A DNA stretch of 59,708 bases from a virus. Taxonomy: Duplodnaviria; Caudoviricetes. A program made the position numbers and the translations under genes. The stretch is taken from IMG/VR virus record IMGVR_UViG_3300017589_000117, positions 1-59,708 of that record, one strand, 5' to 3'. Below, in pieces: positions 1 to 59,708 of the stretch. Positions within the stretch are counted from its first letter, which is position 1. Every line of letters begins with the position of its first letter. Under the pieces are notes generated by a model, which saw only the letters and a program-made list of their open reading frames with translations, did not search any database and was not told where the DNA came from.

Positions 1-142
1 CCATCCTCACTTCATCACATTTTTTAAGTCTTTCTGAGATTAGTCTACTTATGAAGTCATCCTTGTTGACACTTGTGATCTCTGACTTTAGTTCATTAAG
101 TATGTCTAGGTCAAAAGAAAGATTATATTCTTTTAGAACCAT
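1..142 (-). CDS. hypothetical protein, truncated by window edge
   Basis: ATG at 142 overlapping the end of the 123..530 ORF; frame stays open to position 1 (MVLKEYNLSFDLDILNELK...). Confidence 0.4.
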   Translation of the reverse strand, partial: MVLKEYNLSFDLDILNELKSEITSVNKDDFISRLISERLKKCDEVRM

Positions 143-530
143 TTACTAGACCACCAAGTTTGTAGTTATTCTTATCTAATTGAGATAAGAACTTATTTAA
201 TTTTAGTCTTGCACCTGAACTCTCTGAAACAAGGAAACCAGATTTTTCAAGTGAGTCTCTCCAGTCAAGAGCTTCTACTTTGTAATATTGAAATAATGCT
301 AGAACTCTTAGTGACTCTTCAAGTTCATGCATATTTGGAACTGTTATTGTTTGTCCTTCATAGTACTTGATAAAATTTAAAAAGTTATCATGATCTAAAA
401 CATAACACAGTTCATTCAAAGTTGAATATCTTGGATTGTCGCTAGAAGCATAAAGCAACATTAATAGCATTGAGTACGTATCGTCTTTATTAATGTTTGA
501 TAATTTTCTGTTAAGATTGTCTATTCCCAT
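123..530 (-). CDS. hypothetical protein, possible Mor-like transcription factor
   Basis: FIKYYEGQTITVP resembles the Mor-family FGGxxIYIP motif; RBS AAAGG; function call weak. Confidence 0.4.
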   Translation of the reverse strand: MGIDNLNRKLSNINKDDTYSMLLMLLYASSDNPRYSTLNELCYVLDHDNFLNFIKYYEGQTITVPNMHELEESLRVLALFQYYKVEALDWRDSLEKSGFLVSESSGARLKLNKFLSQLDKNNYKLGGLVNGSKRI

Positions 531-545
531 TAGTACTTTACCTTT

Positions 546-1223
546 CTATTCTGACTCGTTCGTATTGTTACTCATTGTGTATAATTGTATTAAAGATAAG
601 CTGTTAGTAAAACTACTTACCTTTAATTCGTTTATGTGATTCTTTATAATGTCTTTACATAAAAGATATAACATCTTGGTATAAGCCACCTCACCTTCAG
701 GTAAATTATAATAGATAAAATGACCCTTAGAGAACGATAAGATTATTGACAATTTAGAATTAAGATAGACTTTAGAATTATCGCAGTATTTGGATTTTAC
801 TAACACTCTATCAACGACCTTCATTAAATTAAGTATATAATCTTTATCCTCAATACATGAGAAGTCATAATTACTATTATCATTTGAAGTTGACATACTA
901 ATTATTCCTTCTTTTAAATCATAATTACCTTCAACATCGATTATCTCTGACTTGTTAATACGGTTGTAATCTCTTATATATGAATGATAACATTTACTCA
1001 TATAACCAAGCCAGGAATGTATCTCTTTACCATTGTATATCTTCAAGTATAAATCTTGTGCCATTAAATGAGCGACCTGATCTGCAGCTTCTGTTGTTGA
1101 CATTAGATGTTTTCTTTTAATATATAGATAAGAGAGCTTGTAGATTGTTCTGTAAACTTCTGGGTCAGAAATATCTTGTTCTATTAGAACTTTTAGCTGT
1201 TTCTCTATATCTACTAATCTCAT
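546..1223 (-). CDS. putative sigma-factor-like protein (region 2-like)
   Basis: ADQVAHLMAQDLYLKIY...HSWLGYMSKCYHSYIRDYNR resembles sigma70/ECF region 2; coupled to the dUTPase gene by ATGA overlap. Confidence 0.4.
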   Translation of the reverse strand: MRLVDIEKQLKVLIEQDISDPEVYRTIYKLSYLYIKRKHLMSTTEAADQVAHLMAQDLYLKIYNGKEIHSWLGYMSKCYHSYIRDYNRINKSEIIDVEGNYDLKEGIISMSTSNDNSNYDFSCIEDKDYILNLMKVVDRVLVKSKYCDNSKVYLNSKLSIILSFSKGHFIYYNLPEGEVAYTKMLYLLCKDIIKNHINELKVSSFTNSLSLIQLYTMSNNTNESE

Positions 1224-1633
1224 GTCCCAGTACTTCCAACTCCATTGTCCGTTCTTAAATTGTCATAATGATCTACAAATTGAGCTTGTATAAATGGCAT
1301 TATAACAATTTGACAGATACGTGTTTTCTTCTCAACAAAGATATCTTCACCACTGTTAAAAGCAATAAGATGCCAACTTCCAGTGTATCCTGGATCTATT
1401 GGAGCAAGATTGAAAGAAACATTATTACCCATAACAGATGACCTTGGGAAGATATATCCAGCACATCCTTGTGGCAATTCAATACTGAAGCCTAATGTGA
1501 TAATATTCTTACCATATTTAATTATTATATCTTCTTGAGTAATTATGTCAGCACCAGCGTCAAAGTCGTGAGCATAGGATAAAAGATCAGAGCATCTTAA
1601 ATTAGGGTTATCAATGTTCACTTTCATTTTCAT
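1220..1633 (-). CDS. dut: trimeric dUTPase
   Basis: Motifs AGADI, PRSS, IDPGYTG, RICQ and RxxxGxGSTG all present. Confidence 0.95.
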   Translation of the reverse strand: MKMKVNIDNPNLRCSDLLSYAHDFDAGADIITQEDIIIKYGKNIITLGFSIELPQGCAGYIFPRSSVMGNNVSFNLAPIDPGYTGSWHLIAFNSGEDIFVEKKTRICQIVIMPFIQAQFVDHYDNLRTDNGVGSTGT

Positions 1634-1634
1634 T

Positions 1635-2819
1635 TTATTTACCTTCTTCTATAATTTCTTTTGACATTTCTAAAGCTTTTCTTACAATGACATCCATGTT
1701 GTAATACTTATAATCTCCAAGTCTTCCACCGAAAACAACTTGACCTCCATTAAAGGTTGCTTCCTCTCCTTTATATTTTAAGAAGAGTTCTTTATTTACT
1801 TTATCAGAGATTGGATAGTAAGCATTCCCAATATCTTTTAAATTATCTGAGGAGCTTTCCAAGGTTAGAACAGTAGTTCCATTGTTTACTGGGTTCTTCT
1901 TGAAATACTTATGCTCAATTGATCTTGTAATTGAGATATTACTAGATGTATAATTCATGACTGCTGTACCTTGATAGCTGTTGTAATCCATCTCTTGAGT
2001 GTTAAAGTTTAAACCTCTGAAATCCAAGACACCATGTTTGAACTTAAAGAACTCATCAATCCTGCCAGTATAGATTACTTTCTTTAATCCACCATCTCCT
2101 TTCATTGAACACTTATTATAATCAAGACCAAGATTTACTCTTATATTACCATGACATAAGATATTAGTAACAAGATCAGTATAACCATTTACAGGTATTC
2201 CTTGATACTCATCATCAAAATAATTGTTGTCATATGTAAATCTCACTGGTAATCTTGTTATAATTGAACCATCAAGCTCTGTACACTTTCTTCCCCACTG
2301 CTTCTCTGTATATCCTTTTATTAGCTTATTGTAGATAGTGGTTCCAACCAGTGAAATTGCCTTATTCTCCAAGTTATTAACAGAATGATCTATACTTGGA
2401 TCACCATTAAAGTCGTAAATCTCTTTTGAGATAATACTTTTAACTTTATCAGGATAAGGGGTATTAAATATTCTGCTGAAAGTGTTCATGTTAAAAGGTA
2501 AATTGTAGACCTCATAATTAAGACGTTGCTCATCTAAGAAAACAGCAATTGGACTATTAACATAGTTTTCAAATTCAGCGAACTTATTAAGGTAGTCCCA
2601 CTCTGTTTTACCAGAGTGGAATATGTGAGCACCAAACACATGAACATCGATGTCATTAACTTTTTCAGTATAAGCAGTCCCAGCAACATGAACTCGTCTA
2701 TCAATTACCAGACATCTTTTGCCACTCTCGGCAAGTTCTCTTGCAACAATTGCTCCATAGAGACCTGCACCAACAATTAGATAATCGTACCCATTAACTT
2801 CGTAATTTCCAAAGTCCAT
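1635..2819 (-). CDS. glf: UDP-galactopyranose mutase
   Basis: FAD-binding IVGAGLYG, GAHIFH, GYTEKQWG, RLPVRFTYDNNYF, YQGIP, TRSIEHKYF, GRLGDYKYYNMD. Confidence 0.95.
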   Translation of the reverse strand: MDFGNYEVNGYDYLIVGAGLYGAIVARELAESGKRCLVIDRRVHVAGTAYTEKVNDIDVHVFGAHIFHSGKTEWDYLNKFAEFENYVNSPIAVFLDEQRLNYEVYNLPFNMNTFSRIFNTPYPDKVKSIISKEIYDFNGDPSIDHSVNNLENKAISLVGTTIYNKLIKGYTEKQWGRKCTELDGSIITRLPVRFTYDNNYFDDEYQGIPVNGYTDLVTNILCHGNIRVNLGLDYNKCSMKGDGGLKKVIYTGRIDEFFKFKHGVLDFRGLNFNTQEMDYNSYQGTAVMNYTSSNISITRSIEHKYFKKNPVNNGTTVLTLESSSDNLKDIGNAYYPISDKVNKELFLKYKGEEATFNGGQVVFGGRLGDYKYYNMDVIVRKALEMSKEIIEEGK

Positions 2820-4270
2820 TAGACTTCCACATGAGTATAACTATTATTTCTTGCTTGATCTAATAATTTACCATCTTCCCAAATATTGAACTCGTATTGA
2901 TCTACAGATCTATATCCATTTTCTTTTTGCATTCTTCTTACTGCCTTCCATGTGATACAGCATTGTGGTAAATTTCTCTTCTCTCTGAAACTTAGCCATG
3001 GCTTTTCTCCATGTATCTCTTTCAACTTTTCTTGATGGGATCTAAATCTGTCCTGGATCTGTTCAAAGGGTTGTCCAGGTGCTCCCATTGCATCGCAACC
3101 ATATACAAGCCAAGAGAAAGTACAGACGTTAAATCCTCTATCAAGTACTCTGACAGTCATGTCAATATCATCTAGACCACAATCTTTGTTGTCATTGTAG
3201 AATAAATTATTTTCACACATTCCAGTTATATTTAAACAGAAAACTTGAGTAAGAGAACCACGACTTAGAGAATAAGATTTAACAGATTCACAGTAACCAT
3301 CCTTCCAACAGAAAGCAATTGGCATTCCACCAGAGATCATAACATTATCAGAAGCAACCGCTCTTTCCATTGCAATTTGCCACATTGCTAGAACCTTAGC
3401 AACAGGCTTGCCTTTCATTGGAGTTACATACTGAGACTTTGGATATCCGTCTGCTTTCATTCCTTCATGAGTATAAGTTAAATTGTTAACATCATCATCC
3501 ATTTGGAAAGCTAAAGGATAACCTTGTTTATATAACCACCGTTGAGACATTCTTCTTACAGCTCCAGCATTGCTTATTAACTCATCTGGGAAATCATGTA
3601 TTGTAACATACTTGTACTTCTGAGTTGCTTCAACATATTCTGCTTTCTGGCTTTCTCTTACAAAGACAATTACTGGCCAGTTTAATTCTTCATCCATCTC
3701 ATAGAATTTTAATCTCTCAAGAACTGGAAGTTCTGGACGGTTGTATCCTGGAATTGTTAGAGGAATCTTTCTATCTTTAACAATGTCATAAGCTTCTTCA
3801 AATAATTGATCAGACCACCACGTATCTTTACCAACAAGACCAACAATATGAGTGAAGTTAACATCGCTGCTTGCGAATATTTCTTCAACTCTCTTACTGA
3901 ATAAACCTCCATAGTATACAACTTTTTTGAATCCTTTTTCTACTATGTAGTTGGCGTCTTTTTCATTAAGAAACTCTAGTATGTAAAGAGTGTCAGTTTT
4001 TCTGTCGAACTTATTTCTGACTCTTGTGTTAGCTTCAGTCTTCTCAATTAGCTCTCTTAAGACATACTGAACACTATTAATATTACAGTTACTGCTTGGG
4101 CAGGTCTCATTAATTAACTTACAATTTACTTCATAGTCACAACCACAATGTAACATGGTATTGCCAGATTCAGACTTTAGCATTATGCTGTTAAAGTCAT
4201 TTAGACAGGTTGTTCTTAATCTAGCATACTCATATAATTCATTATAGATACTTACATGCACTTCGTTCAT
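2819..4270 (-). CDS. TET/JBP-associated-type (TAGT, GT-A fold) glycosyltransferase with N-terminal degenerate dCMP-deaminase-like domain
   Basis: IPGYNRP, VFVRESQ, GAVRR, FQMDDD (DxD) and DDIDMTVRVL motifs; N-terminal ~145 aa aligns by eye to ORF 5445..6029 (..GFKKVVYYG vs ..GFKHVVYGG). Confidence 0.7.
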   Translation of the reverse strand: MNEVHVSIYNELYEYARLRTTCLNDFNSIMLKSESGNTMLHCGCDYEVNCKLINETCPSSNCNINSVQYVLRELIEKTEANTRVRNKFDRKTDTLYILEFLNEKDANYIVEKGFKKVVYYGGLFSKRVEEIFASSDVNFTHIVGLVGKDTWWSDQLFEEAYDIVKDRKIPLTIPGYNRPELPVLERLKFYEMDEELNWPVIVFVRESQKAEYVEATQKYKYVTIHDFPDELISNAGAVRRMSQRWLYKQGYPLAFQMDDDVNNLTYTHEGMKADGYPKSQYVTPMKGKPVAKVLAMWQIAMERAVASDNVMISGGMPIAFCWKDGYCESVKSYSLSRGSLTQVFCLNITGMCENNLFYNDNKDCGLDDIDMTVRVLDRGFNVCTFSWLVYGCDAMGAPGQPFEQIQDRFRSHQEKLKEIHGEKPWLSFREKRNLPQCCITWKAVRRMQKENGYRSVDQYEFNIWEDGKLLDQARNNSYTHVEV

Positions 4271-4296
4271 TACAATTACACCTATTCTTTCTTTTA

Positions 4297-5379
4297 TTAT
4301 GTTGTTACTAATTGTTCAATCGTTGAAATGAAAGATAAATACTTGCCATTGATGTTCTTATCGACAAGATCATAAAATTTTGAAACTCTTGCCAGATAAT
4401 CTTGATCTGACATATTGCTAAGAATGTTTGGAAGTTTATCAAGATCGTCTTTATCCAGTACAATAGCAGACTTACCCTCTAGTAACCAGCTTGGCACAGA
4501 TTGTGAGCACAATACTGGAAGACATCCTGAGTTAAGTGCTTCTATTGTTACAAGTTCAAGTCTTCCTCTCATCTTTCTGTTCTTTGACTCTCTTTTTACG
4601 TAAACAAAGTCATAATGGAACATATGAGGTTTTAATAATGCTTCTAAATCTTCTGGCATGAATGGCTTTAAATCTGTCCAGAACTCCACATTAGTTGTAA
4701 GAACTTCTTTGAAATAAAAATAAGTCTTTCTATCCCCAGCAATAAAAGTTTCAATACCTGTACAGTGTAGGTCTTTTGAAATCTGAGCCAGTTCAAGAAC
4801 TCTCTTTCTATTAACCCATCTTGAGGTGCTTATAATACTTCTGTTGGTTGAATGTAGCTTTTCTTCAGCAAGATCTAAGATCTCTTCTTTACTCTTAATT
4901 AGACTGATGTAATTGAACTCAAAGTATTGTCCATTTCTTGGTAAGAGATATTCAAAATCAAGATGCATATCTTCTGAGTTTAACATTAGCAGACAATAAT
5001 TATCATGTTTTGTGAACTCATCGAAGTGATTGTACAGTTGTCCATCACGCTCTTCATTTATAACAATTGAGAACGGTGTTTCAAGTTCATCAAAGATATA
5101 ATCGTAAACATTGTAATCAACCATATCCTTCTTCTTGAATAAGAATCCAGGTGTTGAGAATATCAAAAAATCATAATAATTTAAAAATTCTCCAACACTT
5201 GTTGTAGCATCAGGATATTTTATTCCATCCAAGTCATGTTTTGTTTTAGGTTTTGTTGATACAATATCAACATCAAATTTTGAATATGTGTTAAGTAGTT
5301 GAGACATGTATAATGGTGCTGTAATGATACCAGCCATGTTTCTCTTGTCTGTATTAAATGTCACTATTCCAATTTTCAT
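4297..5379 (-). CDS. GT-B fold glycosyltransferase (putative DNA glycosyltransferase)
   Basis: N-terminal MKIGIV Rossmann strand; SRWVNRKR; LELVTIEALNSGCLPV (GT4-like nucleotide-sugar binding motif). Confidence 0.75.
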   Translation of the reverse strand: MKIGIVTFNTDKRNMAGIITAPLYMSQLLNTYSKFDVDIVSTKPKTKHDLDGIKYPDATTSVGEFLNYYDFLIFSTPGFLFKKKDMVDYNVYDYIFDELETPFSIVINEERDGQLYNHFDEFTKHDNYCLLMLNSEDMHLDFEYLLPRNGQYFEFNYISLIKSKEEILDLAEEKLHSTNRSIISTSRWVNRKRVLELAQISKDLHCTGIETFIAGDRKTYFYFKEVLTTNVEFWTDLKPFMPEDLEALLKPHMFHYDFVYVKRESKNRKMRGRLELVTIEALNSGCLPVLCSQSVPSWLLEGKSAIVLDKDDLDKLPNILSNMSDQDYLARVSKFYDLVDKNINGKYLSFISTIEQLVTT

Positions 5380-5397
5380 CCATTACTCCTTTAAATT

Positions 5398-5424
5398 TAG
5401 AGACAACTTTTACAGCTGTCTCTA
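5398..5424 (-). other. intergenic hairpin (terminator or processing/stability element)
   Basis: TAGAGACAGCT/AGTTGTCTCTA stem on the minus strand; weak U tail. Confidence 0.4.
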
Positions 5425-5444
5425 TTTACTAGACTTATCTTTTA

Positions 5445-6029
5445 TTACTTGTGACTGCAGTTTGCATCTTCAATAATCAGGTTATGTTCTTCAGTGGTCA
5501 TTGTGTGCAGCTCATGATCAACTTCTGGATACCAGATGATGTCCATATTATTATCAGATATAACTTTTTTCACATCATCTGAGATTTCTTGTCTCCCACC
5601 GTACACAACATGTTTGAATCCTGCTTCTGCTAAATGAGTAATACAATCAATACATGGATATCTTGTAACATACATTATACCAATTGATGTATCAACAGGC
5701 TTTCCTTTATACGATGTATCTTTCAACATGTTCACCATCTTAACTTCACAGTGGACACTGGCACAGAATGGTCTTGTCTCTTCACAGCTCTCGTAGATAC
5801 CTGTTACTTCTTGTTTATGACACTTGCCATCTTTTACACAATTTATGTTTTGACCATGACCACCACCACTGTTGGATGTTAGATATCTGGTCTGATCTGG
5901 AAGTTCATACAAACCACCAACCTGAACTTTTCTGCAGATGCTAAATTTCTTACTGAAATTATATGCTTCTTCTAGACACTCTTTATTGTATATGTCGTTC
6001 AAACATTTTTCTAATGAACTGTTACTCAT
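5445..6029 (-). CDS. dCMP deaminase
   Basis: SICRKVQVG, HCE (HxE) and YPCIDC (PCxxC) zinc motifs. Confidence 0.9.
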   Translation of the reverse strand: MSNSSLEKCLNDIYNKECLEEAYNFSKKFSICRKVQVGGLYELPDQTRYLTSNSGGGHGQNINCVKDGKCHKQEVTGIYESCEETRPFCASVHCEVKMVNMLKDTSYKGKPVDTSIGIMYVTRYPCIDCITHLAEAGFKHVVYGGRQEISDDVKKVISDNNMDIIWYPEVDHELHTMTTEEHNLIIEDANCSHK

Positions 6030-6055
6030 ATTTATATTACCTCTTCCCTTTTAAG

Positions 6056-6907
6056 TTAGATTAAAGAATTTGTCAACAGTTTTAATGCAGGATCATTTAC
6101 TTTATCAAATTGCTTGTCAGCACAATATTGGATATCTGCAAGGAAGCTTTCAGACATTCTTTCTTTTGGGTCAATCTCGAATACATTTGGGTTTTCAAGA
6201 TAAGTACCTGAAGAATCTTTGAAATCTGGCTCATACAGGTGTAAACTACCAACCATATGTTTGTACCATCCAATTTCAACTCCAAGTGTTTTTGCCAGTT
6301 CTAACTGGAACATTGTGAAGTTAAACAGATCATAAACAAAGCCTTTCCAGATGTCATTACTTCTCATGTAAACAATCATGTTAAGTTTTCCATCTCTTAG
6401 GATGAACTGCAGCGAACTTGTACATGGAACATCTTTTGTACCTTTATTAGCATTGATTGGAATTTGGATAACTCCTTGACGAGTGTCAGGATCTCTTTTC
6501 ATATCTGCAACGAGCTTGTCCCATTCTCCATTAAAAAGATGATAGCCATAACCACTGTTAACAGTTCCATCTGGATTAGCAATATGATCCCAGAAGTTGC
6601 TGTAGACAGCGATGTCTTCTAGCTTATTGGAAGCACTCTTATACCACAGGTATTCTCCACATAAGTATCTTGCTGACATTTTTCGTATATCCGAATACAC
6701 GATGTTGTCTGCAGGATTTAAGATGGTAATTGCAGCACCAAGCACTTCTTTGACTTTCATTCCTCTTGGGGCAGACTCCTTACCATAAACGGACAACCCA
6801 GCGTAAATACCCTCAAATGCATCATTAACATTGTAGTATGTAGCAGTATCAAAGTTCTCTTTTGCACCTCTGTATAAATCACCGTAACTTCTTTCTACAC
6901 TTAACAT
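6056..6907 (-). CDS. thymidylate-synthase-family enzyme, dCMP hydroxymethylase-like
   Basis: Catalytic DVPC, RSNDIWKGFVYD (Asp at the position of E. coli TS Asn177 / T4 gp42 Asp179), GSLHLY. Confidence 0.85.
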   Translation of the reverse strand: MLSVERSYGDLYRGAKENFDTATYYNVNDAFEGIYAGLSVYGKESAPRGMKVKEVLGAAITILNPADNIVYSDIRKMSARYLCGEYLWYKSASNKLEDIAVYSNFWDHIANPDGTVNSGYGYHLFNGEWDKLVADMKRDPDTRQGVIQIPINANKGTKDVPCTSSLQFILRDGKLNMIVYMRSNDIWKGFVYDLFNFTMFQLELAKTLGVEIGWYKHMVGSLHLYEPDFKDSSGTYLENPNVFEIDPKERMSESFLADIQYCADKQFDKVNDPALKLLTNSLI

Positions 6908-6950
6908 TTTTCTCCTCCATATAATTTGAATTTTTGAACAATTTAATTAG

Positions 6951-7040
6951 CGAACCCAGTCGGATTTTTACCGACACCTGAAGCGTCATTTCGGATAATC
7001 CCTAATCGGCTTTCCATGCTACTGATTACATCATGGGTTC
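6951..7040 (-). ncRNA. tRNA-like element A with expanded anticodon arm
   Basis: Perfect 7-bp acceptor GAACCCA/TGGGTTC, D stem ATGT/GCAT, T stem GTCGG/CCGAC with loop TAAAAAT; ~24-nt anticodon loop; no encoded CCA. Confidence 0.6.
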
Positions 7041-7048
7041 ATGTTAAT

Positions 7049-7124
7049 TGGAGCAAGACAAAGGATTTGAACCTTCTGTCTCCAAGAAGTATACTTGGTG
7101 TTCTGACCATTGAACTATTCTTGC
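7049..7124 (-). tRNA. tRNA-like element B (76 nt, nominal anticodon TAC, non-canonical loop)
   Basis: Full cloverleaf: GCAAGA/TCTTGC, D arm GTTC-AATGGTCA-GAAC, CCAAG-TATACTT-CTTGG, GAAGG-TTCAAAT-CCTTT, encoded CCA; lacks U33 and purine 37. Confidence 0.75.
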
Positions 7125-7131
7125 TTAGACA

Positions 7132-7228
7132 ATCCCCCAGAGTATCCACAATATTTTAACTGGTAAAACTTGGACTGATCAATTTCCACTAATACCAATT
7201 TCAATCGTGACGTCCTTTACTGGGGGAT
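7132..7228 (-). ncRNA. structured RNA element C (non-tRNA)
   Basis: 9-bp closing stem ATCCCCCAG/CTGGGGGAT and internal GGAC/GTCC; lies inside the RNA array. Confidence 0.45.
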
Positions 7229-7233
7229 CTCTT

Positions 7234-7304
7234 CGGGGTTTGTGGGAATCGAACCCACGCTATCTCCACTATCGCAGACAGTTCTACCATTAAACTAGCA
7301 TCCC
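7234..7304 (-). tRNA. pseudo-tRNA element D
   Basis: Canonical D arm TAGTTTAATGGTAGAAC and T arm GTGGG-TTCGATT-CCCAC; mismatched acceptor stem; ~10-nt anticodon loop. Confidence 0.65.
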
Positions 7305-7309
7305 ATAAG

Positions 7310-7379
7310 AGATGGGGAAGGATTTTCACCTACAACTCCCTCTTGCACATTAGAGAGGTTTTAATTAAACTACCCATCA
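7310..7379 (-). tRNA. pseudo-tRNA element E
   Basis: GATGGG/CCCATC acceptor, short D arm GTTT-AATTA-AAAC, TCTCT/AGAGG stem with 8-nt loop AATGTGCA, T arm with TGAAAAT loop. Confidence 0.6.
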
Positions 7380-7390
7380 AAATTTAAATA

Positions 7391-7495
7391 AATATCCTTC
7401 TAACAGCAGTTCGTTATGCTACCATATAATTTTATGGGAACCAGGATTCCAACATTGCATAAATCTGGTATATCCTGATTCGTTAGAAGGGTATT
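7391..7495 (-). ncRNA. four-way-junction structured RNA element F
   Basis: P1 CCTTCTAAC/GTTAGAAGG, P2 GAATCAGGAT/ATCCTGGTTC, P3 CCATA/TATGG and P4 AGCA/TGCT abut with almost no linker. Confidence 0.55.
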
Positions 7496-7504
7496 TTAAT
7501 ATGT

Positions 7505-7530
7505 AAGGTTTTAAAGTCTTTTCCTTGACT
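7505..7530 (-). ncRNA. compact H-type pseudoknot candidate
   Basis: AGTC-AAGG-AAAA-GACT-TTAAAA-CCTT: S1 AGTC/GACT, S2 AAGG/CCTT, A-rich loop 3. Confidence 0.4.
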
Positions 7531-7542
7531 AACTTAAATTAT

Positions 7543-7616
7543 TGGGACAGGGGTCAGGGATTTGAACCCCAATACCACCACGAGAGGAGGTGTTTTGCAT
7601 TAAACTAACCCACTGT
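7543..7616 (-). tRNA. pseudo-tRNA element G with encoded CCA
   Basis: Extended acceptor ACAG(T)GGGT/ACCCCTGT, D arm GTTT-AATGCA-AAAC, 6-nt anticodon loop TCTCGT, T loop TTCAAAT, 3' CCA. Confidence 0.65.
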
Positions 7617-7620
7617 ATAC

Positions 7621-7754
7621 TGGGCAAAGAGTAGGGACTTGAACCCCAATACTATCAGCTATAAACCCACCTCTAATTATCTAGTCTTAGAGATTTCAGC
7701 GTAATAGACCTATCCCACCATTACCTCGTCAAATAATGATTTGAATCTCTTGCC
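7621..7754 (-). ncRNA. 134-nt tRNA-like RNA H (acceptor + T arm + large insert)
   Basis: GGCAAGAG/CTCTTTGCC stem ending CCCA, T arm TGGGG-TTCAAGT-CCCTA, hairpin TCAAAT/ATTTGA, long interrupted stem in place of the anticodon arm. Confidence 0.6.
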
Positions 7755-7769
7755 ATATTATTTTTCTGA

Positions 7770-7808
7770 CTTACACAATTAACAACGTTTAAACTAAATG
7801 AAAACATC
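7770..7808 (-). promoter_or_regulatory. phage promoter motif (drives RNA array and modification genes)
   Basis: GATGTTT-N14-CGTTGTTAATTGTGTAAG. Confidence 0.8.
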
Positions 7809-8588
7809 AAGATATTTCTTATATTCCTCATTATTTATTTCTCTGAATATGCAGTTTTCATTATTTAAAGATAATTCAGGATAAATTTTTGAGATCTTAT
7901 GATTAGTATTAATATTATCTACCAGTGATCTTGTCTGGCGAAGACTAAGAGTATAACCAAGTTCCACTAAAGCATTAAATAATCCTTTTATTGACACTGC
8001 TAGTATGCTGTTATTTATTACAAATTTCTTTGATCTAGTCATAATTGCTTCTTCGGTACTGAATGATAATATTCCTCCATGATTCTTCTTATTTGATGCT
8101 AATTGTCTATCTCTAGATTCTTTAGTGTGAACTGCCAGAATTCCACCATTATTTCTTCTATTCGTTTCTAATGACTTCTTTATAGACTCTTTAGTATGCA
8201 TTGCTAAAACTCCACCGTGATTATTCCTATTATTTTCGTACATTTCTTTAGTATGTAAATGTTTTGCACTCCTCTCTCCTCTGATCATATTATACATCAT
8301 ATGTCCATTTGACTCATCCCAGAACTTCTTGATATAGTAATCTTCTCTATCTCTAAGTTCTCTGACTGTAAATTCTTTGTCATCCATAAATTCCAAGGTT
8401 GAGAGTATGAAATCATCTTCTCCATATTTTCTGATATCTTGATATAGTGCTGCATCATTACCTTCTTTAGAACATCTTAGATGATTAAATCCATTGTAAG
8501 GACTATTCCATCTGTATTCTTTATCGATTTTAGTGCTTCCAATATAGATCTTCTTAGTAGTTTTGCACAGTATTTTATAAATTTCCAT
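7794..8588 (-). mobile_element. free-standing GIY-YIG homing endonuclease (Seg-like)
   Basis: MEIYKI...KIYIGST...R motif, repeated HTKES/GGIL units; ATG 8588 after RBS; paralogue at 49222. Confidence 0.85.
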
Positions 8589-8610
8589 ATAAAACTGTCC
8601 TTTCAAATTA

Positions 8611-8645
8611 TATGACTTGTATAAGTTTTAATTATACAAGTCATA
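8611..8645. other. perfect 14-bp inverted repeat upstream of the endonuclease
   Basis: TATGACTTGTATAA-gttttaa-TTATACAAGTCATA. Confidence 0.7.
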
Positions 8646-8652
8646 ACATAAA

Positions 8653-9492
8653 TTATAGTATAAAAGTTTCATTTAAGGCTTTGTCATCTAAATAGACACT
8701 TGCAAATACTTTTCTTGGACCACCTTCTAGGTTATTCTTGATTTCATCAATATTTTCATTGACTGCATCAAAATATAAACCATGATCAGCACAGAAATTA
8801 CAAGCATCTATTAGAGCGTCATCTGTTCTACATGTCCACAGGATTAATTTAGCTCCTTCAGCTTTTTCAATCTTAAGTCTTGCCATTAAACCTAAGTTTG
8901 GCTTAGCATGTTGAATATGTGGGAAACAATCTGTTGCCAGACATCCATCAAAATCGACTGCCAGAATTCTTGGGAGATCTTTAAAACTAAAGTTCCTTGC
9001 AATATGGTTTATATCAAGTTCTTTTGCAAGATCATACTCATTATTATGATACTTAACATTTGGAACTGAAACCGTATCGAAGATGAATCTAAATTTAAGG
9101 TCAAGCTCTTTCAAGTATTCTAATGTGTAATAGCTATCATCGCTATCCTTCTTACAGTTAACAAGACATTTCTTAAGATCAGAATAAACATAGATAAGAT
9201 CTGCACCAATATCTTTTATTAGGAAATCAAGATCTATTAAAGAACTTAGATCTAACCATCCTTTCGACTTTCTTTCAGAAGCAGTCTGATAAACAAACTG
9301 CCCATACATGAATCGGTCAAAAATTAGATTTTCTTCACTCAGTAATAAGTCTTTAAAATATTTGTAAGTATTGTCAGTATGTCTACTGCAATGAACCAAT
9401 CTAAAATCTGGGTTATCTTTCAGAATCTTTTCAGCTAATGTAGATTTTCCAGCACCATCAACGCCTTCTAGTATAATCTTTTTGCCTATCAT
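8653..9492 (-). CDS. dNMP/thymidylate kinase fused to HAD-family phosphatase domain
   Basis: P-loop EGVDGAGKST and DR motif; C-terminal AVDFDG, LWTCR and YLDDK HAD motifs. Confidence 0.85.
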   Translation of the reverse strand: MIGKKIILEGVDGAGKSTLAEKILKDNPDFRLVHCSRHTDNTYKYFKDLLLSEENLIFDRFMYGQFVYQTASERKSKGWLDLSSLIDLDFLIKDIGADLIYVYSDLKKCLVNCKKDSDDSYYTLEYLKELDLKFRFIFDTVSVPNVKYHNNEYDLAKELDINHIARNFSFKDLPRILAVDFDGCLATDCFPHIQHAKPNLGLMARLKIEKAEGAKLILWTCRTDDALIDACNFCADHGLYFDAVNENIDEIKNNLEGGPRKVFASVYLDDKALNETFIL

Positions 9493-9503
9493 TTAAGTAT
9501 CTC

Positions 9504-10547
9504 CTACAGGTCGATTTTCTTAATGTATGATAATCTTTGAAGAATTACATCTTCTCCGTTAACATTTATAACAGTGTTTTCAATGAACTTATTCTTACTT
9601 CTTGGTAATGGTTGTTTTTCTGACCATTCATAAGAACCTTTTTTATTTGACATCTCAATTGCCATGATAATAGATCTTGAGAGGAATCGAATACTTTTAA
9701 GTCTCTTGTTCAGCTCATCTCTGTAAGTTATGGCTGAGTCAATAGTTGGATACATATCTTTTAAAGCTTCAATACTGATTTCTATAACCTTATTGTCAAC
9801 CAAACGATAAACAATACAGCCAACTTCGAAACTTTCTAAGCTGTTTGCATGTATCCTAACACCTTTATCAGTTCTTTTCTCATTGTAAATATCTGGGATT
9901 CTGTCATTAACAGTTGGAACCATCCCTTGATCTTTATATTCTTTGATAATCTTTTTAAGAGCTGAGACACTTTCCATTAAGTACTCTTCTTCTACTAAGT
10001 TCTTGTAAAGACCAATCTTAATTGGTTGTGCCCAGTTTAATGAGATTACAGGAATTCCAGAGAAGTCAATCTTATATAAGAAGTCTTCGCTAAACATGTG
10101 ATTTTCTGGAACTATTACACCATTATAGTATAAGAGCTTTGCAGCCTTAAGATCATCAAAGGATTCTTGATTTAATTTAGCAACTACATATTCCATTGCC
10201 AGCTCTCCATCACGAATTACAGTATATTGTCGGAACACTTTCTTATGAACCAGAGAAACTGTTTCATCATAGTCTGATTGAACTTCTACAACGATATCAA
10301 CAAGACCAACTAGAGAGAAATTAAATCTTTCTTGATTAGAAGAAATGCTTAATACTCTTACTGGCATTCCAGATTCTTTTGGGAACATGTGAATTAAAGG
10401 ATCTTTTGAATAACTTTTTGATCCATACTTGTAATGATCAGGAATATAAATTACTGTATCACCACTTTCGATAAGTGTTCTAAGGATATTCAATACATTT
10501 AAATTTGGACCTTCTGGTTTTAATCCTGTTCCAATAAACTTTTTCAT
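9504..10547 (-). CDS. hypothetical protein
   Basis: 347-aa ORF with RBS, first gene after a promoter motif. Confidence 0.7.
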   Translation of the reverse strand: MKKFIGTGLKPEGPNLNVLNILRTLIESGDTVIYIPDHYKYGSKSYSKDPLIHMFPKESGMPVRVLSISSNQERFNFSLVGLVDIVVEVQSDYDETVSLVHKKVFRQYTVIRDGELAMEYVVAKLNQESFDDLKAAKLLYYNGVIVPENHMFSEDFLYKIDFSGIPVISLNWAQPIKIGLYKNLVEEEYLMESVSALKKIIKEYKDQGMVPTVNDRIPDIYNEKRTDKGVRIHANSLESFEVGCIVYRLVDNKVIEISIEALKDMYPTIDSAITYRDELNKRLKSIRFLSRSIIMAIEMSNKKGSYEWSEKQPLPRSKNKFIENTVINVNGEDVILQRLSYIKKIDL

Positions 10548-10580
10548 AATAACTTCCTTCTTTCTTTTAAGTATTTTCTA

Positions 10581-10619
10581 CTTACATAACTAACAACGTC
10601 ATGGTTAAACAAAAACATC
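10581..10619 (-). promoter_or_regulatory. phage promoter motif
   Basis: GATGTTT-N14-CGTTGTTAGTTATGTAAG followed by hairpin TAAGTA/TACTTA. Confidence 0.8.
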
Positions 10620-10626
10620 AATTAAT

Positions 10627-11175
10627 TTATAAATAATTAACTCTATTTTCGCTGTCAGTCCGAAAGAGTTCTGGATGTAATTGAGCATAGTCTGAAATAC
10701 AGATGGCATCTGCTATGTCATCACTCTGCTTCATTCTTCCTGGATTCCTTTTTATAGGGTTTGGAACATCTAAATTTGGGTTATACTTATTTACTGCATA
10801 TAGAATTGACTCCTTCTTATCTGTAGTAACACCACCAAGAATTTCAGCTTTCCATGATCTAACATCAACTTCAGCAATATTTGCTAAATCAGAGAAGTTT
10901 GTTATTATTGCACATTGTACTTTACATAAGGATGTTATATTTGCAAGTGGAGACACAAATCTACCACGATATAACTTAATCCGTTCAAATAAAATTGAGT
11001 CTACATTATGTAGACTCAATAATCTTGAAATTTCAATTACTAACTTATCTCGATGCTTTAATGGTGGTTCATCATCGTTATATGGAATGAAAGAAGATTC
11101 TAACAGAATATCTTTTTCAGTTACTGCAAATCCATTCATTGTCTTGCCACCAATGTCTATTCCCAATGTTATCAT
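10627..11175 (-). CDS. RuvC-like Holliday junction resolvase
   Basis: LGIDIG, acidic FE, WK and DDIADAICI motifs. Confidence 0.85.
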   Translation of the reverse strand: MITLGIDIGGKTMNGFAVTEKDILLESSFIPYNDDEPPLKHRDKLVIEISRLLSLHNVDSILFERIKLYRGRFVSPLANITSLCKVQCAIITNFSDLANIAEVDVRSWKAEILGGVTTDKKESILYAVNKYNPNLDVPNPIKRNPGRMKQSDDIADAICISDYAQLHPELFRTDSENRVNYL

Positions 11176-12068
11176 TATTCACCAATCTCTATGTGAACAG
11201 TGTTAAACATATCTACAATATTGCCCATGAGATTGTATCTCATCTCTGAGGTTGAATTCTTTGCAAACTCTTCATTAACTAAGTCAACGTACATTGTATA
11301 TTGACCATCATCTCCCATGTAAAAAGTTTCCCAGTCTGCAGCAGTCAATAGATCCTTAACTCTTAGCTGTTTTAATGCAAGATTATCGAAGCTAACAATT
11401 TTAAATCCTTTTATAATATTTACCAAAGAGTTGTTGAGAATAATTATCCCATCCCTTATATCTTGGTTCATATAATCAGCACCTCTGCCAAATTGTTTGT
11501 ATCCAAGAATTAATATCTTTAGACCATTGTTACTGTATTTCATGATCTCCTCAACAGGAGTGTATCCAGCAATAACATGGAGAACTACATCTGGTAATAA
11601 TTTAACTCTGTCTAAGAACTCTTGATCAAAAGTACTGACCGAGATTCCAAGACCTCTTATCAGTTTCTGATCAATTAATAACTTTGTAAATCCTTCATTC
11701 TCCATAAAGGTTTCCTGTTTTATTGTTATGTTTGACAGTACACCTTTAGTTTTCATCATATATAGAAAGTTAAGAAGTCCAGGATGTGTATATGGATCTC
11801 CACCACCGATAGCGAGTTCAGTGTATGGGGTTAATGAATCAATGAAACGTACATTAGATAGATTACCATGTTGACCGTCTAAACCAGACTCTTCATGGCA
11901 CATTGGACAGTTAAACTTACAGTAATTTGTAATTTTTAAGTCAATAGACTCTGGAAATTCTGGTCTAAAGTTGTCTAAGTCATTCTCTCTAATTTTAGTT
12001 CCATCTTCATAAATCTTTACATTGTAGTTCCCATTAGTATAAGAACCAATTAGTGCTGAATTATACAT
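11175..12068 (-). CDS. radical SAM protein
   Basis: CKFNCPMC (CxxxCxxC) and GGGDP. Confidence 0.9.
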   Translation of the reverse strand: MYNSALIGSYTNGNYNVKIYEDGTKIRENDLDNFRPEFPESIDLKITNYCKFNCPMCHEESGLDGQHGNLSNVRFIDSLTPYTELAIGGGDPYTHPGLLNFLYMMKTKGVLSNITIKQETFMENEGFTKLLIDQKLIRGLGISVSTFDQEFLDRVKLLPDVVLHVIAGYTPVEEIMKYSNNGLKILILGYKQFGRGADYMNQDIRDGIIILNNSLVNIIKGFKIVSFDNLALKQLRVKDLLTAADWETFYMGDDGQYTMYVDLVNEEFAKNSTSEMRYNLMGNIVDMFNTVHIEIGE

Positions 12069-12091
12069 TGTATTATGTCTCCTTCTAAATT

Positions 12092-12649
12092 TTAGTGATT
12101 GTCATTATCAATAATCATTTCAATTCCACTGTTGAACAAGAATTCTTCAACAGTAACACCTTCAGAGTCAAGAAAGTTTTTTAGAGTTCCTGGATTGCTT
12201 TGATGATCGATGTATCCAGTATCGCTATTAATGTAGTATGTCTCATCATCTCTGAACTGTCCGATTTTAAAGAGCTCTTTATCTACCTTCACTCCACGAC
12301 AGTACTTCTTGAATACTGAGTTTAACAATTTAAAACCTTCTGTATTTTTATATAGCTTTAATACAGATTCTTTATCGTCAGTTGATGAGATTTCTGCTGA
12401 GTTAAAGTCTATCTCTCCGAGAATAATGGTTGCGAGATAACTTAACTTGCTAGATGGATCTGACAGAACATCCCATCCCCATCCGAATTCCCCAAATTCA
12501 AGCATGACCTTATTTTTACCTGTCTTTGCCATGTGGTCGACTCTTTTGATATAATCATCTTCAGTCAATTCAATTCTGTCTTTGCTGATGGTCACACTGT
12601 GTGAACTACTTGAATTAGTTTCAAAAACACCTCTTCTAATTTGTTTCAT
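12092..12649 (-). CDS. phage protein with N-terminal FETNSSSSHS motif
   Basis: MKQIRRGVFETNSSSSHS, GEFGWG, KLSYL and GYIDHQS motifs; immediately upstream of the radical SAM gene. Confidence 0.7.
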   Translation of the reverse strand: MKQIRRGVFETNSSSSHSVTISKDRIELTEDDYIKRVDHMAKTGKNKVMLEFGEFGWGWDVLSDPSSKLSYLATIILGEIDFNSAEISSTDDKESVLKLYKNTEGFKLLNSVFKKYCRGVKVDKELFKIGQFRDDETYYINSDTGYIDHQSNPGTLKNFLDSEGVTVEEFLFNSGIEMIIDNDNH

Positions 12650-13076
12650 TTTCTCTTTCCTCCTTAATAAATTTAGCTGTTGAATATATCACATTGTTAA
12701 CGATTAAATTAATATGAGTTTCATCTTCAATATCAATAAAATCGTCCATCATATGATTACATGAAAAAGACTTTTGATTTTTAAGTATCATTCTGAAAAC
12801 AAAAGTCGATCTAGGGAACCTTTGGTCACTAACGTAACTCTCTGAGTATAGCAGTAGACTCTCTTTCTTACTGGCTTTATGTCCGATTATTACACAGATA
12901 CTCGGATAGTTGCTATTCTTATTTGAGATATTGATAAATAAATTATCAACACACTCACAATAGTTATTATTTACACAGCGAGAGATGCATTCATTAACTC
13001 TGTCCGAGATAACTTCTGCCAAAATATTAAAATCAGATTCTTCTGGCTCACGTCTACTAAGAATTTCGTTAAGCAT
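12636..13076 (-). CDS. hypothetical protein
   Basis: ORF track; start moved to the ATG after GGAGG. Confidence 0.55.
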   Translation of the reverse strand: MLNEILSRREPEESDFNILAEVISDRVNECISRCVNNNYCECVDNLFINISNKNSNYPSICVIIGHKASKKESLLLYSESYVSDQRFPRSTFVFRMILKNQKSFSCNHMMDDFIDIEDETHINLIVNNVIYSTAKFIKEERENETN

Positions 13077-13299
13077 CCATTGCCTCCATCTCTTTTTCAA
13101 GTGGATATAAAAACATTCTTCCTGGCTCTTTCTTCATGTCATTCCATTCTTCCTGAGAATATTGGAATGCCCATTTATTACCATAGGTCTCTATCATTTT
13201 CTGTCTTGCTGACCAGTAATCACCGAAGATTGGTTGACAGTATCCTTCATGTTTTTGACCACTTCCAAATGTAAAATAATATTTTTCTGTTTCTTCCAT
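13069..13299 (-). CDS. hypothetical phage protein (YYFTFG...WAFQY)
   Basis: ATG 13299 after GAGGGG; aromatic-rich small protein. Confidence 0.65.
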   Translation of the reverse strand: MEETEKYYFTFGSGQKHEGYCQPIFGDYWSARQKMIETYGNKWAFQYSQEEWNDMKKEPGRMFLYPLEKEMEAMDA

Positions 13300-13300
13300 T

Positions 13301-13558
13301 TTATAAACCCCTCTCTTCAAGTATAATCATCTGCAGATCAACCTTCTTATGCACTAACTCAGAAGCTTTTTCATTGATATGAAGATTAACATGATCTACA
13401 ATCAGTAATGATGCTTCGTTTGTTAAGCCACCAGTATCTAATTGCCATTGTATTGTTTTCATTAACTTATTGGCAATTGGCTCAATTTGCTTTACCTTTT
13501 TAATAGTGTCTAGCTCTTCCAGCAGGTTCTGTACTTCAATAACTGCATATGCCCTCAT
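13301..13558 (-). CDS. hypothetical protein
   Basis: RBS GAGGTG; first gene after a promoter motif. Confidence 0.65.
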   Translation of the reverse strand: MRAYAVIEVQNLLEELDTIKKVKQIEPIANKLMKTIQWQLDTGGLTNEASLLIVDHVNLHINEKASELVHKKVDLQMIILEERGL

Positions 13559-13594
13559 TTAAAACACCTCTTTTAATTATTTAAGGAATTTCAC

Positions 13595-13633
13595 CTTACA
13601 TAATTAACAACGTTAAGATTAGACAAAAACATC
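13595..13633 (-). promoter_or_regulatory. phage promoter motif
   Basis: GATGTTT-N14-CGTTGTTAATTATGTAAG plus TAAGG/CCTTA hairpin. Confidence 0.8.
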
Positions 13634-14623
13634 TTATTTACTGAAACTAATAGCATCATCAGAGTTAAACTTTCGTCTTGGACTACCCAGCTTTAAGATG
13701 CTCCACATATATTTAGAGAACTCACAGAAACAGTTCTCAAGACTCATTACATTGAAACTTCTATTATGTTCTTCGAGATTATCAAGAAGTACATTTGATG
13801 AGTAATCTTTATTGACTAGTCTCATTACTTCTTCAAAATTATCTCTTAGCCAGAATAATATCTCTTCATCTGTTAATCCGTCTTTGTCTAGGAATAAGTG
13901 GTCCATTCCTCTTGAACATCCAGGTCCAGAAAGAACATACTCATTTTCACTTATTGGGAATTCTTTGATATATGTTAGATCAACAAAAATTTGATAAGAC
14001 AAGAATTTTCCAACTCCATGAAGCTCTTGAATTATATTACAAGCTTCTTCTGCATTCTCTGGATTCATTAATCTGCTGAACTTGTCTTCTTTTCTTAGAT
14101 CAATAATGTACATTGCAGCAAGATACTTATTTGGTTCATCAGGATATAATTTTTTCTTCATCGCATTCTTTAGTCCAAGAGTTCTGAATGCTCTTGTGTA
14201 AAAGTCTCTACCTGGATTTGGATCATTGTCAATAGCTTTCTTAATTACATCCATGTCCCATGTAAAGTCTTTACCAAGACCAATACATTCAGAAGTGTCA
14301 ATCCTGTTATACATCCTAAAAATCATTGTCTGATAGATTTTATCAAGATATGAGATATCAGGACTGTTCGTAATATTGTCAAGAAGCCATTTTGTAACTC
14401 TGTCATGTTCTCTTCTTATGTTTGTGAATTTATACTTTAATAAAAACTCATTTTCAGTCCATGGTGCAGGCAACCCTTTTTCTCTCTGCTTGTAGATCTT
14501 ATATCTTTCTGTAACATAGTCATAATAATGTTTTAAGACATCAACACTAATAACTGGAGAAGAGTTTTTTATACTCTCCTCTGAACAACCTAAATATGGT
14601 ATATCGTTTATTTTATTTTCCAT
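13634..14623 (-). CDS. aGPT-Pplase1-like (alpha-glutamyl/putrescinyl-thymine pyrophosphorylase clade 1, HhH fold) DNA base-modification protein
   Basis: ERYKIY...PWT...YKFTNIRREHDR, HhH-like GVGKFLSYQIFVDL, GPGCSRG, ENCFCEFSKY. Confidence 0.8.
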   Translation of the reverse strand: MENKINDIPYLGCSEESIKNSSPVISVDVLKHYYDYVTERYKIYKQREKGLPAPWTENEFLLKYKFTNIRREHDRVTKWLLDNITNSPDISYLDKIYQTMIFRMYNRIDTSECIGLGKDFTWDMDVIKKAIDNDPNPGRDFYTRAFRTLGLKNAMKKKLYPDEPNKYLAAMYIIDLRKEDKFSRLMNPENAEEACNIIQELHGVGKFLSYQIFVDLTYIKEFPISENEYVLSGPGCSRGMDHLFLDKDGLTDEEILFWLRDNFEEVMRLVNKDYSSNVLLDNLEEHNRSFNVMSLENCFCEFSKYMWSILKLGSPRRKFNSDDAISFSK

Positions 14624-16509
14624 GTTCCCTCCAAACTATTTAATAGATTAATGAAATCTTTTTCTGTTATCTTTTCGATGCCAAGTTCATCAGCTCTCTT
14701 GTTCTTACTGCTTGAGCCAGTTGGGTCATTTGTTACTAAGTACTTTGTATCTTTATTAATACTGCCACTAAGGTAACCATGGTCAAGAGCAAGTTTCTCT
14801 AAGTCTTTCCGACTTAGGATAACAAGTTTACCAGTTATGGCAATTCTTAACAAGTTTGATGTATCAACAGCTTCTTCTGGATAGACTAACCTGTCCTCAA
14901 CATGTTTAATTCTTTCAAGCTTATCAGCATTTGCTAAGATGCTTTTATAGGTTGCTTCTCCAACAATATTTAATAAATCTTTTGAAGCCATTAGCTCATC
15001 TATTTTGATCCCAGAGGCTATTATTTTCTTTGCCGAAGACCTGCCTAACCTTGGGATGTTCAGAGCTACCAGAACGTCTTCAGCGTCTACAGGAGCATCA
15101 AACATCTTATCATAGAAAGCTTTCAATTTCTTGCCAGTAGCTGTATCATCAAGACCAACAATACTGTCTTTTCCGAAGAAATATAATTCTTGAACAGCTG
15201 CTAATGAGTTGTCTCCAAAAGATTTTAATTTTATCTTTTCACCAAGACCATCAACTTTACCAAGGATCTCAGACCAGATAATTAAATCTTTCATGTTAAT
15301 ATTACTGCAATTTGGATTAGCACAAACAAGGTTTACACCTTCCCAAGACAGAGGTTCTAAGCAGACTGGACATTCAGTTGGAAGTTCGAAGTTATCTGCT
15401 GGTTTTGTAACTTCTTGGATATCAGGGATAATTTCTCCAGATCTTTCTACTTCTACTTCTGCTCCAGTGCCAATCTTGTTCTCATTAATATATTTTGCAT
15501 TGAAGCCAGATACACGACTAATGGTTGCTCCTGACAGTTCAATTGGATCTAATAAGACTACTGGAATAAGTTTATTTGATTTCGATAAGCTCCATTCAAC
15601 AGATTCTACTCTTGTTATTTTAACTTCTGATTTAAACTTGAATGCTTGTTGATCATGAACTACCAGTTGTACATCGTCGCTGCTATCAATCTCTTGATAA
15701 GTAAGTTTACAATTTGAAATTACAATACCATCTATCTGCCATTCACAGTTCTCAACCAGGTAATTGTAATAAGAGGTTATGTACTCTTTATTAGGTGTAA
15801 AGCTAACAAGATCGTGATCAACGATAGTGCCAAAATTCCATTTTAAGAAGCTGTGCACATGAACTAAGCTAATAAATTCGACGTTTGAAGCAATTACATT
15901 ATATGGAACAAATGACACATACTTCAGTTTTTCATTAACACCAGATCTATTCATGATACCAGAAGCAGTATTTCGACTATTCTTGAAAACTTCACAAGGA
16001 TAATCTTTTAACAGCTGTTCCCAGTTCTTCTTAGAGATTAGTATTTCACCTCGTAATGAACCAGTGAAGCCTTTGTTGTCATCCAACATAACTTTTGAGT
16101 TTTTGGTTATAACTCTTATCTTATCAGTAATATCGATACCAATTGTCCCATCACCTCTTGTTAGAGCTAAGTCCAGATCCCCCTCGATGTATGAGTTAAC
16201 GCAAGATAACCCATCAAGTTTTGCAGAGAACATAACTGAATTTGCATGTAACACTGAATCTCTTACTTCACTAATCTCTCTTGCTTTTTCTAATGAACCA
16301 ATTAATGATCCATATCTGTGAGCAACTTTATTTCCAGAGTTACCATTAGCATTGTAACCCCATCCGATCTTTGTTAAGATTTCTGACTGAGGATTTTCAA
16401 TTCTTAGCTGGTCAATAAGGTCATCGAATTCTTTATCGGAAATTATAGATTCACCATCATAATATTTCTGTGAGCATTCTTTAATTTTAGTTTCTAATAT
16501 TGATAACAT
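14608..16509 (-). CDS. ligA: NAD-dependent DNA ligase
   Basis: YY...ISDKEFD, KLDG adenylation motif, TRGDG, OB fold, Cys4 zinc finger, C-terminal BRCT. Confidence 0.95.
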   Translation of the reverse strand: MLSILETKIKECSQKYYDGESIISDKEFDDLIDQLRIENPQSEILTKIGWGYNANGNSGNKVAHRYGSLIGSLEKAREISEVRDSVLHANSVMFSAKLDGLSCVNSYIEGDLDLALTRGDGTIGIDITDKIRVITKNSKVMLDDNKGFTGSLRGEILISKKNWEQLLKDYPCEVFKNSRNTASGIMNRSGVNEKLKYVSFVPYNVIASNVEFISLVHVHSFLKWNFGTIVDHDLVSFTPNKEYITSYYNYLVENCEWQIDGIVISNCKLTYQEIDSSDDVQLVVHDQQAFKFKSEVKITRVESVEWSLSKSNKLIPVVLLDPIELSGATISRVSGFNAKYINENKIGTGAEVEVERSGEIIPDIQEVTKPADNFELPTECPVCLEPLSWEGVNLVCANPNCSNINMKDLIIWSEILGKVDGLGEKIKLKSFGDNSLAAVQELYFFGKDSIVGLDDTATGKKLKAFYDKMFDAPVDAEDVLVALNIPRLGRSSAKKIIASGIKIDELMASKDLLNIVGEATYKSILANADKLERIKHVEDRLVYPEEAVDTSNLLRIAITGKLVILSRKDLEKLALDHGYLSGSINKDTKYLVTNDPTGSSSKNKRADELGIEKITEKDFINLLNSLEGTWKIK

Positions 16510-16525
16510 CTTAGTTTCTCCTTTC

Positions 16526-16660
16526 TTACTTATGAAATTTCTTTGGTCGGGCTTTGCCTTTTTTCTTACTTCTTACCCATGGATCAGCTGAAGCTTCCCA
16601 AAAGGTGTTATCGTTTTTCTTATAAACTCTTGTCTCTTTGTCCCATCTAAAATCATTCAT
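16526..16660 (-). CDS. small basic hypothetical protein (44 aa)
   Basis: Not in ORF track; RBS AAGGAG, MNDFRWDKETRVYKK...KKFHK; first gene after a promoter. Confidence 0.55.
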   Translation of the reverse strand: MNDFRWDKETRVYKKNDNTFWEASADPWVRSKKKGKARPKKFHK

Positions 16661-16690
16661 ATCTTTTCTCCTTCTTTAAGAGCTTTTACC

Positions 16691-16729
16691 CTTACACACT
16701 TAACAACGCTGTTATTACTTAAAAACATC
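16691..16729 (-). promoter_or_regulatory. phage promoter motif
   Basis: GATGTTT-N14-CGTTGTTAAGTGTGTAAG; upstream element lies in the last codons of sbcC. Confidence 0.8.
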
Positions 16730-18445
16730 TATTATTTCAGATATTCTTTTATTATTTTTTACAACAGTTATTGTTGAGTCATAAGGTATTTCTACATTAG
16801 GTTTATGAGATATAATAAACATGCTGTCAATTTCTGATGATACATTTGAGAACATGTTAGTCACAACAGTCACGCCATCTTCATCGAGATTATCATAGAT
16901 CTCATCCATTATCAAAAGATTAGAAGTTGATCCTGCAATGTTAATTGATAGATCTCTCTGAGCAAGAACTAACGCAAGGTCAACCTTTCTCTTCTCTCCA
17001 CCAGAAAGAGTTCCATAGTTCTGATCATTTAAGAATATTTCTAACTTTGAAGAGTCAACAGCAAGACTTATGACATCGTCTTCATTAGAGAACAACGCAT
17101 TTGAGTAAGACACCAATTTAGAATTCATGAACAATACAATGTTCTGTAATAGATATCCTCTGAATTGCTTTGTTATTAAACTAACGCAGTTCTGAGCGAC
17201 TTCTGATTTAATCTCTTTCGCAGAACTATCCGTTTTAAGTACTGATACCTCATTATTAAGAACTGAGATCTTGTCTGGATATTCATTTATAACTTGATTA
17301 TCCTCATCTGTTGTTTTATAATAATTTAACCTGTTAATTACAACACTGAGGTCATTTATCTTAGACTTAAGATTATATATCTTATCGTTCATTGTATCTA
17401 ACATATCTTGATGTTTCTTTAATTCACTGGAATATGCTATCACACTGGAATCAATTATTTCATTTCTATCTTTCAGCTTGTCAATACATTCTTTGGAACT
17501 CTCAAGTAATGTTTTTGAGTCTTCAAGTTCTTGACCACAAGTTGGACATTTATTATTAGAGATCTTTAACATGTCATTTTCTTTGTAAGACATCTGAGAA
17601 ATGTTATTATTCTTCTCTGACTTTAAGTTATTCATCTTACCATTAATAACAGAAATATTACTATGGCACTCCCATGTTTTAGCATCAAGAGTTGCTAATA
17701 GCTTATTAAGGCTATCCATCTTACTTGTAAGAACACCAAGATCTTCAAAGTTCTCAGTCTCTTTATTCTTCTTGTCTAATTTCTCTTTTAAAGAATCATA
17801 GCTATTGGTAAGACTATCAATCGTACCACTCTTGTATGAGATTAATTCAAGAATTTTATGATACTCAGCTGAAAAATCATTCTTAATCTTGCTAACTGAT
17901 TCTTTGAACTCTTCAATTTGTTCAGCGTTCTCAGTTAAGATCTCAATTCTCTCTTTTCTTCCAGACGGTTGTAATGAACTTATTCTACTACTGAAACCTT
18001 GGCTTAAGAATATTGTTGATAAGAATATTTCCTGACTCATCTTAAGAATATCATTTCTAATAATCTTATCTGTATCAGTTTTGTTTCTTCCTGAAATATC
18101 TTCTTCGTCCTTGTAAAGAATTAGACCTGTTTTAAATTTGGAATGTGAACAAGACCTTATTATTGTGTAGTTCTGACCATCAACCATAAATTTAACTTTA
18201 ACATAACATCCATTGTTAAAATACTTATTACTTGGATCAGCAGTTCCAGATGAGGTCTTACCATAGATACACCACAAGATTGATTCAAAGATAGATGACT
18301 TACCAGACCCATTGGATGTAGCATTCATCTCATAATTATTTATCCCTTTTATTAGGACAACCCCTCTATTTGAGAGATTAATAACTGACTTTTCTCCAAT
18401 GGATTGAAAGCCATAAATTTCTACTTCATTAAATTTAAGATACAT
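16715..18445 (-). CDS. sbcC: SbcC/Rad50 (gp46-like) recombination ATPase
   Basis: NGSGKSS Walker A, CPTC zinc hook, LSGGE signature, MDE Walker B, ISH. Confidence 0.93.
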   Translation of the reverse strand: MYLKFNEVEIYGFQSIGEKSVINLSNRGVVLIKGINNYEMNATSNGSGKSSIFESILWCIYGKTSSGTADPSNKYFNNGCYVKVKFMVDGQNYTIIRSCSHSKFKTGLILYKDEEDISGRNKTDTDKIIRNDILKMSQEIFLSTIFLSQGFSSRISSLQPSGRKERIEILTENAEQIEEFKESVSKIKNDFSAEYHKILELISYKSGTIDSLTNSYDSLKEKLDKKNKETENFEDLGVLTSKMDSLNKLLATLDAKTWECHSNISVINGKMNNLKSEKNNNISQMSYKENDMLKISNNKCPTCGQELEDSKTLLESSKECIDKLKDRNEIIDSSVIAYSSELKKHQDMLDTMNDKIYNLKSKINDLSVVINRLNYYKTTDEDNQVINEYPDKISVLNNEVSVLKTDSSAKEIKSEVAQNCVSLITKQFRGYLLQNIVLFMNSKLVSYSNALFSNEDDVISLAVDSSKLEIFLNDQNYGTLSGGEKRKVDLALVLAQRDLSINIAGSTSNLLIMDEIYDNLDEDGVTVVTNMFSNVSSEIDSMFIISHKPNVEIPYDSTITVVKNNKRISEIIDVFK

Positions 18446-19490
18446 CTTCTAACACCTCTAACAGTTCTAGATACTCTTCTAATGGATAGCTAAGAGTTTC
18501 ACAAGATTTTAAGTATTTTATAAACTCTTCTTTAATGTTAAAGTTACTTACAAGATTAACATCTGCACTCTTTATGCTATTAGAGTTTTCAATATCTGAG
18601 ATTATCCTGCTTGCAACAATATAATCATGACTGTTTATTATGTCTTTAACATTATCTCTCAGATGATAAGGTGCTGTAACTCTTATTGCATATTTGTATC
18701 CTTTGTCAAGATCTTGAAGTCCTGTTAAAAGTTCTTGTAATGACTTAATCCTTAGTCTCCTGAAGAGTATTGCATGTGGATTATTAATCCTCTTTATTTC
18801 AAGAGTTTCAGTGTCAATGATACAAATGCTTGGAGTGTAATTGTTGCTGTCATTGAATGAGACACTTGTGCAATTTCCGATATTCCAAACATCATTCTTA
18901 GAAGTGGAGATTTTCTCTGCTGTATGTAGATGTCCATTTACTGTCAGATTAAAGTACTCTGCAAGAAACTCAGGATTTACACCAGAATCCATTAAAAAAT
19001 CTGGTCTAAGATGTGACCCTTTTATATCTACATGAGAGATTAAGATAGTATTGGTTAATGAATGTAATAATGAATCAGAAACCTCATCTGCTTTCATATA
19101 TGGTAACAAAGAGATCTCTGAATTGTACACTTCTGGATTGTTATAGACTTTTATAAATGAATAATTACTTAAAAAAGAGGGAGAATAGAACTCCCTTTTT
19201 GAATCAAGAACATCATGATTACCAATTATATGGATCTCTTCTGTTCCTTTAGAATAAGACAAAGCTTCTGTTATTGCTGTTATCTCTTCTGCTCTAAGAG
19301 TGTGACTATCAAATAAGTCACCAGCATTTATTATTAGTTCAACGCCATTACTTTCAAATTCATTGTACATCCATTTGAAAGTATCCACAACCATTCCAAG
19401 TCTTGTTGTATATTTATTGCCATCAATATATGTTGGAAGAATGCTTGTGTTATAACAGGCATGAACATCAGAATAGATGCCAAGTTTCAT
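18435..19490 (-). CDS. sbcD: SbcD/Mre11 (gp47-like) nuclease
   Basis: SDVH, GDLFD, GNHD and GHLH metallophosphoesterase motifs. Confidence 0.92.
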   Translation of the reverse strand: MKLGIYSDVHACYNTSILPTYIDGNKYTTRLGMVVDTFKWMYNEFESNGVELIINAGDLFDSHTLRAEEITAITEALSYSKGTEEIHIIGNHDVLDSKREFYSPSFLSNYSFIKVYNNPEVYNSEISLLPYMKADEVSDSLLHSLTNTILISHVDIKGSHLRPDFLMDSGVNPEFLAEYFNLTVNGHLHTAEKISTSKNDVWNIGNCTSVSFNDSNNYTPSICIIDTETLEIKRINNPHAILFRRLRIKSLQELLTGLQDLDKGYKYAIRVTAPYHLRDNVKDIINSHDYIVASRIISDIENSNSIKSADVNLVSNFNIKEEFIKYLKSCETLSYPLEEYLELLEVLEDVS

Positions 19491-19801
19491 ATATTATTCC
19501 AAGCTTCAGCAATTTGTACTTCTTCTTCAAGACTTAGATAATTTTCAATTTTATATTCTTTACTGACAACAGAATAATCTAAGATGTTGATGCCATTTTT
19601 TCTGACAACTTCAAAGATTAATGCATTATTGTCCTTAATGACTTGATGTGCAGTGTCATAATTTAGATTGTTCTGTATTTCAAGATACTTAATATCTTGA
19701 AAGAATTCATTCAACTGAAACCCTGAGGTTATTCGGAGAGCACACCTCCCTTCTCCGAATAAAGTTAGTAATCCATTTTCTCTTGTTAATTCTTCTGCCA
19801 T
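19487..19801 (-). CDS. hypothetical protein
   Basis: ORF coupled to both neighbours. Confidence 0.6.
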   Translation of the reverse strand: MAEELTRENGLLTLFGEGRCALRITSGFQLNEFFQDIKYLEIQNNLNYDTAHQVIKDNNALIFEVVRKNGINILDYSVVSKEYKIENYLSLEEEVQIAEAWNNI

Positions 19802-20382
19802 TATTTTACACCATCTTCCAAGTATAATGCACTCCAGTAATCTGCTTGTTGAAGAAGCGTTAACAGCTTATTCTTTTTAAAGCTTGACTTGTTTCCATTC
19901 CAAGGCTCATTGTGATAAGCAATTGCACACCATTCTTGTTCTGTAAGCTTTAGGTGTTTCTGGATCAAGTATAGAGATCTTGTCTCATGTTCCATAAAAA
20001 CAATTTGATCATTGTAAAGGTAAGGTGGTGTTGCAGTATATCCATATTGTTTCTGCTTATCAGTTGGCTCTTTAACAATGTATTGCTCTTGACCTTCAAC
20101 TCCTGCTTTACCTGCATCATGTAATAATCCGACAATTACACAAGAAGCATTAGAAATCTCAGGAGCACTTATTTTCTTGAGCTTTAATAACTGTTGTGTT
20201 ACTGAACAGGAATGAAATAATAATCCTCCTGGTACTGATAGATGGTACTTACTGCTTGCTGGTGAAGATAGGTAAGCAGTCTTCTGTTCCAGGAATGTCA
20301 TTAGGTTACCAAAATCTTCTTTTCTTTCATCATCAACAATAGATTTTAAATTGATGTAAACGTCACTTAGTTGTTGTTCCAT
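19801..20382 (-). CDS. HD-domain phosphohydrolase
   Basis: PASSKYH...GGLLFHS, LLHDAGK, AIAYH, QQAD. Confidence 0.88.
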   Translation of the reverse strand: MEQQLSDVYINLKSIVDDERKEDFGNLMTFLEQKTAYLSSPASSKYHLSVPGGLLFHSCSVTQQLLKLKKISAPEISNASCVIVGLLHDAGKAGVEGQEQYIVKEPTDKQKQYGYTATPPYLYNDQIVFMEHETRSLYLIQKHLKLTEQEWCAIAYHNEPWNGNKSSFKKNKLLTLLQQADYWSALYLEDGVK

Positions 20383-20403
20383 ATAATTAAACCTCCATTT
20401 AAT

Positions 20404-20541
20404 TTAATAATTTGCACTCATGAATTCTTTAAGAACCTCTACAGCTCTTTTAAGACCGTTAATATAACTTGGGAAAGAAGGGTATAAGATTGTATTTAAC
20501 AAGGCTATTTCGTTCTCCAGACTGTCGATGGCTCTCTGCAT
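20404..20541 (-). CDS. small hypothetical protein (45 aa)
   Basis: Not in ORF track; shares YINGLxRxxxxxKE with 20544..20729. Confidence 0.5.
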   Translation of the reverse strand: MQRAIDSLENEIALLNTILYPSFPSYINGLKRAVEVLKEFMSANY

Positions 20542-20543
20542 AA

Positions 20544-20729
20544 CTACTTTTTCTCTGAGTTCCATAATACTCTTATATTAATCCCCTCTTTAGAATTATT
20601 CCATTCCTTAATTATATCTAATGATCTTTCAAGACCATTAATATATCCAATATCACCATCATCAATAGCAGAGACTAAAGAGATCTCATACTTTATCAGA
20701 TTAATTAACTCTTCTACATCTTGTTCCAT
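20544..20729 (-). CDS. small hypothetical protein
   Basis: RBS GGAGG; YINGLERSLDIIKE. Confidence 0.6.
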   Translation of the reverse strand: MEQDVEELINLIKYEISLVSAIDDGDIGYINGLERSLDIIKEWNNSKEGINIRVLWNSEKK

Positions 20730-20731
20730 TT

Positions 20732-20995
20732 TTAGTCCTCCAACCCAATTAATTTTTCATAAGCTTGAGATCTTAGTTCATCGACTTTCCTATCATCTTC
20801 ATAGTACAAGTCACTTTCATTCCATTTATCAAAACAGGATTTACAGATGTAAGTATTCAAAACAGGTATTAAGTACCCAGAATTAATTGTAGAATTACAA
20901 CAGTCGCATCTGTTCCCAGATAATATCTTCTCTGCAATTTCACCATATTCTGCATAGTAAGCACTGTAGCCACTTAGAGTTTCAACTTTTTTCAT
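20732..20995 (-). CDS. small zinc-binding protein
   Basis: CDCC...CKSC; start moved to the ATG after GGAGGTG. Confidence 0.65.
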   Translation of the reverse strand: MKKVETLSGYSAYYAEYGEIAEKILSGNRCDCCNSTINSGYLIPVLNTYICKSCFDKWNESDLYYEDDRKVDELRSQAYEKLIGLED

Positions 20996-21004
20996 AACAC
21001 ACCT

Positions 21005-21043
21005 CCAATACAAGTAACAACGTCTGTAAATATCTAAAACATC
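21005..21043 (-). promoter_or_regulatory. phage promoter motif
   Basis: GATGTTT-N14-CGTTGTTACTTGTATT. Confidence 0.7.
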
Positions 21044-24000
21044 TACTTTGTCAGAATATTATATTTCTGTTTTACTTTATATCGGTTACTTCCCATGTGC
21101 ATTGAAATTGATGCTTTTACTGGCAAGAATGCTTTTGCGAATGGGACATAAACTTCTTTTGGTTTACCACCATCAAACTCAGGATCAAGTTCAACAGATT
21201 TATAAACTGTTCTCCAGTTCTCAACAAGCTCCTCGATATCATCTAAGAATCCAACAAGAACTATTTCATTATTGGTATAGTTATTAGTTGACACAAGATG
21301 CTCAACTTCTATTTCTTGACCCATTGACATTCCAATAGGAACATCACAAGCAACAGGAACACCAAACTCCTGTAATGGGAATTCATTGAAAAGCCAAATT
21401 ATCTTCTCAATTAGCTGGAAAGTTTCATCTGGATGAAAGTCTATTTCAATACTATCATGAATGAAACAAAATGGTTTTGACTTCATCTTATTTATATGAA
21501 TGTACTCACATAATTTGTACATTATGACTCCAGCAATATCCTCTGAACTTCCTTGAATCGGATAGTTCTGAGCTTTTCTCAGCATTGCATTATGATCTAT
21601 CATTGGATTGTCTAAGATCATATATCTTTGAGTTAATGTTGTTACTTTGTTAAACTTGATATACTGATTCTGAGCCTTGTCAATGTACTCTTTTATTCTT
21701 GGGAATCCATTATACATACCACCAAAGATTTCTTTAGCTTTAACCATATCTCCATTTAGGTATGAATCAGCAAATGCTTTCTCGGACTCTCCGTAGATCA
21801 TACCAAAAACTGCATTCTTAGCTAAACCACGTTGCCAGTCTAGTACTTCATCATATTCTACATCATAAATTAGATGAGCGAAATACCTATGGATATCAAG
21901 CTTATCTTTAAAAGCTTGTAATAGATTTTCATCCTTACACTCTGCAGCAAGAGTTCTAACTTCCATTTGACTACCATCAGGACATCCGATACATCCTCCT
22001 GGAAATCTTGATGAGAAGATTCTTTTAACAGCATCTCCAGCAGGAAGATTATGAATTCCTGATTTCCATCTTCCTGAGTCAGCAAGGTTAATAGCAAACG
22101 TTTGTTGCATCAGCATACACTTACCAGTATTGTCAAGATTAGAATCATACTTCTGTAATCTCTTTGTTAATGGATCTCCATTCTGGTAAGACTCTCTATC
22201 AACATAATAGACATTACTTCTTCCAACCTTACCATTTACATACGTTGACAACAATTTAGAGAACTTCTTGAACATCTTATAATTAAATAACCATTCAAAT
22301 TCTTTATTCCAAGTCTTACTGTCTTCTACATCATTTCCACAGATAAGATAAAGTTCATAGACCTCATTCATTGTACCTGAGTCTAATGATGATAACTCAT
22401 ATTTCAGAGCATTATTAATTGTTTTCTTTATTGGTCTTGAGACGAACGCAATTCCATCTTTACCCATGTATTTCATGAATAACTTAAATTTCTGATAGCT
22501 TGGTGTTTCATTGTTAACTCTTAATTTATCAATCAACATAAAGAGTCTTTCATCTTCTCCTGAGTATCTTGTAATATCATGAGTCGGAGTCTCAACTTCT
22601 TTAATTAAGTCAGCATAAATCTTTGCATATCTTATTTCTGTTGTTATTAATAATCCTGAAATAAAATTACGATACTCAACATTCGTTGAATTTGGGTTAA
22701 ACAGAGATTTATATTCTGCTACATTATGCTCTTCTTCCCGATACTCTCTGATATATTTTGTAAACCACTCATCTTCCAGATTAGCATTTACATCCAGAAA
22801 TTCTTTTGCAAGGGTTTCAATATTACCATTTTTGAGTTTACAGATATTTGTTGTAGCATTTACCTCAAGACTCATTTTTGATAATTTTTCTCTTGCTTGA
22901 GCACTTTTAACTTCTACATCCATCGTATTCTTGAACATCTTCTTTGGAACAATGTCCTTACCAAGAATCTCAGAGATATAATTATTCTTTAAAAACTGCA
23001 AGAACTGTTCTCTCAATTTAAGTTTAAGGTAGTCATTTGTTAATGGTGAGATTACCATGTTCTTAAGACTGTTAAGCATTCCTTCTTCACACCAGTTCTC
23101 AACTATTGTAGCTCTCTTGTCATTCCAATGAGCACCATTCATTTCAAGATCAATACCTGCTCTATGATGCATCATCCAGTACTTGTAACCAATATTAAGA
23201 TCAATATCAAGAATTTCATTCTCTCTGACCATCCACTCACGATAGAAATCTCTTAATTCAAATAAGATAGAAGAGTCAGTACTACCATATCTGCTGATAA
23301 GTTCTAAAGGGACATTACCATATGAGATGACTTTGACTTTCTTTTCAGACTTCAATTTAATACTAAGATGTTCTATTAATTGAATAATATTTATTAGTCC
23401 TGTACCTGAATAATATTTTGACATTAGGATATTCATTTCACTAACATTGTTGTTGTAATCTGAAAGATATTTGAAGTAGTTGTCAAGGTCTTCAGACCAG
23501 TCAAAATAATTTAGATTCATTACACATTGTGCTTTTAATCCGCCATTACCTTGATAAACATCAGCATTACCCATCATAAGCTTAACCAGGACAAAAATGT
23601 CATCAACTCTATCCATCTTAGCTTTTAGATAATTAAGTGAAGCAGGAACCTCATATTGACAGTTATAAACTGTTATATTCTTAGTTTCCAGAATATCCTT
23701 TAATCTTGTTATTACTTTATTAACGTCAGCAATATTCATCTCGAAGTCTAATGAAGTTAAAGCACAGTAACACCCAACCTCTTTACGTGATGACAAAGAG
23801 AATCCAACTAATTCAAAATCTACATTATGAACTTCCAGAGCATTTGACTCAACATCATATGTTATGTCATCAAATGGATCTATCTCAGTTTTACAGAAAT
23901 TATCAAAGTCTTCATAAGTAAGACATTTGACAGTCTTACTCTTATTATCTTTAGATCTTTCTGGAATGAATTCAGCATCTGAACAAATGCTAATTGCTAA

Positions 24001-24519
24001 TTTTATGTCATTTATAAAATCATTCTTTATTGTATCATTACTTACTTGTCTTAATAGATAAGATGGGTGAAATGATGAAACAATGTAGTATTCTCCGAAC
24101 TTAAAAACCTTGCCACGGTTCTTAGTAATTCCCCCAGTTGCTTCTGGCACCAGACTTTTTAATGCTGTTGCACCCAATGGAAATATTACTTTTGGCTTAG
24201 TTCCTTTAATATCCTTTAATGTTGAAATAATGCAATTATCAATTTCTTCATCAGTAGGAGTTCTAAACGTCATGTCTTCTTCGGAAGTTTGAGGATAGCA
24301 TTTAACCATATTATTAAATCTGCTATTATTCTCATTTATTCCGAGACTCTCTATTAAACTCCTGAAGTATTGTCCAGCTTTACCAGAAAATGGTTTCCCA
24401 GTAACCTTCTCTTCATAACCAGAAGCTTCTCCAATAAAATATATCATTGGTGACTCTGATCCAACAGGTTCACATTGTTTTTGAGTATATTTATGTATCT
24501 CACATTTTGAACAGATCAA
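21043..24519 (-). CDS. polA: family A DNA polymerase with N-terminal family-4 UDG-like domain and 3'-5' exonuclease
   Basis: N-terminal Cys cluster, GEASG and FHPSY (UDG); YDVES (ExoI); motif A DGSQMEVR, motif B RGLAKNAVFGMIYG, motif C IHDS. Confidence 0.93.
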   Translation of the reverse strand: MICSKCEIHKYTQKQCEPVGSESPMIYFIGEASGYEEKVTGKPFSGKAGQYFRSLIESLGINENNSRFNNMVKCYPQTSEEDMTFRTPTDEEIDNCIISTLKDIKGTKPKVIFPLGATALKSLVPEATGGITKNRGKVFKFGEYYIVSSFHPSYLLRQVSNDTIKNDFINDIKLAISICSDAEFIPERSKDNKSKTVKCLTYEDFDNFCKTEIDPFDDITYDVESNALEVHNVDFELVGFSLSSRKEVGCYCALTSLDFEMNIADVNKVITRLKDILETKNITVYNCQYEVPASLNYLKAKMDRVDDIFVLVKLMMGNADVYQGNGGLKAQCVMNLNYFDWSEDLDNYFKYLSDYNNNVSEMNILMSKYYSGTGLINIIQLIEHLSIKLKSEKKVKVISYGNVPLELISRYGSTDSSILFELRDFYREWMVRENEILDIDLNIGYKYWMMHHRAGIDLEMNGAHWNDKRATIVENWCEEGMLNSLKNMVISPLTNDYLKLKLREQFLQFLKNNYISEILGKDIVPKKMFKNTMDVEVKSAQAREKLSKMSLEVNATTNICKLKNGNIETLAKEFLDVNANLEDEWFTKYIREYREEEHNVAEYKSLFNPNSTNVEYRNFISGLLITTEIRYAKIYADLIKEVETPTHDITRYSGEDERLFMLIDKLRVNNETPSYQKFKLFMKYMGKDGIAFVSRPIKKTINNALKYELSSLDSGTMNEVYELYLICGNDVEDSKTWNKEFEWLFNYKMFKKFSKLLSTYVNGKVGRSNVYYVDRESYQNGDPLTKRLQKYDSNLDNTGKCMLMQQTFAINLADSGRWKSGIHNLPAGDAVKRIFSSRFPGGCIGCPDGSQMEVRTLAAECKDENLLQAFKDKLDIHRYFAHLIYDVEYDEVLDWQRGLAKNAVFGMIYGESEKAFADSYLNGDMVKAKEIFGGMYNGFPRIKEYIDKAQNQYIKFNKVTTLTQRYMILDNPMIDHNAMLRKAQNYPIQGSSEDIAGVIMYKLCEYIHINKMKSKPFCFIHDSIEIDFHPDETFQLIEKIIWLFNEFPLQEFGVPVACDVPIGMSMGQEIEVEHLVSTNNYTNNEIVLVGFLDDIEELVENWRTVYKSVELDPEFDGGKPKEVYVPFAKAFLPVKASISMHMGSNRYKVKQKYNILTK

Positions 24520-24534
24520 AAATAAACACCAACC

Positions 24535-24573
24535 TTTCTACAACTTACAACGTTTATTATAGACTTAAACATC
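24535..24573 (-). promoter_or_regulatory. phage promoter motif (variant)
   Basis: GATGTTT-N14-CGTTGTAAGTTGTAG directly upstream of polA. Confidence 0.7.
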
Positions 24574-25029
24574 TTATTTTAAATAATCGCTTTTAGATTT
24601 AAGTAGCCAGATATATCTGTCAATATTAAGCTGGATCTTATTAAGATAGTCTATAATATTATCAAGAACCATAACGTTGTCTTCAAGTCCTGGAATACTT
24701 GCATTATTAAATCTGATCTCATGTTCTATTGCAGCGGTTGATGGTCTACCATTTCTAATTAACATTGTAAACTCTGGATCTTTTATTAAATTAATCTGAG
24801 AACTTATTTTATTGCGTGTATTTTTTACAACAGTTATTACCCATGATAAATCTTCAGAGTTAGAAATTAGGTTCTGAGATTTAAAAAAGACTCCTGGACC
24901 ATCGGTCGGAGTCAGTTCATGCAAATAGCCAATAGATGATTTTATAATGTTTACTTCATCATCTGATAAATCAACAATGTCCTTTAAGAACAGAGTAATG
25001 CTGGAAATCTTGTCATTAATATTTATCAT
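24574..25029 (-). CDS. hypothetical helical protein (possible UvsY-like mediator)
   Basis: Size, predicted helical character and context only. Confidence 0.4.
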   Translation of the reverse strand: MININDKISSITLFLKDIVDLSDDEVNIIKSSIGYLHELTPTDGPGVFFKSQNLISNSEDLSWVITVVKNTRNKISSQINLIKDPEFTMLIRNGRPSTAAIEHEIRFNNASIPGLEDNVMVLDNIIDYLNKIQLNIDRYIWLLKSKSDYLK

Positions 25030-26028
25030 TTAGTCCACCATCAAGCTTGAGTACTTATTTGAAACAAGAGCTATCAGATTGTCAACAGAGAACTCTTTTA
25101 TCTCAAGATTACTTAAATAAGAGACTGCTTTGAAATAATCAATATTACTCTTACAGTTATTAATTGTTGAGACGATAGAGTCAAGAATGCTCTCCGTTAC
25201 TTCAACTCTGTTAAGATCCACAAGTTCCATGTTAATACGAAATCTATCAATGTCAAAGTTTAAGAATGCTTTACGATACTTGATATCAAGATCTGTACAG
25301 AGTTCTTTCATCTCGTCCATTTCTTTTGGATAGCTCTCACTCATCATAATTGTACTCTTGAGGAGCTTTATTAGACTGTTAATGTTAGCTTTACCAACAC
25401 CTTTACAACTACCAGGAATATTATCTGATCCATCTCCAAGGACTGCTTTTGCAATAATGAAATCATCAATGTGATCATAATTGTTACTTTCGATGAAGTC
25501 ATTATAATTAATTAATTCTTTTGCCATTGGTCGTCTTACAACACAATCTGGAGTTAAGAGCTGTAACATATCTCTATCATCCGTTAAGATCATGCTCTCT
25601 TCAGATATCTTTGATAAGATATACAACAAGTCATCGCCTTCCCAGTCTCTGAATTTAAGACAAGGTATTCCAAAGTAACTAAGAAGTTCATAAATCATGT
25701 TTCTCTGAATCCTGTATTGTTCAATGTAATCATCTTTGTGTTCTTCGACTGTTAGAACTTTCTTGCTATTATCTGTTCTGATGTCATTGTGTTTATAACA
25801 TGGGTCAGCTTTCGTTCTTCTTGGTGATAGTCCATTATCCAAACAAACAATAGGAAAATAGTCCCCACAAGTTTTCAGCTCATTATTCAAAGATCTTAAG
25901 AATCCAAACACACCACCAGTTCTATCTCCATTATTATTCTTCAGCTCAAATATCTCATTGATATGTAACTGACGATGCAATAAGTACGAACCATCTATTG
26001 CCAACACTTTTTTAAATTGTTTTTCCAT
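25030..26028 (-). CDS. 5'-3' exonuclease / flap endonuclease
   Basis: IDGSY, EGDD, DRDMLQL and GDGSDNIPG..GVG motifs. Confidence 0.92.
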   Translation of the reverse strand: MEKQFKKVLAIDGSYLLHRQLHINEIFELKNNNGDRTGGVFGFLRSLNNELKTCGDYFPIVCLDNGLSPRRTKADPCYKHNDIRTDNSKKVLTVEEHKDDYIEQYRIQRNMIYELLSYFGIPCLKFRDWEGDDLLYILSKISEESMILTDDRDMLQLLTPDCVVRRPMAKELINYNDFIESNNYDHIDDFIIAKAVLGDGSDNIPGSCKGVGKANINSLIKLLKSTIMMSESYPKEMDEMKELCTDLDIKYRKAFLNFDIDRFRINMELVDLNRVEVTESILDSIVSTINNCKSNIDYFKAVSYLSNLEIKEFSVDNLIALVSNKYSSLMVD

Positions 26029-26051
26029 AATTAACCCCTTAATATTAGTTA

Positions 26052-26077
26052 GGATGCCAATAACTAAACTGGCATCC
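26052..26077. terminator. intergenic hairpin, possible terminator
   Basis: GGATGCCA/TGGCATCC stem; U tract is better on the plus strand. Confidence 0.45.
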
Positions 26078-26092
26078 CTTTATTTTGTAACT

Positions 26093-26992
26093 TTATACAG
26101 CAACTTCAACAACGTAATCAGAGAAGGAGCTAACAGCATTAGAGAAAGTAACATTCGTAAACTTATTAATTTCCCAGTTCTTAGATCTTCTTGCTGGTTC
26201 TTCGTGAGTTACCAAGTCGCTGTAAGCATTTACCAGACCCCATGCAGTTCCTTTGAAATTATTGTTGTCTTCTTCGAAATATCTTGTTACCAAGTCATCT
26301 CTTTTTGCAATGATTGAATTCATTTTTCTTTCAGACATATCGTTTGTGATCTCAAAGAAGTTTTGCATCACTTTAATACATCTGTCCTCAGGCATTTTGA
26401 TTTGGAACATCTCTTCTGCCTTCTTGTCCAGTGCTTTTGAATACTCATTGGACAGTTTTAGCGTTTGTCTTGCATTTTCAAATTTGTATTCCAGATCTCC
26501 TGAATGTCGGATTGTTACAGCATTAGCAACATTTTTGAAAACATAACTAAACTGGTTCTCACACACCATTCGAAGAGGGCTGATTGAAGTTTTGATTGAG
26601 ATTCCACCAGTATGACCATTCTGGAAAATAACATAAGGTTTAAACTTATCTCCAAGAATCTTGAACTCATTAAGTTCAGCAATAATATAAACCATTCCCC
26701 AAGCAGTTTCTCCTGCTCTTACAAAATTTACATCTGAGTCAATGTACTCAACGAAATCAAACGCTTCTTCGTTTTGACAGATTTGGTATCCGTCTCCAAC
26801 TATTCCATAAACATGATTGTCACTACTTCTAACTGTCGCATATTGGTTTTCAATTTTAGGTCTCTTGTCAACTCCGAGATAAACATTCTTTTTTGCAACT
26901 TGATAATCCAAGTTTGAAGCTTTTAACACTTCTCCGATTGTTTTATTTCCTTTTACATCCATACCAACATTATTCCAAGTAGCTGTTCTCAT
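26093..26992 (-). CDS. DUF932/DUF945-family phage protein
   Basis: YQICQNEEAFDF, NGHTG, RMVCENQ, IRHSG, GTAWGLVNAY motifs. Confidence 0.85.
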   Translation of the reverse strand: MRTATWNNVGMDVKGNKTIGEVLKASNLDYQVAKKNVYLGVDKRPKIENQYATVRSSDNHVYGIVGDGYQICQNEEAFDFVEYIDSDVNFVRAGETAWGMVYIIAELNEFKILGDKFKPYVIFQNGHTGGISIKTSISPLRMVCENQFSYVFKNVANAVTIRHSGDLEYKFENARQTLKLSNEYSKALDKKAEEMFQIKMPEDRCIKVMQNFFEITNDMSERKMNSIIAKRDDLVTRYFEEDNNNFKGTAWGLVNAYSDLVTHEEPARRSKNWEINKFTNVTFSNAVSSFSDYVVEVAV

Positions 26993-27031
26993 TTTAAATA
27001 CCTCTTCTTTAAATTATTTAAGGCTTTTAAC

Positions 27032-27070
27032 CTTACACAATTAACAACGTTGGCTTTATATAAAAACAGC
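27032..27070 (-). promoter_or_regulatory. phage promoter motif
   Basis: GCTGTTT-N14-CGTTGTTAATTGTGTAAG plus TAAGG/CCTTA hairpin. Confidence 0.8.
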
Positions 27071-27093
27071 TAAAGAAACATCATTATTTTTAT

Positions 27094-28290
27094 TTAATTT
27101 TCTTTGTCTTCTTTGACAACGTTTATTTCATCAAAGTAACAACAATTATCAATCAGTTCAAATTTAAAATCCTCGTTTACCAGAGATTGCATTGGGAAGA
27201 TGTTATTAATAAAATCTATCAATCTTATCTGTAACAGATTCAATAAGTCTGAGTTAGCATGTATCTCAGCATACATATCTGCTTTTCTAAGATTCCTTCC
27301 AAGCTTCACTAGATCTTCTCTCTTTTCAAGACCTGGATAATCTACAATCATTGAGTCAATAGTATCTTTAATATTGAACCATGCACCAGTTTTTATGATT
27401 CCAAGATTTGAGTCTGAAAGATATTTAACGAAGCTGTCAACTTCATCAATTCTTCCACCATGTCTTGAATCAATATAACATGGGATATCAACAAACTTTG
27501 GAGATAACTTACTTTTCTCAAGCTTTATCATACTTTCAGTTCCAGCGATGAACCCATCCTCAAATACATCTTTATTGTTACCAAATGTAATATGGAAGTG
27601 AGCACCATGCTTAAGACCGAAACCACCACCAGATTTTACTGACGATTGATAGGTTCCCATTTGTGTAAAGACCTGATTAAGCAATCCAACGAATACAGGA
27701 AACTTCTCTAAGTATGGAAACAAGTTACCAAGATTCTGTTTAAGTATTCTTGGTGCTTCTTGCATACCACCAGCATTCATAACAGATTTACCATTTTCAA
27801 CTGCTTCATGTTGTTTATTCGTACCACCAGTTGAGATTGTATCATAAATCTGAAATGATGAGATATCTGGAAATTCTTTACATTTCTCTTCAATCTTGAT
27901 CATTATTGCAAACATGCTTGCAAATGCTTCTTCCATAGAAGTTGCTGGTAATCGTAATAATTTGTTTGTATCAACACCTAACATTCCCAATCTTATATCA
28001 TCCATAGAAGACTCCATATCGTAAATTACAGGAATTCCTTCAGGATATGCAATTTGGTAATTTGCCATGCATTGATAGCTAAATGTTGATTTCCCAGACC
28101 CTGGAGGTCCAGAGATCTCACCAATAACACCAAGGGGAATTCCCCCACCATAGATACAATTAATTGCATATAGTGGGGTTAACACCTTCTTTCGAGAACT
28201 CATTAAAGAACCAGTCTTAGCTAAGACAAAGTTTGTATCTTTAATTAAGTCCTCAAAGAAATCATTGTCAAAACAATTAGCATCTGCCAT
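27094..28290 (-). CDS. recA: RecA/UvsX-like recombinase
   Basis: GGIPLG, GPPGSGKST, DMES, LNQV, SGGG.GLKH, KSK and GAWF motifs. Confidence 0.9.
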   Translation of the reverse strand: MADANCFDNDFFEDLIKDTNFVLAKTGSLMSSRKKVLTPLYAINCIYGGGIPLGVIGEISGPPGSGKSTFSYQCMANYQIAYPEGIPVIYDMESSMDDIRLGMLGVDTNKLLRLPATSMEEAFASMFAIMIKIEEKCKEFPDISSFQIYDTISTGGTNKQHEAVENGKSVMNAGGMQEAPRILKQNLGNLFPYLEKFPVFVGLLNQVFTQMGTYQSSVKSGGGFGLKHGAHFHITFGNNKDVFEDGFIAGTESMIKLEKSKLSPKFVDIPCYIDSRHGGRIDEVDSFVKYLSDSNLGIIKTGAWFNIKDTIDSMIVDYPGLEKREDLVKLGRNLRKADMYAEIHANSDLLNLLQIRLIDFINNIFPMQSLVNEDFKFELIDNCCYFDEINVVKEDKEN

Positions 28291-28291
28291 A

Positions 28292-29263
28292 TTAAGACTC
28301 TATTGTGCAGTCAACTTCATGAGAGCAAACTAAACATTTTCTTTCTCCATCTGAATGCTTACCGAAACAATCAGGTTTTCCAGCAGTATCTAATGGAGCA
28401 GTTTGAGTACCACCATCGAAAGGAGCACCATCATTAGTGGTTGTTTTAGCTGTATCAGCAATACTTGATGCAGCAGGAGGATTTTGTGCTGGATTAGCAG
28501 TTTCTTTATTATTCGGTGAGATAACATGTGAACTCATATATTCTGTATTTATTACTTCTGCCAGAGCTTTTACAGCAGTCATTGTTTTTTCATCAGGATA
28601 TCTTGGAGAGAAATCTTCTCTTAAATCTGGAATCTCTTCTAACAGTGCTTCAAATGCAGCATTATCAGGATTACCTTTATCATCTACACAAGAGATTGAT
28701 TCACCATAAGGGTCAACTGCAACAGTATATTTTGGATAACCATTAGCTTGTTGTTCCTTATCAATTACAATAACACGACCTTTATTCTCAGCAACTAAAC
28801 CACCAATATGTTCTCCTGAGTCAACAATAATTTTATTGAACAGGTCATAAACAGTTTTTGGGTACATTAACAAAACAACGTCTCCAACCTTTGGATCATC
28901 TGGTTTCTTGAAGTATCCATCACTTAAGAAAGTAATTTGACCATAACAGATCCCACGAATCTTGTAACCGTATTTTTGATAAGCTCCACATTCTTTGCCA
29001 AGCAGTTCTTCAGCAGAATGAATAGCGCCACAGATACCACATTCTTCTCCGTACATTTGTAAACAAGATACTTTACCTTTTCCAGTATCATGTCTAATAA
29101 TCTTACGCTGGACGCCACTCATTTTCATGTTGTAAAGTAATTTTACTTTAATCTTTCCATCGCCAGGATAGACTAATTTGTATTGACTATTATTGTTACT
29201 CTTGTTGCTTTCCTCTAATTCAGTGCTCGCCATTTGTTGCAGTTTTGAGAAATCGATATCCAT
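28292..29263 (-). CDS. single-stranded DNA-binding protein (gp32-like) with C-terminal Cys finger
   Basis: RH...CL....CGIC zinc core, position between primase and recA, low-complexity linker then CFGKH...CLVC...C. Confidence 0.65.
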   Translation of the reverse strand: MDIDFSKLQQMASTELEESNKSNNNSQYKLVYPGDGKIKVKLLYNMKMSGVQRKIIRHDTGKGKVSCLQMYGEECGICGAIHSAEELLGKECGAYQKYGYKIRGICYGQITFLSDGYFKKPDDPKVGDVVLLMYPKTVYDLFNKIIVDSGEHIGGLVAENKGRVIVIDKEQQANGYPKYTVAVDPYGESISCVDDKGNPDNAAFEALLEEIPDLREDFSPRYPDEKTMTAVKALAEVINTEYMSSHVISPNNKETANPAQNPPAASSIADTAKTTTNDGAPFDGGTQTAPLDTAGKPDCFGKHSDGERKCLVCSHEVDCTIES

Positions 29264-29282
29264 TTAGTAACCTCTTCTTATT

Positions 29283-30230
29283 TTATTTTGAGTATTTGAA
29301 CGACATTAATTTTGTATAGACTGCGGAATAATGTAGTATCCTATTGTCCATTACATATTCTTTGTATAATTTACTTCCTAAGTCAGATGCATCTTTATCA
29401 GATGGCATATTAACTAGATAAACAACACTGTTACCAACCAACTTCTTACTAAGGGTTTCTGCTAATCTTACATTTTCGTCCCTTCCTGCTTCGTCACCAT
29501 CTAACGTACAGTAATAATTCTGTGAATTCTTGTTAACAATAGAGCTTATTTGATTTTTTGAAGGATGACAACCATAGACTGCAACGGATTCTTTTCCAGC
29601 ACAGATTGAGGTTATAGCACCTTCATTAATAAACATATCTCCACCACTCTTTATATTGTTAATATTAAACACAGCTCCTGTTTTAGTTGCTCCAGATGGA
29701 TTTAAATATTTTGGTATTTGATCAATATAAGTTCTTGAAGAAAACATATCAGTCCAAACACCAGAACTACCTCCAAAAAGAGTATTTGGAATTACAACTC
29801 TTCCGAACAGGTCTCCAGTACCAACTCTTATATTATAGTATTGTATAAGTTCATCGGTTATATCACGACTAATACAATAATTATAAGCCATTGAATCTTT
29901 AACAATCCTTGCATTACCAACATAGAACATATTACTTTCTTCTTCATCTACATTGTTCTTGTAAGATTCTAAGTATCTCCCAAGATTATCATAGACACCA
30001 TAATATGACTCGTTATTAGTTTCTAAGCTTCCTCTTGAATGACACTTAAAACAGTAAAATTTTCCGAAACTACGATTGTTCTGAATATTAATATACAGCT
30101 TATAATCTTTATCGGCTTTACCTATCTTATCTTCACAAAATTGGCAACAATATCTTAAATGAGGTTTCTCACCATCTGTCTCTTTAAAATCCATGCCAAA
30201 CTTATTATAGATGTCATTAAGAGTAGCCAT
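29283..30230 (-). CDS. DnaG-type primase
   Basis: CQFC...CFKC zinc finger, KYLN, NEG and LDGDEAG Toprim motifs, KDASD. Confidence 0.9.
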   Translation of the reverse strand: MATLNDIYNKFGMDFKETDGEKPHLRYCCQFCEDKIGKADKDYKLYINIQNNRSFGKFYCFKCHSRGSLETNNESYYGVYDNLGRYLESYKNNVDEEESNMFYVGNARIVKDSMAYNYCISRDITDELIQYYNIRVGTGDLFGRVVIPNTLFGGSSGVWTDMFSSRTYIDQIPKYLNPSGATKTGAVFNINNIKSGGDMFINEGAITSICAGKESVAVYGCHPSKNQISSIVNKNSQNYYCTLDGDEAGRDENVRLAETLSKKLVGNSVVYLVNMPSDKDASDLGSKLYKEYVMDNRILHYSAVYTKLMSFKYSK

Positions 30231-30232
30231 GT

Positions 30233-31582
30233 CTAACTTTGTTCAGAAACTGTGGTTCTTGCTGGATTATCCATTTGCTTAGACCTCACATATTCTTCTT
30301 CTGTAATATTTTTCATCTGGGCATTTTCGCCATTAATGCTAATGCGAATCAACTTATTGTCTTGTCCACGTCGATTTTTGGCAATAAAAATAGTACCAAC
30401 AGATGAGCTAATTCCAGGTTTCCCCATGGTAAGCATTAAATCAATAATCTTTTGTTTCTTTGAAGACTCTGAAGCACCTTCCAATGGAATAACTTCACAC
30501 TTCCAGAATGCTGGTTTCGGTTGTGCAGCAATCATAATTACTGATTTATTAATAGTTGCAAACAATGCTACTTTATTATAAACATCACCACCAGATTTGT
30601 ACATGTTATCTTGTTCTTCTGATAGATTTTCATCATAGTCAATAATTATCATATTGAAATGAACTCGATGTTCTTTTTGTATAGACATTATTTCTTCTAA
30701 CAACTGTGATACTGATAATTCATCTGCACCATAAGATGCAATAAAGATGTTACTAAGAACACCTGACATGTTATACTTCTGAATGAATGCTTTTAATTCT
30801 GGTTCTGTAAACCCAATGATCGTCTTTGTATCAACTCCAGACAGACATGATAAATATCGTATTAAACCATCGTACTTTTTCATATCTCCTAAGAAAACAT
30901 GAAGGCAGGTAAATCCCTGTTGACCAGTTGAGATACCTTGGTTTATCAACATTGTTGTTTTACCATTTCCAGGAGGAGCTGTTACCATGTTAAGAGTTCC
31001 AGGTATTAACCCACCATACTGCATACACCAGTTAACAGAGTCAATAAAGAATTTAACAATTACAGGGTTATCTACAGACCCCAAGGCATCTTCTTTAATG
31101 TTATTAAGATTACTAACGTCTGAAAGATTATAAACAGGCGACTTAGCAAAATTGAGATAAATACTATCTCTAAGATCTAAAGCAACTCGATCTAGATCTA
31201 TTTCTCCATCTTCCATATACCCAATAGCTTTATTTAATGAGTACTCAATTTTATTTCTTCTTATGAAATCAGTTACCTGTTCATATAGAAAATTTTCACT
31301 TGAGATTTCAGTTTTGTAAATTCTATCTATCGCATCTATGGCATCTTGAACTAAACCATAATTTTCTGAGTGGGCTTTAGTTACAATGATGGACATTTCT
31401 TTTTCTGTTGGAACCGTCATGTACCTTGTGTAATAATCTTTCAAACACTTGTAAATTAATTTAAAGGAAGAATTAATATAAAACTCTTCATTTATTTCCT
31501 TCATACACTTTGAAAGAAGATATGGGTCATTAACCAAAGCAACTAATGAGATTTCTTGAAGTTCTTTACTTGTTCCCTTCAT
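30233..31582 (-). CDS. DnaB-like replicative helicase
   Basis: APPGNGKTT, IIIDYD, AAQ and AKNRRG motifs. Confidence 0.9.
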   Translation of the reverse strand: MKGTSKELQEISLVALVNDPYLLSKCMKEINEEFYINSSFKLIYKCLKDYYTRYMTVPTEKEMSIIVTKAHSENYGLVQDAIDAIDRIYKTEISSENFLYEQVTDFIRRNKIEYSLNKAIGYMEDGEIDLDRVALDLRDSIYLNFAKSPVYNLSDVSNLNNIKEDALGSVDNPVIVKFFIDSVNWCMQYGGLIPGTLNMVTAPPGNGKTTMLINQGISTGQQGFTCLHVFLGDMKKYDGLIRYLSCLSGVDTKTIIGFTEPELKAFIQKYNMSGVLSNIFIASYGADELSVSQLLEEIMSIQKEHRVHFNMIIIDYDENLSEEQDNMYKSGGDVYNKVALFATINKSVIMIAAQPKPAFWKCEVIPLEGASESSKKQKIIDLMLTMGKPGISSSVGTIFIAKNRRGQDNKLIRISINGENAQMKNITEEEYVRSKQMDNPARTTVSEQS

Positions 31583-31611
31583 ACGTTAAGCCACACCAAT
31601 CTTAAGATTTT

Positions 31612-31803
31612 TTAAACTGTCAATGTTTCAATCTTGTCTGTCTTTGTAGTTGAAATAATTCTACAAAGTGCAAGACCTTTTTCAGATTTACTTACTTCTT
31701 TATGGAAGTATTTGATAGCATCATCATAGTCTTGAAATGATGGGGATAGTACCTCACCTGTTATTTCGCTCATTACAATAAATTCACCACGAATACTTCT
31801 CAT
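31612..31803 (-). CDS. hypothetical protein
   Basis: RBS AAGGAG; first gene after a promoter. Confidence 0.65.
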   Translation of the reverse strand: MRSIRGEFIVMSEITGEVLSPSFQDYDDAIKYFHKEVSKSEKGLALCRIISTTKTDKIETLTV

Positions 31804-31826
31804 CTTTTATTTCTCCTTTCGTTTTC

Positions 31827-31865
31827 ATTACACAACTAACAACGTCACTAAATCTAATAAACATC
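31827..31865 (-). promoter_or_regulatory. phage promoter motif
   Basis: GATGTTT-N14-CGTTGTTAGTTGTGTAA. Confidence 0.8.
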
Positions 31866-31866
31866 A

Positions 31867-33411
31867 TTATTTTTCAAAATTATTAAAAATATTTTCTATT
31901 TCTTTAACTTCAATATTATAGAAGATTTTATCTTCAGGAATGTTTATTAATTCTCTGTATCTTTTCATTCTTAGTCTGTTATGATTTGAAAGAACAACAT
32001 CAGCAGAATCTGTGAAATCTACAATCCATGCCATCTTACCAGTCTTTGTTAATCTTAAAACTCTACCAAGACCTTGTATCTGTAATCTTTCTCCTTTACC
32101 ACCATAACCAAGAATTATGACATCAAGATTTGGAATATCAACTCCTTCATATAAATGTGAAGTCCCTATTAGTATACTACAATCTCCCGACTCATACTTA
32201 GAAAATACATCATCTTTATCTTGAATAAACTCCCCATCAACATATTTCTCAAAAACTCCACCACCAAAAGATGCTCGACATGTATCTGACAGATTATAAT
32301 TATCTAATAATTGCATTATCTTGTGTGCCCATCTTCTTGTTCTAACGAGTATTAAAGATTTACGATTAACTGAATGAAAGTAATTAGCAGTGTCTGCAAT
32401 TAACTGACATCGGTGATCAGATTCTAATCTTTCTTTTGAGATAACATGCCAATTTGTAATATCATCCTTTCCAATAGGCTCATCTGCAAGGTTACTTATA
32501 ACGAGTAAAACTGGTACGGATAATTGTTTATTGCCTATTAAAGACCCTGCAGTTATGTTTAAAGCGACTCTTCCAGTTGCTCCGAGTATCAATAGTTCCT
32601 TGTGGTTAAATTCTGAGATTTGTTCACTGTTAACTCTTGAATGATCAATTGCTGATGCTGACATCCCAACTGAATAAATTATATTACTAAGACTATATGT
32701 TGGAGTTCTAAAAGTGTCACTTGACATATGGTGACATTCATCTCCAAACAAAATCTCGACATTATCTAACAGGTCAGGATTCTTCTTAAGATCATTGCAT
32801 AGAGAAGTTGGATGTGAGATATTAACTGTGTTATTTATTATCTCTCTGTTCTCTGAATACTTTGAGGTTTCAATCTCATACTTATCAAATCTATTAATTG
32901 TTGATTCAACTAATTTTACAGTTGGCTCTAATATTAAGGTTGTTGGAGTGACTCCAGTCTTCTTATTTAGAACTTTAACAACACCACACATTATTTCTGT
33001 TTTACCACCACCAGTACTTATCTGGATGACACATCTTTTATAATGCAAAATTTTTCTCATAGCAACTAATTGTACGACTCTTAACTCAATTCCTGGAAGA
33101 ATATTCTTATAGTCATTCATACTGAATATAAGATCGTCGACAGTAGATATCTCTGAAGTATTTAAATAATTTTGTACATCAGACCTTACAAAATATTTTT
33201 TCAATAAAAAGAACAACCCTGCTGGTAATATCATTATCCTTTTATCTTCAGATAATGTATAGAGCCTGATTGTTCTCTCTGGTATATCTATTATTCTTTT
33301 ACCCATTCTTTGAGTTCTCGATTTTTCGATACAAACAGCTTCTGTCATTAGCATTTTAAAACATGGGTCTTGATTATCAATATAGATCCAATCGCTGTAG
33401 ACTTTAACCAT
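31867..33411 (-). CDS. SF2 DNA helicase (UvsW-like)
   Basis: STGGGKT, DECHH, SAS, EGVDIP, QGLGRVLR. Confidence 0.9.
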   Translation of the reverse strand: MVKVYSDWIYIDNQDPCFKMLMTEAVCIEKSRTQRMGKRIIDIPERTIRLYTLSEDKRIMILPAGLFFLLKKYFVRSDVQNYLNTSEISTVDDLIFSMNDYKNILPGIELRVVQLVAMRKILHYKRCVIQISTGGGKTEIMCGVVKVLNKKTGVTPTTLILEPTVKLVESTINRFDKYEIETSKYSENREIINNTVNISHPTSLCNDLKKNPDLLDNVEILFGDECHHMSSDTFRTPTYSLSNIIYSVGMSASAIDHSRVNSEQISEFNHKELLILGATGRVALNITAGSLIGNKQLSVPVLLVISNLADEPIGKDDITNWHVISKERLESDHRCQLIADTANYFHSVNRKSLILVRTRRWAHKIMQLLDNYNLSDTCRASFGGGVFEKYVDGEFIQDKDDVFSKYESGDCSILIGTSHLYEGVDIPNLDVIILGYGGKGERLQIQGLGRVLRLTKTGKMAWIVDFTDSADVVLSNHNRLRMKRYRELINIPEDKIFYNIEVKEIENIFNNFEK

Positions 33412-33434
33412 TTAGACACATCCTTTTAATTTTA

Positions 33435-33638
33435 TTACATAACCTCTGTTACATAGTATAGAATTTCCATTAAAGCAAACAAGCTAGAAAAGAATCCCAA
33501 AGCAACGACTGGTACATACAGTAACATTGTTAAAATGAAACTGTTGTTACCGATGTAATATCCATCAGTTACTTTTACAAATAATTTAATGCTTAAGACA
33601 GTAAGTCCAACTGCTATTATAAAGTATAATGCTTCCAT
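33435..33638 (-). CDS. small membrane protein
   Basis: Two hydrophobic segments. Confidence 0.6.
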   Translation of the reverse strand: MEALYFIIAVGLTVLSIKLFVKVTDGYYIGNNSFILTMLLYVPVVALGFFSSLFALMEILYYVTEVM

Positions 33639-33652
33639 TATTATGTCCTTTC

Positions 33653-34156
33653 TTATAAAACAGGATATGACCAGTGTGCTTGGAACCTGATATAATCGTC
33701 TATTATACTTGATTTACATAATCCGACTCCAAGAGCACTATCAAGATATTGTATTGTATGACATTCTAATTCTTGTGGTATCCCCATTATAGTCTTATTC
33801 TCAGGTGTCGGTTCCTTAAAGAACTTAAGACATATTGGTTTATCAATAAACACAACATCAGTTACGATGTACAGACCATTAAACATAACATATTCATAGT
33901 TGTTGTAATCAAGAAGTGTTGTTGGAATACTTCTCTTAGATCTTATAAGCCTTTTAGTTTTTTCAAAATTCTGACCGAAGTTCAAATTATTATACTTCAT
34001 TATTAAATCCATAAAGTCTATAAAAGATCTTGTCATCTTTATTGCAGCTTTGTCAAGAACACGTTCCCTCTCCATCTTATCAAGAATACTTCTATCCTTG
34101 CTGATGACCTCAAACCAGTAGATCTCTTTATCTGTCAAATTTATCTTTTCAATCAT
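33653..34156 (-). CDS. hypothetical protein
   Basis: ORF with RBS in operon. Confidence 0.65.
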   Translation of the reverse strand: MIEKINLTDKEIYWFEVISKDRSILDKMERERVLDKAAIKMTRSFIDFMDLIMKYNNLNFGQNFEKTKRLIRSKRSIPTTLLDYNNYEYVMFNGLYIVTDVVFIDKPICLKFFKEPTPENKTIMGIPQELECHTIQYLDSALGVGLCKSSIIDDYIRFQAHWSYPVL

Positions 34157-34180
34157 TATGTCTAGTATCTCCTCAGAAAC

Positions 34181-35194
34181 TTATTTTGATTGCTCTTCTG
34201 TTATAACGATTTCATCAATTTCCTTTGTATAATAAAGATTATACATATAACTCATTAGAACATTATTAACATTATTGAACTTGTTGTAATATTCTAAGCT
34301 AAGCACTTCCATCATTTGTTCTAAAGACAGCTTATTAATTTTAAAACTGTTCCTTAGTGCAGAGATTTTCTTCAAAGATTTATAAGTCATGTTAAATGAA
34401 TCTAAAAATTCTATAATAACACCACTTTCTTCGAAGTCATTTATGCTTTCAGCAAGACCGTTTTCATCACATTCAACTCTTACCTTAGATCTCTTGAGGA
34501 TCTCAAATACCTCTCTTACAGACAATGAAATTTTAGAGGCAACAACCGTATCATAATCAAGTTTCTTAAGGGCAGAGAGCTTCTCAGAGATTTCTAACTC
34601 ATACTTAATATTGATTGAAAGAAAGTCTGAGATATTTTCTGTTATAATAACTGGCACAACATTCAAAAGAATTATTCCATCTTTATTACTCATACCATTA
34701 TAAATATAATAGACCCCATATTCAGTATCAATATCAATAGCAATAATGCAAGGGTCAACATCTTTTGAGTCTTTAGATTTTAACATAATCTGAATTGTGC
34801 TAGATGTATTTCTGACATATGCCATTACATCAAAAGTATCAATGAGAGCTTCAAATTCTTCAATTTGCTCAACCAGCTTATCATTGTTACCTGAGATTGA
34901 TATTACATTTGATGTGCCAGATTCTACAATATAAGAAAGATGATTTAAATTAAATTCATTTGTAACCATCATTTCATTTATAAATTCTAGCCACTTTCTT
35001 GGATGTGCTCGATATAAACCTTTACTAGCACTGTGACTTATTCCGATACCATTACAAACATCTTTTAAAGCACCTTTATGTAACACATAGTAAGACTTGA
35101 TATTGGTTGTCAAGTTTTCTATTGTTAATATAGAAGGTTCTGTCATTGTGATGCTTACCTCTTTACTGCCATGAATAACTTCAAATATTTTCAA
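34181..35194 (-). CDS. hypothetical protein
   Basis: 337-aa ORF, TTG start after GGGAGA. Confidence 0.65.
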   Translation of the reverse strand: MKIFEVIHGSKEVSITMTEPSILTIENLTTNIKSYYVLHKGALKDVCNGIGISHSASKGLYRAHPRKWLEFINEMMVTNEFNLNHLSYIVESGTSNVISISGNNDKLVEQIEEFEALIDTFDVMAYVRNTSSTIQIMLKSKDSKDVDPCIIAIDIDTEYGVYYIYNGMSNKDGIILLNVVPVIITENISDFLSINIKYELEISEKLSALKKLDYDTVVASKISLSVREVFEILKRSKVRVECDENGLAESINDFEESGVIIEFLDSFNMTYKSLKKISALRNSFKINKLSLEQMMEVLSLEYYNKFNNVNNVLMSYMYNLYYTKEIDEIVITEEQSK

Positions 35195-35205
35195 TATGTC
35201 TCTCC

Positions 35206-35493
35206 CTATCTTAGATGTATAAATTTTTCTTTGTTCTTGTTGTACTCTTCAGAAAGCTCTTTATCAAATTCTTGATCCTTTTCAAATTTAACTCTTAGAG
35301 CAAAATCTCGACCATAAGAATTCCGAACCTTACGATACCCTAATCTTAAAGTTCCAACCCCTTCAATATTAACAGATTCCCCAGCCAGCAACTTATTCTT
35401 GATACCTTTGTTATACTCTTGTATTATACCATTAGCAAACGCTTCATCAACGTTAATATGTATCTCATTACCATTAAGCTTTACATCTCTCAT
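35206..35493 (-). CDS. HU/IHF-like DNA-binding protein
   Basis: LLAGESVNIEGVGTL...R..RN...VKF pattern. Confidence 0.75.
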   Translation of the reverse strand: MRDVKLNGNEIHINVDEAFANGIIQEYNKGIKNKLLAGESVNIEGVGTLRLGYRKVRNSYGRDFALRVKFEKDQEFDKELSEEYNKNKEKFIHLR

Positions 35494-35515
35494 CTCTTAG
35501 TCCTCCTTCCATAAT

Positions 35516-35899
35516 TTATTTTACCTTAATATTTATTAGTTCTGAGATAACTTCTAAGAGGTTAATTTGACTTTCAATTACATCAACTTCATTGAATTCA
35601 CAAGGTAGATTAGCATCTTCGTTGTCAAGAAGTTCATGTTTCTTTTTATTAATTCGTTTTGATTCAGATTCTATTAGATCAAGAACTTCCTTTTTAGATT
35701 CCTTCTTCTTTTCAGAGTCATTAAGATATCTTAACACCTCTCTGAAAGTGTCCACTTGAACTTGTAAAGTATGTATATCATGTTCGTTTATTGATCTGAT
35801 GTTAGTCTTTGGCTTTAACTGATAAACTCTTTCAGCATCAAGAAGAAATATTTTATCTTTCAGATATTTCCTAAGCTTCTTATTCTTCAACAGATTCAC
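35516..35899 (-). CDS. hypothetical protein
   Basis: ORF track, GTG start. Confidence 0.55.
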   Translation of the reverse strand: MNLLKNKKLRKYLKDKIFLLDAERVYQLKPKTNIRSINEHDIHTLQVQVDTFREVLRYLNDSEKKKESKKEVLDLIESESKRINKKKHELLDNEDANLPCEFNEVDVIESQINLLEVISELINIKVK

Positions 35900-35902
35900 A
35901 CA

Positions 35903-37273
35903 TTAGAATTTTGAAAATTCTACACCTTTCATAAATTTTCGCACATCTTTCAGAAGATCTGTATACTTCTCAGTAAGATACTGAAATATGTCGTCATTGT
36001 TATTTTTGTTCTTGTCAATGCTTTTCTTTAAATCAATTATCTCATTCTTATATTCTTTTGTAAGATATGAAAGTGGTTTTGACAACAAGGTCTTTGATTG
36101 ATCTTTAGTTGTACCATACTTACCACTAATAAAAGTTAAAGCCTCAGAAGTGCTCATTTCTATTAATTTTAGCACACTTTTATCACTTTTCATCTCTTCA
36201 ATTGTTTCTAAGATTTTAAGTTTATATTCCATTGCTTCAAGTTCTGTCTTGAATTTATTTTCACAGCATTTTACAAGATAAGTTAAATTTCTTTTTACAA
36301 CTTCATGAAAGCCACAATAGGTTGCAACGCCATGATCTGAAAAGATAAATCTAAAATTCTCATTAACTGTTAACTTCTTATCTAACTTCTCTTTAATCTC
36401 ATTAATATCAACTCGTTTATATGGTAGGAGTTCTACAACGTATCTTGTTGAAGTTGAAGTTTCATCTCTGGCATCTACTCTGTCCTGATTAATCTCAACT
36501 GATAGAACTTTCATTACATCTTCAAAGTTCTTTTTAGATGGAACACCAGTTATTATTAAAGACTTATTATCATCTCCAACTGTAATATTTGGACCATACT
36601 TTATTGATCCTTGACCATTCCTCATAATCTCTACCCATTCATCTTTTGTAGATTTAATATTAACATTCCCAACATTTGGTTTTACAACCATCGATTGAGG
36701 AGTTTCAATATCTCTGGACTTTAGAACCTCCAGATAATATTTTATTAAGTCTATTGGATTCATTGGTGGTATGTTTACAGTTGGCATTCCGACTGGTATT
36801 CCATAGGCACCATGTAGAAAACATAAAGGAAGTAATGAAGGAAGATCTAATGGTTCATCTATATCCATTTCTCCAACTTTGAAATCTGCATATTCTACAA
36901 ATTGTGTAAATATCTTTGATGCTAGATCAGAGATTTGACATTCTGTATATCTTTCTGCTGCTGCACCATGTCCGAACCCTCCAAAGTTTCCTTTAGTCTC
37001 AAATAATGGGAACGAACAATTATATTGTGATGCCATTGAAACAATTACTCCATAAATTGAATTTGGATGTGGATGTAATTTTACAATTTCACCAATTGCA
37101 TTTACTGATTTGACTTTCTTCTTTGGTAAAAACTTATCACAACAGTAAATTACTCTTCTATGGACTGCTTTACAACCATCATAGATACTTGGATATGCTC
37201 TTGTTTCAATAACGTATTTTGAATAACTAATGTAATTCTCTGAAACAATTTCAACACTATCTCGAACCTCCAT
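35903..37273 (-). CDS. type IIA topoisomerase subunit A (GyrA/ParC-like, no C-terminal pinwheel)
   Basis: RAYP..DGCK.VHRR, HPH, KGNFG, AAERYT catalytic Tyr, GIPVG; ATG 37273 after GGAGG. Confidence 0.92.
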   Translation of the reverse strand: MEVRDSVEIVSENYISYSKYVIETRAYPSIYDGCKAVHRRVIYCCDKFLPKKKVKSVNAIGEIVKLHPHPNSIYGVIVSMASQYNCSFPLFETKGNFGGFGHGAAAERYTECQISDLASKIFTQFVEYADFKVGEMDIDEPLDLPSLLPLCFLHGAYGIPVGMPTVNIPPMNPIDLIKYYLEVLKSRDIETPQSMVVKPNVGNVNIKSTKDEWVEIMRNGQGSIKYGPNITVGDDNKSLIITGVPSKKNFEDVMKVLSVEINQDRVDARDETSTSTRYVVELLPYKRVDINEIKEKLDKKLTVNENFRFIFSDHGVATYCGFHEVVKRNLTYLVKCCENKFKTELEAMEYKLKILETIEEMKSDKSVLKLIEMSTSEALTFISGKYGTTKDQSKTLLSKPLSYLTKEYKNEIIDLKKSIDKNKNNNDDIFQYLTEKYTDLLKDVRKFMKGVEFSKF

Positions 37274-37523
37274 AAAACTCCTCCATATAAATAAGATCAA
37301 CTCTTTCGCTGTCAGCTATTAACATTAACATAATCCCTGTAACATTTCCCATTTTACATCTCTTGTTTGTATATTGAGAAGTCTCTATATTGTATAGTAC
37401 ATTGTTTATCATGACTTTATCTGACTTATTGTATTTGTAGTCATTTCTCATTATTACAATTATTATACCATCAAGAGGATAATCAAATACTTTCTGAACA
37501 TCATTGCTGTTGTATACTGTCAT
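37257..37523 (-). CDS. hypothetical protein
   Basis: ORF track. Confidence 0.5.
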   Translation of the reverse strand: MTVYNSNDVQKVFDYPLDGIIIVIMRNDYKYNKSDKVMINNVLYNIETSQYTNKRCKMGNVTGIMLMLIADSERVDLIYMEEFYGGSR

Positions 37524-37528
37524 TGTTA

Positions 37529-37762
37529 TTAAACTGCTTTAATACATTTAGCATTTTTAATATTAATATTGTTGATGTAATTACCAACAAGCTTGTAAAT
37601 TCCAGTGTCTTTAAATAAATCCAACTGTCTTAAGTATTCATTGTAATCCATCCCTAAAGAGGTTGCAATTGACTCGTGACTTTTGTTATCAGTTGAATTA
37701 TTTCTCATACTATGGATAAGTATCAGAGTATACAAAGTCATTCTATTATCTTTTCTTTTCAT
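37529..37762 (-). CDS. small hypothetical protein, possibly HTH
   Basis: RBS AAGGAG; SHESIATSLGMD helix pattern. Confidence 0.55.
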   Translation of the reverse strand: MKRKDNRMTLYTLILIHSMRNNSTDNKSHESIATSLGMDYNEYLRQLDLFKDTGIYKLVGNYINNINIKNAKCIKAV

Positions 37763-37774
37763 TTTTATCAGCTC

Positions 37775-37813
37775 CTTACATAACTAACAACGTTATATTT
37801 ATTGTTAAACATC
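37775..37813 (-). promoter_or_regulatory. phage promoter motif
   Basis: GATGTTT-N14-CGTTGTTAGTTATGTAAG. Confidence 0.8.
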
Positions 37814-37831
37814 AAATTATTTTTAAAATAA

Positions 37832-37985
37832 ACCCACGCAACTAATTTAAAAAATCGCAGGGTCGTCCTTTGGATCGATAGATTCAATGGATGACCTCAG
37901 TCATTAAGTTTTAAATTATTAAATACCCACGCAATATCTTGGTATTATTAATAGTGCTTCTTAAGAATGCTCATTTATTGCGTGG
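37832..37985. repeat. CCACGCAA boxes (two direct, one inverted) around a hairpin; candidate replication origin
   Basis: ACCCACGCAA at 37832 and 37925, TTGCGTGG at 37978; GGTCGTCC/GGATGACC hairpin ~37861-37897; AT-rich spacers. Confidence 0.55.
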
Positions 37986-37993
37986 CTTTAAAT

Positions 37994-39763
37994 TTATAAT
38001 TGATTATAAATCATGTAATACGAATTGTTATTTCTTCCACTACCTTCAACATAGTCGTATTCAATTTTTAAGTTATTCAATTTATTAATAACTCTGTTGT
38101 TCTCAATTCTTGAATATTTGAAAACATCAATTGACATAACATAACTATCAATAACATTCATTCCATCAACAAGTTTACTGAAAAGAGAGATTTCATTTAA
38201 TAAGTCAGTTCTTTCAGAATCATCAATAATAAGATATTCATTCTTACAATTACAATCTTCAATAACCTTCTTAATAAATCTCTTGTCATAATCATCAGTG
38301 AAGTAGATGATTAAAGGTAATGTATCTCTTGCACAAGTTCTGTAAATACATTGAATTATTAAAGACTCTGTATAATCTTCTGAAACTAATTCTGTTCCAG
38401 CAATTATGTTCATCTCTTTAATTGATTGATTTGGAATAAAGAACTTTCCCAGAACAATTAATACCTCATCAGATTTAAACTCAGATGTTACTCTCTCCAT
38501 ACCAGACATGTAAGAAATAAGATCTACTTTATCTTTGTACTTAATTGTGTCTTTTATGAGATCTAGTAAATAATTGTTTTCCTCATCTACTTCACTAAGT
38601 TTCTTACCCGTTTTCCATGTATATACCAAAATTCTTTTATTTTTATTATCTTCACAGACTTTATCAATTAATTTTGAATAATATTCTGCTATTTCAGTTA
38701 CCTTGTTAGTTCTTTTAATCTCATTCTTAAGAATAAAGACACTATCAACAGTTAACTTTCTTTCAAACTTATTATCAATGGTTCCAAACTTTGAAGATTC
38801 CTTAAGAAGAATATCACTGACACCATCAAAAATATAAATGTTGTCAATTAAATAGTCATTGATAGAATAATACAGTTTGTCATCTTTGGTCTGTTCTTCA
38901 AACGGAGTATCTTTAAGGTAAGAATCTAATTTCTCCAAAAAGAAACTTGTGAAGTAACCAAGTCTTACTCGATTAATCTCTGATTTATTATCGGACAGTC
39001 CTCTTTTCTTATCATTATCAAATGAATATTTTGCAACTGGTAATGAGCAGTCAAGTTTATTAATTGCTTCTGTTCCAATTGGGTTAAGAAGTAATTCTTC
39101 ATCATAGACATCTTTCAGATATTGATTTCTAAGAACATGTTTCTCTTCATTATCTTCAACCATGTTAGAACCACAGATTGTATCAAAATATTGTAATGGT
39201 GACAGATCTTTAACATAAATTGAACGATACAAGCTTACAGGATACTCATCAATGAACAAGAATTTTCTGTATGCTCCAACTCTAAATGGATATGACATCG
39301 CATCAATAGTCATTAAGATTGTTGGTGGTTCAATGAATAATCTGTTATGTGTACATAAAATCCAAGATGAATCTCTTAATTTAGAGACCGTTACATCAAG
39401 TGAACTATGATATCTTACAACAGTTGAAGGACTTAATCTTCTTTTCTTTAAGAAGAAGTGCTGGCTTTGAATATCATAATACATGGCATCAACATCAACA
39501 ATTAGTTCTGTCGAGAATACTCCTCGTTTGTAAGCATTCTCAACAATGAATCTCCGAATTGCTGCAGTCTTTCCAGCACCACATGTCCAAGGTATTGAAA
39601 TTCTACCTCCTGGCAAGTCTTCTATGTCTTTATATGAAGCAGATCCTGACTCTTCTAATTCTTTGTCAAGTTCTGTTAACCATCTTCCTCTTTTCTCCAT
39701 GTCATGTAACAACATTGCATTTATCTCGTTGTCCTTATTTATATTCCATTTGTAGTCTTCCAT
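37994..39763 (-). CDS. SF2-helicase-like protein, putative origin-binding protein
   Basis: TCGAGKT Walker A, LFIDE Walker B, QCIYR motif VI-like, extra C-terminal domain; ATG 39763 after GGGAGG. Confidence 0.6.
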   Translation of the reverse strand: MEDYKWNINKDNEINAMLLHDMEKRGRWLTELDKELEESGSASYKDIEDLPGGRISIPWTCGAGKTAAIRRFIVENAYKRGVFSTELIVDVDAMYYDIQSQHFFLKKRRLSPSTVVRYHSSLDVTVSKLRDSSWILCTHNRLFIEPPTILMTIDAMSYPFRVGAYRKFLFIDEYPVSLYRSIYVKDLSPLQYFDTICGSNMVEDNEEKHVLRNQYLKDVYDEELLLNPIGTEAINKLDCSLPVAKYSFDNDKKRGLSDNKSEINRVRLGYFTSFFLEKLDSYLKDTPFEEQTKDDKLYYSINDYLIDNIYIFDGVSDILLKESSKFGTIDNKFERKLTVDSVFILKNEIKRTNKVTEIAEYYSKLIDKVCEDNKNKRILVYTWKTGKKLSEVDEENNYLLDLIKDTIKYKDKVDLISYMSGMERVTSEFKSDEVLIVLGKFFIPNQSIKEMNIIAGTELVSEDYTESLIIQCIYRTCARDTLPLIIYFTDDYDKRFIKKVIEDCNCKNEYLIIDDSERTDLLNEISLFSKLVDGMNVIDSYVMSIDVFKYSRIENNRVINKLNNLKIEYDYVEGSGRNNNSYYMIYNQL

Positions 39764-39779
39764 TGTCCTCCCCTTAGTT

Positions 39780-40004
39780 CTATCTTTTTGAATACGTCTT
39801 TTTGTAATCTTTACTCTCACGATTGAAATTATTTATAATATCTTCAACCTTCTTCTTTTTATTAACCTCAGCAACTTCTTCCTTATGCTTAAGTTCATAT
39901 GCATTCCATTCTGTACAGACAGTTCTTCCAATAATTGCACAGACACGTCTTCTTACACAGTCCTGACCATTTGAATAGCATGGTGCTTTTGTCATAGTTA
40001 ACAT
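39780..40004 (-). CDS. small Cys-containing hypothetical protein
   Basis: PCY...C....C.......C..W; RBS AAGGAG. Confidence 0.6.
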   Translation of the reverse strand: MLTMTKAPCYSNGQDCVRRRVCAIIGRTVCTEWNAYELKHKEEVAEVNKKKKVEDIINNFNRESKDYKKTYSKR

Positions 40005-40115
40005 TTCTTATAATGCTCCTTTAAATTATGTTTTGTACAAAAGAAAGTAAATTTATCATTATCTTGACTTCTGAGCGACTATTACAGTCTCTCAATAATA
40101 TTTTCCGAATACCTG

Positions 40116-40463
40116 TTAGGCTAGATTTCCTTCAGAGTCATAGACTTTATCTGGATCTTGTAAATCTGCTTCTTCATTAAAGATTGAACCAAACCAGTCA
40201 AATTCCTGGAAGTAAGACCCATACTCTTGAACCTTCTGTAGATGCTTTGTATCACAAATCTCAAGATATTCTTTCACAACTCTTTTTAGTAAGTTGTTCG
40301 TCTCATATTCCATTCCTTCTTTTCTAATCTCTTCTGTTACTTTGTCCCCAAGAAGACTCTCACAGTCTGAAATCGCAACAAAGAGACTATTACTTGTCTC
40401 GTTTAATCTAACAGCATATAATTTAATCTCTTCATCTGTAAATCTTTTTGTTTTATTACTCAT
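40116..40463 (-). CDS. hypothetical protein
   Basis: Start moved to the ATG after GAGGAG. Confidence 0.6.
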   Translation of the reverse strand: MSNKTKRFTDEEIKLYAVRLNETSNSLFVAISDCESLLGDKVTEEIRKEGMEYETNNLLKRVVKEYLEICDTKHLQKVQEYGSYFQEFDWFGSIFNEEADLQDPDKVYDSEGNLA

Positions 40464-40806
40464 TTGGAAACTCCTCTCTATAATCAATACAATTTTCTGT
40501 GGATAATGCTTCAATAACGATGAAGTAAAAATATTTATTTCTTCCAGCAGTGATAAAATTCTTCATTTCTTCATGAGACTCAAATCTTTCAGTCTTCACA
40601 TCATTAAATGGTGGTCCATGAGCTGGTATCTCGTAGACTAATAAAAAATCCTTAGGTATTTTACAATTCTGGATAAAATTATAAGTATCTTTAAACATAA
40701 TACATGCCTTACAGTTAGTAATAGGTTTGATAGCAGGATCTTTCTCTCCTTTACAGAATGGGAATGTCTCAGCATTGTGGGTGTAACAAGTTGGTCTTGC
40801 ACTCAT
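40456..40806 (-). CDS. hypothetical protein with N-terminal Cys motif
   Basis: PTCYT...FPFCKG...CKAC. Confidence 0.6.
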   Translation of the reverse strand: MSARPTCYTHNAETFPFCKGEKDPAIKPITNCKACIMFKDTYNFIQNCKIPKDFLLVYEIPAHGPPFNDVKTERFESHEEMKNFITAGRNKYFYFIVIEALSTENCIDYREEFPNE

Positions 40807-41168
40807 TCTACTTCCTCCCCAGTGATACAGTCATCATAAGCTTGTTCAATCATATTTTCGTACAAATTGCACTTATGACATTCCATTATTGGCATTACAC
40901 ACAAGTCATTCATTCCTACACACAATGGATAATCTTCATTATTTGATGTGTAACAATATGGCTCGCCAACAATTTTGTCAGTGGTATGTTGAATTAATAT
41001 ACAATCTTGTCCAGAACCAGCAACTTCTATATAGTCACACTCAGAGAAAAGCATTTTTAACATTATCTCCCATCCTGGTTTTAGTTTAAAACTGTGTAAA
41101 TCCTCAAGAATATACTTAATATGACCAACGCTGTCAGAACTTCTTATTACATTAGTTGACACATTCAT
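40803..41168 (-). CDS. hypothetical protein with C-terminal Cys motif
   Basis: PYCYT...YPLCVG...CHKC. Confidence 0.6.
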   Translation of the reverse strand: MNVSTNVIRSSDSVGHIKYILEDLHSFKLKPGWEIMLKMLFSECDYIEVAGSGQDCILIQHTTDKIVGEPYCYTSNNEDYPLCVGMNDLCVMPIMECHKCNLYENMIEQAYDDCITGEEVE

Positions 41169-41180
41169 TTTATTTCTCCT

Positions 41181-41378
41181 TTACTGTTGTAATTTTTCTA
41201 GAATCTTGATCATCAAATTAATATCGTCCTCACTAACAATACAAGAATGACCATGAACAATTTGAAGATTATTGTAAAATTCTTCAACCTCTGGAATACT
41301 CTGAATCTCGTAAGCACTTATATTATACTTATCATTTAACTCATTTATCTTCTTGTACCCTTCTCTTGATAATGTCAT
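41181..41378 (-). CDS. hypothetical protein
   Basis: RBS AAGGAGG. Confidence 0.6.
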   Translation of the reverse strand: MTLSREGYKKINELNDKYNISAYEIQSIPEVEEFYNNLQIVHGHSCIVSEDDINLMIKILEKLQQ

Positions 41379-41390
41379 AATTATCCTCCT

Positions 41391-41540
41391 TTATTTATTT
41401 AACAACTCAAACATATCTCTAAGACCTTTTAGATATCCTCTTTGTCTGCTAGACTCAATTTTACCATATTCATATTTATTCTCAGACATTGCTTTAAGTG
41501 TTTCATCAGCAATCTCAATTAGATTTAATGCTTCTTCCAT
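41391..41540 (-). CDS. small hypothetical protein
   Basis: Not in ORF track; MEEALNLIEIADE...GYLKGLRDMFELLNK (alternative start 41558). Confidence 0.5.
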   Translation of the reverse strand: MEEALNLIEIADETLKAMSENKYEYGKIESSRQRGYLKGLRDMFELLNK

Positions 41541-41572
41541 CTCCCCAATTCCTAACATTTATTGTCTCTCCT

Positions 41573-42031
41573 TTAGTATAATTCACGTTTATCTAATAAG
41601 ACTAATTTTGATTTCCATTTAGAAGGAACAGGTTCGCACTGTGAATACTCCCATTCATCTACAACTATTGATAGAGTAACTTTAAACAGATTATCTATAT
41701 CACCAATCAGAAACTCTTCAGATGCATTTCTGAAAGATAAGACTTTTGATGTTCTTGCTTTTAACGACTGAACTCTTGTGAATGGCAAGATCTTGTATCT
41801 TCTTGATAGAACTTCACGTTTGAAGATAAATTTAGCATTTGTACAGTCTTCCATGTAATTATAATTACGTGTAAGACTAATGCCAGATTTTGATTCTCCA
41901 TCAATCCAAAAGTCACCTTTGTGTGTTGTAAGACCAGCAAGCTTATTATCAGATAAGATCTTGCTTAAGCTGTAAACTGATGTATTGTGATACAATAAAT
42001 TACCATTAGCATTCTCAACTACTTTTATCAT
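41573..42031 (-). CDS. hypothetical protein, possible ADP-ribosyltransferase-like fold
   Basis: LYHNT...IL...L, ISLTR and late SEE pattern (H-S-E triad). Confidence 0.45.
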   Translation of the reverse strand: MIKVVENANGNLLYHNTSVYSLSKILSDNKLAGLTTHKGDFWIDGESKSGISLTRNYNYMEDCTNAKFIFKREVLSRRYKILPFTRVQSLKARTSKVLSFRNASEEFLIGDIDNLFKVTLSIVVDEWEYSQCEPVPSKWKSKLVLLDKRELY

Positions 42032-42050
42032 ACTATCTCCTTTTTCTTCC

Positions 42051-42089
42051 TTAATACAATTAACAACGTTATTGTTGGATAAAAACAGC
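42051..42089 (-). promoter_or_regulatory. phage promoter motif
   Basis: GCTGTTT-N14-CGTTGTTAATTGTATTAA. Confidence 0.75.
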
Positions 42090-42149
42090 TTATATAGATT
42101 AAGGTCAATACAATATTTTCACATCGCATTGACCTCAATAAAACTATTC

Positions 42150-45104
42150 TTATTCTACTCTTAAGTCATTTGTAATTCCAATATCTTTCAGCAAAGAAGC
42201 TTTACCTTCTGAGGTTCCAAGCAAGAAATTAAAATGTTCAATATCGCTTGGATATTCTACTTGAGTGAGTTGCCTTGAATCAGGACTCATACAACAGAAT
42301 TTATATTCATCGTCATCCATTTCTCCAAGTCCTTTATACCTTGTGAACTTGGTATTACTTGGGATCTCATTACGATCATTTGAATAATGGTAACCAACCT
42401 TATCTTGCCAACCATACAATGGTGGTTCAACTATATAAAGTCTACCATCCTTTACAATATCTGGGAGCATATTAACGAATGCAGATAGAACAAGACAAAC
42501 AATATTTTTACCATCTTCATCAGCATCACTGTTAATAATGATTTTGTCATATCTTGATTTTGAACTGTCACATTGAGAGCCAATTCCACATCCAATTGCA
42601 TTTACAATATTACAGATCTCTTGTGACTTGATTGCTTCTTTAGGAGACATATTTGTAACATTCTTTATTTTACCTCTCAATGGTAAAACTGCTTGAATAA
42701 CTTTGTTTCTTGCACGTGCTGCAGGTCCACAGTTGTGTGCTATTAATCCGTTAGATAACATAAAGTTTTCAGAACCATCAACAGTCATACAATAAACAGG
42801 TGTTGGTTTATCATAATTGTAATAAGTAATGTTAACAACAGATAAATTATAGTTTATTGAGTATTCTATTGCTTGGTTATACGAATCAAAAGATTTTAAT
42901 ATGTTCTCATATGTTGGAATTCCACATTTTGGATTAAACTCAGTTAGTTTTACCATTGTGTAATTCTCTCTGGTAATATCTAGATTTAATTCAATACATC
43001 TTTTTATTACTTTTGTAATCCTTGATCTAACTCTTGTTAAATTATGTTCTTTGTTTTGATTACTTTTTACAACCATTTCATTGAATTTTTCTTTATGTTC
43101 AACAGTGTTAGCTCTTTTAATAAGATCATCATGATGTTTTTGAGAGCTATTATACCCATTTGTATTAAATGTAGCATTCTTATATTTACCATCTTTATGA
43201 GCTTTTATGAGTTTATCTCTATGTTCCTGAGTTTTGTTCATAGCAATTGTAGTTTTTCGAGCTTTGTCTGATTTGTTATACTTTGTTATTGTTTTTGTAG
43301 CAAATCTTGAGTGGTAAATAAAATGAGAATAATGACCCATCCATTCTAAGAAATCTGGATCATTGTTTAATTTGCCATCTTTATGATGTACAACAGGATA
43401 TTTATCTCTATAATCATATCTTAGACCTTTCAACTGTTTAGATAGCACATTATTAGCTACATTCTTATGAACAGAAATCCACTTGCATTGGTCGTTATCA
43501 TAGTACTCTTCATAGCCTTTAGCATTTATTCTTCTTTTTATGCTAAATAATGATTGTCCTATTTTTAACTCGTCAGCTCTTATCCATTTTCCTGTATCTC
43601 TATTAATATACTCGTGTTCATGTGTACATCTAACAATTGATCCATCTGACATCTTTAGTTCAATTATGCCATTAACATACTTTGTAACTCTTGGGTTTCT
43701 GCCAAGCATTGGTTTGAAGTTCATATTCTCTGAAGAATATATCCAGCATTCTTTTATTCCTTCATTAACCATTTGTTCAAAAGTTTTTACTGATCCATTT
43801 AGCAATGTTACTTCAGTATCTCCTGTAAAACAGGCTGAGTCTCCTTCCAAGATATATAACTCAGTTCCAACTCGACTTTTTTGAGTGCATTCAATTAACT
43901 TTGGAACAACAGATCTTCTTCGAATGCTATCAGGACTATCCTCATTAATCTTTATCATACTACTTATTTCTTTTCTGGCAAGTAGTTTATTCTGAGACAT
44001 CCGATATTCTTCAAATCTCTTTATTAAAGACATTGAGATATCTTTATTAGAATCAAGAACATTACGCATCTCTACCTGAAATGTTAACATAAGATCTGAA
44101 AAGTATGATTTATCAACAGTTAATTTATCTTTTGTCTGAGAAGAGAACTCTGGTTTTGAAATAAAAACAGCACAAACAGTTCTTACTCCAATTAGAAAAT
44201 CATTGTTTCTAAGTTCTACTTCCAGTTTTATTTTCTTATCTGAAATAAATTTCTTCCAGCATTCTATAAGTGCTTTGTTAAGCTCGTTTACGTGAACCCC
44301 ACCAATAGAGTTATAAAGCATGTTGGTGTATCCAAAGTGTCTTGAATTTGTTTCTGATGTATACCTTAGTGCAACTTGCATAAACTCTCCATCAGTGGAA
44401 TCAACTCTTATCTTTTCGAACTGAGCATAAGTGGTTAATTCTTCTTCATCTTTTGGAATTAGGTCAAACATGTCAGCTTCAACATTTATTTCTTCTTTGT
44501 CTACAACTAATTCTGTCTGATATCCAAGTGCAGATGCAGTTTTACACCTGTTAACAATGAAATCAGTCGGGATAATATGTGAACCGAACACGTCTCTACT
44601 TGGAATAAAAGAGATCTCAGTTCCGTTCTTACCTTTATGTGAGTTATAAAGAATATCCTGAATGACACCATCCTTGCTCAATAATTCAACAGACTTTTTA
44701 TCTCTGAAAGATTTGATATTCAAACTTTCTGACAATGCATTTGTAATTGTAAGACCTAAGCCATGAAGACCACCAGATATCTTGTAACTATCATTATCAA
44801 ATTTACCACCACTGTTAGATTTGGTACAAAGAATTTCAACAACTTCAACCATCTCCCCATTAAGATCTTTCTTACCATGGGGTATTCCTCTTCCATAATC
44901 TCTTATAGAATACTGGTTTTCCTTAGAATCAACATTAACAGTAAGCTTGTCACTGAAGCCTGTCATAATCTCATCTATCGCATTATCAAAAGTTTCATTG
45001 AATAATTGACTTGGGTCTTTTCCATCTCCAATATACATTCCCGATCTTATCTTTATATGATCAATATCTGACAGAACTCTTATTGCTTCTTTATTGTACT
45101 TCAT
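42150..45104 (-). CDS. gyrB: type IIA topoisomerase subunit B (GyrB-like), intein-containing
   Basis: R.GMYIG, ETFDNAIDE, DYGRGIP, GGLHGLG, EGDSA, PLRGKI, DADEDG, RYKGLGEM. Confidence 0.93.
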   Translation of the reverse strand: MKYNKEAIRVLSDIDHIKIRSGMYIGDGKDPSQLFNETFDNAIDEIMTGFSDKLTVNVDSKENQYSIRDYGRGIPHGKKDLNGEMVEVVEILCTKSNSGGKFDNDSYKISGGLHGLGLTITNALSESLNIKSFRDKKSVELLSKDGVIQDILYNSHKGKNGTEISFIPSRDVFGSHIIPTDFIVNRCKTASALGYQTELVVDKEEINVEADMFDLIPKDEEELTTYAQFEKIRVDSTDGEFMQVALRYTSETNSRHFGYTNMLYNSIGGVHVNELNKALIECWKKFISDKKIKLEVELRNNDFLIGVRTVCAVFISKPEFSSQTKDKLTVDKSYFSDLMLTFQVEMRNVLDSNKDISMSLIKRFEEYRMSQNKLLARKEISSMIKINEDSPDSIRRRSVVPKLIECTQKSRVGTELYILEGDSACFTGDTEVTLLNGSVKTFEQMVNEGIKECWIYSSENMNFKPMLGRNPRVTKYVNGIIELKMSDGSIVRCTHEHEYINRDTGKWIRADELKIGQSLFSIKRRINAKGYEEYYDNDQCKWISVHKNVANNVLSKQLKGLRYDYRDKYPVVHHKDGKLNNDPDFLEWMGHYSHFIYHSRFATKTITKYNKSDKARKTTIAMNKTQEHRDKLIKAHKDGKYKNATFNTNGYNSSQKHHDDLIKRANTVEHKEKFNEMVVKSNQNKEHNLTRVRSRITKVIKRCIELNLDITRENYTMVKLTEFNPKCGIPTYENILKSFDSYNQAIEYSINYNLSVVNITYYNYDKPTPVYCMTVDGSENFMLSNGLIAHNCGPAARARNKVIQAVLPLRGKIKNVTNMSPKEAIKSQEICNIVNAIGCGIGSQCDSSKSRYDKIIINSDADEDGKNIVCLVLSAFVNMLPDIVKDGRLYIVEPPLYGWQDKVGYHYSNDRNEIPSNTKFTRYKGLGEMDDDEYKFCCMSPDSRQLTQVEYPSDIEHFNFLLGTSEGKASLLKDIGITNDLRVE
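42732..43832 (-). mobile_element. intein (367 aa) with HNH endonuclease in GyrB
   Basis: EGDSA|CFTGDT...CTHEH (block B)...VHHKDGKLNN (HNH)...VYCMTV...IAHN|C. Confidence 0.93.
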
Positions 45105-45331
45105 TAAAAACTCCTAAATTCCAACACATAATGATATAAACTCGGATCTTTTTCATCTCTATAGATATTAGTTGTGTCTGTAAGTCTCCATCTCATTGCC
45201 ATACTTCTGTCACTAATTCCCATTTGAATTAACACTTCTTCAACATCTTCTTTTCTGTCTGGTTCAATATTCGTACAGACAATCATAAAACATGGTTGTC
45301 TTTTTAAAATTTTTACGAAATCTTCATTCAT
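45104..45331 (-). CDS. hypothetical protein
   Basis: RBS AAGGAG; coupled to gyrB (TAATG). Confidence 0.65.
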   Translation of the reverse strand: MNEDFVKILKRQPCFMIVCTNIEPDRKEDVEEVLIQMGISDRSMAMRWRLTDTTNIYRDEKDPSLYHYVLEFRSF

Positions 45332-45365
45332 CGTTTTACTCTCCTTTTATTAGTATTAATTGTTA

Positions 45366-45404
45366 CTGACAACATTAACAACGTTATACTTGCCAAAGAT
45401 TGTA
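45366..45404 (-). promoter_or_regulatory. partial phage promoter motif
   Basis: AACGTTGTTAATG core present; upstream GATGTTT absent. Confidence 0.45.
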
Positions 45405-45511
45405 AAAATATTTGTGAATTCGTATAAAGACCAAGATCACACTTACCTGCAACACCAAGTCCCAGGATAAATCCTGAGACAAATAAAATATTTTTTAGTG
45501 TTTTCATTTTA

Positions 45512-46111
45512 TTAACAACCCAACATTAAGGATTTTAAATTATTCTTAATTCCTCTAGCAGAACCAGAATTTACACCAGTTTTGATTTTCAAGAATACTT
45601 TTAAAATCGTGTCATCTAAGATTTTGGAGTCGTTATCGATTTTTTCTTTTTCTGTTTCTTCTAAAGCATTGTACAAGTTTTCGTATTTTTCTTTCAAGCA
45701 TTCCAAATTTCCTTTTAAGTAACCCTTTACTATTACGAAGTTTCTTTCTTTTTCTGGGAGAGCTTCAATTAGTTCTAAGATTTCCAAAGCAGAGTCATCA
45801 ATTTTAGTAGTTGGGTCTGACATATTACTTTCTACAAATACTTGTCCAATTGGGTCGCTGTAATCTACATTTCTTAAACAATCATTTTTTCTACCACTTG
45901 CTCGGATGATATCAATTGCTTTGTTTTGAGCAACTTTTACTGCTAACCCAAAACTCTCAATTGGACTCTTTTGATCTAGCTTAAATAAGTGAAGCCATAT
46001 TTCCTGAACCATGTCCTCGAATTCCACGTGATCCGAATTTCTTGAAGCCTTTCGTGAAATATTTACTACCACTTCTTCTAGTTCTTTTAAGTCCAAATTT
46101 TCTTTTAACAT
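45512..46111 (-). CDS. phage RNA polymerase sigma factor (sigma70/ECF-like)
   Basis: EDMVQEIWL...NKAIDIIR (region 2); IEALPEKER.F (region 4 start). Confidence 0.85.
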   Translation of the reverse strand: MLKENLDLKELEEVVVNISRKASRNSDHVEFEDMVQEIWLHLFKLDQKSPIESFGLAVKVAQNKAIDIIRASGRKNDCLRNVDYSDPIGQVFVESNMSDPTTKIDDSALEILELIEALPEKERNFVIVKGYLKGNLECLKEKYENLYNALEETEKEKIDNDSKILDDTILKVFLKIKTGVNSGSARGIKNNLKSLMLGC

Positions 46112-46169
46112 TTTGTAGATCTCCTTAGTTTTTATTTGGTGGTTTTTAGTTCGCCACCCCTGTAACCTT

Positions 46170-46198
46170 ATTATAAACTAAGTTGCCATAAAAAGCAA
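46170..46198 (-). promoter_or_regulatory. host sigmaA-type promoter for the phage sigma gene
   Basis: TTGCTT-17 nt-TATAAT with an AT-rich UP-like tract upstream. Confidence 0.7.
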
Positions 46199-46322
46199 AA
46201 CATTTTTTAAATATTTTCAAAATATTTTTAACGTTTTACCCTTATTATAGGAAAGTACTTAGTTATTATGGCATAAACAGCGTTAAAACGTTGTTTCAGA
46301 GCAGTATAATTATTATTCTTTT

Positions 46323-46361
46323 GATGTTTTTGTTTAGTCTTAGCGTTGTTACTTGTATAAG
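46323..46361 (+). promoter_or_regulatory. phage promoter motif
   Basis: GATGTTT-N14-CGTTGTTACTTGTATAAG plus TAAGGGTT/AACTCTTA hairpin. Confidence 0.8.
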
Positions 46362-46393
46362 GGTTATAAACTCTTAAATAAAAGGAGGACAAA

Positions 46394-46570
46394 ATGAAGT
46401 CTGACAAAGAAAGATTAAAGATTTTAGAAGAGGGTTTGAAAGAAATGATTGACATGGTTAAGAGTGACTTAGAGATGGCTAGGAATTTCCCAGCAATAAT
46501 GATGACTCTTGATAAGTATATGGAAAACGAGTTGGAAGATCTAAATTCTTTGTTGGAGGAATCTAAATGA
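46394..46570 (+). CDS. small hypothetical protein (58 aa)
   Basis: Not in ORF track; RBS AAGGAGG, ATGA overlap with next gene. Confidence 0.65.
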   Translation: MKSDKERLKILEEGLKEMIDMVKSDLEMARNFPAIMMTLDKYMENELEDLNSLLEESK

Positions 46571-46869
46571 AAAATCTGTTAAACCCTATTGAAGTCGGGG
46601 ACATTTTAGATGTTGCTGGAAATGCTTATTTTCTTGGGTTTCGTGGTGAACTTGAAGTAATTGCAAAAGCAGAGAATTCAAGAGTCTTAGATTGGAATGT
46701 CCCAGAAGACATCTCAACTGGTATTGGTACAGCCTTTATAGGAAGATATGTAAAGGACGATCCTTCTGGAGAATGGTCAGTTGGAGAGAGAATAAAATTT
46801 GACATTGGAACTCTAAATGTTGAAGCAACAAGATTTGTTAACAAGAGTGAACTAAATGAAAATGGATGA
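46567..46869 (+). CDS. hypothetical protein
   Basis: RBS GGAGG. Confidence 0.65.
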   Translation: MKNLLNPIEVGDILDVAGNAYFLGFRGELEVIAKAENSRVLDWNVPEDISTGIGTAFIGRYVKDDPSGEWSVGERIKFDIGTLNVEATRFVNKSELNENG

Positions 46870-47053
46870 CATTGTAAGATGTAAATACTGTGGTGAATTT
46901 GAGTACTATGGTGAAATGAGATGGTTATCTGGAAAGTGTTGTTGTCGTGACTGTTACAAAGCAGATTATGAATATGCTAATAAGACAGCTTATGAATGGG
47001 ACGATCTTGATGGACATAGACCAACTCTAGAGGATTTCAAGAAACAAGAATAA
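46856..47053 (+). CDS. small zinc-finger protein
   Basis: CKYC...CRDC. Confidence 0.65.
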   Translation: MKMDDIVRCKYCGEFEYYGEMRWLSGKCCCRDCYKADYEYANKTAYEWDDLDGHRPTLEDFKKQE

Positions 47054-47055
47054 TT

Positions 47056-47075
47056 GGGGATGAAAATCCCCTTTT
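47056..47075 (+). terminator. intrinsic terminator
   Basis: GGGGAT-GAAA-ATCCCC-TTTT. Confidence 0.7.
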
Positions 47076-47098
47076 AAATATAACAAGAGGAGAAATAA

Positions 47099-47551
47099 AT
47101 GATAGAGAAAGTTGAAAAAGAAGTTACAAGTGTTGTTCAATCGGGTTCAAAGATTCGTGTGTATTACAGAACATCAGATGGTAGAGATTGGAGTTCTGAA
47201 CATAATGCAATTAAGCATGAAGAAGATCTAGATTATGCTGGAAAATTATTAAAGATACAGAAAGTTGAACTGCCCAAGACTTGTTCAATAATGGATGATT
47301 ACACAACATGGTTCAAACCAAGAACTGAAGAAGAGTTAGAAGTAGTTAAGAGTTATCTTAATTTTAATAATTCTTATGTTGATGGTATTAGCTATAAACA
47401 ATTAGTTGTTGGTGAATGGGTAAGTGGTAAATGTGTGTTTGGTGGAGATTATTTCCCAGATGCGTATTCTATAATTACACTTAAAGATATACAGAAACAA
47501 ATTACTGATTTTAATAGAATGTTTAGTGTTGCTGATTTAAACAAGATCTAG
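47099..47551 (+). CDS. hypothetical protein
   Basis: RBS GAGGAG. Confidence 0.65.
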   Translation: MIEKVEKEVTSVVQSGSKIRVYYRTSDGRDWSSEHNAIKHEEDLDYAGKLLKIQKVELPKTCSIMDDYTTWFKPRTEEELEVVKSYLNFNNSYVDGISYKQLVVGEWVSGKCVFGGDYFPDAYSIITLKDIQKQITDFNRMFSVADLNKI

Positions 47552-47571
47552 TTCCTTAGGAGGTTAATTGA

Positions 47572-47865
47572 ATGAATAAGATATACTGCTTTTTAAACAC
47601 TGTTAACAATGAGAGTGGGGTTGCTTATGCAATAAGTGATACAGGGTTAGTTCTTGGAACTCATTGTTGTAGCGAAGATGCATATGTACCACATGATCTA
47701 GGTGTTGACGAAGGTGCTCGTCCTGACAGGCTTGAGACATATGCTAAGTATTTCCCAAATGGTTATGAAATGGAATTTATTCCTAATGACAGGGTTGAGA
47801 ATCATAGAGGATTACAAGAAGCCATTAAGAAAAATCAAGAAATGTGTTGTAAGAATGGTGATTGA
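47572..47865 (+). CDS. hypothetical phage protein
   Basis: RBS AGGAGG; GTHCCS...HDLG. Confidence 0.65.
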   Translation: MNKIYCFLNTVNNESGVAYAISDTGLVLGTHCCSEDAYVPHDLGVDEGARPDRLETYAKYFPNGYEMEFIPNDRVENHRGLQEAIKKNQEMCCKNGD

Positions 47866-47932
47866 TGTAAAACATAATTATTCAAAGTTACCAACAGTAC
47901 AAGTTGTTGACTGTACTGAAGAGAGGTGCAAA

Positions 47933-48115
47933 ATGAAAGTTATTGAAAACGTTGATGAAATGTTGGAGGAGATAGAAGAAATCTTTCAGTCAACTATGTA
48001 TGCTGGATATAATCCATATGGTATGGAGAAGTATCAACATGAACATAGAGGTGTTGAGAGAGCATATGAGATTGTCAAAAAGTATGTAAAAGATGATTCA
48101 GGAGAAAGCAAATGA
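47933..48115 (+). CDS. small hypothetical protein
   Basis: Start moved to the ATG after GAGGTG. Confidence 0.6.
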   Translation: MKVIENVDEMLEEIEEIFQSTMYAGYNPYGMEKYQHEHRGVERAYEIVKKYVKDDSGESK

Positions 48116-48471
48116 GAATTGACTGCAGCATAACAGAGAACTTTTTTAAAGAGTGGGAAAGATACTGTGCCATACAGCCAGCCTGTAACCATTGTGGGCA
48201 AGATGACTCATGTCCAGTCAGAGTAAGCAAAGCAAATCAATTTAACAGATTAAGTAAATTTGTTGAAGAAATTCAAGCATGGTCAGATGAGAATCCGCAA
48301 AAAACATATCTGGAAGACCTGCTTGAAAAATATCCAGAGATTGAATTAAATGACGAAGGCGTACCAATATTTTGTCCAAGTTTGCTAGGGTATCAACAAG
48401 AAGTATGTCCATCTGGTTACTGCAATGTTCGTACAGACTGTTGGAATAAGGTCTTGAAGGAGAAGAAATGA
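48112..48471 (+). CDS. Cys-rich hypothetical phage protein
   Basis: WSDENPQKTYLEDLLEKYP...C...CWN. Confidence 0.65.
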   Translation: MRIDCSITENFFKEWERYCAIQPACNHCGQDDSCPVRVSKANQFNRLSKFVEEIQAWSDENPQKTYLEDLLEKYPEIELNDEGVPIFCPSLLGYQQEVCPSGYCNVRTDCWNKVLKEKK

Positions 48472-49196
48472 AAGTTTTTATTGACACAGAGTTTACAGAA
48501 TTAACACAGGATGCTAAATTAATTAGTATTGGAATGGTCTCAAGTAACGGAGCATTGTTTTATGCAGAACTGAACGATGTTGATTACAGCAAGACAGATC
48601 AATGGATTCAAGATAATGTTGTAAAGAATTTAAAATTCAACGACTACAGTATTCATTCCATTACATATGTTGATACTAACTATTCTACTTTTATGAAAGG
48701 CTCCTCAGAAGATGTTGTAAAAGAGATGGAAATATGGTTTAAGAGACTAATCTCAGATAATTACTTAGCTGAGTCAACAAAGATTCAAATTTGGTCTGAC
48801 TGCCTGGCATATGATTGGGTTCTTTTCTGTAATCTGTATGGCGGTGCTTTAAATCTTCCATCATTCATTTACTATATCCCATTTGACATCTGTACAATGC
48901 TAGAACTTTCAGCTAATGATCCAGATATCTCAAGAGAAGGTCTTATCCTGAAATCAGTTGTTGATGGTGTTGTTACTTATCTTAGTGGGTATGCTGATTT
49001 TGATGACAATAAGCACAATGCTTTATATGATGCTTGTATTATTAAAGAGTGTCATGATAAATTATTTTGGAACTTTGCTGAATGTCCTAAAGAGTGTGTC
49101 ATAAGTGATCTTTTGAGTACAGATGAGATTCTTGAAGAGATTGATAAGTTAAAAGTTGGAGAAAAGTTGCATATTATAAGGGAGTTGGAAGATTGA
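48468..49196 (+). CDS. DEDDh 3'-5' exoribonuclease (Rv2179c/RNase AS-like)
   Basis: FIDTEFT, LISIG, AYDWVLF, HNALYDA. Confidence 0.85.
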   Translation: MKVFIDTEFTELTQDAKLISIGMVSSNGALFYAELNDVDYSKTDQWIQDNVVKNLKFNDYSIHSITYVDTNYSTFMKGSSEDVVKEMEIWFKRLISDNYLAESTKIQIWSDCLAYDWVLFCNLYGGALNLPSFIYYIPFDICTMLELSANDPDISREGLILKSVVDGVVTYLSGYADFDDNKHNALYDACIIKECHDKLFWNFAECPKECVISDLLSTDEILEEIDKLKVGEKLHIIRELED

Positions 49197-49221
49197 AAGT
49201 TGAATGTCCTAAGGAGAAGTA

Positions 49222-49896
49222 ATGGAAGTATACAAGATATTATGTAAAACTAATAAAAAGATTTACATTGGCAGTTCAATTTATAATAAAGAACATAGAT
49301 GGAACAATCTTAGAAGTGGTCATCTGTGTTGTGCTATCAATAATAATGATAAGAGACCATTATATCAAGATATTAGGAATTATGGTGCTGAAGACTTTGT
49401 ATTAACGACTTTAGAAGTTCTGGATGAAGGTTCTCAGTATGATATTCAGGTATTAGAAGATAAATGGATAAAAAAGTTCTGGGACGAATCAAATGGACTA
49501 ATGATGTATAACGCAATGAGGTCAGCATGGAATGATACAAAATTATTACATACCAGAGAAGTCGTTGAGAAACAACTAATAACAAATAAAAGAAACAATG
49601 GTGGCATTCTAGCATACAATACTGTTGAATCAAGAATAAAGAACGATTTTGTTAGATCAAAGAAGTTTATAATAAATGAAAAGGTGTTAGCAGTATCAAT
49701 AGGTGGTTTATTTAATATCCTTATAGAACTTGGTTATAATGTTACTCATCGTCAAGTATCATCTCTAGCAAGTAACTCAGGAATTAATTATAAAGTCTTA
49801 AACGCTTATCCAGAATTATGTTTAAGTAATCCAGATTGTATCTTTAGAGAAATAAATAATGAAGAATTTTATAAACTAAGAGGAGAAATTGAATGA
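49222..49896 (+). mobile_element. free-standing GIY-YIG homing endonuclease
   Basis: MEVYKI...KIYIGSS...R; paralogue of 7794..8588. Confidence 0.85.
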
Positions 49897-50087
49897 ATAT
49901 TAAATTTAGTAATCTTAAATGGGAAAGTGACTACAACGGATATGAAGTTGGATTCCCTGATGTACCTGTAGTTGGAATGTATTCAACAGTACAAGAGTTG
50001 AATCCTGGTGAACGACAAGAGCTTAATTTATACATAAATACAGAAAATGGTCAAATCCTAGAATGGTGGTTAGAAAGCATATGTTAG
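49893..50087 (+). CDS. small hypothetical protein
   Basis: RBS GAGGAG, ATGA overlap. Confidence 0.6.
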   Translation: MNIKFSNLKWESDYNGYEVGFPDVPVVGMYSTVQELNPGERQELNLYINTENGQILEWWLESIC

Positions 50088-50410
50088 TAAATATTTCAAA
50101 AGTTAGTTTGAAGGATCAGAGCGATGTAAAGAAGTTGTATGCAACAACAGTTTTAATGTCTGCATCAATTGTGTACGATGGTGTTGAAGATGAGACAATG
50201 ACAAATGAATCGGTGTTACATCACTTAGAAATTTTAAAGTGCTCAATAATGATGTTAGAGTCTGCAATTAACATTGATGAAACAATGAAAGAACCAAGTC
50301 CAGCAGAACCAAAATTACCTAAAATTGGTGACGTATACTATGATGAGAAGACTGGGAAACTTCATGAGTTCAATGGTAAGTTCTGGACTGTCACTGAAGC
50401 TGAAGTTTAA
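50081..50410 (+). CDS. hypothetical protein
   Basis: ORF track; likely ATG 50081. Confidence 0.55.
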   Translation: MLVNISKVSLKDQSDVKKLYATTVLMSASIVYDGVEDETMTNESVLHHLEILKCSIMMLESAINIDETMKEPSPAEPKLPKIGDVYYDEKTGKLHEFNGKFWTVTEAEV

Positions 50411-50423
50411 AGGAGGAAGAATA

Positions 50424-50735
50424 ATGTTTTATGTAAAAAGTGTTAATGCTTTCAGATACTTAGTAGATCAATCACCAAAGTGGTTTGTTGATATTCTGGA
50501 GAATGGAAGTTCTTTTGAGGACACCTTATTTTATGAAGTAAAAGAGTGTTCAAATGAGATTCATAGTGTAAGATGGTGTGCAATAAAAGAAACAGATAAG
50601 AATGGAAGATGGACAGGCAAATCAGTTGGAGTCTGTAATCCTGGAGATTATATAATATTGGACAGTAATGGCAAAGTTTTCACGATGCATACAAAAGAGT
50701 TCAAGTCAGAATTTGATGTTTACTCAGACGAATAA
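50424..50735 (+). CDS. hypothetical phage protein (PGDYII motif)
   Basis: ATG 50424 after AAGGAGG; PGDYII...F...F. Confidence 0.65.
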   Translation: MFYVKSVNAFRYLVDQSPKWFVDILENGSSFEDTLFYEVKECSNEIHSVRWCAIKETDKNGRWTGKSVGVCNPGDYIILDSNGKVFTMHTKEFKSEFDVYSDE

Positions 50736-50753
50736 CGTTGTTAACTTTGTAAG
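50715..50753 (+). promoter_or_regulatory. phage promoter motif
   Basis: GATGTTT-N14-CGTTGTTAACTTTGTAAG plus TAAGTA/TACTTA hairpin. Confidence 0.8.
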
Positions 50754-50778
50754 TAAAAATACTTAAGGAGGTTAACAA

Positions 50779-51042
50779 ATGTTAGAGGATGAAGCAACAA
50801 TTAATTATTTAAAATTGTTTATGGAGAACAACGGAATTACATTTGATGATGAATTTGATATCTTGTGGTCTGAAAGAAATAAGGTTATCAAACAGAGATG
50901 TCGATTCCGTTGTGGTGTTGGTAACCATGAACAAAGCATTGTTTTAAATGATCAACATGGTAATGATTTAGAAGATGACATTAACAGATTATTACAGTGT
51001 CAACTTTCAGTTTCAAATATAAGGATAAGAGGGATAAGATAA
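50779..51042 (+). CDS. hypothetical protein
   Basis: RBS AAGGAGG. Confidence 0.65.
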   Translation: MLEDEATINYLKLFMENNGITFDDEFDILWSERNKVIKQRCRFRCGVGNHEQSIVLNDQHGNDLEDDINRLLQCQLSVSNIRIRGIR

Positions 51043-51275
51043 TGGCTAATTTATATTTAATTTCAACAAGCAGTCTTGAGAACGCTTCAATTACTGCTAA
51101 AGAGATGGGTCTTTCAAATGATGAATGGGTTTGGATTACAACAATGAATTATGATGAAAGAATGAGAAGTACTCTTGGGAGAAAAGTTCCAGACAGTAAA
51201 TATCTGGTTGGTCCATTTAATGGTTCTGAAACATTCTATCTTCTTAATAATACGGAAAGTGAAAGTGTACTCTAG
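51042..51275 (+). CDS. hypothetical protein
   Basis: TAATG coupling. Confidence 0.6.
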   Translation: MANLYLISTSSLENASITAKEMGLSNDEWVWITTMNYDERMRSTLGRKVPDSKYLVGPFNGSETFYLLNNTESESVL

Positions 51276-51285
51276 GAGGTATGTA

Positions 51286-51435
51286 ATGACTGTTGGAGAA
51301 TTAAAAGCATTCTTAAAAACTGTTCCTAATGGATACAAAATTATTCTTCATGACCATTATTTTCAGGAAGATAAAGAACTTAGTACTGCAAATCTTGAGG
51401 TTCATGAAGATTTAAAAGAGGTGGAAATACGATGA
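51286..51435 (+). CDS. small hypothetical protein (MTVGELK type)
   Basis: ATG 51286 after AGGAGG. Confidence 0.65.
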   Translation: MTVGELKAFLKTVPNGYKIILHDHYFQEDKELSTANLEVHEDLKEVEIR

Positions 51436-52385
51436 ATAAGAAAATAATAGATGGGAGAGAAAGATACAAGATGAAATTTAAAATTGGAGATGTTGTTACA
51501 GGTCGTCGCAATAATCCTGATTTAGCTTGTGCTAATGTTAGAAAAGGGATAGTAACAGATGTTGTTGATAGTTCTTGTGTTGGAGACGTTGGAACATACA
51601 TAATAAGAGTTGTTGAGTCATACTGTACAGGTGCCAGCAGTCAGATTGGAGAAACATTCACTGGGTGTAGAGGTAAAGATTATGAACTTTATACTGGAAG
51701 TCTTATAGAGTCAGCAACATTAAAAACTGTCGCTGCTAAGGCTTTAAAGTTTAAAGTTGGAGATTATGTCTGTGGTACTAATCGTGGATATGTTGCTACT
51801 TCTGTAAATGCTGATATGGTAAAAGGAGTGGTAACTGATGTTCATAGTGTTTCTAATAGACCTGACAAAACATTTCCAGATGACTTTTTAACTATAAAAG
51901 TTTTAGAACATAGAGTTCATAAAGAATTTGAAGGGTCTGAGATTCAAATGTGCCTCCCAATAAATTACAGATTAATTGATCCAGATCTCACCGATATTGT
52001 ATCTGATTTAAAATGGACTAATACTTATGTGTTCCCAATAATGAAGAAGCTGTTACAAGGTGAGATGGCTTACATTGTTAGTAAGGATGGTACACTAAAT
52101 GGATGGTATCAGAAGTTAAGAGACAGAGAAGCTAAATCTGTAAGTTATTATAAAATATCTGGGTCTAATGTTGTTAAGCACTTAGATGCATCTGAGACTG
52201 ACACCCACAATAATTCAAGTATACAGATCTTACTAACTGTCACTAGTCCAGAGAAAGTTGTAAAATTTATATCTTCTGGGTTTAGAGATGAAAGCTGTGT
52301 TGATAATACCTCTAATTATGGGTTACTCGAAGAGATAAGATGTCATGAAGAAGCTATCAACATATTAAAGAGTAAGCTGAAGTAA
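51432..52385 (+). CDS. hypothetical protein with two tandem SH3/KOW-like repeats
   Basis: KFKIGDVV...KGIVTDV and KFKVGDYV...KGVVTDV. Confidence 0.65.
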   Translation: MNKKIIDGRERYKMKFKIGDVVTGRRNNPDLACANVRKGIVTDVVDSSCVGDVGTYIIRVVESYCTGASSQIGETFTGCRGKDYELYTGSLIESATLKTVAAKALKFKVGDYVCGTNRGYVATSVNADMVKGVVTDVHSVSNRPDKTFPDDFLTIKVLEHRVHKEFEGSEIQMCLPINYRLIDPDLTDIVSDLKWTNTYVFPIMKKLLQGEMAYIVSKDGTLNGWYQKLRDREAKSVSYYKISGSNVVKHLDASETDTHNNSSIQILLTVTSPEKVVKFISSGFRDESCVDNTSNYGLLEEIRCHEEAINILKSKLK

Positions 52386-52386
52386 A

Positions 52387-52611
52387 ATGGAAGAAGTCAA
52401 AGCTTATAAATGTGATTTCTGTGGCGAGATTATGTCGAAGAAAAAGAAAATGATTAAACATGAAGAGTCTAAATGCAAGTATAAACCAGTCTGTAGAAAT
52501 TGTGATTACAGCGATGAAGAAATGTCATTTTGTAGCAAGAGTCTTCATGTAGAGACTGGTTTAGATTATGGATCACCAGAGTATTGCAGTTCATTTGACA
52601 GGAGGTTTTAA
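52387..52611 (+). CDS. zinc-finger protein
   Basis: CDFC...HE..C...C..C. Confidence 0.65.
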   Translation: MEEVKAYKCDFCGEIMSKKKKMIKHEESKCKYKPVCRNCDYSDEEMSFCSKSLHVETGLDYGSPEYCSSFDRRF

Positions 52612-52614
52612 TAG

Positions 52615-52923
52615 ATGAAAGTCTTAAATACGAATGGAATTGGTGGAAAATATGTACAGGTAGAGCGTTGCAGAAATGCAATCTCTTCTTACGTTGGGAG
52701 TCCTGATGGTGGTTATTTTAGGAGATCTGATAGAACATTAGAAAAATATGATGAGTGGAAAAATTTATCACTAATAAAAAGACTTAGCTGTAAACATATC
52801 TATCAAGTTGATGAGACTTGTAAAATTCCAATCACTTATTATGTTGGCTCTGGGTATCGTGTATTTAAAAGAAAAATATGTAATACTTGTGGGAAACCGT
52901 TAAGTGGCTGGGTAGAAAAATAA
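52615..52923 (+). CDS. zinc-ribbon hypothetical protein
   Basis: KRLSCKH...CNTCGKPL; paralogue of 54308..54589. Confidence 0.6.
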   Translation: MKVLNTNGIGGKYVQVERCRNAISSYVGSPDGGYFRRSDRTLEKYDEWKNLSLIKRLSCKHIYQVDETCKIPITYYVGSGYRVFKRKICNTCGKPLSGWVEK

Positions 52924-52948
52924 ATTAAACTTAGAAGGAGGAAGAATT

Positions 52949-53254
52949 ATGTGTAAGTACTGTGAAATGATTAAAGAGAAGAACTTCTCTGACCCGATGG
53001 AAGGAGATCTTAGAATATGGTGGGTTCCACAATTTCCATGTGATCAGTTCTACTGGCCAATTTCTAATGCTCTTGAAGGAAAACATGTTCTAGATATGCT
53101 AGCAATGTATGATATCTTTCAGTTTGAACATAAGATTAAGCCTGATTATTCTAATACAGGTGGTCTTGAAGTCTTTGAAGATGGTGAGTGGTGCGACTGG
53201 CAAAACGAGGATGGAGATAGTATCTATGATGTAGACTTTATTGATGCTTTATGA
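52949..53254 (+). CDS. P22 gp17-like (superinfection-exclusion-associated) protein
   Basis: LRIWWVPQ...LAMYD.FQ...IKPDYSNTGGL...W.DW motif. Confidence 0.7.
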   Translation: MCKYCEMIKEKNFSDPMEGDLRIWWVPQFPCDQFYWPISNALEGKHVLDMLAMYDIFQFEHKIKPDYSNTGGLEVFEDGEWCDWQNEDGDSIYDVDFIDAL

Positions 53255-53502
53255 GCATAAGAAGTGAGATTTTAGATTATTGTTCTAGATATAGATATGT
53301 AACATTAGAACATGTTGAGATTGCACAGTTCATTTATAAGTTAATAACTGATAAAGACACTGAGTCAATAGAAGATATTAAAGGATGTCCAGGACAATTC
53401 AGCACTAGTGGGAAATATGATAAACTCTGTAAAGATCTCCAAGAAGATGAATTTAATAAAAGATTGTGTAAGAGATGCTGGACAAAAGCATTAGATATTT
53501 GA
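53251..53502 (+). CDS. hypothetical protein
   Basis: CP...C...CKRCW. Confidence 0.55.
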   Translation: MSIRSEILDYCSRYRYVTLEHVEIAQFIYKLITDKDTESIEDIKGCPGQFSTSGKYDKLCKDLQEDEFNKRLCKRCWTKALDI

Positions 53503-53516
53503 GAAAGAGGTTAAGT

Positions 53517-53669
53517 GTGAAGAAGTCAAATTTTCAGATAATTCTTGAACTTGAACAAGAACTATTATCAAAATCAGAAGAGATAAAAGACCTTAAAGCA
53601 GAAGTTGAGGATCTCAAGAATAAGATTCAGAGAATTGAATTCTATGGAAGATCAGAAGAAAGGAAATGA
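53517..53669 (+). CDS. small coiled-coil protein
   Basis: GTG after AGAGG; heptad pattern. Confidence 0.55.
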   Translation: MKKSNFQIILELEQELLSKSEEIKDLKAEVEDLKNKIQRIEFYGRSEERK

Positions 53670-54049
53670 AAATGAGTAATAAGAATAGAACTGATTTTAT
53701 TGTTTTAATCTTGATAATAATTGTATTGTTATCAGGAGCTGTATTAATGTCTGGTTGTCAGGTCGATGAGAATGTCGTAAACCAGAAGTTAATTGTTGGT
53801 AAGTGGGAACTTGAAGATCCTGGTGGATATGACATGAAGTGGGACTTTACGGATGAAGGCACTTTCACTTTCTTTGATGCATATGGTGATGAGACTTTCA
53901 GAGGATGGTATACTTTAAATGATGGAAAACTGGAATTAGAGTTTAGTAATGACTCTTCTACAGGGGATTATGTCTGTTCCTTCAATAGTAATGTTATGAC
54001 TCTTGAAGGTATTGACTATGTTAAAGTGGATTATTTTTCAGAAGTTTAG
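53666..54049 (+). CDS. lipoprotein (lipocalin-like beta domain)
   Basis: Signal peptide with lipobox LMSGC; LIVGKW...F...GTF...G.Y. Confidence 0.75.
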   Translation: MKMSNKNRTDFIVLILIIIVLLSGAVLMSGCQVDENVVNQKLIVGKWELEDPGGYDMKWDFTDEGTFTFFDAYGDETFRGWYTLNDGKLELEFSNDSSTGDYVCSFNSNVMTLEGIDYVKVDYFSEV

Positions 54050-54076
54050 CTGTATTAGCGTTGTTAGTTATGTAAG
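54038..54076 (+). promoter_or_regulatory. phage promoter motif (upstream element degenerate)
   Basis: CGTTGTTAGTTATGTAAG plus TAAGTA/TACTTA hairpin. Confidence 0.65.
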
Positions 54077-54107
54077 TACAAAATACTTAAGTAACAGGAG
54101 ATGTAAG

Positions 54108-54296
54108 ATGAAATTAAAGAAATGCACTCGTTGTGGTAAATCTGCAAAACGGAAGTTCAGAGGAGTTATATTATGCACAGATTGTGTAAGAGCAGTAAAG
54201 AAAGTAAAAGCTAAATATGTTCTTGGTGAAGTTTTAATTGGAAGCTTTGGACAAGGTGTTCCAGTCTATACTGATGTACTACACAAATTAAAATAA
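54108..54296 (+). CDS. small zinc-finger protein
   Basis: ATG after AGGAG; CTRC...CTDC. Confidence 0.65.
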   Translation: MKLKKCTRCGKSAKRKFRGVILCTDCVRAVKKVKAKYVLGEVLIGSFGQGVPVYTDVLHKLK

Positions 54297-54307
54297 GGAG
54301 GAGTAAG

Positions 54308-54589
54308 ATGAAGATTATATTACCACAATACAGAGAGAACTTTCTTGGATTAAGTGGGAAGATAAGATTAAAGCGTGGATATCCATGGACTAATCTTGAA
54401 AAAGAAGATACTGCATTATACTACGGAAAATGGAGAATGATGCCATTTCTGAAAAAGTTGAGATGTAAGCATGATCTTAATGCAGATACTGAACAGTACC
54501 AGACTGGTGGTGGTTGGATGTCTGACAACTGGCATAGAACTGTTTGTTTAGAATGTGGAAAGCCTTTAACTAAGTGGTTAGTGGGATAG
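54308..54589 (+). CDS. zinc-ribbon hypothetical protein
   Basis: KKLRCKH...CLECGKPL. Confidence 0.65.
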   Translation: MKIILPQYRENFLGLSGKIRLKRGYPWTNLEKEDTALYYGKWRMMPFLKKLRCKHDLNADTEQYQTGGGWMSDNWHRTVCLECGKPLTKWLVG

Positions 54590-54780
54590 AAAGAGAGTGG
54601 TGCCTGAAATTGAAGGAAACAGAATATCAAGAGATACAAAATCGTTTACGAAATAAACTCCATGACAATAGCTATACTGGGAATAAACGTGAGATCTACC
54701 AGAATGGTATTAAGTCAGCCATGTCAATTGTAAAAGAGCTTTATGAAAAGTACCAGAATTCTGAGGAGGTCACAAATTGA
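54574..54780 (+). CDS. small hypothetical protein
   Basis: ORF track; true start uncertain. Confidence 0.5.
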   Translation: MVSGIEREWCLKLKETEYQEIQNRLRNKLHDNSYTGNKREIYQNGIKSAMSIVKELYEKYQNSEEVTN

Positions 54781-55130
54781 GACATAATAAGCTTAGAGTA
54801 AAATGGAATTTAGCAGATTGGATTGTAGTTATTACAAGTGTCATATTAATAATATTATTTATGTTATTCCCAATCGGAAGTAACAGTGTTGATGCAAGCA
54901 GTCCTGATAGTAATCGATTTGAAGTTGTGCAAGGTACTGTCTATGGTGTAAATGAGAGAGATACATATCTTGTCGTTGATACTATCACAAGAGTTCAATA
55001 TCTTTATTTAGTAGGAAGGCAATCAGTCAGTATGACAGCTTTACTTGGATCTGATGGAAAGCCAATATTATTTGAAGGTGACATTACAAAATATGAAAAT
55101 GCTGATCACTCATTTGATTGGTTCTTTTAA
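54777..55130 (+). CDS. membrane-anchored DUF6440-like protein
   Basis: N-terminal TM helix; RF...VVDTITRVQYL...MTALLGSDGKP. Confidence 0.7.
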   Translation: MRHNKLRVKWNLADWIVVITSVILIILFMLFPIGSNSVDASSPDSNRFEVVQGTVYGVNERDTYLVVDTITRVQYLYLVGRQSVSMTALLGSDGKPILFEGDITKYENADHSFDWFF

Positions 55131-55150
55131 ATTGAAAGAGGTGAAATGGA

Positions 55151-55504
55151 ATGGAATATAATAATAAGATAGGTAAAGCTTTGGACAACAGAGATATTTT
55201 ACTTATTATTGGGAGTTACGTTATGTTGGTTAATAACAATAAGACTGTAATGACTGTTAATGAGATGTCTATGGGGTTGTTCGAATTAGTGCATTTTGGT
55301 TTTAAAACAAATCAAGAGATTTCAGATGAGATATTTAAAATGTATAATGTCAGATTACCTGTAAATCTTCTGGAAGAATTTGCTTTGTATACGACTATTG
55401 GTGGTGTTGTTCCATCTTTCAACTCTGTTGAGTATAGCTCTCTTGAAGAAACACCAACAGAAGAAGAAGGATTAAAGAAATCTGGTTTAAGACTAATAAA
55501 ATAA
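55151..55504 (+). CDS. hypothetical protein
   Basis: RBS GAGGTG. Confidence 0.6.
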   Translation: MEYNNKIGKALDNRDILLIIGSYVMLVNNNKTVMTVNEMSMGLFELVHFGFKTNQEISDEIFKMYNVRLPVNLLEEFALYTTIGGVVPSFNSVEYSSLEETPTEEEGLKKSGLRLIK

Positions 55505-55518
55505 GAATGGAGATCTAA

Positions 55519-56073
55519 ATGAGAAAAGTTGACTTAAGACATTTTGTTGAGAACAGAAGAGAAGAAGCTCTGGAAGCTGAGACAGCAAGATATAAGAAAG
55601 AGCTAAAAGATCATATTAACAATATCAAGGAAACATCTAATCTTGATATGTATGCCAAGAGAGTTACAGCACTTTTGACTGAATCAATACAAGTTGTAGA
55701 AGAGTGGAGAACTCTGGTAAATAAGGAATTTGGAATCCAGCTCTCTGATAGCTATGGCACTTTCCAGAAGTATATTGGCAATCACGTCTGTTCTTTAGCT
55801 TATTTTAAAGAAGAGCTAATGTATAATGAACTTGAAAATAAGACAGATAATAAAAGAGATTCAATAAGAACGTCTTATGAGAGAAATACTCAGAGCATAA
55901 AAGATAATTATCTTATAATTCTTGAGAATCTGTTGCTATTACCAACTGCAATCAAAGGTTTGGACTACCTGAAAGATGAAATTGGCTTTGATACTAGCAG
56001 TCTTGAAGCACCAGAACCGAAGATAACAGCTCTAGTTAAAAAGATTGACCTTTCATATATTAAGACACCATAA
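55519..56073 (+). CDS. hypothetical helical protein
   Basis: RBS GGAG; 184 aa. Confidence 0.65.
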   Translation: MRKVDLRHFVENRREEALEAETARYKKELKDHINNIKETSNLDMYAKRVTALLTESIQVVEEWRTLVNKEFGIQLSDSYGTFQKYIGNHVCSLAYFKEELMYNELENKTDNKRDSIRTSYERNTQSIKDNYLIILENLLLLPTAIKGLDYLKDEIGFDTSSLEAPEPKITALVKKIDLSYIKTP

Positions 56074-56084
56074 GGAGGAAAGAA

Positions 56085-56258
56085 ATGAGAACAAGAGAAG
56101 TTTCAGATGAGAACTATCTTCGTGAGATTGGAAGAAGAGTTACTAAAGCAGAAGAGAAGTCTGGTAAATACAAGGTTCTTCTTGAAGAGTCCGAGAAGGA
56201 TGTTAATAAACTTAAGATTCTGTTAGAAACAGAGAAAGGTAAGAGAAATGGGATGTGA
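56085..56258 (+). CDS. small coiled-coil protein (57 aa)
   Basis: Not in ORF track; RBS AAGGAGG. Confidence 0.6.
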   Translation: MRTREVSDENYLREIGRRVTKAEEKSGKYKVLLEESEKDVNKLKILLETEKGKRNGM

Positions 56259-56859
56259 TATACATTTACATGTCGAAGCACTTCAGAGTAGACTTCTTTT
56301 TAAGGATCCTACTCCTGATGATGAATGGTTGAATATTGACCACTTTAAAATCAACCATCATGAAAGAGAAGACAAAGAAAATCCTGAATACGAATTTGTT
56401 CCACTATATCGGGAACGTAACTACAGACTTTTTGGAATCTTAGCTAATGTCAGAAATTACAGAGAACTTAATGAATGTATAAGTCTTCCAAAAGGATTCC
56501 CTAAGGATGCAAGTTATGTTACAAAGAGTTTCATTACGCTTGATGATCACAGTTACAGCTATTTTACTTTACATGAGTTATTAGAATATTACAGGGACAA
56601 TATGCTAGTCTTGTGCTCAGGTTATGTTAGTCCTGCTAATGATAAAGTATTAAGCCTTGGTGGAGAACCATCATCTTGGTCTGAGGGATCAAATCTCCCT
56701 GGACATGTTTATCGAGAATGGACAGTTCAATCTCCATTATCAGATCTAATAACTAAAATTGTTGATAGAGCATTAGAAGCATTTTATGCATATGATGCTA
56801 AACAAGTAATTAACAAGTATTCTAAGTCAATTAGAATTGTCTTCTGGTTTGATAACTGA
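56248..56859 (+). CDS. conserved phage protein (MGCDIH...RNY..F..LA.VR...RIVFWFDN)
   Basis: Recognisable recurrent phage motif set; function unknown. Confidence 0.75.
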   Translation: MGCDIHLHVEALQSRLLFKDPTPDDEWLNIDHFKINHHEREDKENPEYEFVPLYRERNYRLFGILANVRNYRELNECISLPKGFPKDASYVTKSFITLDDHSYSYFTLHELLEYYRDNMLVLCSGYVSPANDKVLSLGGEPSSWSEGSNLPGHVYREWTVQSPLSDLITKIVDRALEAFYAYDAKQVINKYSKSIRIVFWFDN

Positions 56860-56933
56860 TGGGATCACTAATACTTTTAATAGTCGGCATTGTTGCACTT
56901 GCTGTTGTGGCATGGCATCGTTTGAGTTTATGA
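56859..56933 (+). CDS. 24-aa single-TM peptide
   Basis: MGSLILLIVGIVALAVVAWHRLSL; TGATG and ATGA overlaps with both neighbours. Confidence 0.45.
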   Translation: MGSLILLIVGIVALAVVAWHRLSL

Positions 56934-57292
56934 TGGTTTATTTTAAAAGCAAGCTAGCAGTAATTACTGGGTTTATAATTGGTGTTCTGGCAGTTGCTGT
57001 AAGCTACTTTGTTCTTAATGAAAAGATGATGATCTTTGTCATGATATACAGTGTCACATATATTGGATACTTGTTATTCTTTTCATTACCAAAATCTGAT
57101 TTCTTTTCAAATTATGTTAAACTGATTATGGGTTCAACATCTAAAGAGGAGAGTGATATAATAATGGAACAATTCCAGAAGGAATACAAGATAATGGACA
57201 ACATTGGTGATATAATGTATATTAGCTCAATGACAATATTACAATTAGGGTCTTTGGTTTCACTTATTGTAGTTTTATCTAATAAGTTTTAA
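56930..57292 (+). CDS. membrane protein (about 3 TM)
   Basis: Hydrophobic segments; start moved to ATG 56930. Confidence 0.6.
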   Translation: MMVYFKSKLAVITGFIIGVLAVAVSYFVLNEKMMIFVMIYSVTYIGYLLFFSLPKSDFFSNYVKLIMGSTSKEESDIIMEQFQKEYKIMDNIGDIMYISSMTILQLGSLVSLIVVLSNKF

Positions 57293-57303
57293 AGGAGGAA
57301 GAA

Positions 57304-57489
57304 ATGGGATATTCAATAAATGGTATAAGTGGTGATGATCTGGATAGATATCTTGATTATGTTGATGACTTTCTAAATGCTGATTCTGATGGTGATCCTG
57401 TTATGGGATTGATGCTGGATTTCGGCATTAGTAGATTAGATGCTGATAGCGTTATGGGAATCTTTACTGGGGATGGTGAACCATCATGA
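57304..57489 (+). CDS. small acidic protein
   Basis: RBS AAGGAGG; Asp-rich. Confidence 0.6.
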   Translation: MGYSINGISGDDLDRYLDYVDDFLNADSDGDPVMGLMLDFGISRLDADSVMGIFTGDGEPS

Positions 57490-57917
57490 TCGGTAAATTC
57501 CTTAATGGAGAAGTAACTGTTCTTTTAAGATCTGAAGAAGATAAGATTAGTCTGTACAGCTTAATAAGATCAAATAAGCCTGATTTTGATGAAGAAGATA
57601 TTGGACCAACATGTCTTCTTAACTTCGTTCGTATAAAAGATGGGAAAGTGCATACAAGTATCTTCGTATCTGCAGACGGTGGTCAAGTCATACAGTTCTC
57701 GACTTTTTCAGATAAATGTATTATTAAAGGTGGAATAGATCTAACGAAAGTTCAGACAAAACCAACTGTAGCACCATTTGATGCTTTAAGTGCCATAGAA
57801 TCTGCAATAAGCTGGGATAACAGAATTGAATACAAATGGACTGATGAAGATTTTATCTGGTTACATAAGAATAGAGAAGCTTTAACAAGACTATTGGCTT
57901 CATTGGAGGATGAATAA
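57486..57917 (+). CDS. hypothetical protein
   Basis: ATGA overlap. Confidence 0.6.
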   Translation: MIGKFLNGEVTVLLRSEEDKISLYSLIRSNKPDFDEEDIGPTCLLNFVRIKDGKVHTSIFVSADGGQVIQFSTFSDKCIIKGGIDLTKVQTKPTVAPFDALSAIESAISWDNRIEYKWTDEDFIWLHKNREALTRLLASLEDE

Positions 57918-57919
57918 AG

Positions 57920-58264
57920 ATGGGTGGGAATTTTGAAAGACTTTTTACATTCTTAGAATATATGGATTTTGGAAATGAGTATGTGCTTGAAGATGGACAG
58001 ACTCTGTATGTTGATGACTGTGCTAACATAATGATGAAGACAACAACTCTTGTTGATGGTAAATGGGAACATGTTCCAGAAAGAGATTTCTGTCTAAATA
58101 ATATGCCATTCTATGATCTGGTTGATAAATTTGATAATGAGCCAGATGAGAAGTATGAGTCTGTTAGATTAGCAGTAGCTGCAACAAGATCCTTGAGAAG
58201 AATTGGAAAAGGTGGATACAAACAATTCGAAGCTAAAGAAATTATAACTGTTGGTATAATTTGA
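57920..58264 (+). CDS. hypothetical protein
   Basis: RBS GGAGG. Confidence 0.6.
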   Translation: MGGNFERLFTFLEYMDFGNEYVLEDGQTLYVDDCANIMMKTTTLVDGKWEHVPERDFCLNNMPFYDLVDKFDNEPDEKYESVRLAVAATRSLRRIGKGGYKQFEAKEIITVGII

Positions 58265-58301
58265 TGTTTATCCATTGTATAAACGTTGTTAATTGTGTAA
58301 G
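58263..58301 (+). promoter_or_regulatory. phage promoter motif
   Basis: GATGTTT-N14-CGTTGTTAATTGTGTAAG plus TAAGTA/TACTTA hairpin. Confidence 0.8.
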
Positions 58302-58319
58302 TAAAAGATACTTAAATAA

Positions 58320-59453
58320 ATGGAGGTTTATACAATGGAAGATAAAGAACCTGAAGTAAAATATTTGCATTTTAGTGTTGAAGGAAGTTTCATAACTGAT
58401 ATGGCAAGGTCAATGTTTTGGGAAGAGAATAAAACTTATAAAGAGAGTGAGACTTTTATAGTTGACTCTCTTAGATGCCCTCAAATAACTGAAGAACAGT
58501 TTAAAGAAATTGCCTTAGACATTATTGAAGGTCGCAAAAAGTTAGTCGGTCTTAACAGTTTTGATCTTGTTGATGACAATGAAAACATAAGACCTCTAAC
58601 ACAGAAGATTGCATCAATGGAACAGTACAACACAATTCGAGAGATTAAAGATGACATGAGATACAACCCGTTTAATTACATTGATGACTATGCTACATCA
58701 TCTGGTGTGCTAAAGGCTTTAAAGACAATAGAATATGAATCAGATTTGTCTGAAATATCTGAATTTCTTGACAGCAAGTCTATCGAACCACATCATTGTT
58801 TATGGCTTTTTGATTGTCCAGATCTTGTGTACGATCTTATTGGTGGAGTAATTACCATCAGTAACAGAGAAGAGTTCTTTGAAAAATTATATAATTATCT
58901 TGAAGACAGATTATATTATGAGTATCTTAAACTTAGACAGCGTAGATATGCTTTACTTGTAAAGAAAGAAGACATTGAGAGACCGAAGATGCTTCCTGTA
59001 ATAATTGACATTGATTCAACTGATCTTAATGTTGATGACATGACTGAATTAGAATATGCTCACTATCTTATTAACTTATATCCTGATGACTTAAGTTATC
59101 TTGTTTTCCAAGACAATATTGACAATTGGGAAGGATTAATTGATAGAGATGGAAAGTTCTACAGTTGTGACTTCGGATGCCATAACATGAAAGCATACAA
59201 CATTATTCTTACTTACTATAAGAAGTTTGGATACAAGACAAGATATGAAGCGTGTTGTGATGACTTAAACTCTGATAATTCTCTAGATAAGCTAATTGAT
59301 CATGGGTGGGCTGCAACAAGGTGTCTTAGTGACTGTTACATTACATGTAAAAAATATGGAAAGCTATCTAAATCTCAGATAGATACTATTTGGGATGCTG
59401 GTATTAAATATGAGATAAGTAACATTAGTAGCTTAATTAATTCAGTACTGTAA
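58320..59453 (+). CDS. hypothetical protein
   Basis: 377-aa ORF (start may be 58335, after GGAGG); C-terminal GLIDRDGKFYSC.FG.H. Confidence 0.7.
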   Translation: MEVYTMEDKEPEVKYLHFSVEGSFITDMARSMFWEENKTYKESETFIVDSLRCPQITEEQFKEIALDIIEGRKKLVGLNSFDLVDDNENIRPLTQKIASMEQYNTIREIKDDMRYNPFNYIDDYATSSGVLKALKTIEYESDLSEISEFLDSKSIEPHHCLWLFDCPDLVYDLIGGVITISNREEFFEKLYNYLEDRLYYEYLKLRQRRYALLVKKEDIERPKMLPVIIDIDSTDLNVDDMTELEYAHYLINLYPDDLSYLVFQDNIDNWEGLIDRDGKFYSCDFGCHNMKAYNIILTYYKKFGYKTRYEACCDDLNSDNSLDKLIDHGWAATRCLSDCYITCKKYGKLSKSQIDTIWDAGIKYEISNISSLINSVL

Positions 59454-59464
59454 AAGGAGTAAAA

Positions 59465-59708
59465 ATGAATTATATAGAGATGTACATGAAAGACAATGAC
59501 ATACAACTTGGAGATGAGTTAAGACTTGTTGAGGTTAAAGGGATTGTGGCAGTTGATAACTATATCTACCACTTTGCTGAAGGTCATAATAAAACAATTG
59601 TTCTTAAACTGGACCATGGTAATGAGTGTCCAAGTATATTAAATTATGTTTTACATGGTTTACTTGAATTAAGAAAGTTCCCAGTGTTCCCAGAGATTGG
59701 AACGAAGT
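59465..59708 (+). CDS. hypothetical protein, truncated by window edge
   Basis: ATG after AAGGAG; N-terminus resembles 50779..51042 (Y...FM..N.I...DE). Confidence 0.55.
   Translation, partial: MNYIEMYMKDNDIQLGDELRLVEVKGIVAVDNYIYHFAEGHNKTIVLKLDHGNECPSILNYVLHGLLELRKFPVFPEIGTK

Follow-up and report, generated by a model that had tools for sequence, protein, structure and literature searches.

The window analysed in this study, the whole 59,708-nucleotide stretch of an uncultured viral contig (IMG/VR record IMGVR_UViG_3300017589_000117), holds 37% of the genome by the CheckV estimate. On its minus strand, six packed genes form one operon from position 6907 to 1220, in the order thymidylate synthase (TS) homolog, deaminase, glycosyltransferase (GT), second GT, UDP-galactopyranose mutase (Glf) and dUTPase, with intergenic gaps of 26, 65, 26, -1 and 1 nt. 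An earlier note on this DNA had described a co-directional, tight run of TS-family, deaminase, GT-B, TAGT, Glf and dUTPase genes; all six are present, and the identities given to them stand after Pfam and PDB searches and active-site comparison. The closest phage lineage by topoisomerase is Bacillus phage SP-15 (Thornevirus; approximately 46% amino acid identity), and the source is probably a large phage of Gram-positive hosts. On balance, and by a little, we favour the view that the operon serves DNA hypermodification in a large SP-15-related phage.

Upstream of the TS gene, a spacer of 886 nt (6908-7793) carries a tRNA-Val(TAC) gene (7049..7124, minus strand; ARAGORN; Rfam RF00005, 48.1 bits) and several tRNA-like remnants; relaxed ARAGORN gave 7 candidates, and T-arm-like motifs are readable. 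Next comes a gene for a GIY-YIG homing endonuclease (7794..8606, minus strand; PF01541, 5.8e-6; phrog_19446/314), which sits between the kinase and TS genes and is a mobile passenger outside the pathway. The kinase gene itself (8653..9492, minus strand) encodes a 279-aa protein (Pfam Thymidylate_kin P-loop match; phrog_761, phrog_1238, phrog_24386). The dNMP kinase placed by the earlier note about 1.7 kb upstream is there as the P-loop dNMP/thymidylate-kinase-like N-terminus (YorR kinase 2axp in PDB, 1e-3, residues 6-106), but the protein is a fusion that ends in a HAD-like phosphatase domain (about residues 165-279; phrog_1238/24386; PDB 2obb, 1.5e-10, residues 176-272). RB69p051, ATCCB_0052, 9183_ORF046 and a DUF1599 fusion of the complete 98,224-bp phage genome L004 have a HAD domain of the same family.

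The first gene of the operon (6056..6907, minus strand) encodes a TS-superfamily enzyme of 283 aa (PF00303, E = 1.6e-18). When its PDB matches are ranked by phmmer, cytosine-nucleotide hydroxymethylases outrank every true TS, with MilA CMP hydroxymethylase at 1.2e-30 and T4 dCMP hydroxymethylase at 3.6e-18, against 2.6e-14 for the best true TS. The protein agrees with T4 gp42 at 12 of 12 active-site positions (C146, L143D, D169 kept and N177D among them), whereas the SP-10 dUMP hydroxymethylase keeps N177. The family match, the ranking and the active site together bear out the previous assignment as a dCMP-type hydroxymethylase, and we predict from these sequence signatures a dCMP 5-hydroxymethylase of the T4 gp42 type. 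Among the closest characterised phage TS relatives are those of VPE25/VFW (36.7% identity), whose DNA is described as containing a modified cytosine, resistant to MspI and sensitive to PvuRts1I (PMC4999554). A glycosylated 5-hydroxycytosine (5hoC), as in RL38JI, RB69 and DLP3, could be considered instead, because a TS homolog, GTs and Glf are found together in RL38JI, whose 5-hydroxycytosine is described as having galactose as its base-proximal sugar (PMC13326640). We regard this base as very improbable here: in the signature rules of that paper, D169N marks the experimentally defined 5hoC synthases RB69 gp48 and RL38J1_216, both having N where the window enzyme, like T4 gp42, has D, so that the published signature is absent, and positions 168 and 173 are likewise as in gp42 and unlike the 5hoC enzymes.

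The two GTs differ in fold. The 483-aa product of the second GT gene (4270..2819, minus strand; AF2 model with pLDDT 89.3 and pTM 0.91) carries a TAGT-type GT-A domain at residues ~166-483 (2819..3775, minus strand; phrog_842), matching PF20691 with 36.7 bits over residues 170-391 (cut-off 27.5), and the DDD motif D258-D260 is invariant in 29 of 29 relatives. In BFVD, phage proteins with a TAGT domain come out on top (E 4.5e-17, TMt 0.83), and a T-even-type beta-glucosyl-HMC-alpha-glucosyltransferase is among the best structural matches from viruses; in T6-like phages, TAGT is credited with the second glucose on glucosyl-hmC (PMC13390438). The N-terminal domain (residues 1 to ~165; 3776..4270, minus strand) has a deaminase fold, as indicated by alignment with the intact deaminase domain of the deaminase-TAGT fusion of L004 and by Foldseek (S. 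mutans dCMP deaminase 2hvv, TMt 0.66), but the HxE and PCxxC residues are gone. Across the TAGT family the deaminase motifs are intact in 15 of 29 fusions and not in the other 14, the window protein included. This dead domain, welded to TAGT in the model, most likely persists from an ancestral deaminase-TAGT fusion as a module with a structural or a cytosine-nucleotide-binding role.

The first GT gene (4297..5379, minus strand) encodes a 360-aa protein without Pfam or PHROG match, assigned as GT-B (GT4-like) from its AF2 model (pLDDT 93.6) and Foldseek, which gave HepE, BshA and MshA in PDB at E ~1e-11 and the highest TMq, 0.71, for T4 alpha-glucosyltransferase (1y8z/1xv5). By tblastn it is a homolog of SP15_153, a gene within the SP-15 sugar cluster (33% identity in SP-15 and 32% in LIS04, over 96-98% of the length); its phage homologs were found only in the SP-15/LIS04 sugar-modification cluster, and its relatives number 54 in 1.84 billion representatives. 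Some of these similarities would also suit GTs and a Glf that glycosylate teichoic acid or protein rather than DNA, with the nucleotide-metabolism genes as incidental neighbours: in PDB, the TAGT domain comes closest to the non-DNA GT-A enzymes RmlT and TarP (teichoic acid) and FKRP, at a low TM of 0.29-0.35, many GT4 enzymes for small molecules and lipids are similar to the GT-B protein, and a TagF-like gene is present also in the SP-15 cluster. We consider such an acceptor quite improbable, since the Pfam TAGT score lies above the cut-off, TAGT proteins lead the structural matches from viruses, the TAGT domain is joined to that of a nucleotide deaminase, and the best TM-score of the GT-B model is for T4 alpha-GT. 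TAGT genes, moreover, adjoin the TS homolog in L004 and a kinase-TS fusion in L008 and L009, and lie a few kb from a kinase-TS fusion in L006 and L073.

The gene for Glf (394 aa; 1635..2819, minus strand; PF03275, 224.5 bits, E = 1.4e-66; FAD/NAD Rossmann domain) starts 1 nt inside the stop of the TAGT gene. Its PDB matches are full-length (4mo2, 4.9e-104; E. coli Glf 1i8t, 6.5e-99). The window encodes no sugar-nucleotide enzyme besides Glf; epimerase-family, NTP-transferase and TET genes were found neither in the window nor in the complete L004 or ATCCB genomes. A furanose donor thus appears to be the point of carrying Glf, and arabinofuranose, raised earlier as an alternative sugar, is left without support, since the search found neither a gene of the epimerase family nor one for a nucleotidyltransferase.

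The earlier note had proposed a survey of the co-occurrence of glf, TS and TAGT genes. A gp42-type TS, a DNA-type GT and Glf occur together in five or more further lineages of unrelated phages, with the gp42-type signature in every TS homolog. In L004, the genes for TS, deaminase-TAGT and Glf overlap; the 394-kb jumbo contig L073 carries kinase-TS, TAGT and Glf within 6 kb; and Lactobacillus phage ATCCB carries kinase, TS, a T4 beta-GT homolog (31% identity, E 5e-49) and Glf. In Actinomycetia phage DSL-LC01, kinase-TS-deaminase is followed 7 kb downstream by GT-Glf-hypothetical-MazG. In the 300-kb jumbo contig L032, Glf is joined to a TAGT-like domain and followed by deaminase and then TS; the TAGT-like domain has no Pfam match but reached 72% probability in hhalign and, within a set of 20 sequences, a profile E of 1.9e-7, and from the sequence this is a probable Glf-TAGT fusion.

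The recurrence in at least five lineages and the probable fusion strengthen, on computational grounds, the proposal that Glf feeds a DNA GT. An ordinary donor such as UDP-glucose might nevertheless be used for glycosyl-hmC, with Glf serving, for example, teichoic acid or exopolysaccharide remodelling during infection. Glf on viral contigs is usually unlinked to a TS homolog, a TS-family gene lying within 8 kb in 2 of the 80 IMG/VR Glf loci kept, out of at least 591 (among GenBank phages, gp42-type TS and GT were near or beside Glf in 3 of 8 contexts inspected); some Glf genes are at prophage ends (S. suis prophages); and UDP-glucose is the donor for the known TAGT and T4-type GTs (PMC13390438, PMC8256090). 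TAGT is also present, as a stand-alone protein and without Glf in the fetched DNA, in L006, L008 and L009, so that Galf (galactofuranose) is no general requirement of TAGT. We judge this division of labour unlikely, because Glf overlaps TAGT both in the window and in L004, directly adjoins a DNA-type GT in ATCCB and DSL-LC01 and in L032 seems to form one protein with a TAGT-like domain, and because a Pfam scan of 40 ORFs of the window detected no membrane-associated or polyprenol-linked glycan genes.

The remaining two enzymes belong to pyrimidine nucleotide metabolism. The 194-aa dCMP-deaminase-family zinc deaminase (5445..6029, minus strand; weak MafB19/dCMP_cyt_deam matches to PF14437/PF00383; phrog_174) has intact HxE and PCxxC motifs, its best PDB matches are the dCMP deaminases 2hvv and 4p9c, and it shares 37% identity with the domain at the N-terminus of the L004 deaminase-TAGT fusion. 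The trimeric dUTPase (137 aa; 1220..1633, minus strand; PF00692, E = 1.1e-17), for which all 55 of the PDB matches listed are dUTPases, is 38% identical to the dUTPase after the TS homolog in Enterococcus phage 9183. Deaminase, dUTPase and TS homolog in one operon would also fit the classical logic of hmU phages, the gene set of which resembles this operon order: TS would give hmdCMP, the deaminase hmdUMP, and TAGT and GT-B would add a Galf-containing sugar to hmU in DNA, making a phage analogue of base J with a furanose. The phage is related to SP-15, whose modified base is a thymine analogue; the window (37% of the genome), complete L004 and ATCCB yielded neither a thymidylate synthase nor a ThyX; and a common substrate is suggested by the 15 of 29 family members in which an intact deaminase is fused to TAGT. 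This route is, in our assessment, rather improbable: T4 makes hmC and yet has gp42, dCMP deaminase and dUTPase activity, DSL-LC01 pairs TS and deaminase with a MazG-like pyrophosphatase, which is T4-type dCTP exclusion logic, the ATCCB module has no deaminase, and the catalytic deaminase residues are lost in 14 of 29 TAGT fusions. The TS of VPE25/VFW, phages with modified cytosine (PMC4999554), is moreover of the same clade.

The operon can be compared with several known systems. The gentiobiosyl-hmC system of T2/T6 consists of gp42 dCMP hydroxymethylase, gp1 kinase, alpha-glucosyltransferase and the TAGT-family beta-glucosyl-HMC-alpha-glucosyltransferase, and shares with the window a gp42-type TS, a TAGT-family GT-A and the dCMP deaminase and dUTPase functions; the likeness of the window GT-B to T4 alpha-GT is one of fold only, with no sequence similarity. 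The window differs in that its Glf gene is translationally coupled to TAGT, in the dead deaminase domain of TAGT, in its phage lineage (SP-15-like) and probable host, and in that no MazG-type dCTPase was found in it. None was found in the complete L004 or ATCCB genomes either, and full replacement of cytosine is therefore not assured. Rhizobium phage RL38JI (Pootjesviridae), with galactosyl-(glucosyl)n-5-hydroxycytosine, has a phage Glf (43% identical) as proposed UDP-Galf source and a TS homolog making a C5-modified cytosine, as described in PMC13326640; by the same source, its TS homolog has D169N and leads to 5-hydroxycytosine with an ether link, in contrast to the hydroxymethylase signature of the window enzyme, and the GTs in its Table 1 are GT-B types and not, like one of the two in the window, TAGT. 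RL38JI Glf is about 60 kb from the TS homolog, whereas all are in one operon in the window.

RB69/DLP3 also place a furanose (arabinofuranosyl) on a modified cytosine, with a cluster of TS homolog, kinase, GTs and HAD-like phrog_1238 protein, but the base is 5hoC and the Araf donor is made from Ara5P by isomerase, phosphatase, kinase and nucleotidyltransferase, without a mutase; no such Araf-donor genes were found in the window. Enterococcus phages VPE25/VFW/9183, with glycosylated cytosine, a T4 beta-GT homolog and a WbbI-like protein, have TS homologs that, among cultured phages, come nearest after those of Agathobaculum phages (35-37% identity, same signature), the gene order kinase-TS-dUTPase-HAD and a Gram-positive host; unlike in the window, no TAGT has been reported for them, and phage 9183 has no Glf gene but an NDP-sugar pyrophosphorylase-like protein. 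SP-15 shares the SP15_153-type GT-B (33%), but its cluster includes UDP-glucose dehydrogenase, GalU, a TagF-like enzyme and phosphomannomutase; it has no Glf, and a protein search detected no relative of the window TS homolog.

Taking the computational evidence as a whole, we hold it somewhat more probable than its contrary that the phage DNA contains glycosyl-5hmC carrying Galf, made through this operon. The TS homolog would convert dCMP to 5-hydroxymethyl-dCMP, which the upstream kinase domain would phosphorylate towards hmdCTP for polymerisation into phage DNA, as the family signatures suggest. The dCMP deaminase and dUTPase, like their T4 counterparts cd and gp56, would supply dUMP to a thymidylate synthase, presumably that of the host, and exclude uracil. 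Glf would convert host UDP-galactopyranose to UDP-galactofuranose; from the recurrent gene linkage and the fusions, the TAGT GT-A most likely transfers Galf, and the T4-alpha-GT-like GT-B may attach either the second sugar or the first. The result would be hmC bearing one or two sugars, Galf included, as a shield against restriction and CRISPR nucleases. The previous statement that no Galf-modified base had been described is partly outdated: a Galf-transferase acting on glycosylated VPE25 DNA was speculated upon in 2016 (PMC4999554), and UDP-Galf from a phage mutase was proposed for galactosyl-5-hydroxycytosine of RL38JI in a paper of July 2026 (PMC13326640), the latter proposal reducing the novelty of the present one. 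If true, the operon would represent a variant of the DNA-shielding systems of T-even phages and RL38JI.

The gene content and order found between 6907 and 1220 by gene calls and domain matches confirm the earlier note's observation of a tightly packed run of six genes, all on the minus strand of an entire IMG/VR viral contig (59,708 bp, by estimate about 37% of the genome). In order of transcription, the run consists of a thymidylate-synthase-family protein (TS homolog; 6056..6907; 283 aa; PF00303, 1.6e-18), a zinc deaminase (5445..6029; 194 aa) with weak MafB19/dCMP_cyt_deam matches, intact HxE and PCxxC motifs and dCMP deaminases as its best PDB matches, a 360-aa protein (4297..5379) for which neither Pfam nor PHROG gave a match, a 483-aa TAGT-domain protein (2819..4270; PF20691, 36.7 bits against a cut-off of 27.5), a UDP-galactopyranose mutase (Glf; 1635..2819; PF03275, 1.4e-66) and a trimeric dUTPase (1220..1633; PF00692), separated by gaps of 26, 65, 26, -1 and 1 nt. 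The dUTPase profile spans residues 17-136, and the alignment to 7dlv reaches the C-terminal G-STG motif. By megablast against 50,697 phage records, no nucleotide-level relative of the operon was found. Upstream lie a GIY-YIG homing endonuclease, followed by an 886-nt spacer toward the TS gene that carries a tRNA-Val, and a 279-aa protein in which a P-loop dNMP-kinase domain is fused to a HAD-like one. The spacer (6908-7793, minus strand) contains a single clear tRNA-Val(TAC) together with several tRNA-like elements that have T-arm motifs, the latter called by relaxed ARAGORN alone (7 candidates, including a possible tRNA-Glu), and may be a decaying tRNA cluster; no group I intron was detected near the homing endonuclease with Rfam.

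The contig, with a G+C content of about 32%, carries a type II topoisomerase that shares about 46% identity with its counterparts in the two Thornevirus phages SP-15 (Bacillus) and LIS04 (Listeria), in Bacillus phage HSE3 and in a phage of Streptococcus agalactiae. Its replication genes encode a PolA that bears a UDG-like domain at the N-terminus, NAD ligase, SbcCD, UvsX, a DnaB-like helicase and primase. The virus is likely to be large, of myophage type, and to infect a Gram-positive host of low G+C. The GC skew changes from about -0.2 to +0.28 at about 46000, exactly where gene orientation switches from minus to plus, and the plus-strand arm beyond about 46 kb contains many small ORFs. The GyrB-like large subunit of topoisomerase II (42150-45104, minus strand; 984 aa) contains an intein (PF14890) at residues 432-791, between the GyrB and Toprim domains, and its phage homologs align in two pieces over about 63% of the protein. 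The uracil-DNA-glycosylase-superfamily domain of the family A DNA polymerase (21043-24519, minus strand; PF03167, 1.7e-23) is also present, as a weaker match slightly below the Pfam cut-off (3.9e-5), in the polymerase at 80-3772 of a complete 98-kb viral genome, L004. Two further minus-strand genes encode an HD-domain phosphohydrolase (19801-20382; PF01966; phrog_28876), which might hydrolyse nucleotides and so help to control their pool, and a weak radical-SAM-like protein (11175-12068; 23.7 bits, under the cut-off).

The TS homolog was aligned with E. coli ThyA, T4 gp42, RB69 gp48, RL38J1_216 and the SP-10 dUMP hydroxymethylase, as annotated in their records, and the comparison was read at twelve positions close to the substrate C5 (E. 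coli ThyA numbering). The window enzyme matches T4 gp42 at all 12 (D143, C146, T147, M165, R166, S167, N168, D169, G173, D177, H207 and Y209), so that in the alignment the catalytic cysteine C146 and the nucleotide-binding residues R166, S167, H207 and Y209 are conserved. Position 177 is D in the window enzyme, T4 gp42 and MilA, and N in E. coli ThyA and the SP-10 dUMP hydroxymethylase; position 143 (L in ThyA), at which an acidic residue would let in water and lead to a hydroxymethyl product, is D in both the window enzyme and T4 gp42; and position 169 is D in the window enzyme and N in RB69 gp48 and RL38J1_216. According to PMC13326640, N177D denotes a cytosine substrate, an acidic residue at 143 a product other than methyl, and D169N the 5-hydroxy-dCMP synthases. 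Since position 177 is D and D169 is without change to N, we read the window TS homolog, from its sequence, as a predicted dCMP hydroxymethylase and neither a synthase of 5-hydroxycytosine (5hoC) nor a dUMP enzyme; it is on D169 that the 5hoC reading was rejected. In the PDB sequence search, the MilA CMP hydroxymethylase (1.2e-30) and T4 dCMP hydroxymethylase (3.6e-18) came ahead of all thymidylate synthases, the best of which stood at 2.6e-14. Relatives with the same signature in cultured phages include those of the Enterococcus phages VPE25, VFW and 9183 (35-37% identity). The DNA of VPE25 and VFW is refractory to bisulfite conversion and to MspI but open to cleavage by PvuRts1I (PMC4999554), behavior that fits glycosylated 5-hydroxymethylcytosine (hmC).

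The 483-aa protein was correctly labelled in the earlier note as a TAGT-type GT-A glycosyltransferase, as indicated by a PF20691 match above the Pfam gathering cut-off (residues 170-391), by the GT-A model and by TAGT matches among viral models. Its family, collected from 5.8 billion proteins, gave 32 matches, 29 of which were aligned, and the AF2 model built from these 29 relatives (pLDDT 89.3, pTM 0.91) consists of two domains. The C-terminal two-thirds adopt a GT-A fold, for which the viral-model search (BFVD) returned TAGT-domain phage proteins as best matches (E 4.5e-17, TMt 0.83) and a T-even-type beta-glucosyl-HMC-alpha-glucosyltransferase at rank 16; the PDB neighbours are generic GT-A enzymes, the teichoic-acid enzymes RmlT and TarP coming first with low TM. 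The acidic metal/nucleotide-sugar motif of the GT domain, DDD, is conserved without exception in the 29 aligned members. The first 165 residues resemble a dCMP deaminase (2hvv, TMt 0.66), a likeness explained by the family itself, in which an intact deaminase (HxE plus PCxxC) is fused to TAGT in 15 of the 29 and the motifs are lost in 14, the window protein among them. The separate 194-aa deaminase of the operon shares 37% identity with its counterpart domain in the L004 fusion, and this intact gene compensates for the dead N-terminal domain of the TAGT protein. TAGT and the TS homolog stand in one operon in the window and occur together also in L004, in the jumbo-contig locus L073 and in three loci with kinase-TS fusions (L006, L008 and L009). 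A metagenome scan with the TAGT alignment yielded 3 short loci only, IMG/VR scans yielded 1 and 2 loci, and a TET search gave no match, the control genomes being equally silent.

The fused deaminase bears on a rival scheme, in which hmdCMP is deaminated and the sugar placed on 5-hydroxymethyluracil (hmU). What keeps this scheme alive is that half of the family joins a nucleotide deaminase to a DNA glycosyltransferase, the domain being retained in dead form in the other half. By analogy with T4, the deaminase and dUTPase would most simply supply dUMP for thymidylate and keep uracil out. A MazG-type dCTPase was found neither in the window (37% of the genome) nor in the complete L004 genome or that of Lactobacillus phage ATCCB. 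Replacement of C may accordingly be incomplete.

The 360-aa protein has 54 relatives among 1.84 billion representatives, and its AF2 model (pLDDT 93.6) shows a GT-B/GT4 fold with two Rossmann domains, in accordance with the GT-B assignment made previously from the sequence. In the structure search HepE, BshA and MshA were best by E-value, while T4 alpha-glucosyltransferase (AGT) entries gave the top TM-scores listed for the model (TMq 0.69-0.71). The protein itself had no sequence match in the PDB, T4 AGT included; its 32-member profile gave marginal GT4 matches alone, and Pfam analysis of the same 32 members gave three marginal single-member matches only. For lack of detectable homology to AGT, the protein was therefore placed in the SP15_153 family as a GT-B enzyme resembling GT4. 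Its sole phage homologs are SP15_153 (33%) and the LIS04 equivalent (32%), which lie in a cluster with UDP-glucose dehydrogenase, GalU, GTs, a TagF-like enzyme and phosphomannomutase; SP-15 DNA is sugar-modified, and this cluster is taken to be its sugar-modification cluster. A relationship between the window GT-B enzyme and the glycosyltransferase of ATCCB was rejected, as no sequence relation exists between them and the latter is a homolog of T4 beta-glucosyltransferase (beta-GT). Likewise rejected as members of the 360-aa family were two L004 ORFs of 380 and 459 aa that follow Glf (hhalign probability about 1%), which have no PHROG and no meaningful Pfam match.

The window Glf aligns over its full length with the mutases of C. 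jejuni (4mo2, 4.9e-104) and E. coli (1i8t, 6.5e-99), the alignments spanning residues 11-390 with the loop and C-terminal conserved motifs visibly intact, and contains PF03275 (224.5 bits) and the N-terminal FAD Rossmann domain PF13450. Two positions that may bear on the choice between UDP-Gal and UDP-GalNAc carry H and T in the window Glf and H and K in E. coli Glf; we take these to correspond to Arg59 and Arg168 of the C. jejuni UDP-GalNAc mutase. Neither an epimerase-family protein nor a sugar nucleotidyltransferase nor ThyX was found in the window, the complete L004 genome or ATCCB. As Glf is thus the only sugar-nucleotide enzyme added to the host supply, the furanose form of the donor is evidently the reason for carrying it. 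The arabinofuranose that had been named beside galactofuranose (Galf) in the earlier proposal was set aside because epimerase-family and nucleotidyltransferase genes are absent.

The operon core recurs in other phages. In L004 (98,224 bp, with terminal repeats), PolA, a DUF1599-HAD fusion, the TS homolog, deaminase-TAGT and Glf follow in a row with overlapping genes, the last three being 51%, 41% and 40% identical, respectively, to their window counterparts; a choline/aminoglycoside-kinase-like protein (11757-12800; PF01633, 1.1e-5, under the Pfam cut-off of 29 bits) is encoded 3 kb downstream of Glf. A stretch of less than 6 kb on the 394-kb contig L073 encodes a kinase-TS fusion, TAGT (PF20691, 3.8e-14), a T5orf172 protein, an unknown protein of 348 aa and Glf. 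On the 300-kb contig L032, a 685-aa protein (8010-10067) consists of Glf and then 315 residues that match the TAGT family profile (hmmsearch 1.9e-7 with a 20-sequence set; hhalign 72%, E 3.4e-5, 247 columns with DDD aligned) and have no Pfam match; these alignments make it a candidate Rosetta-stone fusion, and the next genes encode a deaminase and a TS homolog of the gp42 type. The gp42 signature is present in all TS homologs of the module, with E in place of D at position 143 in L032.

Among phages with named hosts, Lactobacillus phage ATCCB carries consecutive genes for a kinase, TS, the T4 beta-GT homolog (31%, E 5e-49) and Glf, with a HAD-like gene 2 kb beyond this row; a text search of its description paper found no mention of the module. 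Actinomycetia phage DSL-LC01 has kinase-TS-deaminase, and a GT-Glf-hypothetical-MazG row starts 7 kb downstream. In Aeromonas Tulanevirus phages, which are T4-like, a distant Glf (29%) is followed by two unannotated 350-aa genes, the gp42-type enzyme being encoded elsewhere in the genome; in Aes012 (L109, 5992-9266) Glf and these two genes, of about 350 aa, lie between motA and asiA, and Stenotrophomonas phage IME13 likewise has a distant Glf (29%). These phages may be cultured carriers of a sugar on hmC that has yet to be described.

Among the best 80 of at least 591 IMG/VR Glf loci, a TS-family gene stands less than 8 kb from Glf only in L032 and L073, and two others showed a weak deaminase-like match only. 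Glf without the module was found on three human-faecal phage scaffolds, one of which has an ordinary thymidylate synthase (L143, N177) 9 kb from Glf, and in an Enterococcus record. Conversely, TAGT adjoins or lies near kinase-TS fusions without Glf in the fetched DNA of L006, L008 and L009. The link between Glf and the DNA enzymes is specific, not general.

The HAD-like domain upstream of the operon belongs to phrog_1238, which turns up repeatedly in clusters for pyrimidine hypermodification and is common to RB69p051, 9183_ORF046, ATCCB_0052, L004 and the window, the copies located here lying at 8653-9492 of the window (minus strand), 3945-4757 of L004, 10000-10356 of L010, 6246-6590 of L022 and 5709-6095 of L019. 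Direct BLAST of the window domain against RB69p051 was not significant, though both match phrog_1238. In PMC13326640, the RB69 and DLP3 members are predicted to dephosphorylate arabinose-5-phosphate. The window joins the domain to a dNMP kinase and L004 joins it to DUF1599, both in clusters without an arabinose pathway; this suggests a nucleotide-level role instead, and for such clusters the arabinose-5-phosphate phosphatase assignment may not be valid.

Gene content, signatures, folds and linkage are seen in the sequence, and from them we infer the steps of conversion, incorporation and transfer. The TS homolog would convert dCMP to hmdCMP, which the kinase domain and host kinases would bring to hmdCTP, and hmC would be built into phage DNA. 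Glf would convert host UDP-Galp to UDP-Galf, and TAGT and the GT-B enzyme would transfer sugar to hmC-DNA to give a mono- or disaccharide. Galf transfer would fall to TAGT, because it is TAGT and not the GT-B enzyme that is found with Glf in L004, in L073 and probably in L032; the enzyme paired with Glf in ATCCB is the beta-GT homolog. T6 TAGT and T4 beta-GT are inverting enzymes, and inverting transfer from UDP-alpha-D-Galf would give beta-Galf, the linkage usual in nature.

We take the locus to be a DNA hypermodification module. That it serves some pyrimidine DNA-glycosylation system we hold with high confidence; that its most likely product is a Galf-bearing glycosyl-hmC we favor by a slight degree. 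Put forward tentatively, and with somewhat less than an even chance, is the joint reading that Galf-hmC, alone or in a disaccharide, is an undescribed natural base of a widespread module of gp42-type hydroxymethylase, Glf and TAGT or beta-GT in phages of Firmicutes, Actinobacteria and Proteobacteria, that TAGT includes DNA galactofuranosyltransferases, and that the fused deaminase domain serves to recognise or channel cytosine nucleotides and is catalytically active in half of the family.

The window operon would work in the manner of the T2/T6 system of gp42, alpha-GT and TAGT, with the addition of a mutase, and, as proposed for RL38JI, a phage Glf would supply the DNA glycosylation. PMC13326640 states that the base-proximal hexose of RL38JI is galactose on 5hoC and attributes UDP-Galf biosynthesis to the phage mutase (Supplementary Fig. 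S11B). A Galf-bearing glycosyl-hmC would therefore vary a known kind of system and not found a new one. In the full-text literature searched, which leaves most subscription journals outside, no description was found of Galf on hydroxymethylcytosine, of a Glf-TAGT or Glf-beta-GT module or of deaminase-TAGT fusions.

Phages classically protect their DNA from restriction enzymes and CRISPR nucleases by decorating cytosines with sugars; type IV restriction systems in turn attack such cytosines, and which defences work shifts with each new sugar. The module is present in phages recorded with named hosts, i.e., Lactobacillus phage ATCCB, the Aeromonas Tulanevirus phages and Actinomycetia phage DSL-LC01, and the deaminase-TAGT and Glf-TAGT fusions offer handles on the coupling of nucleotide-level to DNA-level steps. 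If the reading is true, a furanose hexose on hmC would be new base chemistry, the TAGT family would gain a new donor, and Glf, a cell-wall enzyme, would be tied to DNA metabolism.

Follow-up and report, generated by a model that had tools for sequence, protein, structure and literature searches.

The closest described parallel to the locus analysed here is the T4 region that holds segB, tRNA genes and the small RNAs termed 'RNA species I/II'. In that phage segB lies within the tRNA cluster, the recognition site of SegB includes a T-arm motif, and relatives are described that lack segB together with several tRNA genes (PMC2330249). SegB homologues are further reported to be enriched near tRNA genes and to drive the amplification of tRNA segments (PMC13096335). 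A second point of comparison is the degenerate units that occur among phage tRNA genes, for which the term 'pseudo-tRNA' appears in many phage genome papers; in the genomes of two other large phages of our comparison set (G004 and G005), sub-threshold matches of 21-29 bits were present within the arrays, among 22-52 tRNAs. A recent view treats phage tRNA genes as tools of counter-defence, and a cluster that is mostly non-decoding, yet packed, promoter-driven and endonuclease-linked, would be a natural place to seek decoys of tRNA-targeting immunity.

Here, we describe such a cluster in a 59.7-kb stretch of DNA from an uncultivated phage (59,708 nt in full; hereafter the window). Judged from its sequence, the tract is best read as a tRNA-derived small-RNA island, namely as a cluster of phage tRNA genes undergoing turnover, and we put the probability of this reading at roughly one half. 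Like the T4 region, the locus combines packed, co-oriented tRNA-shaped elements with non-tRNA small RNAs beside a free-standing GIY-YIG gene, and relatives differ in whether they have the island. It differs in that only one of its six tRNA-shaped units is a complete tRNA, in lying within the leader of a DNA-hypermodification operon, with transcription and processing that we infer, and in having an endonuclease without detectable similarity to SegB; the SegB parallel is therefore by analogy only. Degenerate units are shared with the pseudo-tRNAs of other phage clusters, but there canonical tRNAs greatly predominate (10 of 11 in the more distant genome G009), whereas here the ratio is inverted.

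The ORF-free tract and its units

The tract comprises 886 nt (6908-7793, minus strand) and is the largest ORF-free gap of the window, the runner-up measuring 255 nt and total ORF coverage being 92.7%. It is flanked by the GIY-YIG gene and by a thymidylate-synthase-like (TS-like) gene. All array elements lie on the minus strand, from 7754 to 6950: one complete but odd tRNA, five degenerate tRNA-like units and two other structured RNAs, which are co-oriented, arranged head to tail and tightly packed, each with its own closing helix. From the endonuclease gene downstream, the features are as follows.

7794-8606, minus strand: free-standing GIY-YIG homing endonuclease gene (Pfam GIY-YIG, 5.8e-6; PHROG homing endonuclease, 1.4e-18)
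7770-7789, minus strand: promoter (or regulator) motif of 20 nt, heading the array 15 nt upstream of Unit 1
7621-7754, minus strand: Unit 1, a 134-nt tRNA-derived RNA (ARAGORN -ps80 match at 7621-7720)
7543-7616, minus strand: Unit 2, a borderline tRNA, nominally Glu-CUC (Rfam tRNA model, 23.8 bits, E 0.032)
7397-7490, minus strand: Unit 3, a non-tRNA RNA with a four-way junction and a closing stem of at least 9 bp (fold of 7395-7492 against shuffles)
7309-7379, minus strand: Unit 4, tRNA-derived (ARAGORN -ps80 and -mt only)
7233-7305, minus strand: Unit 5, tRNA-derived (ARAGORN -ps80)
7134-7226, minus strand: Unit 6, a non-tRNA, rod-like hairpin closed by 8 bp (fold of 7133-7227 against shuffles)
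7049-7124, minus strand: Unit 7, a complete tRNA, nominally Val-UAC (ARAGORN default settings; Rfam, 48.1 bits)
6950-7040, minus strand: Unit 8, tRNA-derived (ARAGORN -ps80)
6056-6907, minus strand: TS-like gene, the first of the downstream operon (Pfam and PHROG)

Matches to tRNA-like structures were concentrated in the tract. At 80% thresholds ARAGORN returned six same-strand matches within 6950-7720, together with one antisense overlap, and 16 matches on both strands of the rest of the window; 300 dinucleotide shuffles of the tract gave a mean of 0.21 matches and a maximum of 2, against the six observed. The motif GGTTCRANTCC occurs four times in the window, in every case within the tract and on the minus strand (0.09 copies expected). 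A preliminary description of the locus, in which tRNA-shaped units follow one another head to tail downstream of a phage promoter, is supported in these points. Its observation that three units end in CCA was likewise reproduced (7621-7754, 7543-7616 and 7049-7124, in each case after the closing helix; Units 1, 2 and 7), and Units 4, 5 and 8 carry no CCA. When the six units were scored with ARAGORN and Rfam, however, only Unit 7 was called as a tRNA, being the one unit to reach the RF00005 gathering score of 29 bits; Unit 2 remained below that score, with an ARAGORN match only at -ps80, and the other four (Units 1, 4, 5 and 8) were found at relaxed settings only and gave no tRNA-model match at E <= 10. 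The T-loop motif is present in four of the six units, two of which also have the D-loop GG, while Units 4 and 8 have A-rich T loops and no D-loop GG.

The GC content of the elements is 41-50%, compared with 29-36% in the nine next-largest ORF-free gaps, and the tract contains three of the 12 top-ranking 96-nt windows by fold stability (of 14,904). A tract so large, stable, packed and comparatively GC-rich fits a maintained function better than junk, which counts against turnover. Hidden small genes were considered and set aside, the overlapping ORFs reaching only 20-47 aa. A group I intron carrying a GIY-YIG ORF, of the T4 td type, was also rejected: no intron model matched at E <= 10, and an uninterrupted TS-like ORF follows an RBS of its own.

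Damage, decoding and paralogy

None of the six tRNA-shaped units cleanly shows a 7-nt anticodon loop in which position 33 is U and position 37 a purine. As a baseline, 70 other tRNAs from 221 loci had U33 in 68 cases and a purine at 37 in 69; A33 and U38 never occurred among them, and a pyrimidine at 37 occurred once. Unit 7 breaks invariant positions in its anticodon loop only (UAUACUU, with A33, U37 and U38), as had been stated for A33 and U37 in the preliminary description, and in the remaining units the loop measures 6-10 nt or there is a long insert. The accompanying claim that no unit has a canonical loop needs qualifying for Unit 2, whose minimum free energy (MFE) structure is a cloverleaf in which the loop has 6 nt but which can also be drawn with a 7-nt loop, CU-CUC-GU (U33/G37), at the cost of two stem mismatches.

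The damage is not confined to anticodon arms. Unit 1 is closed by 8 bp of helix interrupted by a single bulge; it has a branched insert of roughly 60 nt and a canonical T arm (loop UUCAAGU), and the D arm is missing; its fold has cloverleaf topology (z -1.55). Unit 2 has a canonical T arm, an acceptor with one bulge or mismatch, a single G in the D loop and a poor anticodon arm. Unit 4 pairs at six of seven acceptor positions (U1.U72) and at four of four in the D stem; its D loop lacks G, its anticodon stem is 6 bp with an 8-nt loop, and its T stem contains a U.U under the loop UGAAAAU. The D arm (GG present) and T arm of Unit 5 are perfect, the latter giving a local match of 17.4 bits to the tmRNA model; only four of seven acceptor positions pair, and the MFE structure is a cloverleaf with a 4-bp acceptor. 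The anticodon loop of this unit has 8-10 nt, and ARAGORN reads a four-base 'anticodon' in it. Unit 8 is alone in having a 7/7 acceptor; it has a 4/4 D stem without GG, a 5/5 T stem with the loop UAAAAAU and an ill-defined anticodon/variable region of about 40 nt, and its centroid fold retains the acceptor, D and T arms. Acceptor helices are thus imperfect in five of the six units (slightly so in two of them), the D/T-loop elbow contact bases (G18G19/U55C56) are lost in two, and one unit has no D arm.

It had initially been proposed that only the anticodon arms were broken, and that selection may favour tRNA shape, because random decay would have hit the stems too. The first statement was too strong given the acceptors, elbows and missing D arm, and the second falls with it: the stems are hit as well. 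Because it is by their T arms that such units are recognised, the retention of T stems also reflects ascertainment in part. On the predicted structures, no unit is a fully canonical decoder, and Units 1, 4, 5 and 8 cannot decode. A33 together with a pyrimidine at 37 abolishes the U-turn and the stacking purine normally needed in decoding, and the discriminator of bacterial tRNA-Val is usually A, not the U found in Unit 7. These features weigh against the proposal that Unit 7 (Val), and perhaps Unit 2 (Glu), decode with nuclease-resistant loops and that an 8-nt loop lets a unit read four-base codons or promote frameshifting, as do the broken acceptors or lost elbows that accompany the 8-10-nt loops. 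Taken as a whole we regard this proposal as highly improbable, even though Unit 7 passes ARAGORN and Rfam and encodes CCA, Unit 2 admits a U33/G37 loop and Unit 5 was read with a four-base anticodon.

Comparison of the units with one another shows paralogy. The T-arm segments of Units 1 and 2 are identical at 19 of 20 positions, and their acceptor 3' strands differ at about four of 12. Units 4 and 8 have paralogous T arms (15/18 identical) with one compensatory pair, A-U/C-G, and similar D arms are found in Units 2 and 4 and again in Units 5 and 7. Over its 3' half, Unit 5 closely resembles a canonical tRNA-His of a jumbo phage, although the acceptor strands do not match. Searches of phages by blastn with Units 5 and 7 gave weak or chance matches only. 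A first set of five Bacillota genomes yielded no informative match. Among 401 Bacillota genomes, Unit 5 was matched at 78-80% over 55 nt in three, and a fourth had a single 26-nt match (96%) at about 7375-7400; apart from these four genomes, no similar tRNA was found in that set.

Under the turnover reading, the units would descend from duplicated copies that recombined into mosaics and decayed in part. Every unit is damaged differently (a 4/7 acceptor, bulges, a lost D arm, lost G18G19/U55C56, loops of 6-10 nt), a pattern more in keeping with decay or recombination than with a single design. The shared non-canonical T arm of Units 4 and 8, with its compensatory pair, and the restriction of the lesions of Unit 7 to loop positions 33, 37 and 38 fit a maintained function better than junk. 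Some non-decoding unit may prove to have been co-opted as a tRNA mimic, a minority prospect that we nonetheless take seriously.

That the array as a whole consists of selected, non-decoding mimics, serving as decoys or sponges that draw off the host's tRNA-targeting defences, in an accessory anti-defence cassette beside the endonuclease, appears unlikely. The proposed targets would be anticodon nucleases, toxins that modify CCA ends and variable-loop nucleases, with the acceptor/T-arm surface kept. The preliminary description named T-box riboswitches, RelA and synthetases as further possible targets of modulation. Such selection would account for the near-identity of the T arms of Units 1 and 2 (19/20) despite their differing acceptor 3' strands, for the compensatory pair between Units 4 and 8, and for a Unit 7 whose abnormal bases all lie in the loop, where A33 and U37 could pair to leave three bases; a lineage-specific island behind a strong, repeated promoter motif also suits it. 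The units share no common design, however, being broken in different ways, acceptor stems included, and two of them lack the very elbow contact bases that a mimic of shape should keep. Published precedents point in both directions: altered anticodon loops in phage tRNAs have been proposed to evade anticodon nucleases (PMC10264068) and segB-adjacent tRNA genes are described as anti-defence loci (PMC13096335), but the published cases use functional tRNAs, and no class of phage-encoded tRNA decoys whose anticodon arms are destroyed came up in our literature search. Unit 7 resembles the nuclease-evading tRNAs of PMC10264068 in being otherwise intact, with deviations confined to the anticodon loop; the cases described there keep a decoding-competent loop, whereas A33/U37/U38 falls outside the 70 comparison tRNAs.

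Promoter, leader and endonuclease

The promoter motif is present in 13 copies in the window at up to three mismatches (0.01 expected), all on the coding strand upstream of genes. In two transcription units the RBS begins about 9-10 nt past the motif; transcripts therefore probably start at or just after its 3' end. One copy lies in the 40 nt that separate the end of the GIY-YIG ORF from Unit 1 (7754), and between the array and the TS-like gene there is neither a promoter motif nor a minus-strand terminator, in agreement with the original view that the modification operon downstream has the array in its leader. This operon consists of thymidine-hypermodification genes, and its TS-like product is, from sequence similarity, probably a dUMP hydroxymethylase.

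The island of tRNA-derived genes and two other structured small-RNA genes sits between the promoter motif and the first gene of this conserved operon, with the GIY-YIG gene upstream of the motif. The tract would be transcribed from that promoter as the operon leader, which host RNase P (5' ends) and RNase Z or exonucleases (3' ends) could cut into up to eight small RNAs, the same processing freeing the mRNA. No tRNA repair or CCA-adding gene was found in the window.

The same arrangement, with the array between the motif and the RBS of the first gene and neither a terminator nor a second motif, would also suit a cis-acting leader for the hypermodification operon, providing 5'-trimming sites, a stability element or a regulatory structure. 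Against this, two relatives (L085 and L086) drive the same operon from a motif of this kind with a leader of only about 50 nt, so the array is dispensable for it; there is no obvious use for six successive processing sites that enclose no cistron; and cutting would yield a 5'-monophosphate mRNA, a form that is usually less stable. We therefore consider a leader function very unlikely.

In both relatives the operon is syntenic (TS-like, deaminase, glycosyltransferase and GLF genes, and in L086 also dUTPase; 37-51% identity), and 54 or 49 nt, including a similar promoter motif, separate the preceding protein gene from the TS-like gene; neither an endonuclease gene nor a tRNA is present at this site. 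These are distant relatives, with TS-like proteins 44-51% identical; PolA identity was about 29-33% in G001 and 41-46% in G002. Absence from the same site in two relatives indicates that the GIY-YIG gene and array (about 1.75 kb) are lineage-specific. G009 has, beside its 10 canonical tRNAs, a single tRNA-like unit of 144 nt that contains a long insert, and mixed clusters therefore occur in this clade. A tblastn search with the GIY-YIG protein at E <= 1e-3 retrieved 21 of 50,697 phage records, the best match being Bacillus phage SP-15 (27.7% identity); T4-type phages were absent from the 21, and no similarity to T4 SegB was detected.

Closer relatives are represented only in Logan/ENA assemblies, by contigs encoding TS-like and PolA proteins of 60-62% identity; the nearest homologues there span 49-60% identity for the TS-like protein and 50-62% for PolA. 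Relatives of the array itself were found neither by blastn and megablast among the 50,697 phage records nor by single-protein scans of IMG/VR (TS-like, HMUDK), where a GLF scan gave generic homologues only (identity <=49%). A TS-like profile recovered 80 IMG/VR loci, and ARAGORN, run on 60 of them (L085-L144), detected tRNAs in two, both downstream and unrelated; a scan of genome contigs gave 41 loci, all distant, and a PolA profile gave only two kin records in IMG/VR. Pattern scans with the Unit 7 anticodon arm, and with three T loops in metagenomes, each gave 0 matches, and the two matches to a two-T-loop pattern were dismissed as chance hits within canonical tRNA clusters. The promoter 20-mer was found in four copies in a 75-kb viral record (G010), which had no tRNA at E <= 1 and no further DNA similarity to positions 1-20000 of the window; three metagenome contigs with the 20-mer look like chance (GC 43-47%, no shared proteins).

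Within the turnover reading, the island may persist partly through its linkage to the homing endonuclease. A decaying cluster would offer a clear snapshot of the gain, reshuffling and loss of endonuclease-linked tRNA clusters, and of how an essential operon for DNA modification can accommodate such an insertion in its leader. It seems distinctly unlikely, by comparison, that the endonuclease and array form a mobile anti-defence cassette in which deliberately non-decoding mimics soak up or mislead the host's tRNA-targeting immune nucleases or CCA-end toxins, with the loop of Unit 7 closed by A33-U37 and the other units acting outside translation as acceptor/T-arm surfaces. In a bolder and speculative variant, suggested only by adjacency, aminoacylatable non-decoding units would donate amino acids to thymidine hypermodification.

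The non-tRNA RNAs

Units 3 and 6 correspond to the two closed-stem RNAs of the preliminary description, and the folds of both were more stable than those of all 200 shuffles. Unit 3 has an MFE of -34.2 kcal/mol (z -5.77; 0/200 shuffles equally stable) and ranks 12th by stability among the 14,904 96-nt windows; for Unit 6 the MFE is -31.8 kcal/mol (z -3.38; again 0/200) and the rank 7th. Unit 3 had no Rfam match.

Structured RNAs that contain tRNA-like modules or have tRNA neighbours, some of them phage-encoded, include YrlA/Ro, tmRNA and GOLLD/ROOL. The array is similar in these respects, but 6700-8000 gave no Rfam match to any of these RNAs at E <= 10; tmRNA, Y RNA, GOLLD/ROOL and ribozymes were discarded as candidates for want of an Rfam match. 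ARAGORN called no tmRNA, and no Ro/TROVE domain was present among the window ORFs scanned against Pfam. Whether the array is decaying or maintained, Units 3 and 6 are candidate new phage small RNAs. A candidate mini-pseudoknot mentioned in the preliminary description corresponds to two 4-bp stems near 7505-7530.

Gene neighbourhood and reality of the array

The minus-strand array at 6908-7793 fits best among the phage islands of tRNAs and stable RNAs tied to a homing endonuclease, as a variant of that known arrangement. It occupies by far the largest ORF-free gap of the window (the runner-up measures 255 nt, and ORF cover is 92.7%), overlapped only by frames of 20-47 aa, in a record with an estimated completeness of 37%.

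6908-7793, minus: ORF-free tract of 886 nt (no ORF of at least 50 aa), between the GIY-YIG and TS-like genes
7794-8606, minus: GIY-YIG homing-endonuclease gene, upstream neighbour of the tract
6056-6907, minus: thymidylate-synthase-like (TS-like) gene, downstream neighbour of the tract
123-6907 and 8653-14623, minus: thymidine-hypermodification/nucleotide-metabolism module, by gene content

Upstream of the array lie genes for a 5-hmdU DNA kinase, a radical-SAM protein and a kinase/SIS fusion, and downstream those for the TS-like protein, a dCMP-deaminase-like protein, a TAGT-like (TET-associated-type) glycosyltransferase, UDP-galactopyranose mutase and dUTPase. With the TS-like protein read as a dUMP hydroxymethylase, this gene content suggests that thymidine is glycosylated and hypermodified, the mutase hinting at a galactofuranose sugar. 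The phage has only distant relatives among cultured ones: Bacillus phages HSE3 and SP-15 and Listeria phage LIS04 have family A DNA polymerases (PolA) that match its own at ~31% identity. The polymerase of the window (21043-24519, minus) carries a fused N-terminal uracil-DNA-glycosylase-superfamily domain, a fusion kept in about 40 metagenomic homologues.

The tRNA-like array reported in the preliminary description is largely real as an observation, and the locus is both real and unusual. In the entire window, standard ARAGORN calls just one gene, a tRNA-Val(UAC) at 7049-7124 that scores 48.1 bits with Rfam; over 6700-8000, Rfam run permissively also matches the tRNA model below threshold at 7548-7614 (23.8 bits, E 0.032) and the tmRNA model twice, in purely local matches confined to the T arm. 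ARAGORN at 80% thresholds picks out six tRNA-like units on the same strand in 6950-7720, and one further match that overlaps in antisense; 300 dinucleotide shuffles of the tract average 0.21 same-strand matches (maximum 2), and the rest of the window (~59 kb, both strands) gives 16 matches at these thresholds. All four copies of the T-loop motif GGTTCRANTCC in the window (0.09 expected) fall within the tract, on its minus strand. The two non-tRNA "closed-stem" units proposed earlier proved to be the most striking folds of the array, with none of 200 shuffles folding as well in either case.

7395-7492, minus: non-tRNA unit, four-way junction (z -5.8; second run -6.3)
7133-7227, minus: non-tRNA unit, rod (z -3.4; second run -4.1)

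In an unselected scan of 14,904 96-nt windows on both strands, windows from the tract rank 7th, 9th and 12th in fold stability. Folding z-scores of the tRNA-like units, -1.3 to -1.8, are ordinary for tRNAs.

Anatomy and kinship of the tRNA-like units

7621-7754, minus: closing helix with bulge, canonical T arm, CCA, no D arm, ~60-nt branched insert
7543-7616, minus: good D and T arms, 3' CCA, acceptor with bulge or mismatch, poor anticodon arm
7309-7379, minus: A-rich T loop UGAAAAU, D loop without GG, 8-nt anticodon loop
7233-7305, minus: perfect D and T arms, acceptor pairs 4/7, loop of 8-10 nt
7049-7124, minus: complete cloverleaf, acceptor 6/7, D stem 4/4 with loop GG, anticodon stem 5/5, canonical T arm
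6950-7040, minus: A-rich T loop UAAAAAU, D loop without GG, ill-defined ~40-nt anticodon region

The loop anatomy of the six units bears out the claim that none is a clean decoder. Unit 7049-7124 has discriminator U, an encoded CCA and the anticodon loop UAUACUU. Among 70 distinct tRNAs called by ARAGORN in 221 other loci, 68 have U33 and two have C33, 69 have a purine at position 37, and U38 never occurs; by this comparison the loop is abnormal at three positions and the body intact. Pairing of A33 with U37 could shrink the loop to three bases. In unit 7543-7616 the anticodon loop has 6 nt in the minimum-energy fold, and a 7-nt CU-CUC-GU is obtained only if two stem mismatches are allowed. 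Given A33/U37 and the broken acceptor stems, decoding through such unusual loops is unlikely.

Terminal CCA is present, as described, in three units (7621-7754, 7543-7616 and 7049-7124). The further claim that damage is limited to anticodon arms fails: acceptor bulges and mismatches and a missing D arm are seen, and in units 7309-7379 and 6950-7040 the A-rich T loops and lack of a D-loop GG mean that the usual elbow contacts are lost. That T stems look kept is also partly an ascertainment effect, because T arms are the means by which such units are spotted.

Several segments recur between units. The variable/T-arm segments of 7621-7754 and 7543-7616 are identical at 19 of 20 bases, and the unusual T arms of 7309-7379 and 6950-7040 at 15 of 18; the differences between the latter two include a compensatory exchange (A-U to C-G at 51:63) and, at another site, a U.U mismatch in a single copy. 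One D-arm segment is common to 7543-7616 and 7309-7379, another to 7233-7305 and 7049-7124. An unrelated jumbo phage has a canonical tRNA-His that aligns closely with the 3' half of 7233-7305, though not in the acceptor strands. The units are mosaic paralogues, and the sharing pattern points to tRNA units that were duplicated and recombined rather than decayed by point mutation alone, while giving one weak hint of stem constraint.

The main rival, which we regard as possible, takes the non-decoding units for tRNA mimics kept by selection. The loop-specific lesions of the intact tRNA, the T arm kept between paralogues, the one compensatory pair and the stability and tight packing of the units would fit it, as would the island's resemblance to an accessory cassette under a strong promoter; evasion of anticodon nucleases has, moreover, been proposed for phage tRNAs whose loops are altered (PMC10264068). 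Against it stand the heterogeneous damage, the elbow contacts lost in two units, and the lack of precedent for decoys with destroyed anticodon arms in the article texts searched. The evidence here does not show selection for tRNA shape, and we give RNA decoys hidden in the island a modest chance.

Probable promoter motif and predicted transcription

7770-7789, minus: 20-nt motif, 15 nt upstream of the first array unit
10581, 13595, 16691, 27032, 31827, 37775, 42051 and 45366, minus: further copies of the motif
46342, 50734, 54057 and 58282, plus: further copies of the motif

At up to 3 mismatches the motif has 13 copies in the window against 0.01 expected, all 13 on the coding strand before a gene, with a conserved GATGTTT box ~11 nt upstream and often TTAAAT ~12-15 nt downstream. 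The copies change orientation near 46 kb, as GC skew does, and the motif looks like a phage-specific promoter. In two motif-headed transcription units the RBS starts ~9-10 nt past the motif; transcription would therefore start at or just after the motif's 3' end, leaving a short 5' leader on the first array unit. The tract holds no minus-strand terminator-like site except a T arm misread as one, and no further motif copy occurs from there to the end of the downstream operon, so the operon transcript most likely carries the array as its 5' part.

One of the most stable structures, at 42053-42172 (minus; -34.6 kcal/mol in an AT-rich stretch of 27% GC, ranked 2nd of 14,904), falls between the topoisomerase gene and the gene that follows and overlaps the motif copy at 42051-42070; it probably represents a terminator or long hairpin. 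An intein (Pfam Intein_splicing, residues 432-791) interrupts the large subunit of topoisomerase II (GyrB-like; 42150-45104, minus), and PolA homologues in relatives are also intein-bearing or split.

Relatives and known arrangements

Searches of phage records, IMG/VR and metagenomes found no array-bearing relative. Two IMG/VR loci, L085 and L086, share the operon and its gene order (TS-like, deaminase, glycosyltransferase, GLF; in L086 also dUTPase and a further gene), with 37-51% identity for most shared proteins and 32% for that further gene; the genome of L086 has a PolA 41-46% identical to that of the window. The gap from the upstream protein-coding gene to the TS-like gene is 54 nt in L085 and 49 nt in L086, and contains sequence similar to the promoter motif; window gene 8653-9492 is the homologue of the upstream gene in L085. 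Before the TS-like gene neither locus has an endonuclease gene or tRNA-like unit, even at relaxed thresholds, and the endonuclease gene and array (6908-8652, ~1.75 kb) are therefore specific to the window's lineage. The array lies between the operon's putative promoter and its first gene, in an operon that does not need it. That the array is a purely cis-acting leader is a doubtful reading, weakened by these relatives without it.

A more distant genome (G009; PolA 38% identical, complete at 128 kb) has, elsewhere, a cluster of ten canonical tRNAs and, among them, one 144-nt tRNA-like gene (L225 5555-5698; Rfam tRNA 36.6 bits) whose acceptor, D and T arms are normal and whose anticodon arm is replaced by a ~75-nt insert. 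Other large phages show a tail of sub-threshold matches within tRNA arrays, so mixed clusters are normal; a cluster that is almost wholly non-canonical is not. A 75-kb IMG/VR record (G010, completeness 62%) has the promoter motif, in four copies, and further intergenic motifs in common with the window, shows no other similarity to window positions 1-20000, and gives no tRNA match at E <= 1. This record may hold the rest of the window's genome or of a sister genome; if so, the array would be the phage's sole tRNA-related locus.

The closest known arrangement to this endonuclease-array island is the T4 tRNA region. The recognition site of T4 SegB is reported to include a conserved T-arm motif, and close relatives to be without segB and some tRNA genes (PMC2330249); SegB homologues are described as showing statistical enrichment near tRNAs, and SegB as able to drive the segmental amplification of tRNA genes by which a tRNA-cleaving defence is countered (PMC13096335). 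A tblastn search of phage records with the window's GIY-YIG protein returned 21 records, the best being SP-15 (27.7%), and no T4-type phage; with no detectable SegB homology, the parallel is one of functional analogy, not family membership.

At about even odds (roughly 0.5), we read the array as an island of tRNA-derived genes that is linked to an endonuclease and is in turnover. Transcription would start from the phage promoter, and enzymes of host tRNA processing would cut the transcript into small RNAs. One or two units at most may have residual tRNA function; the two genuinely structured RNAs also belong to the island. A second free-standing GIY-YIG homing-endonuclease gene lies at 49222-49896 (plus), in an early or accessory region.
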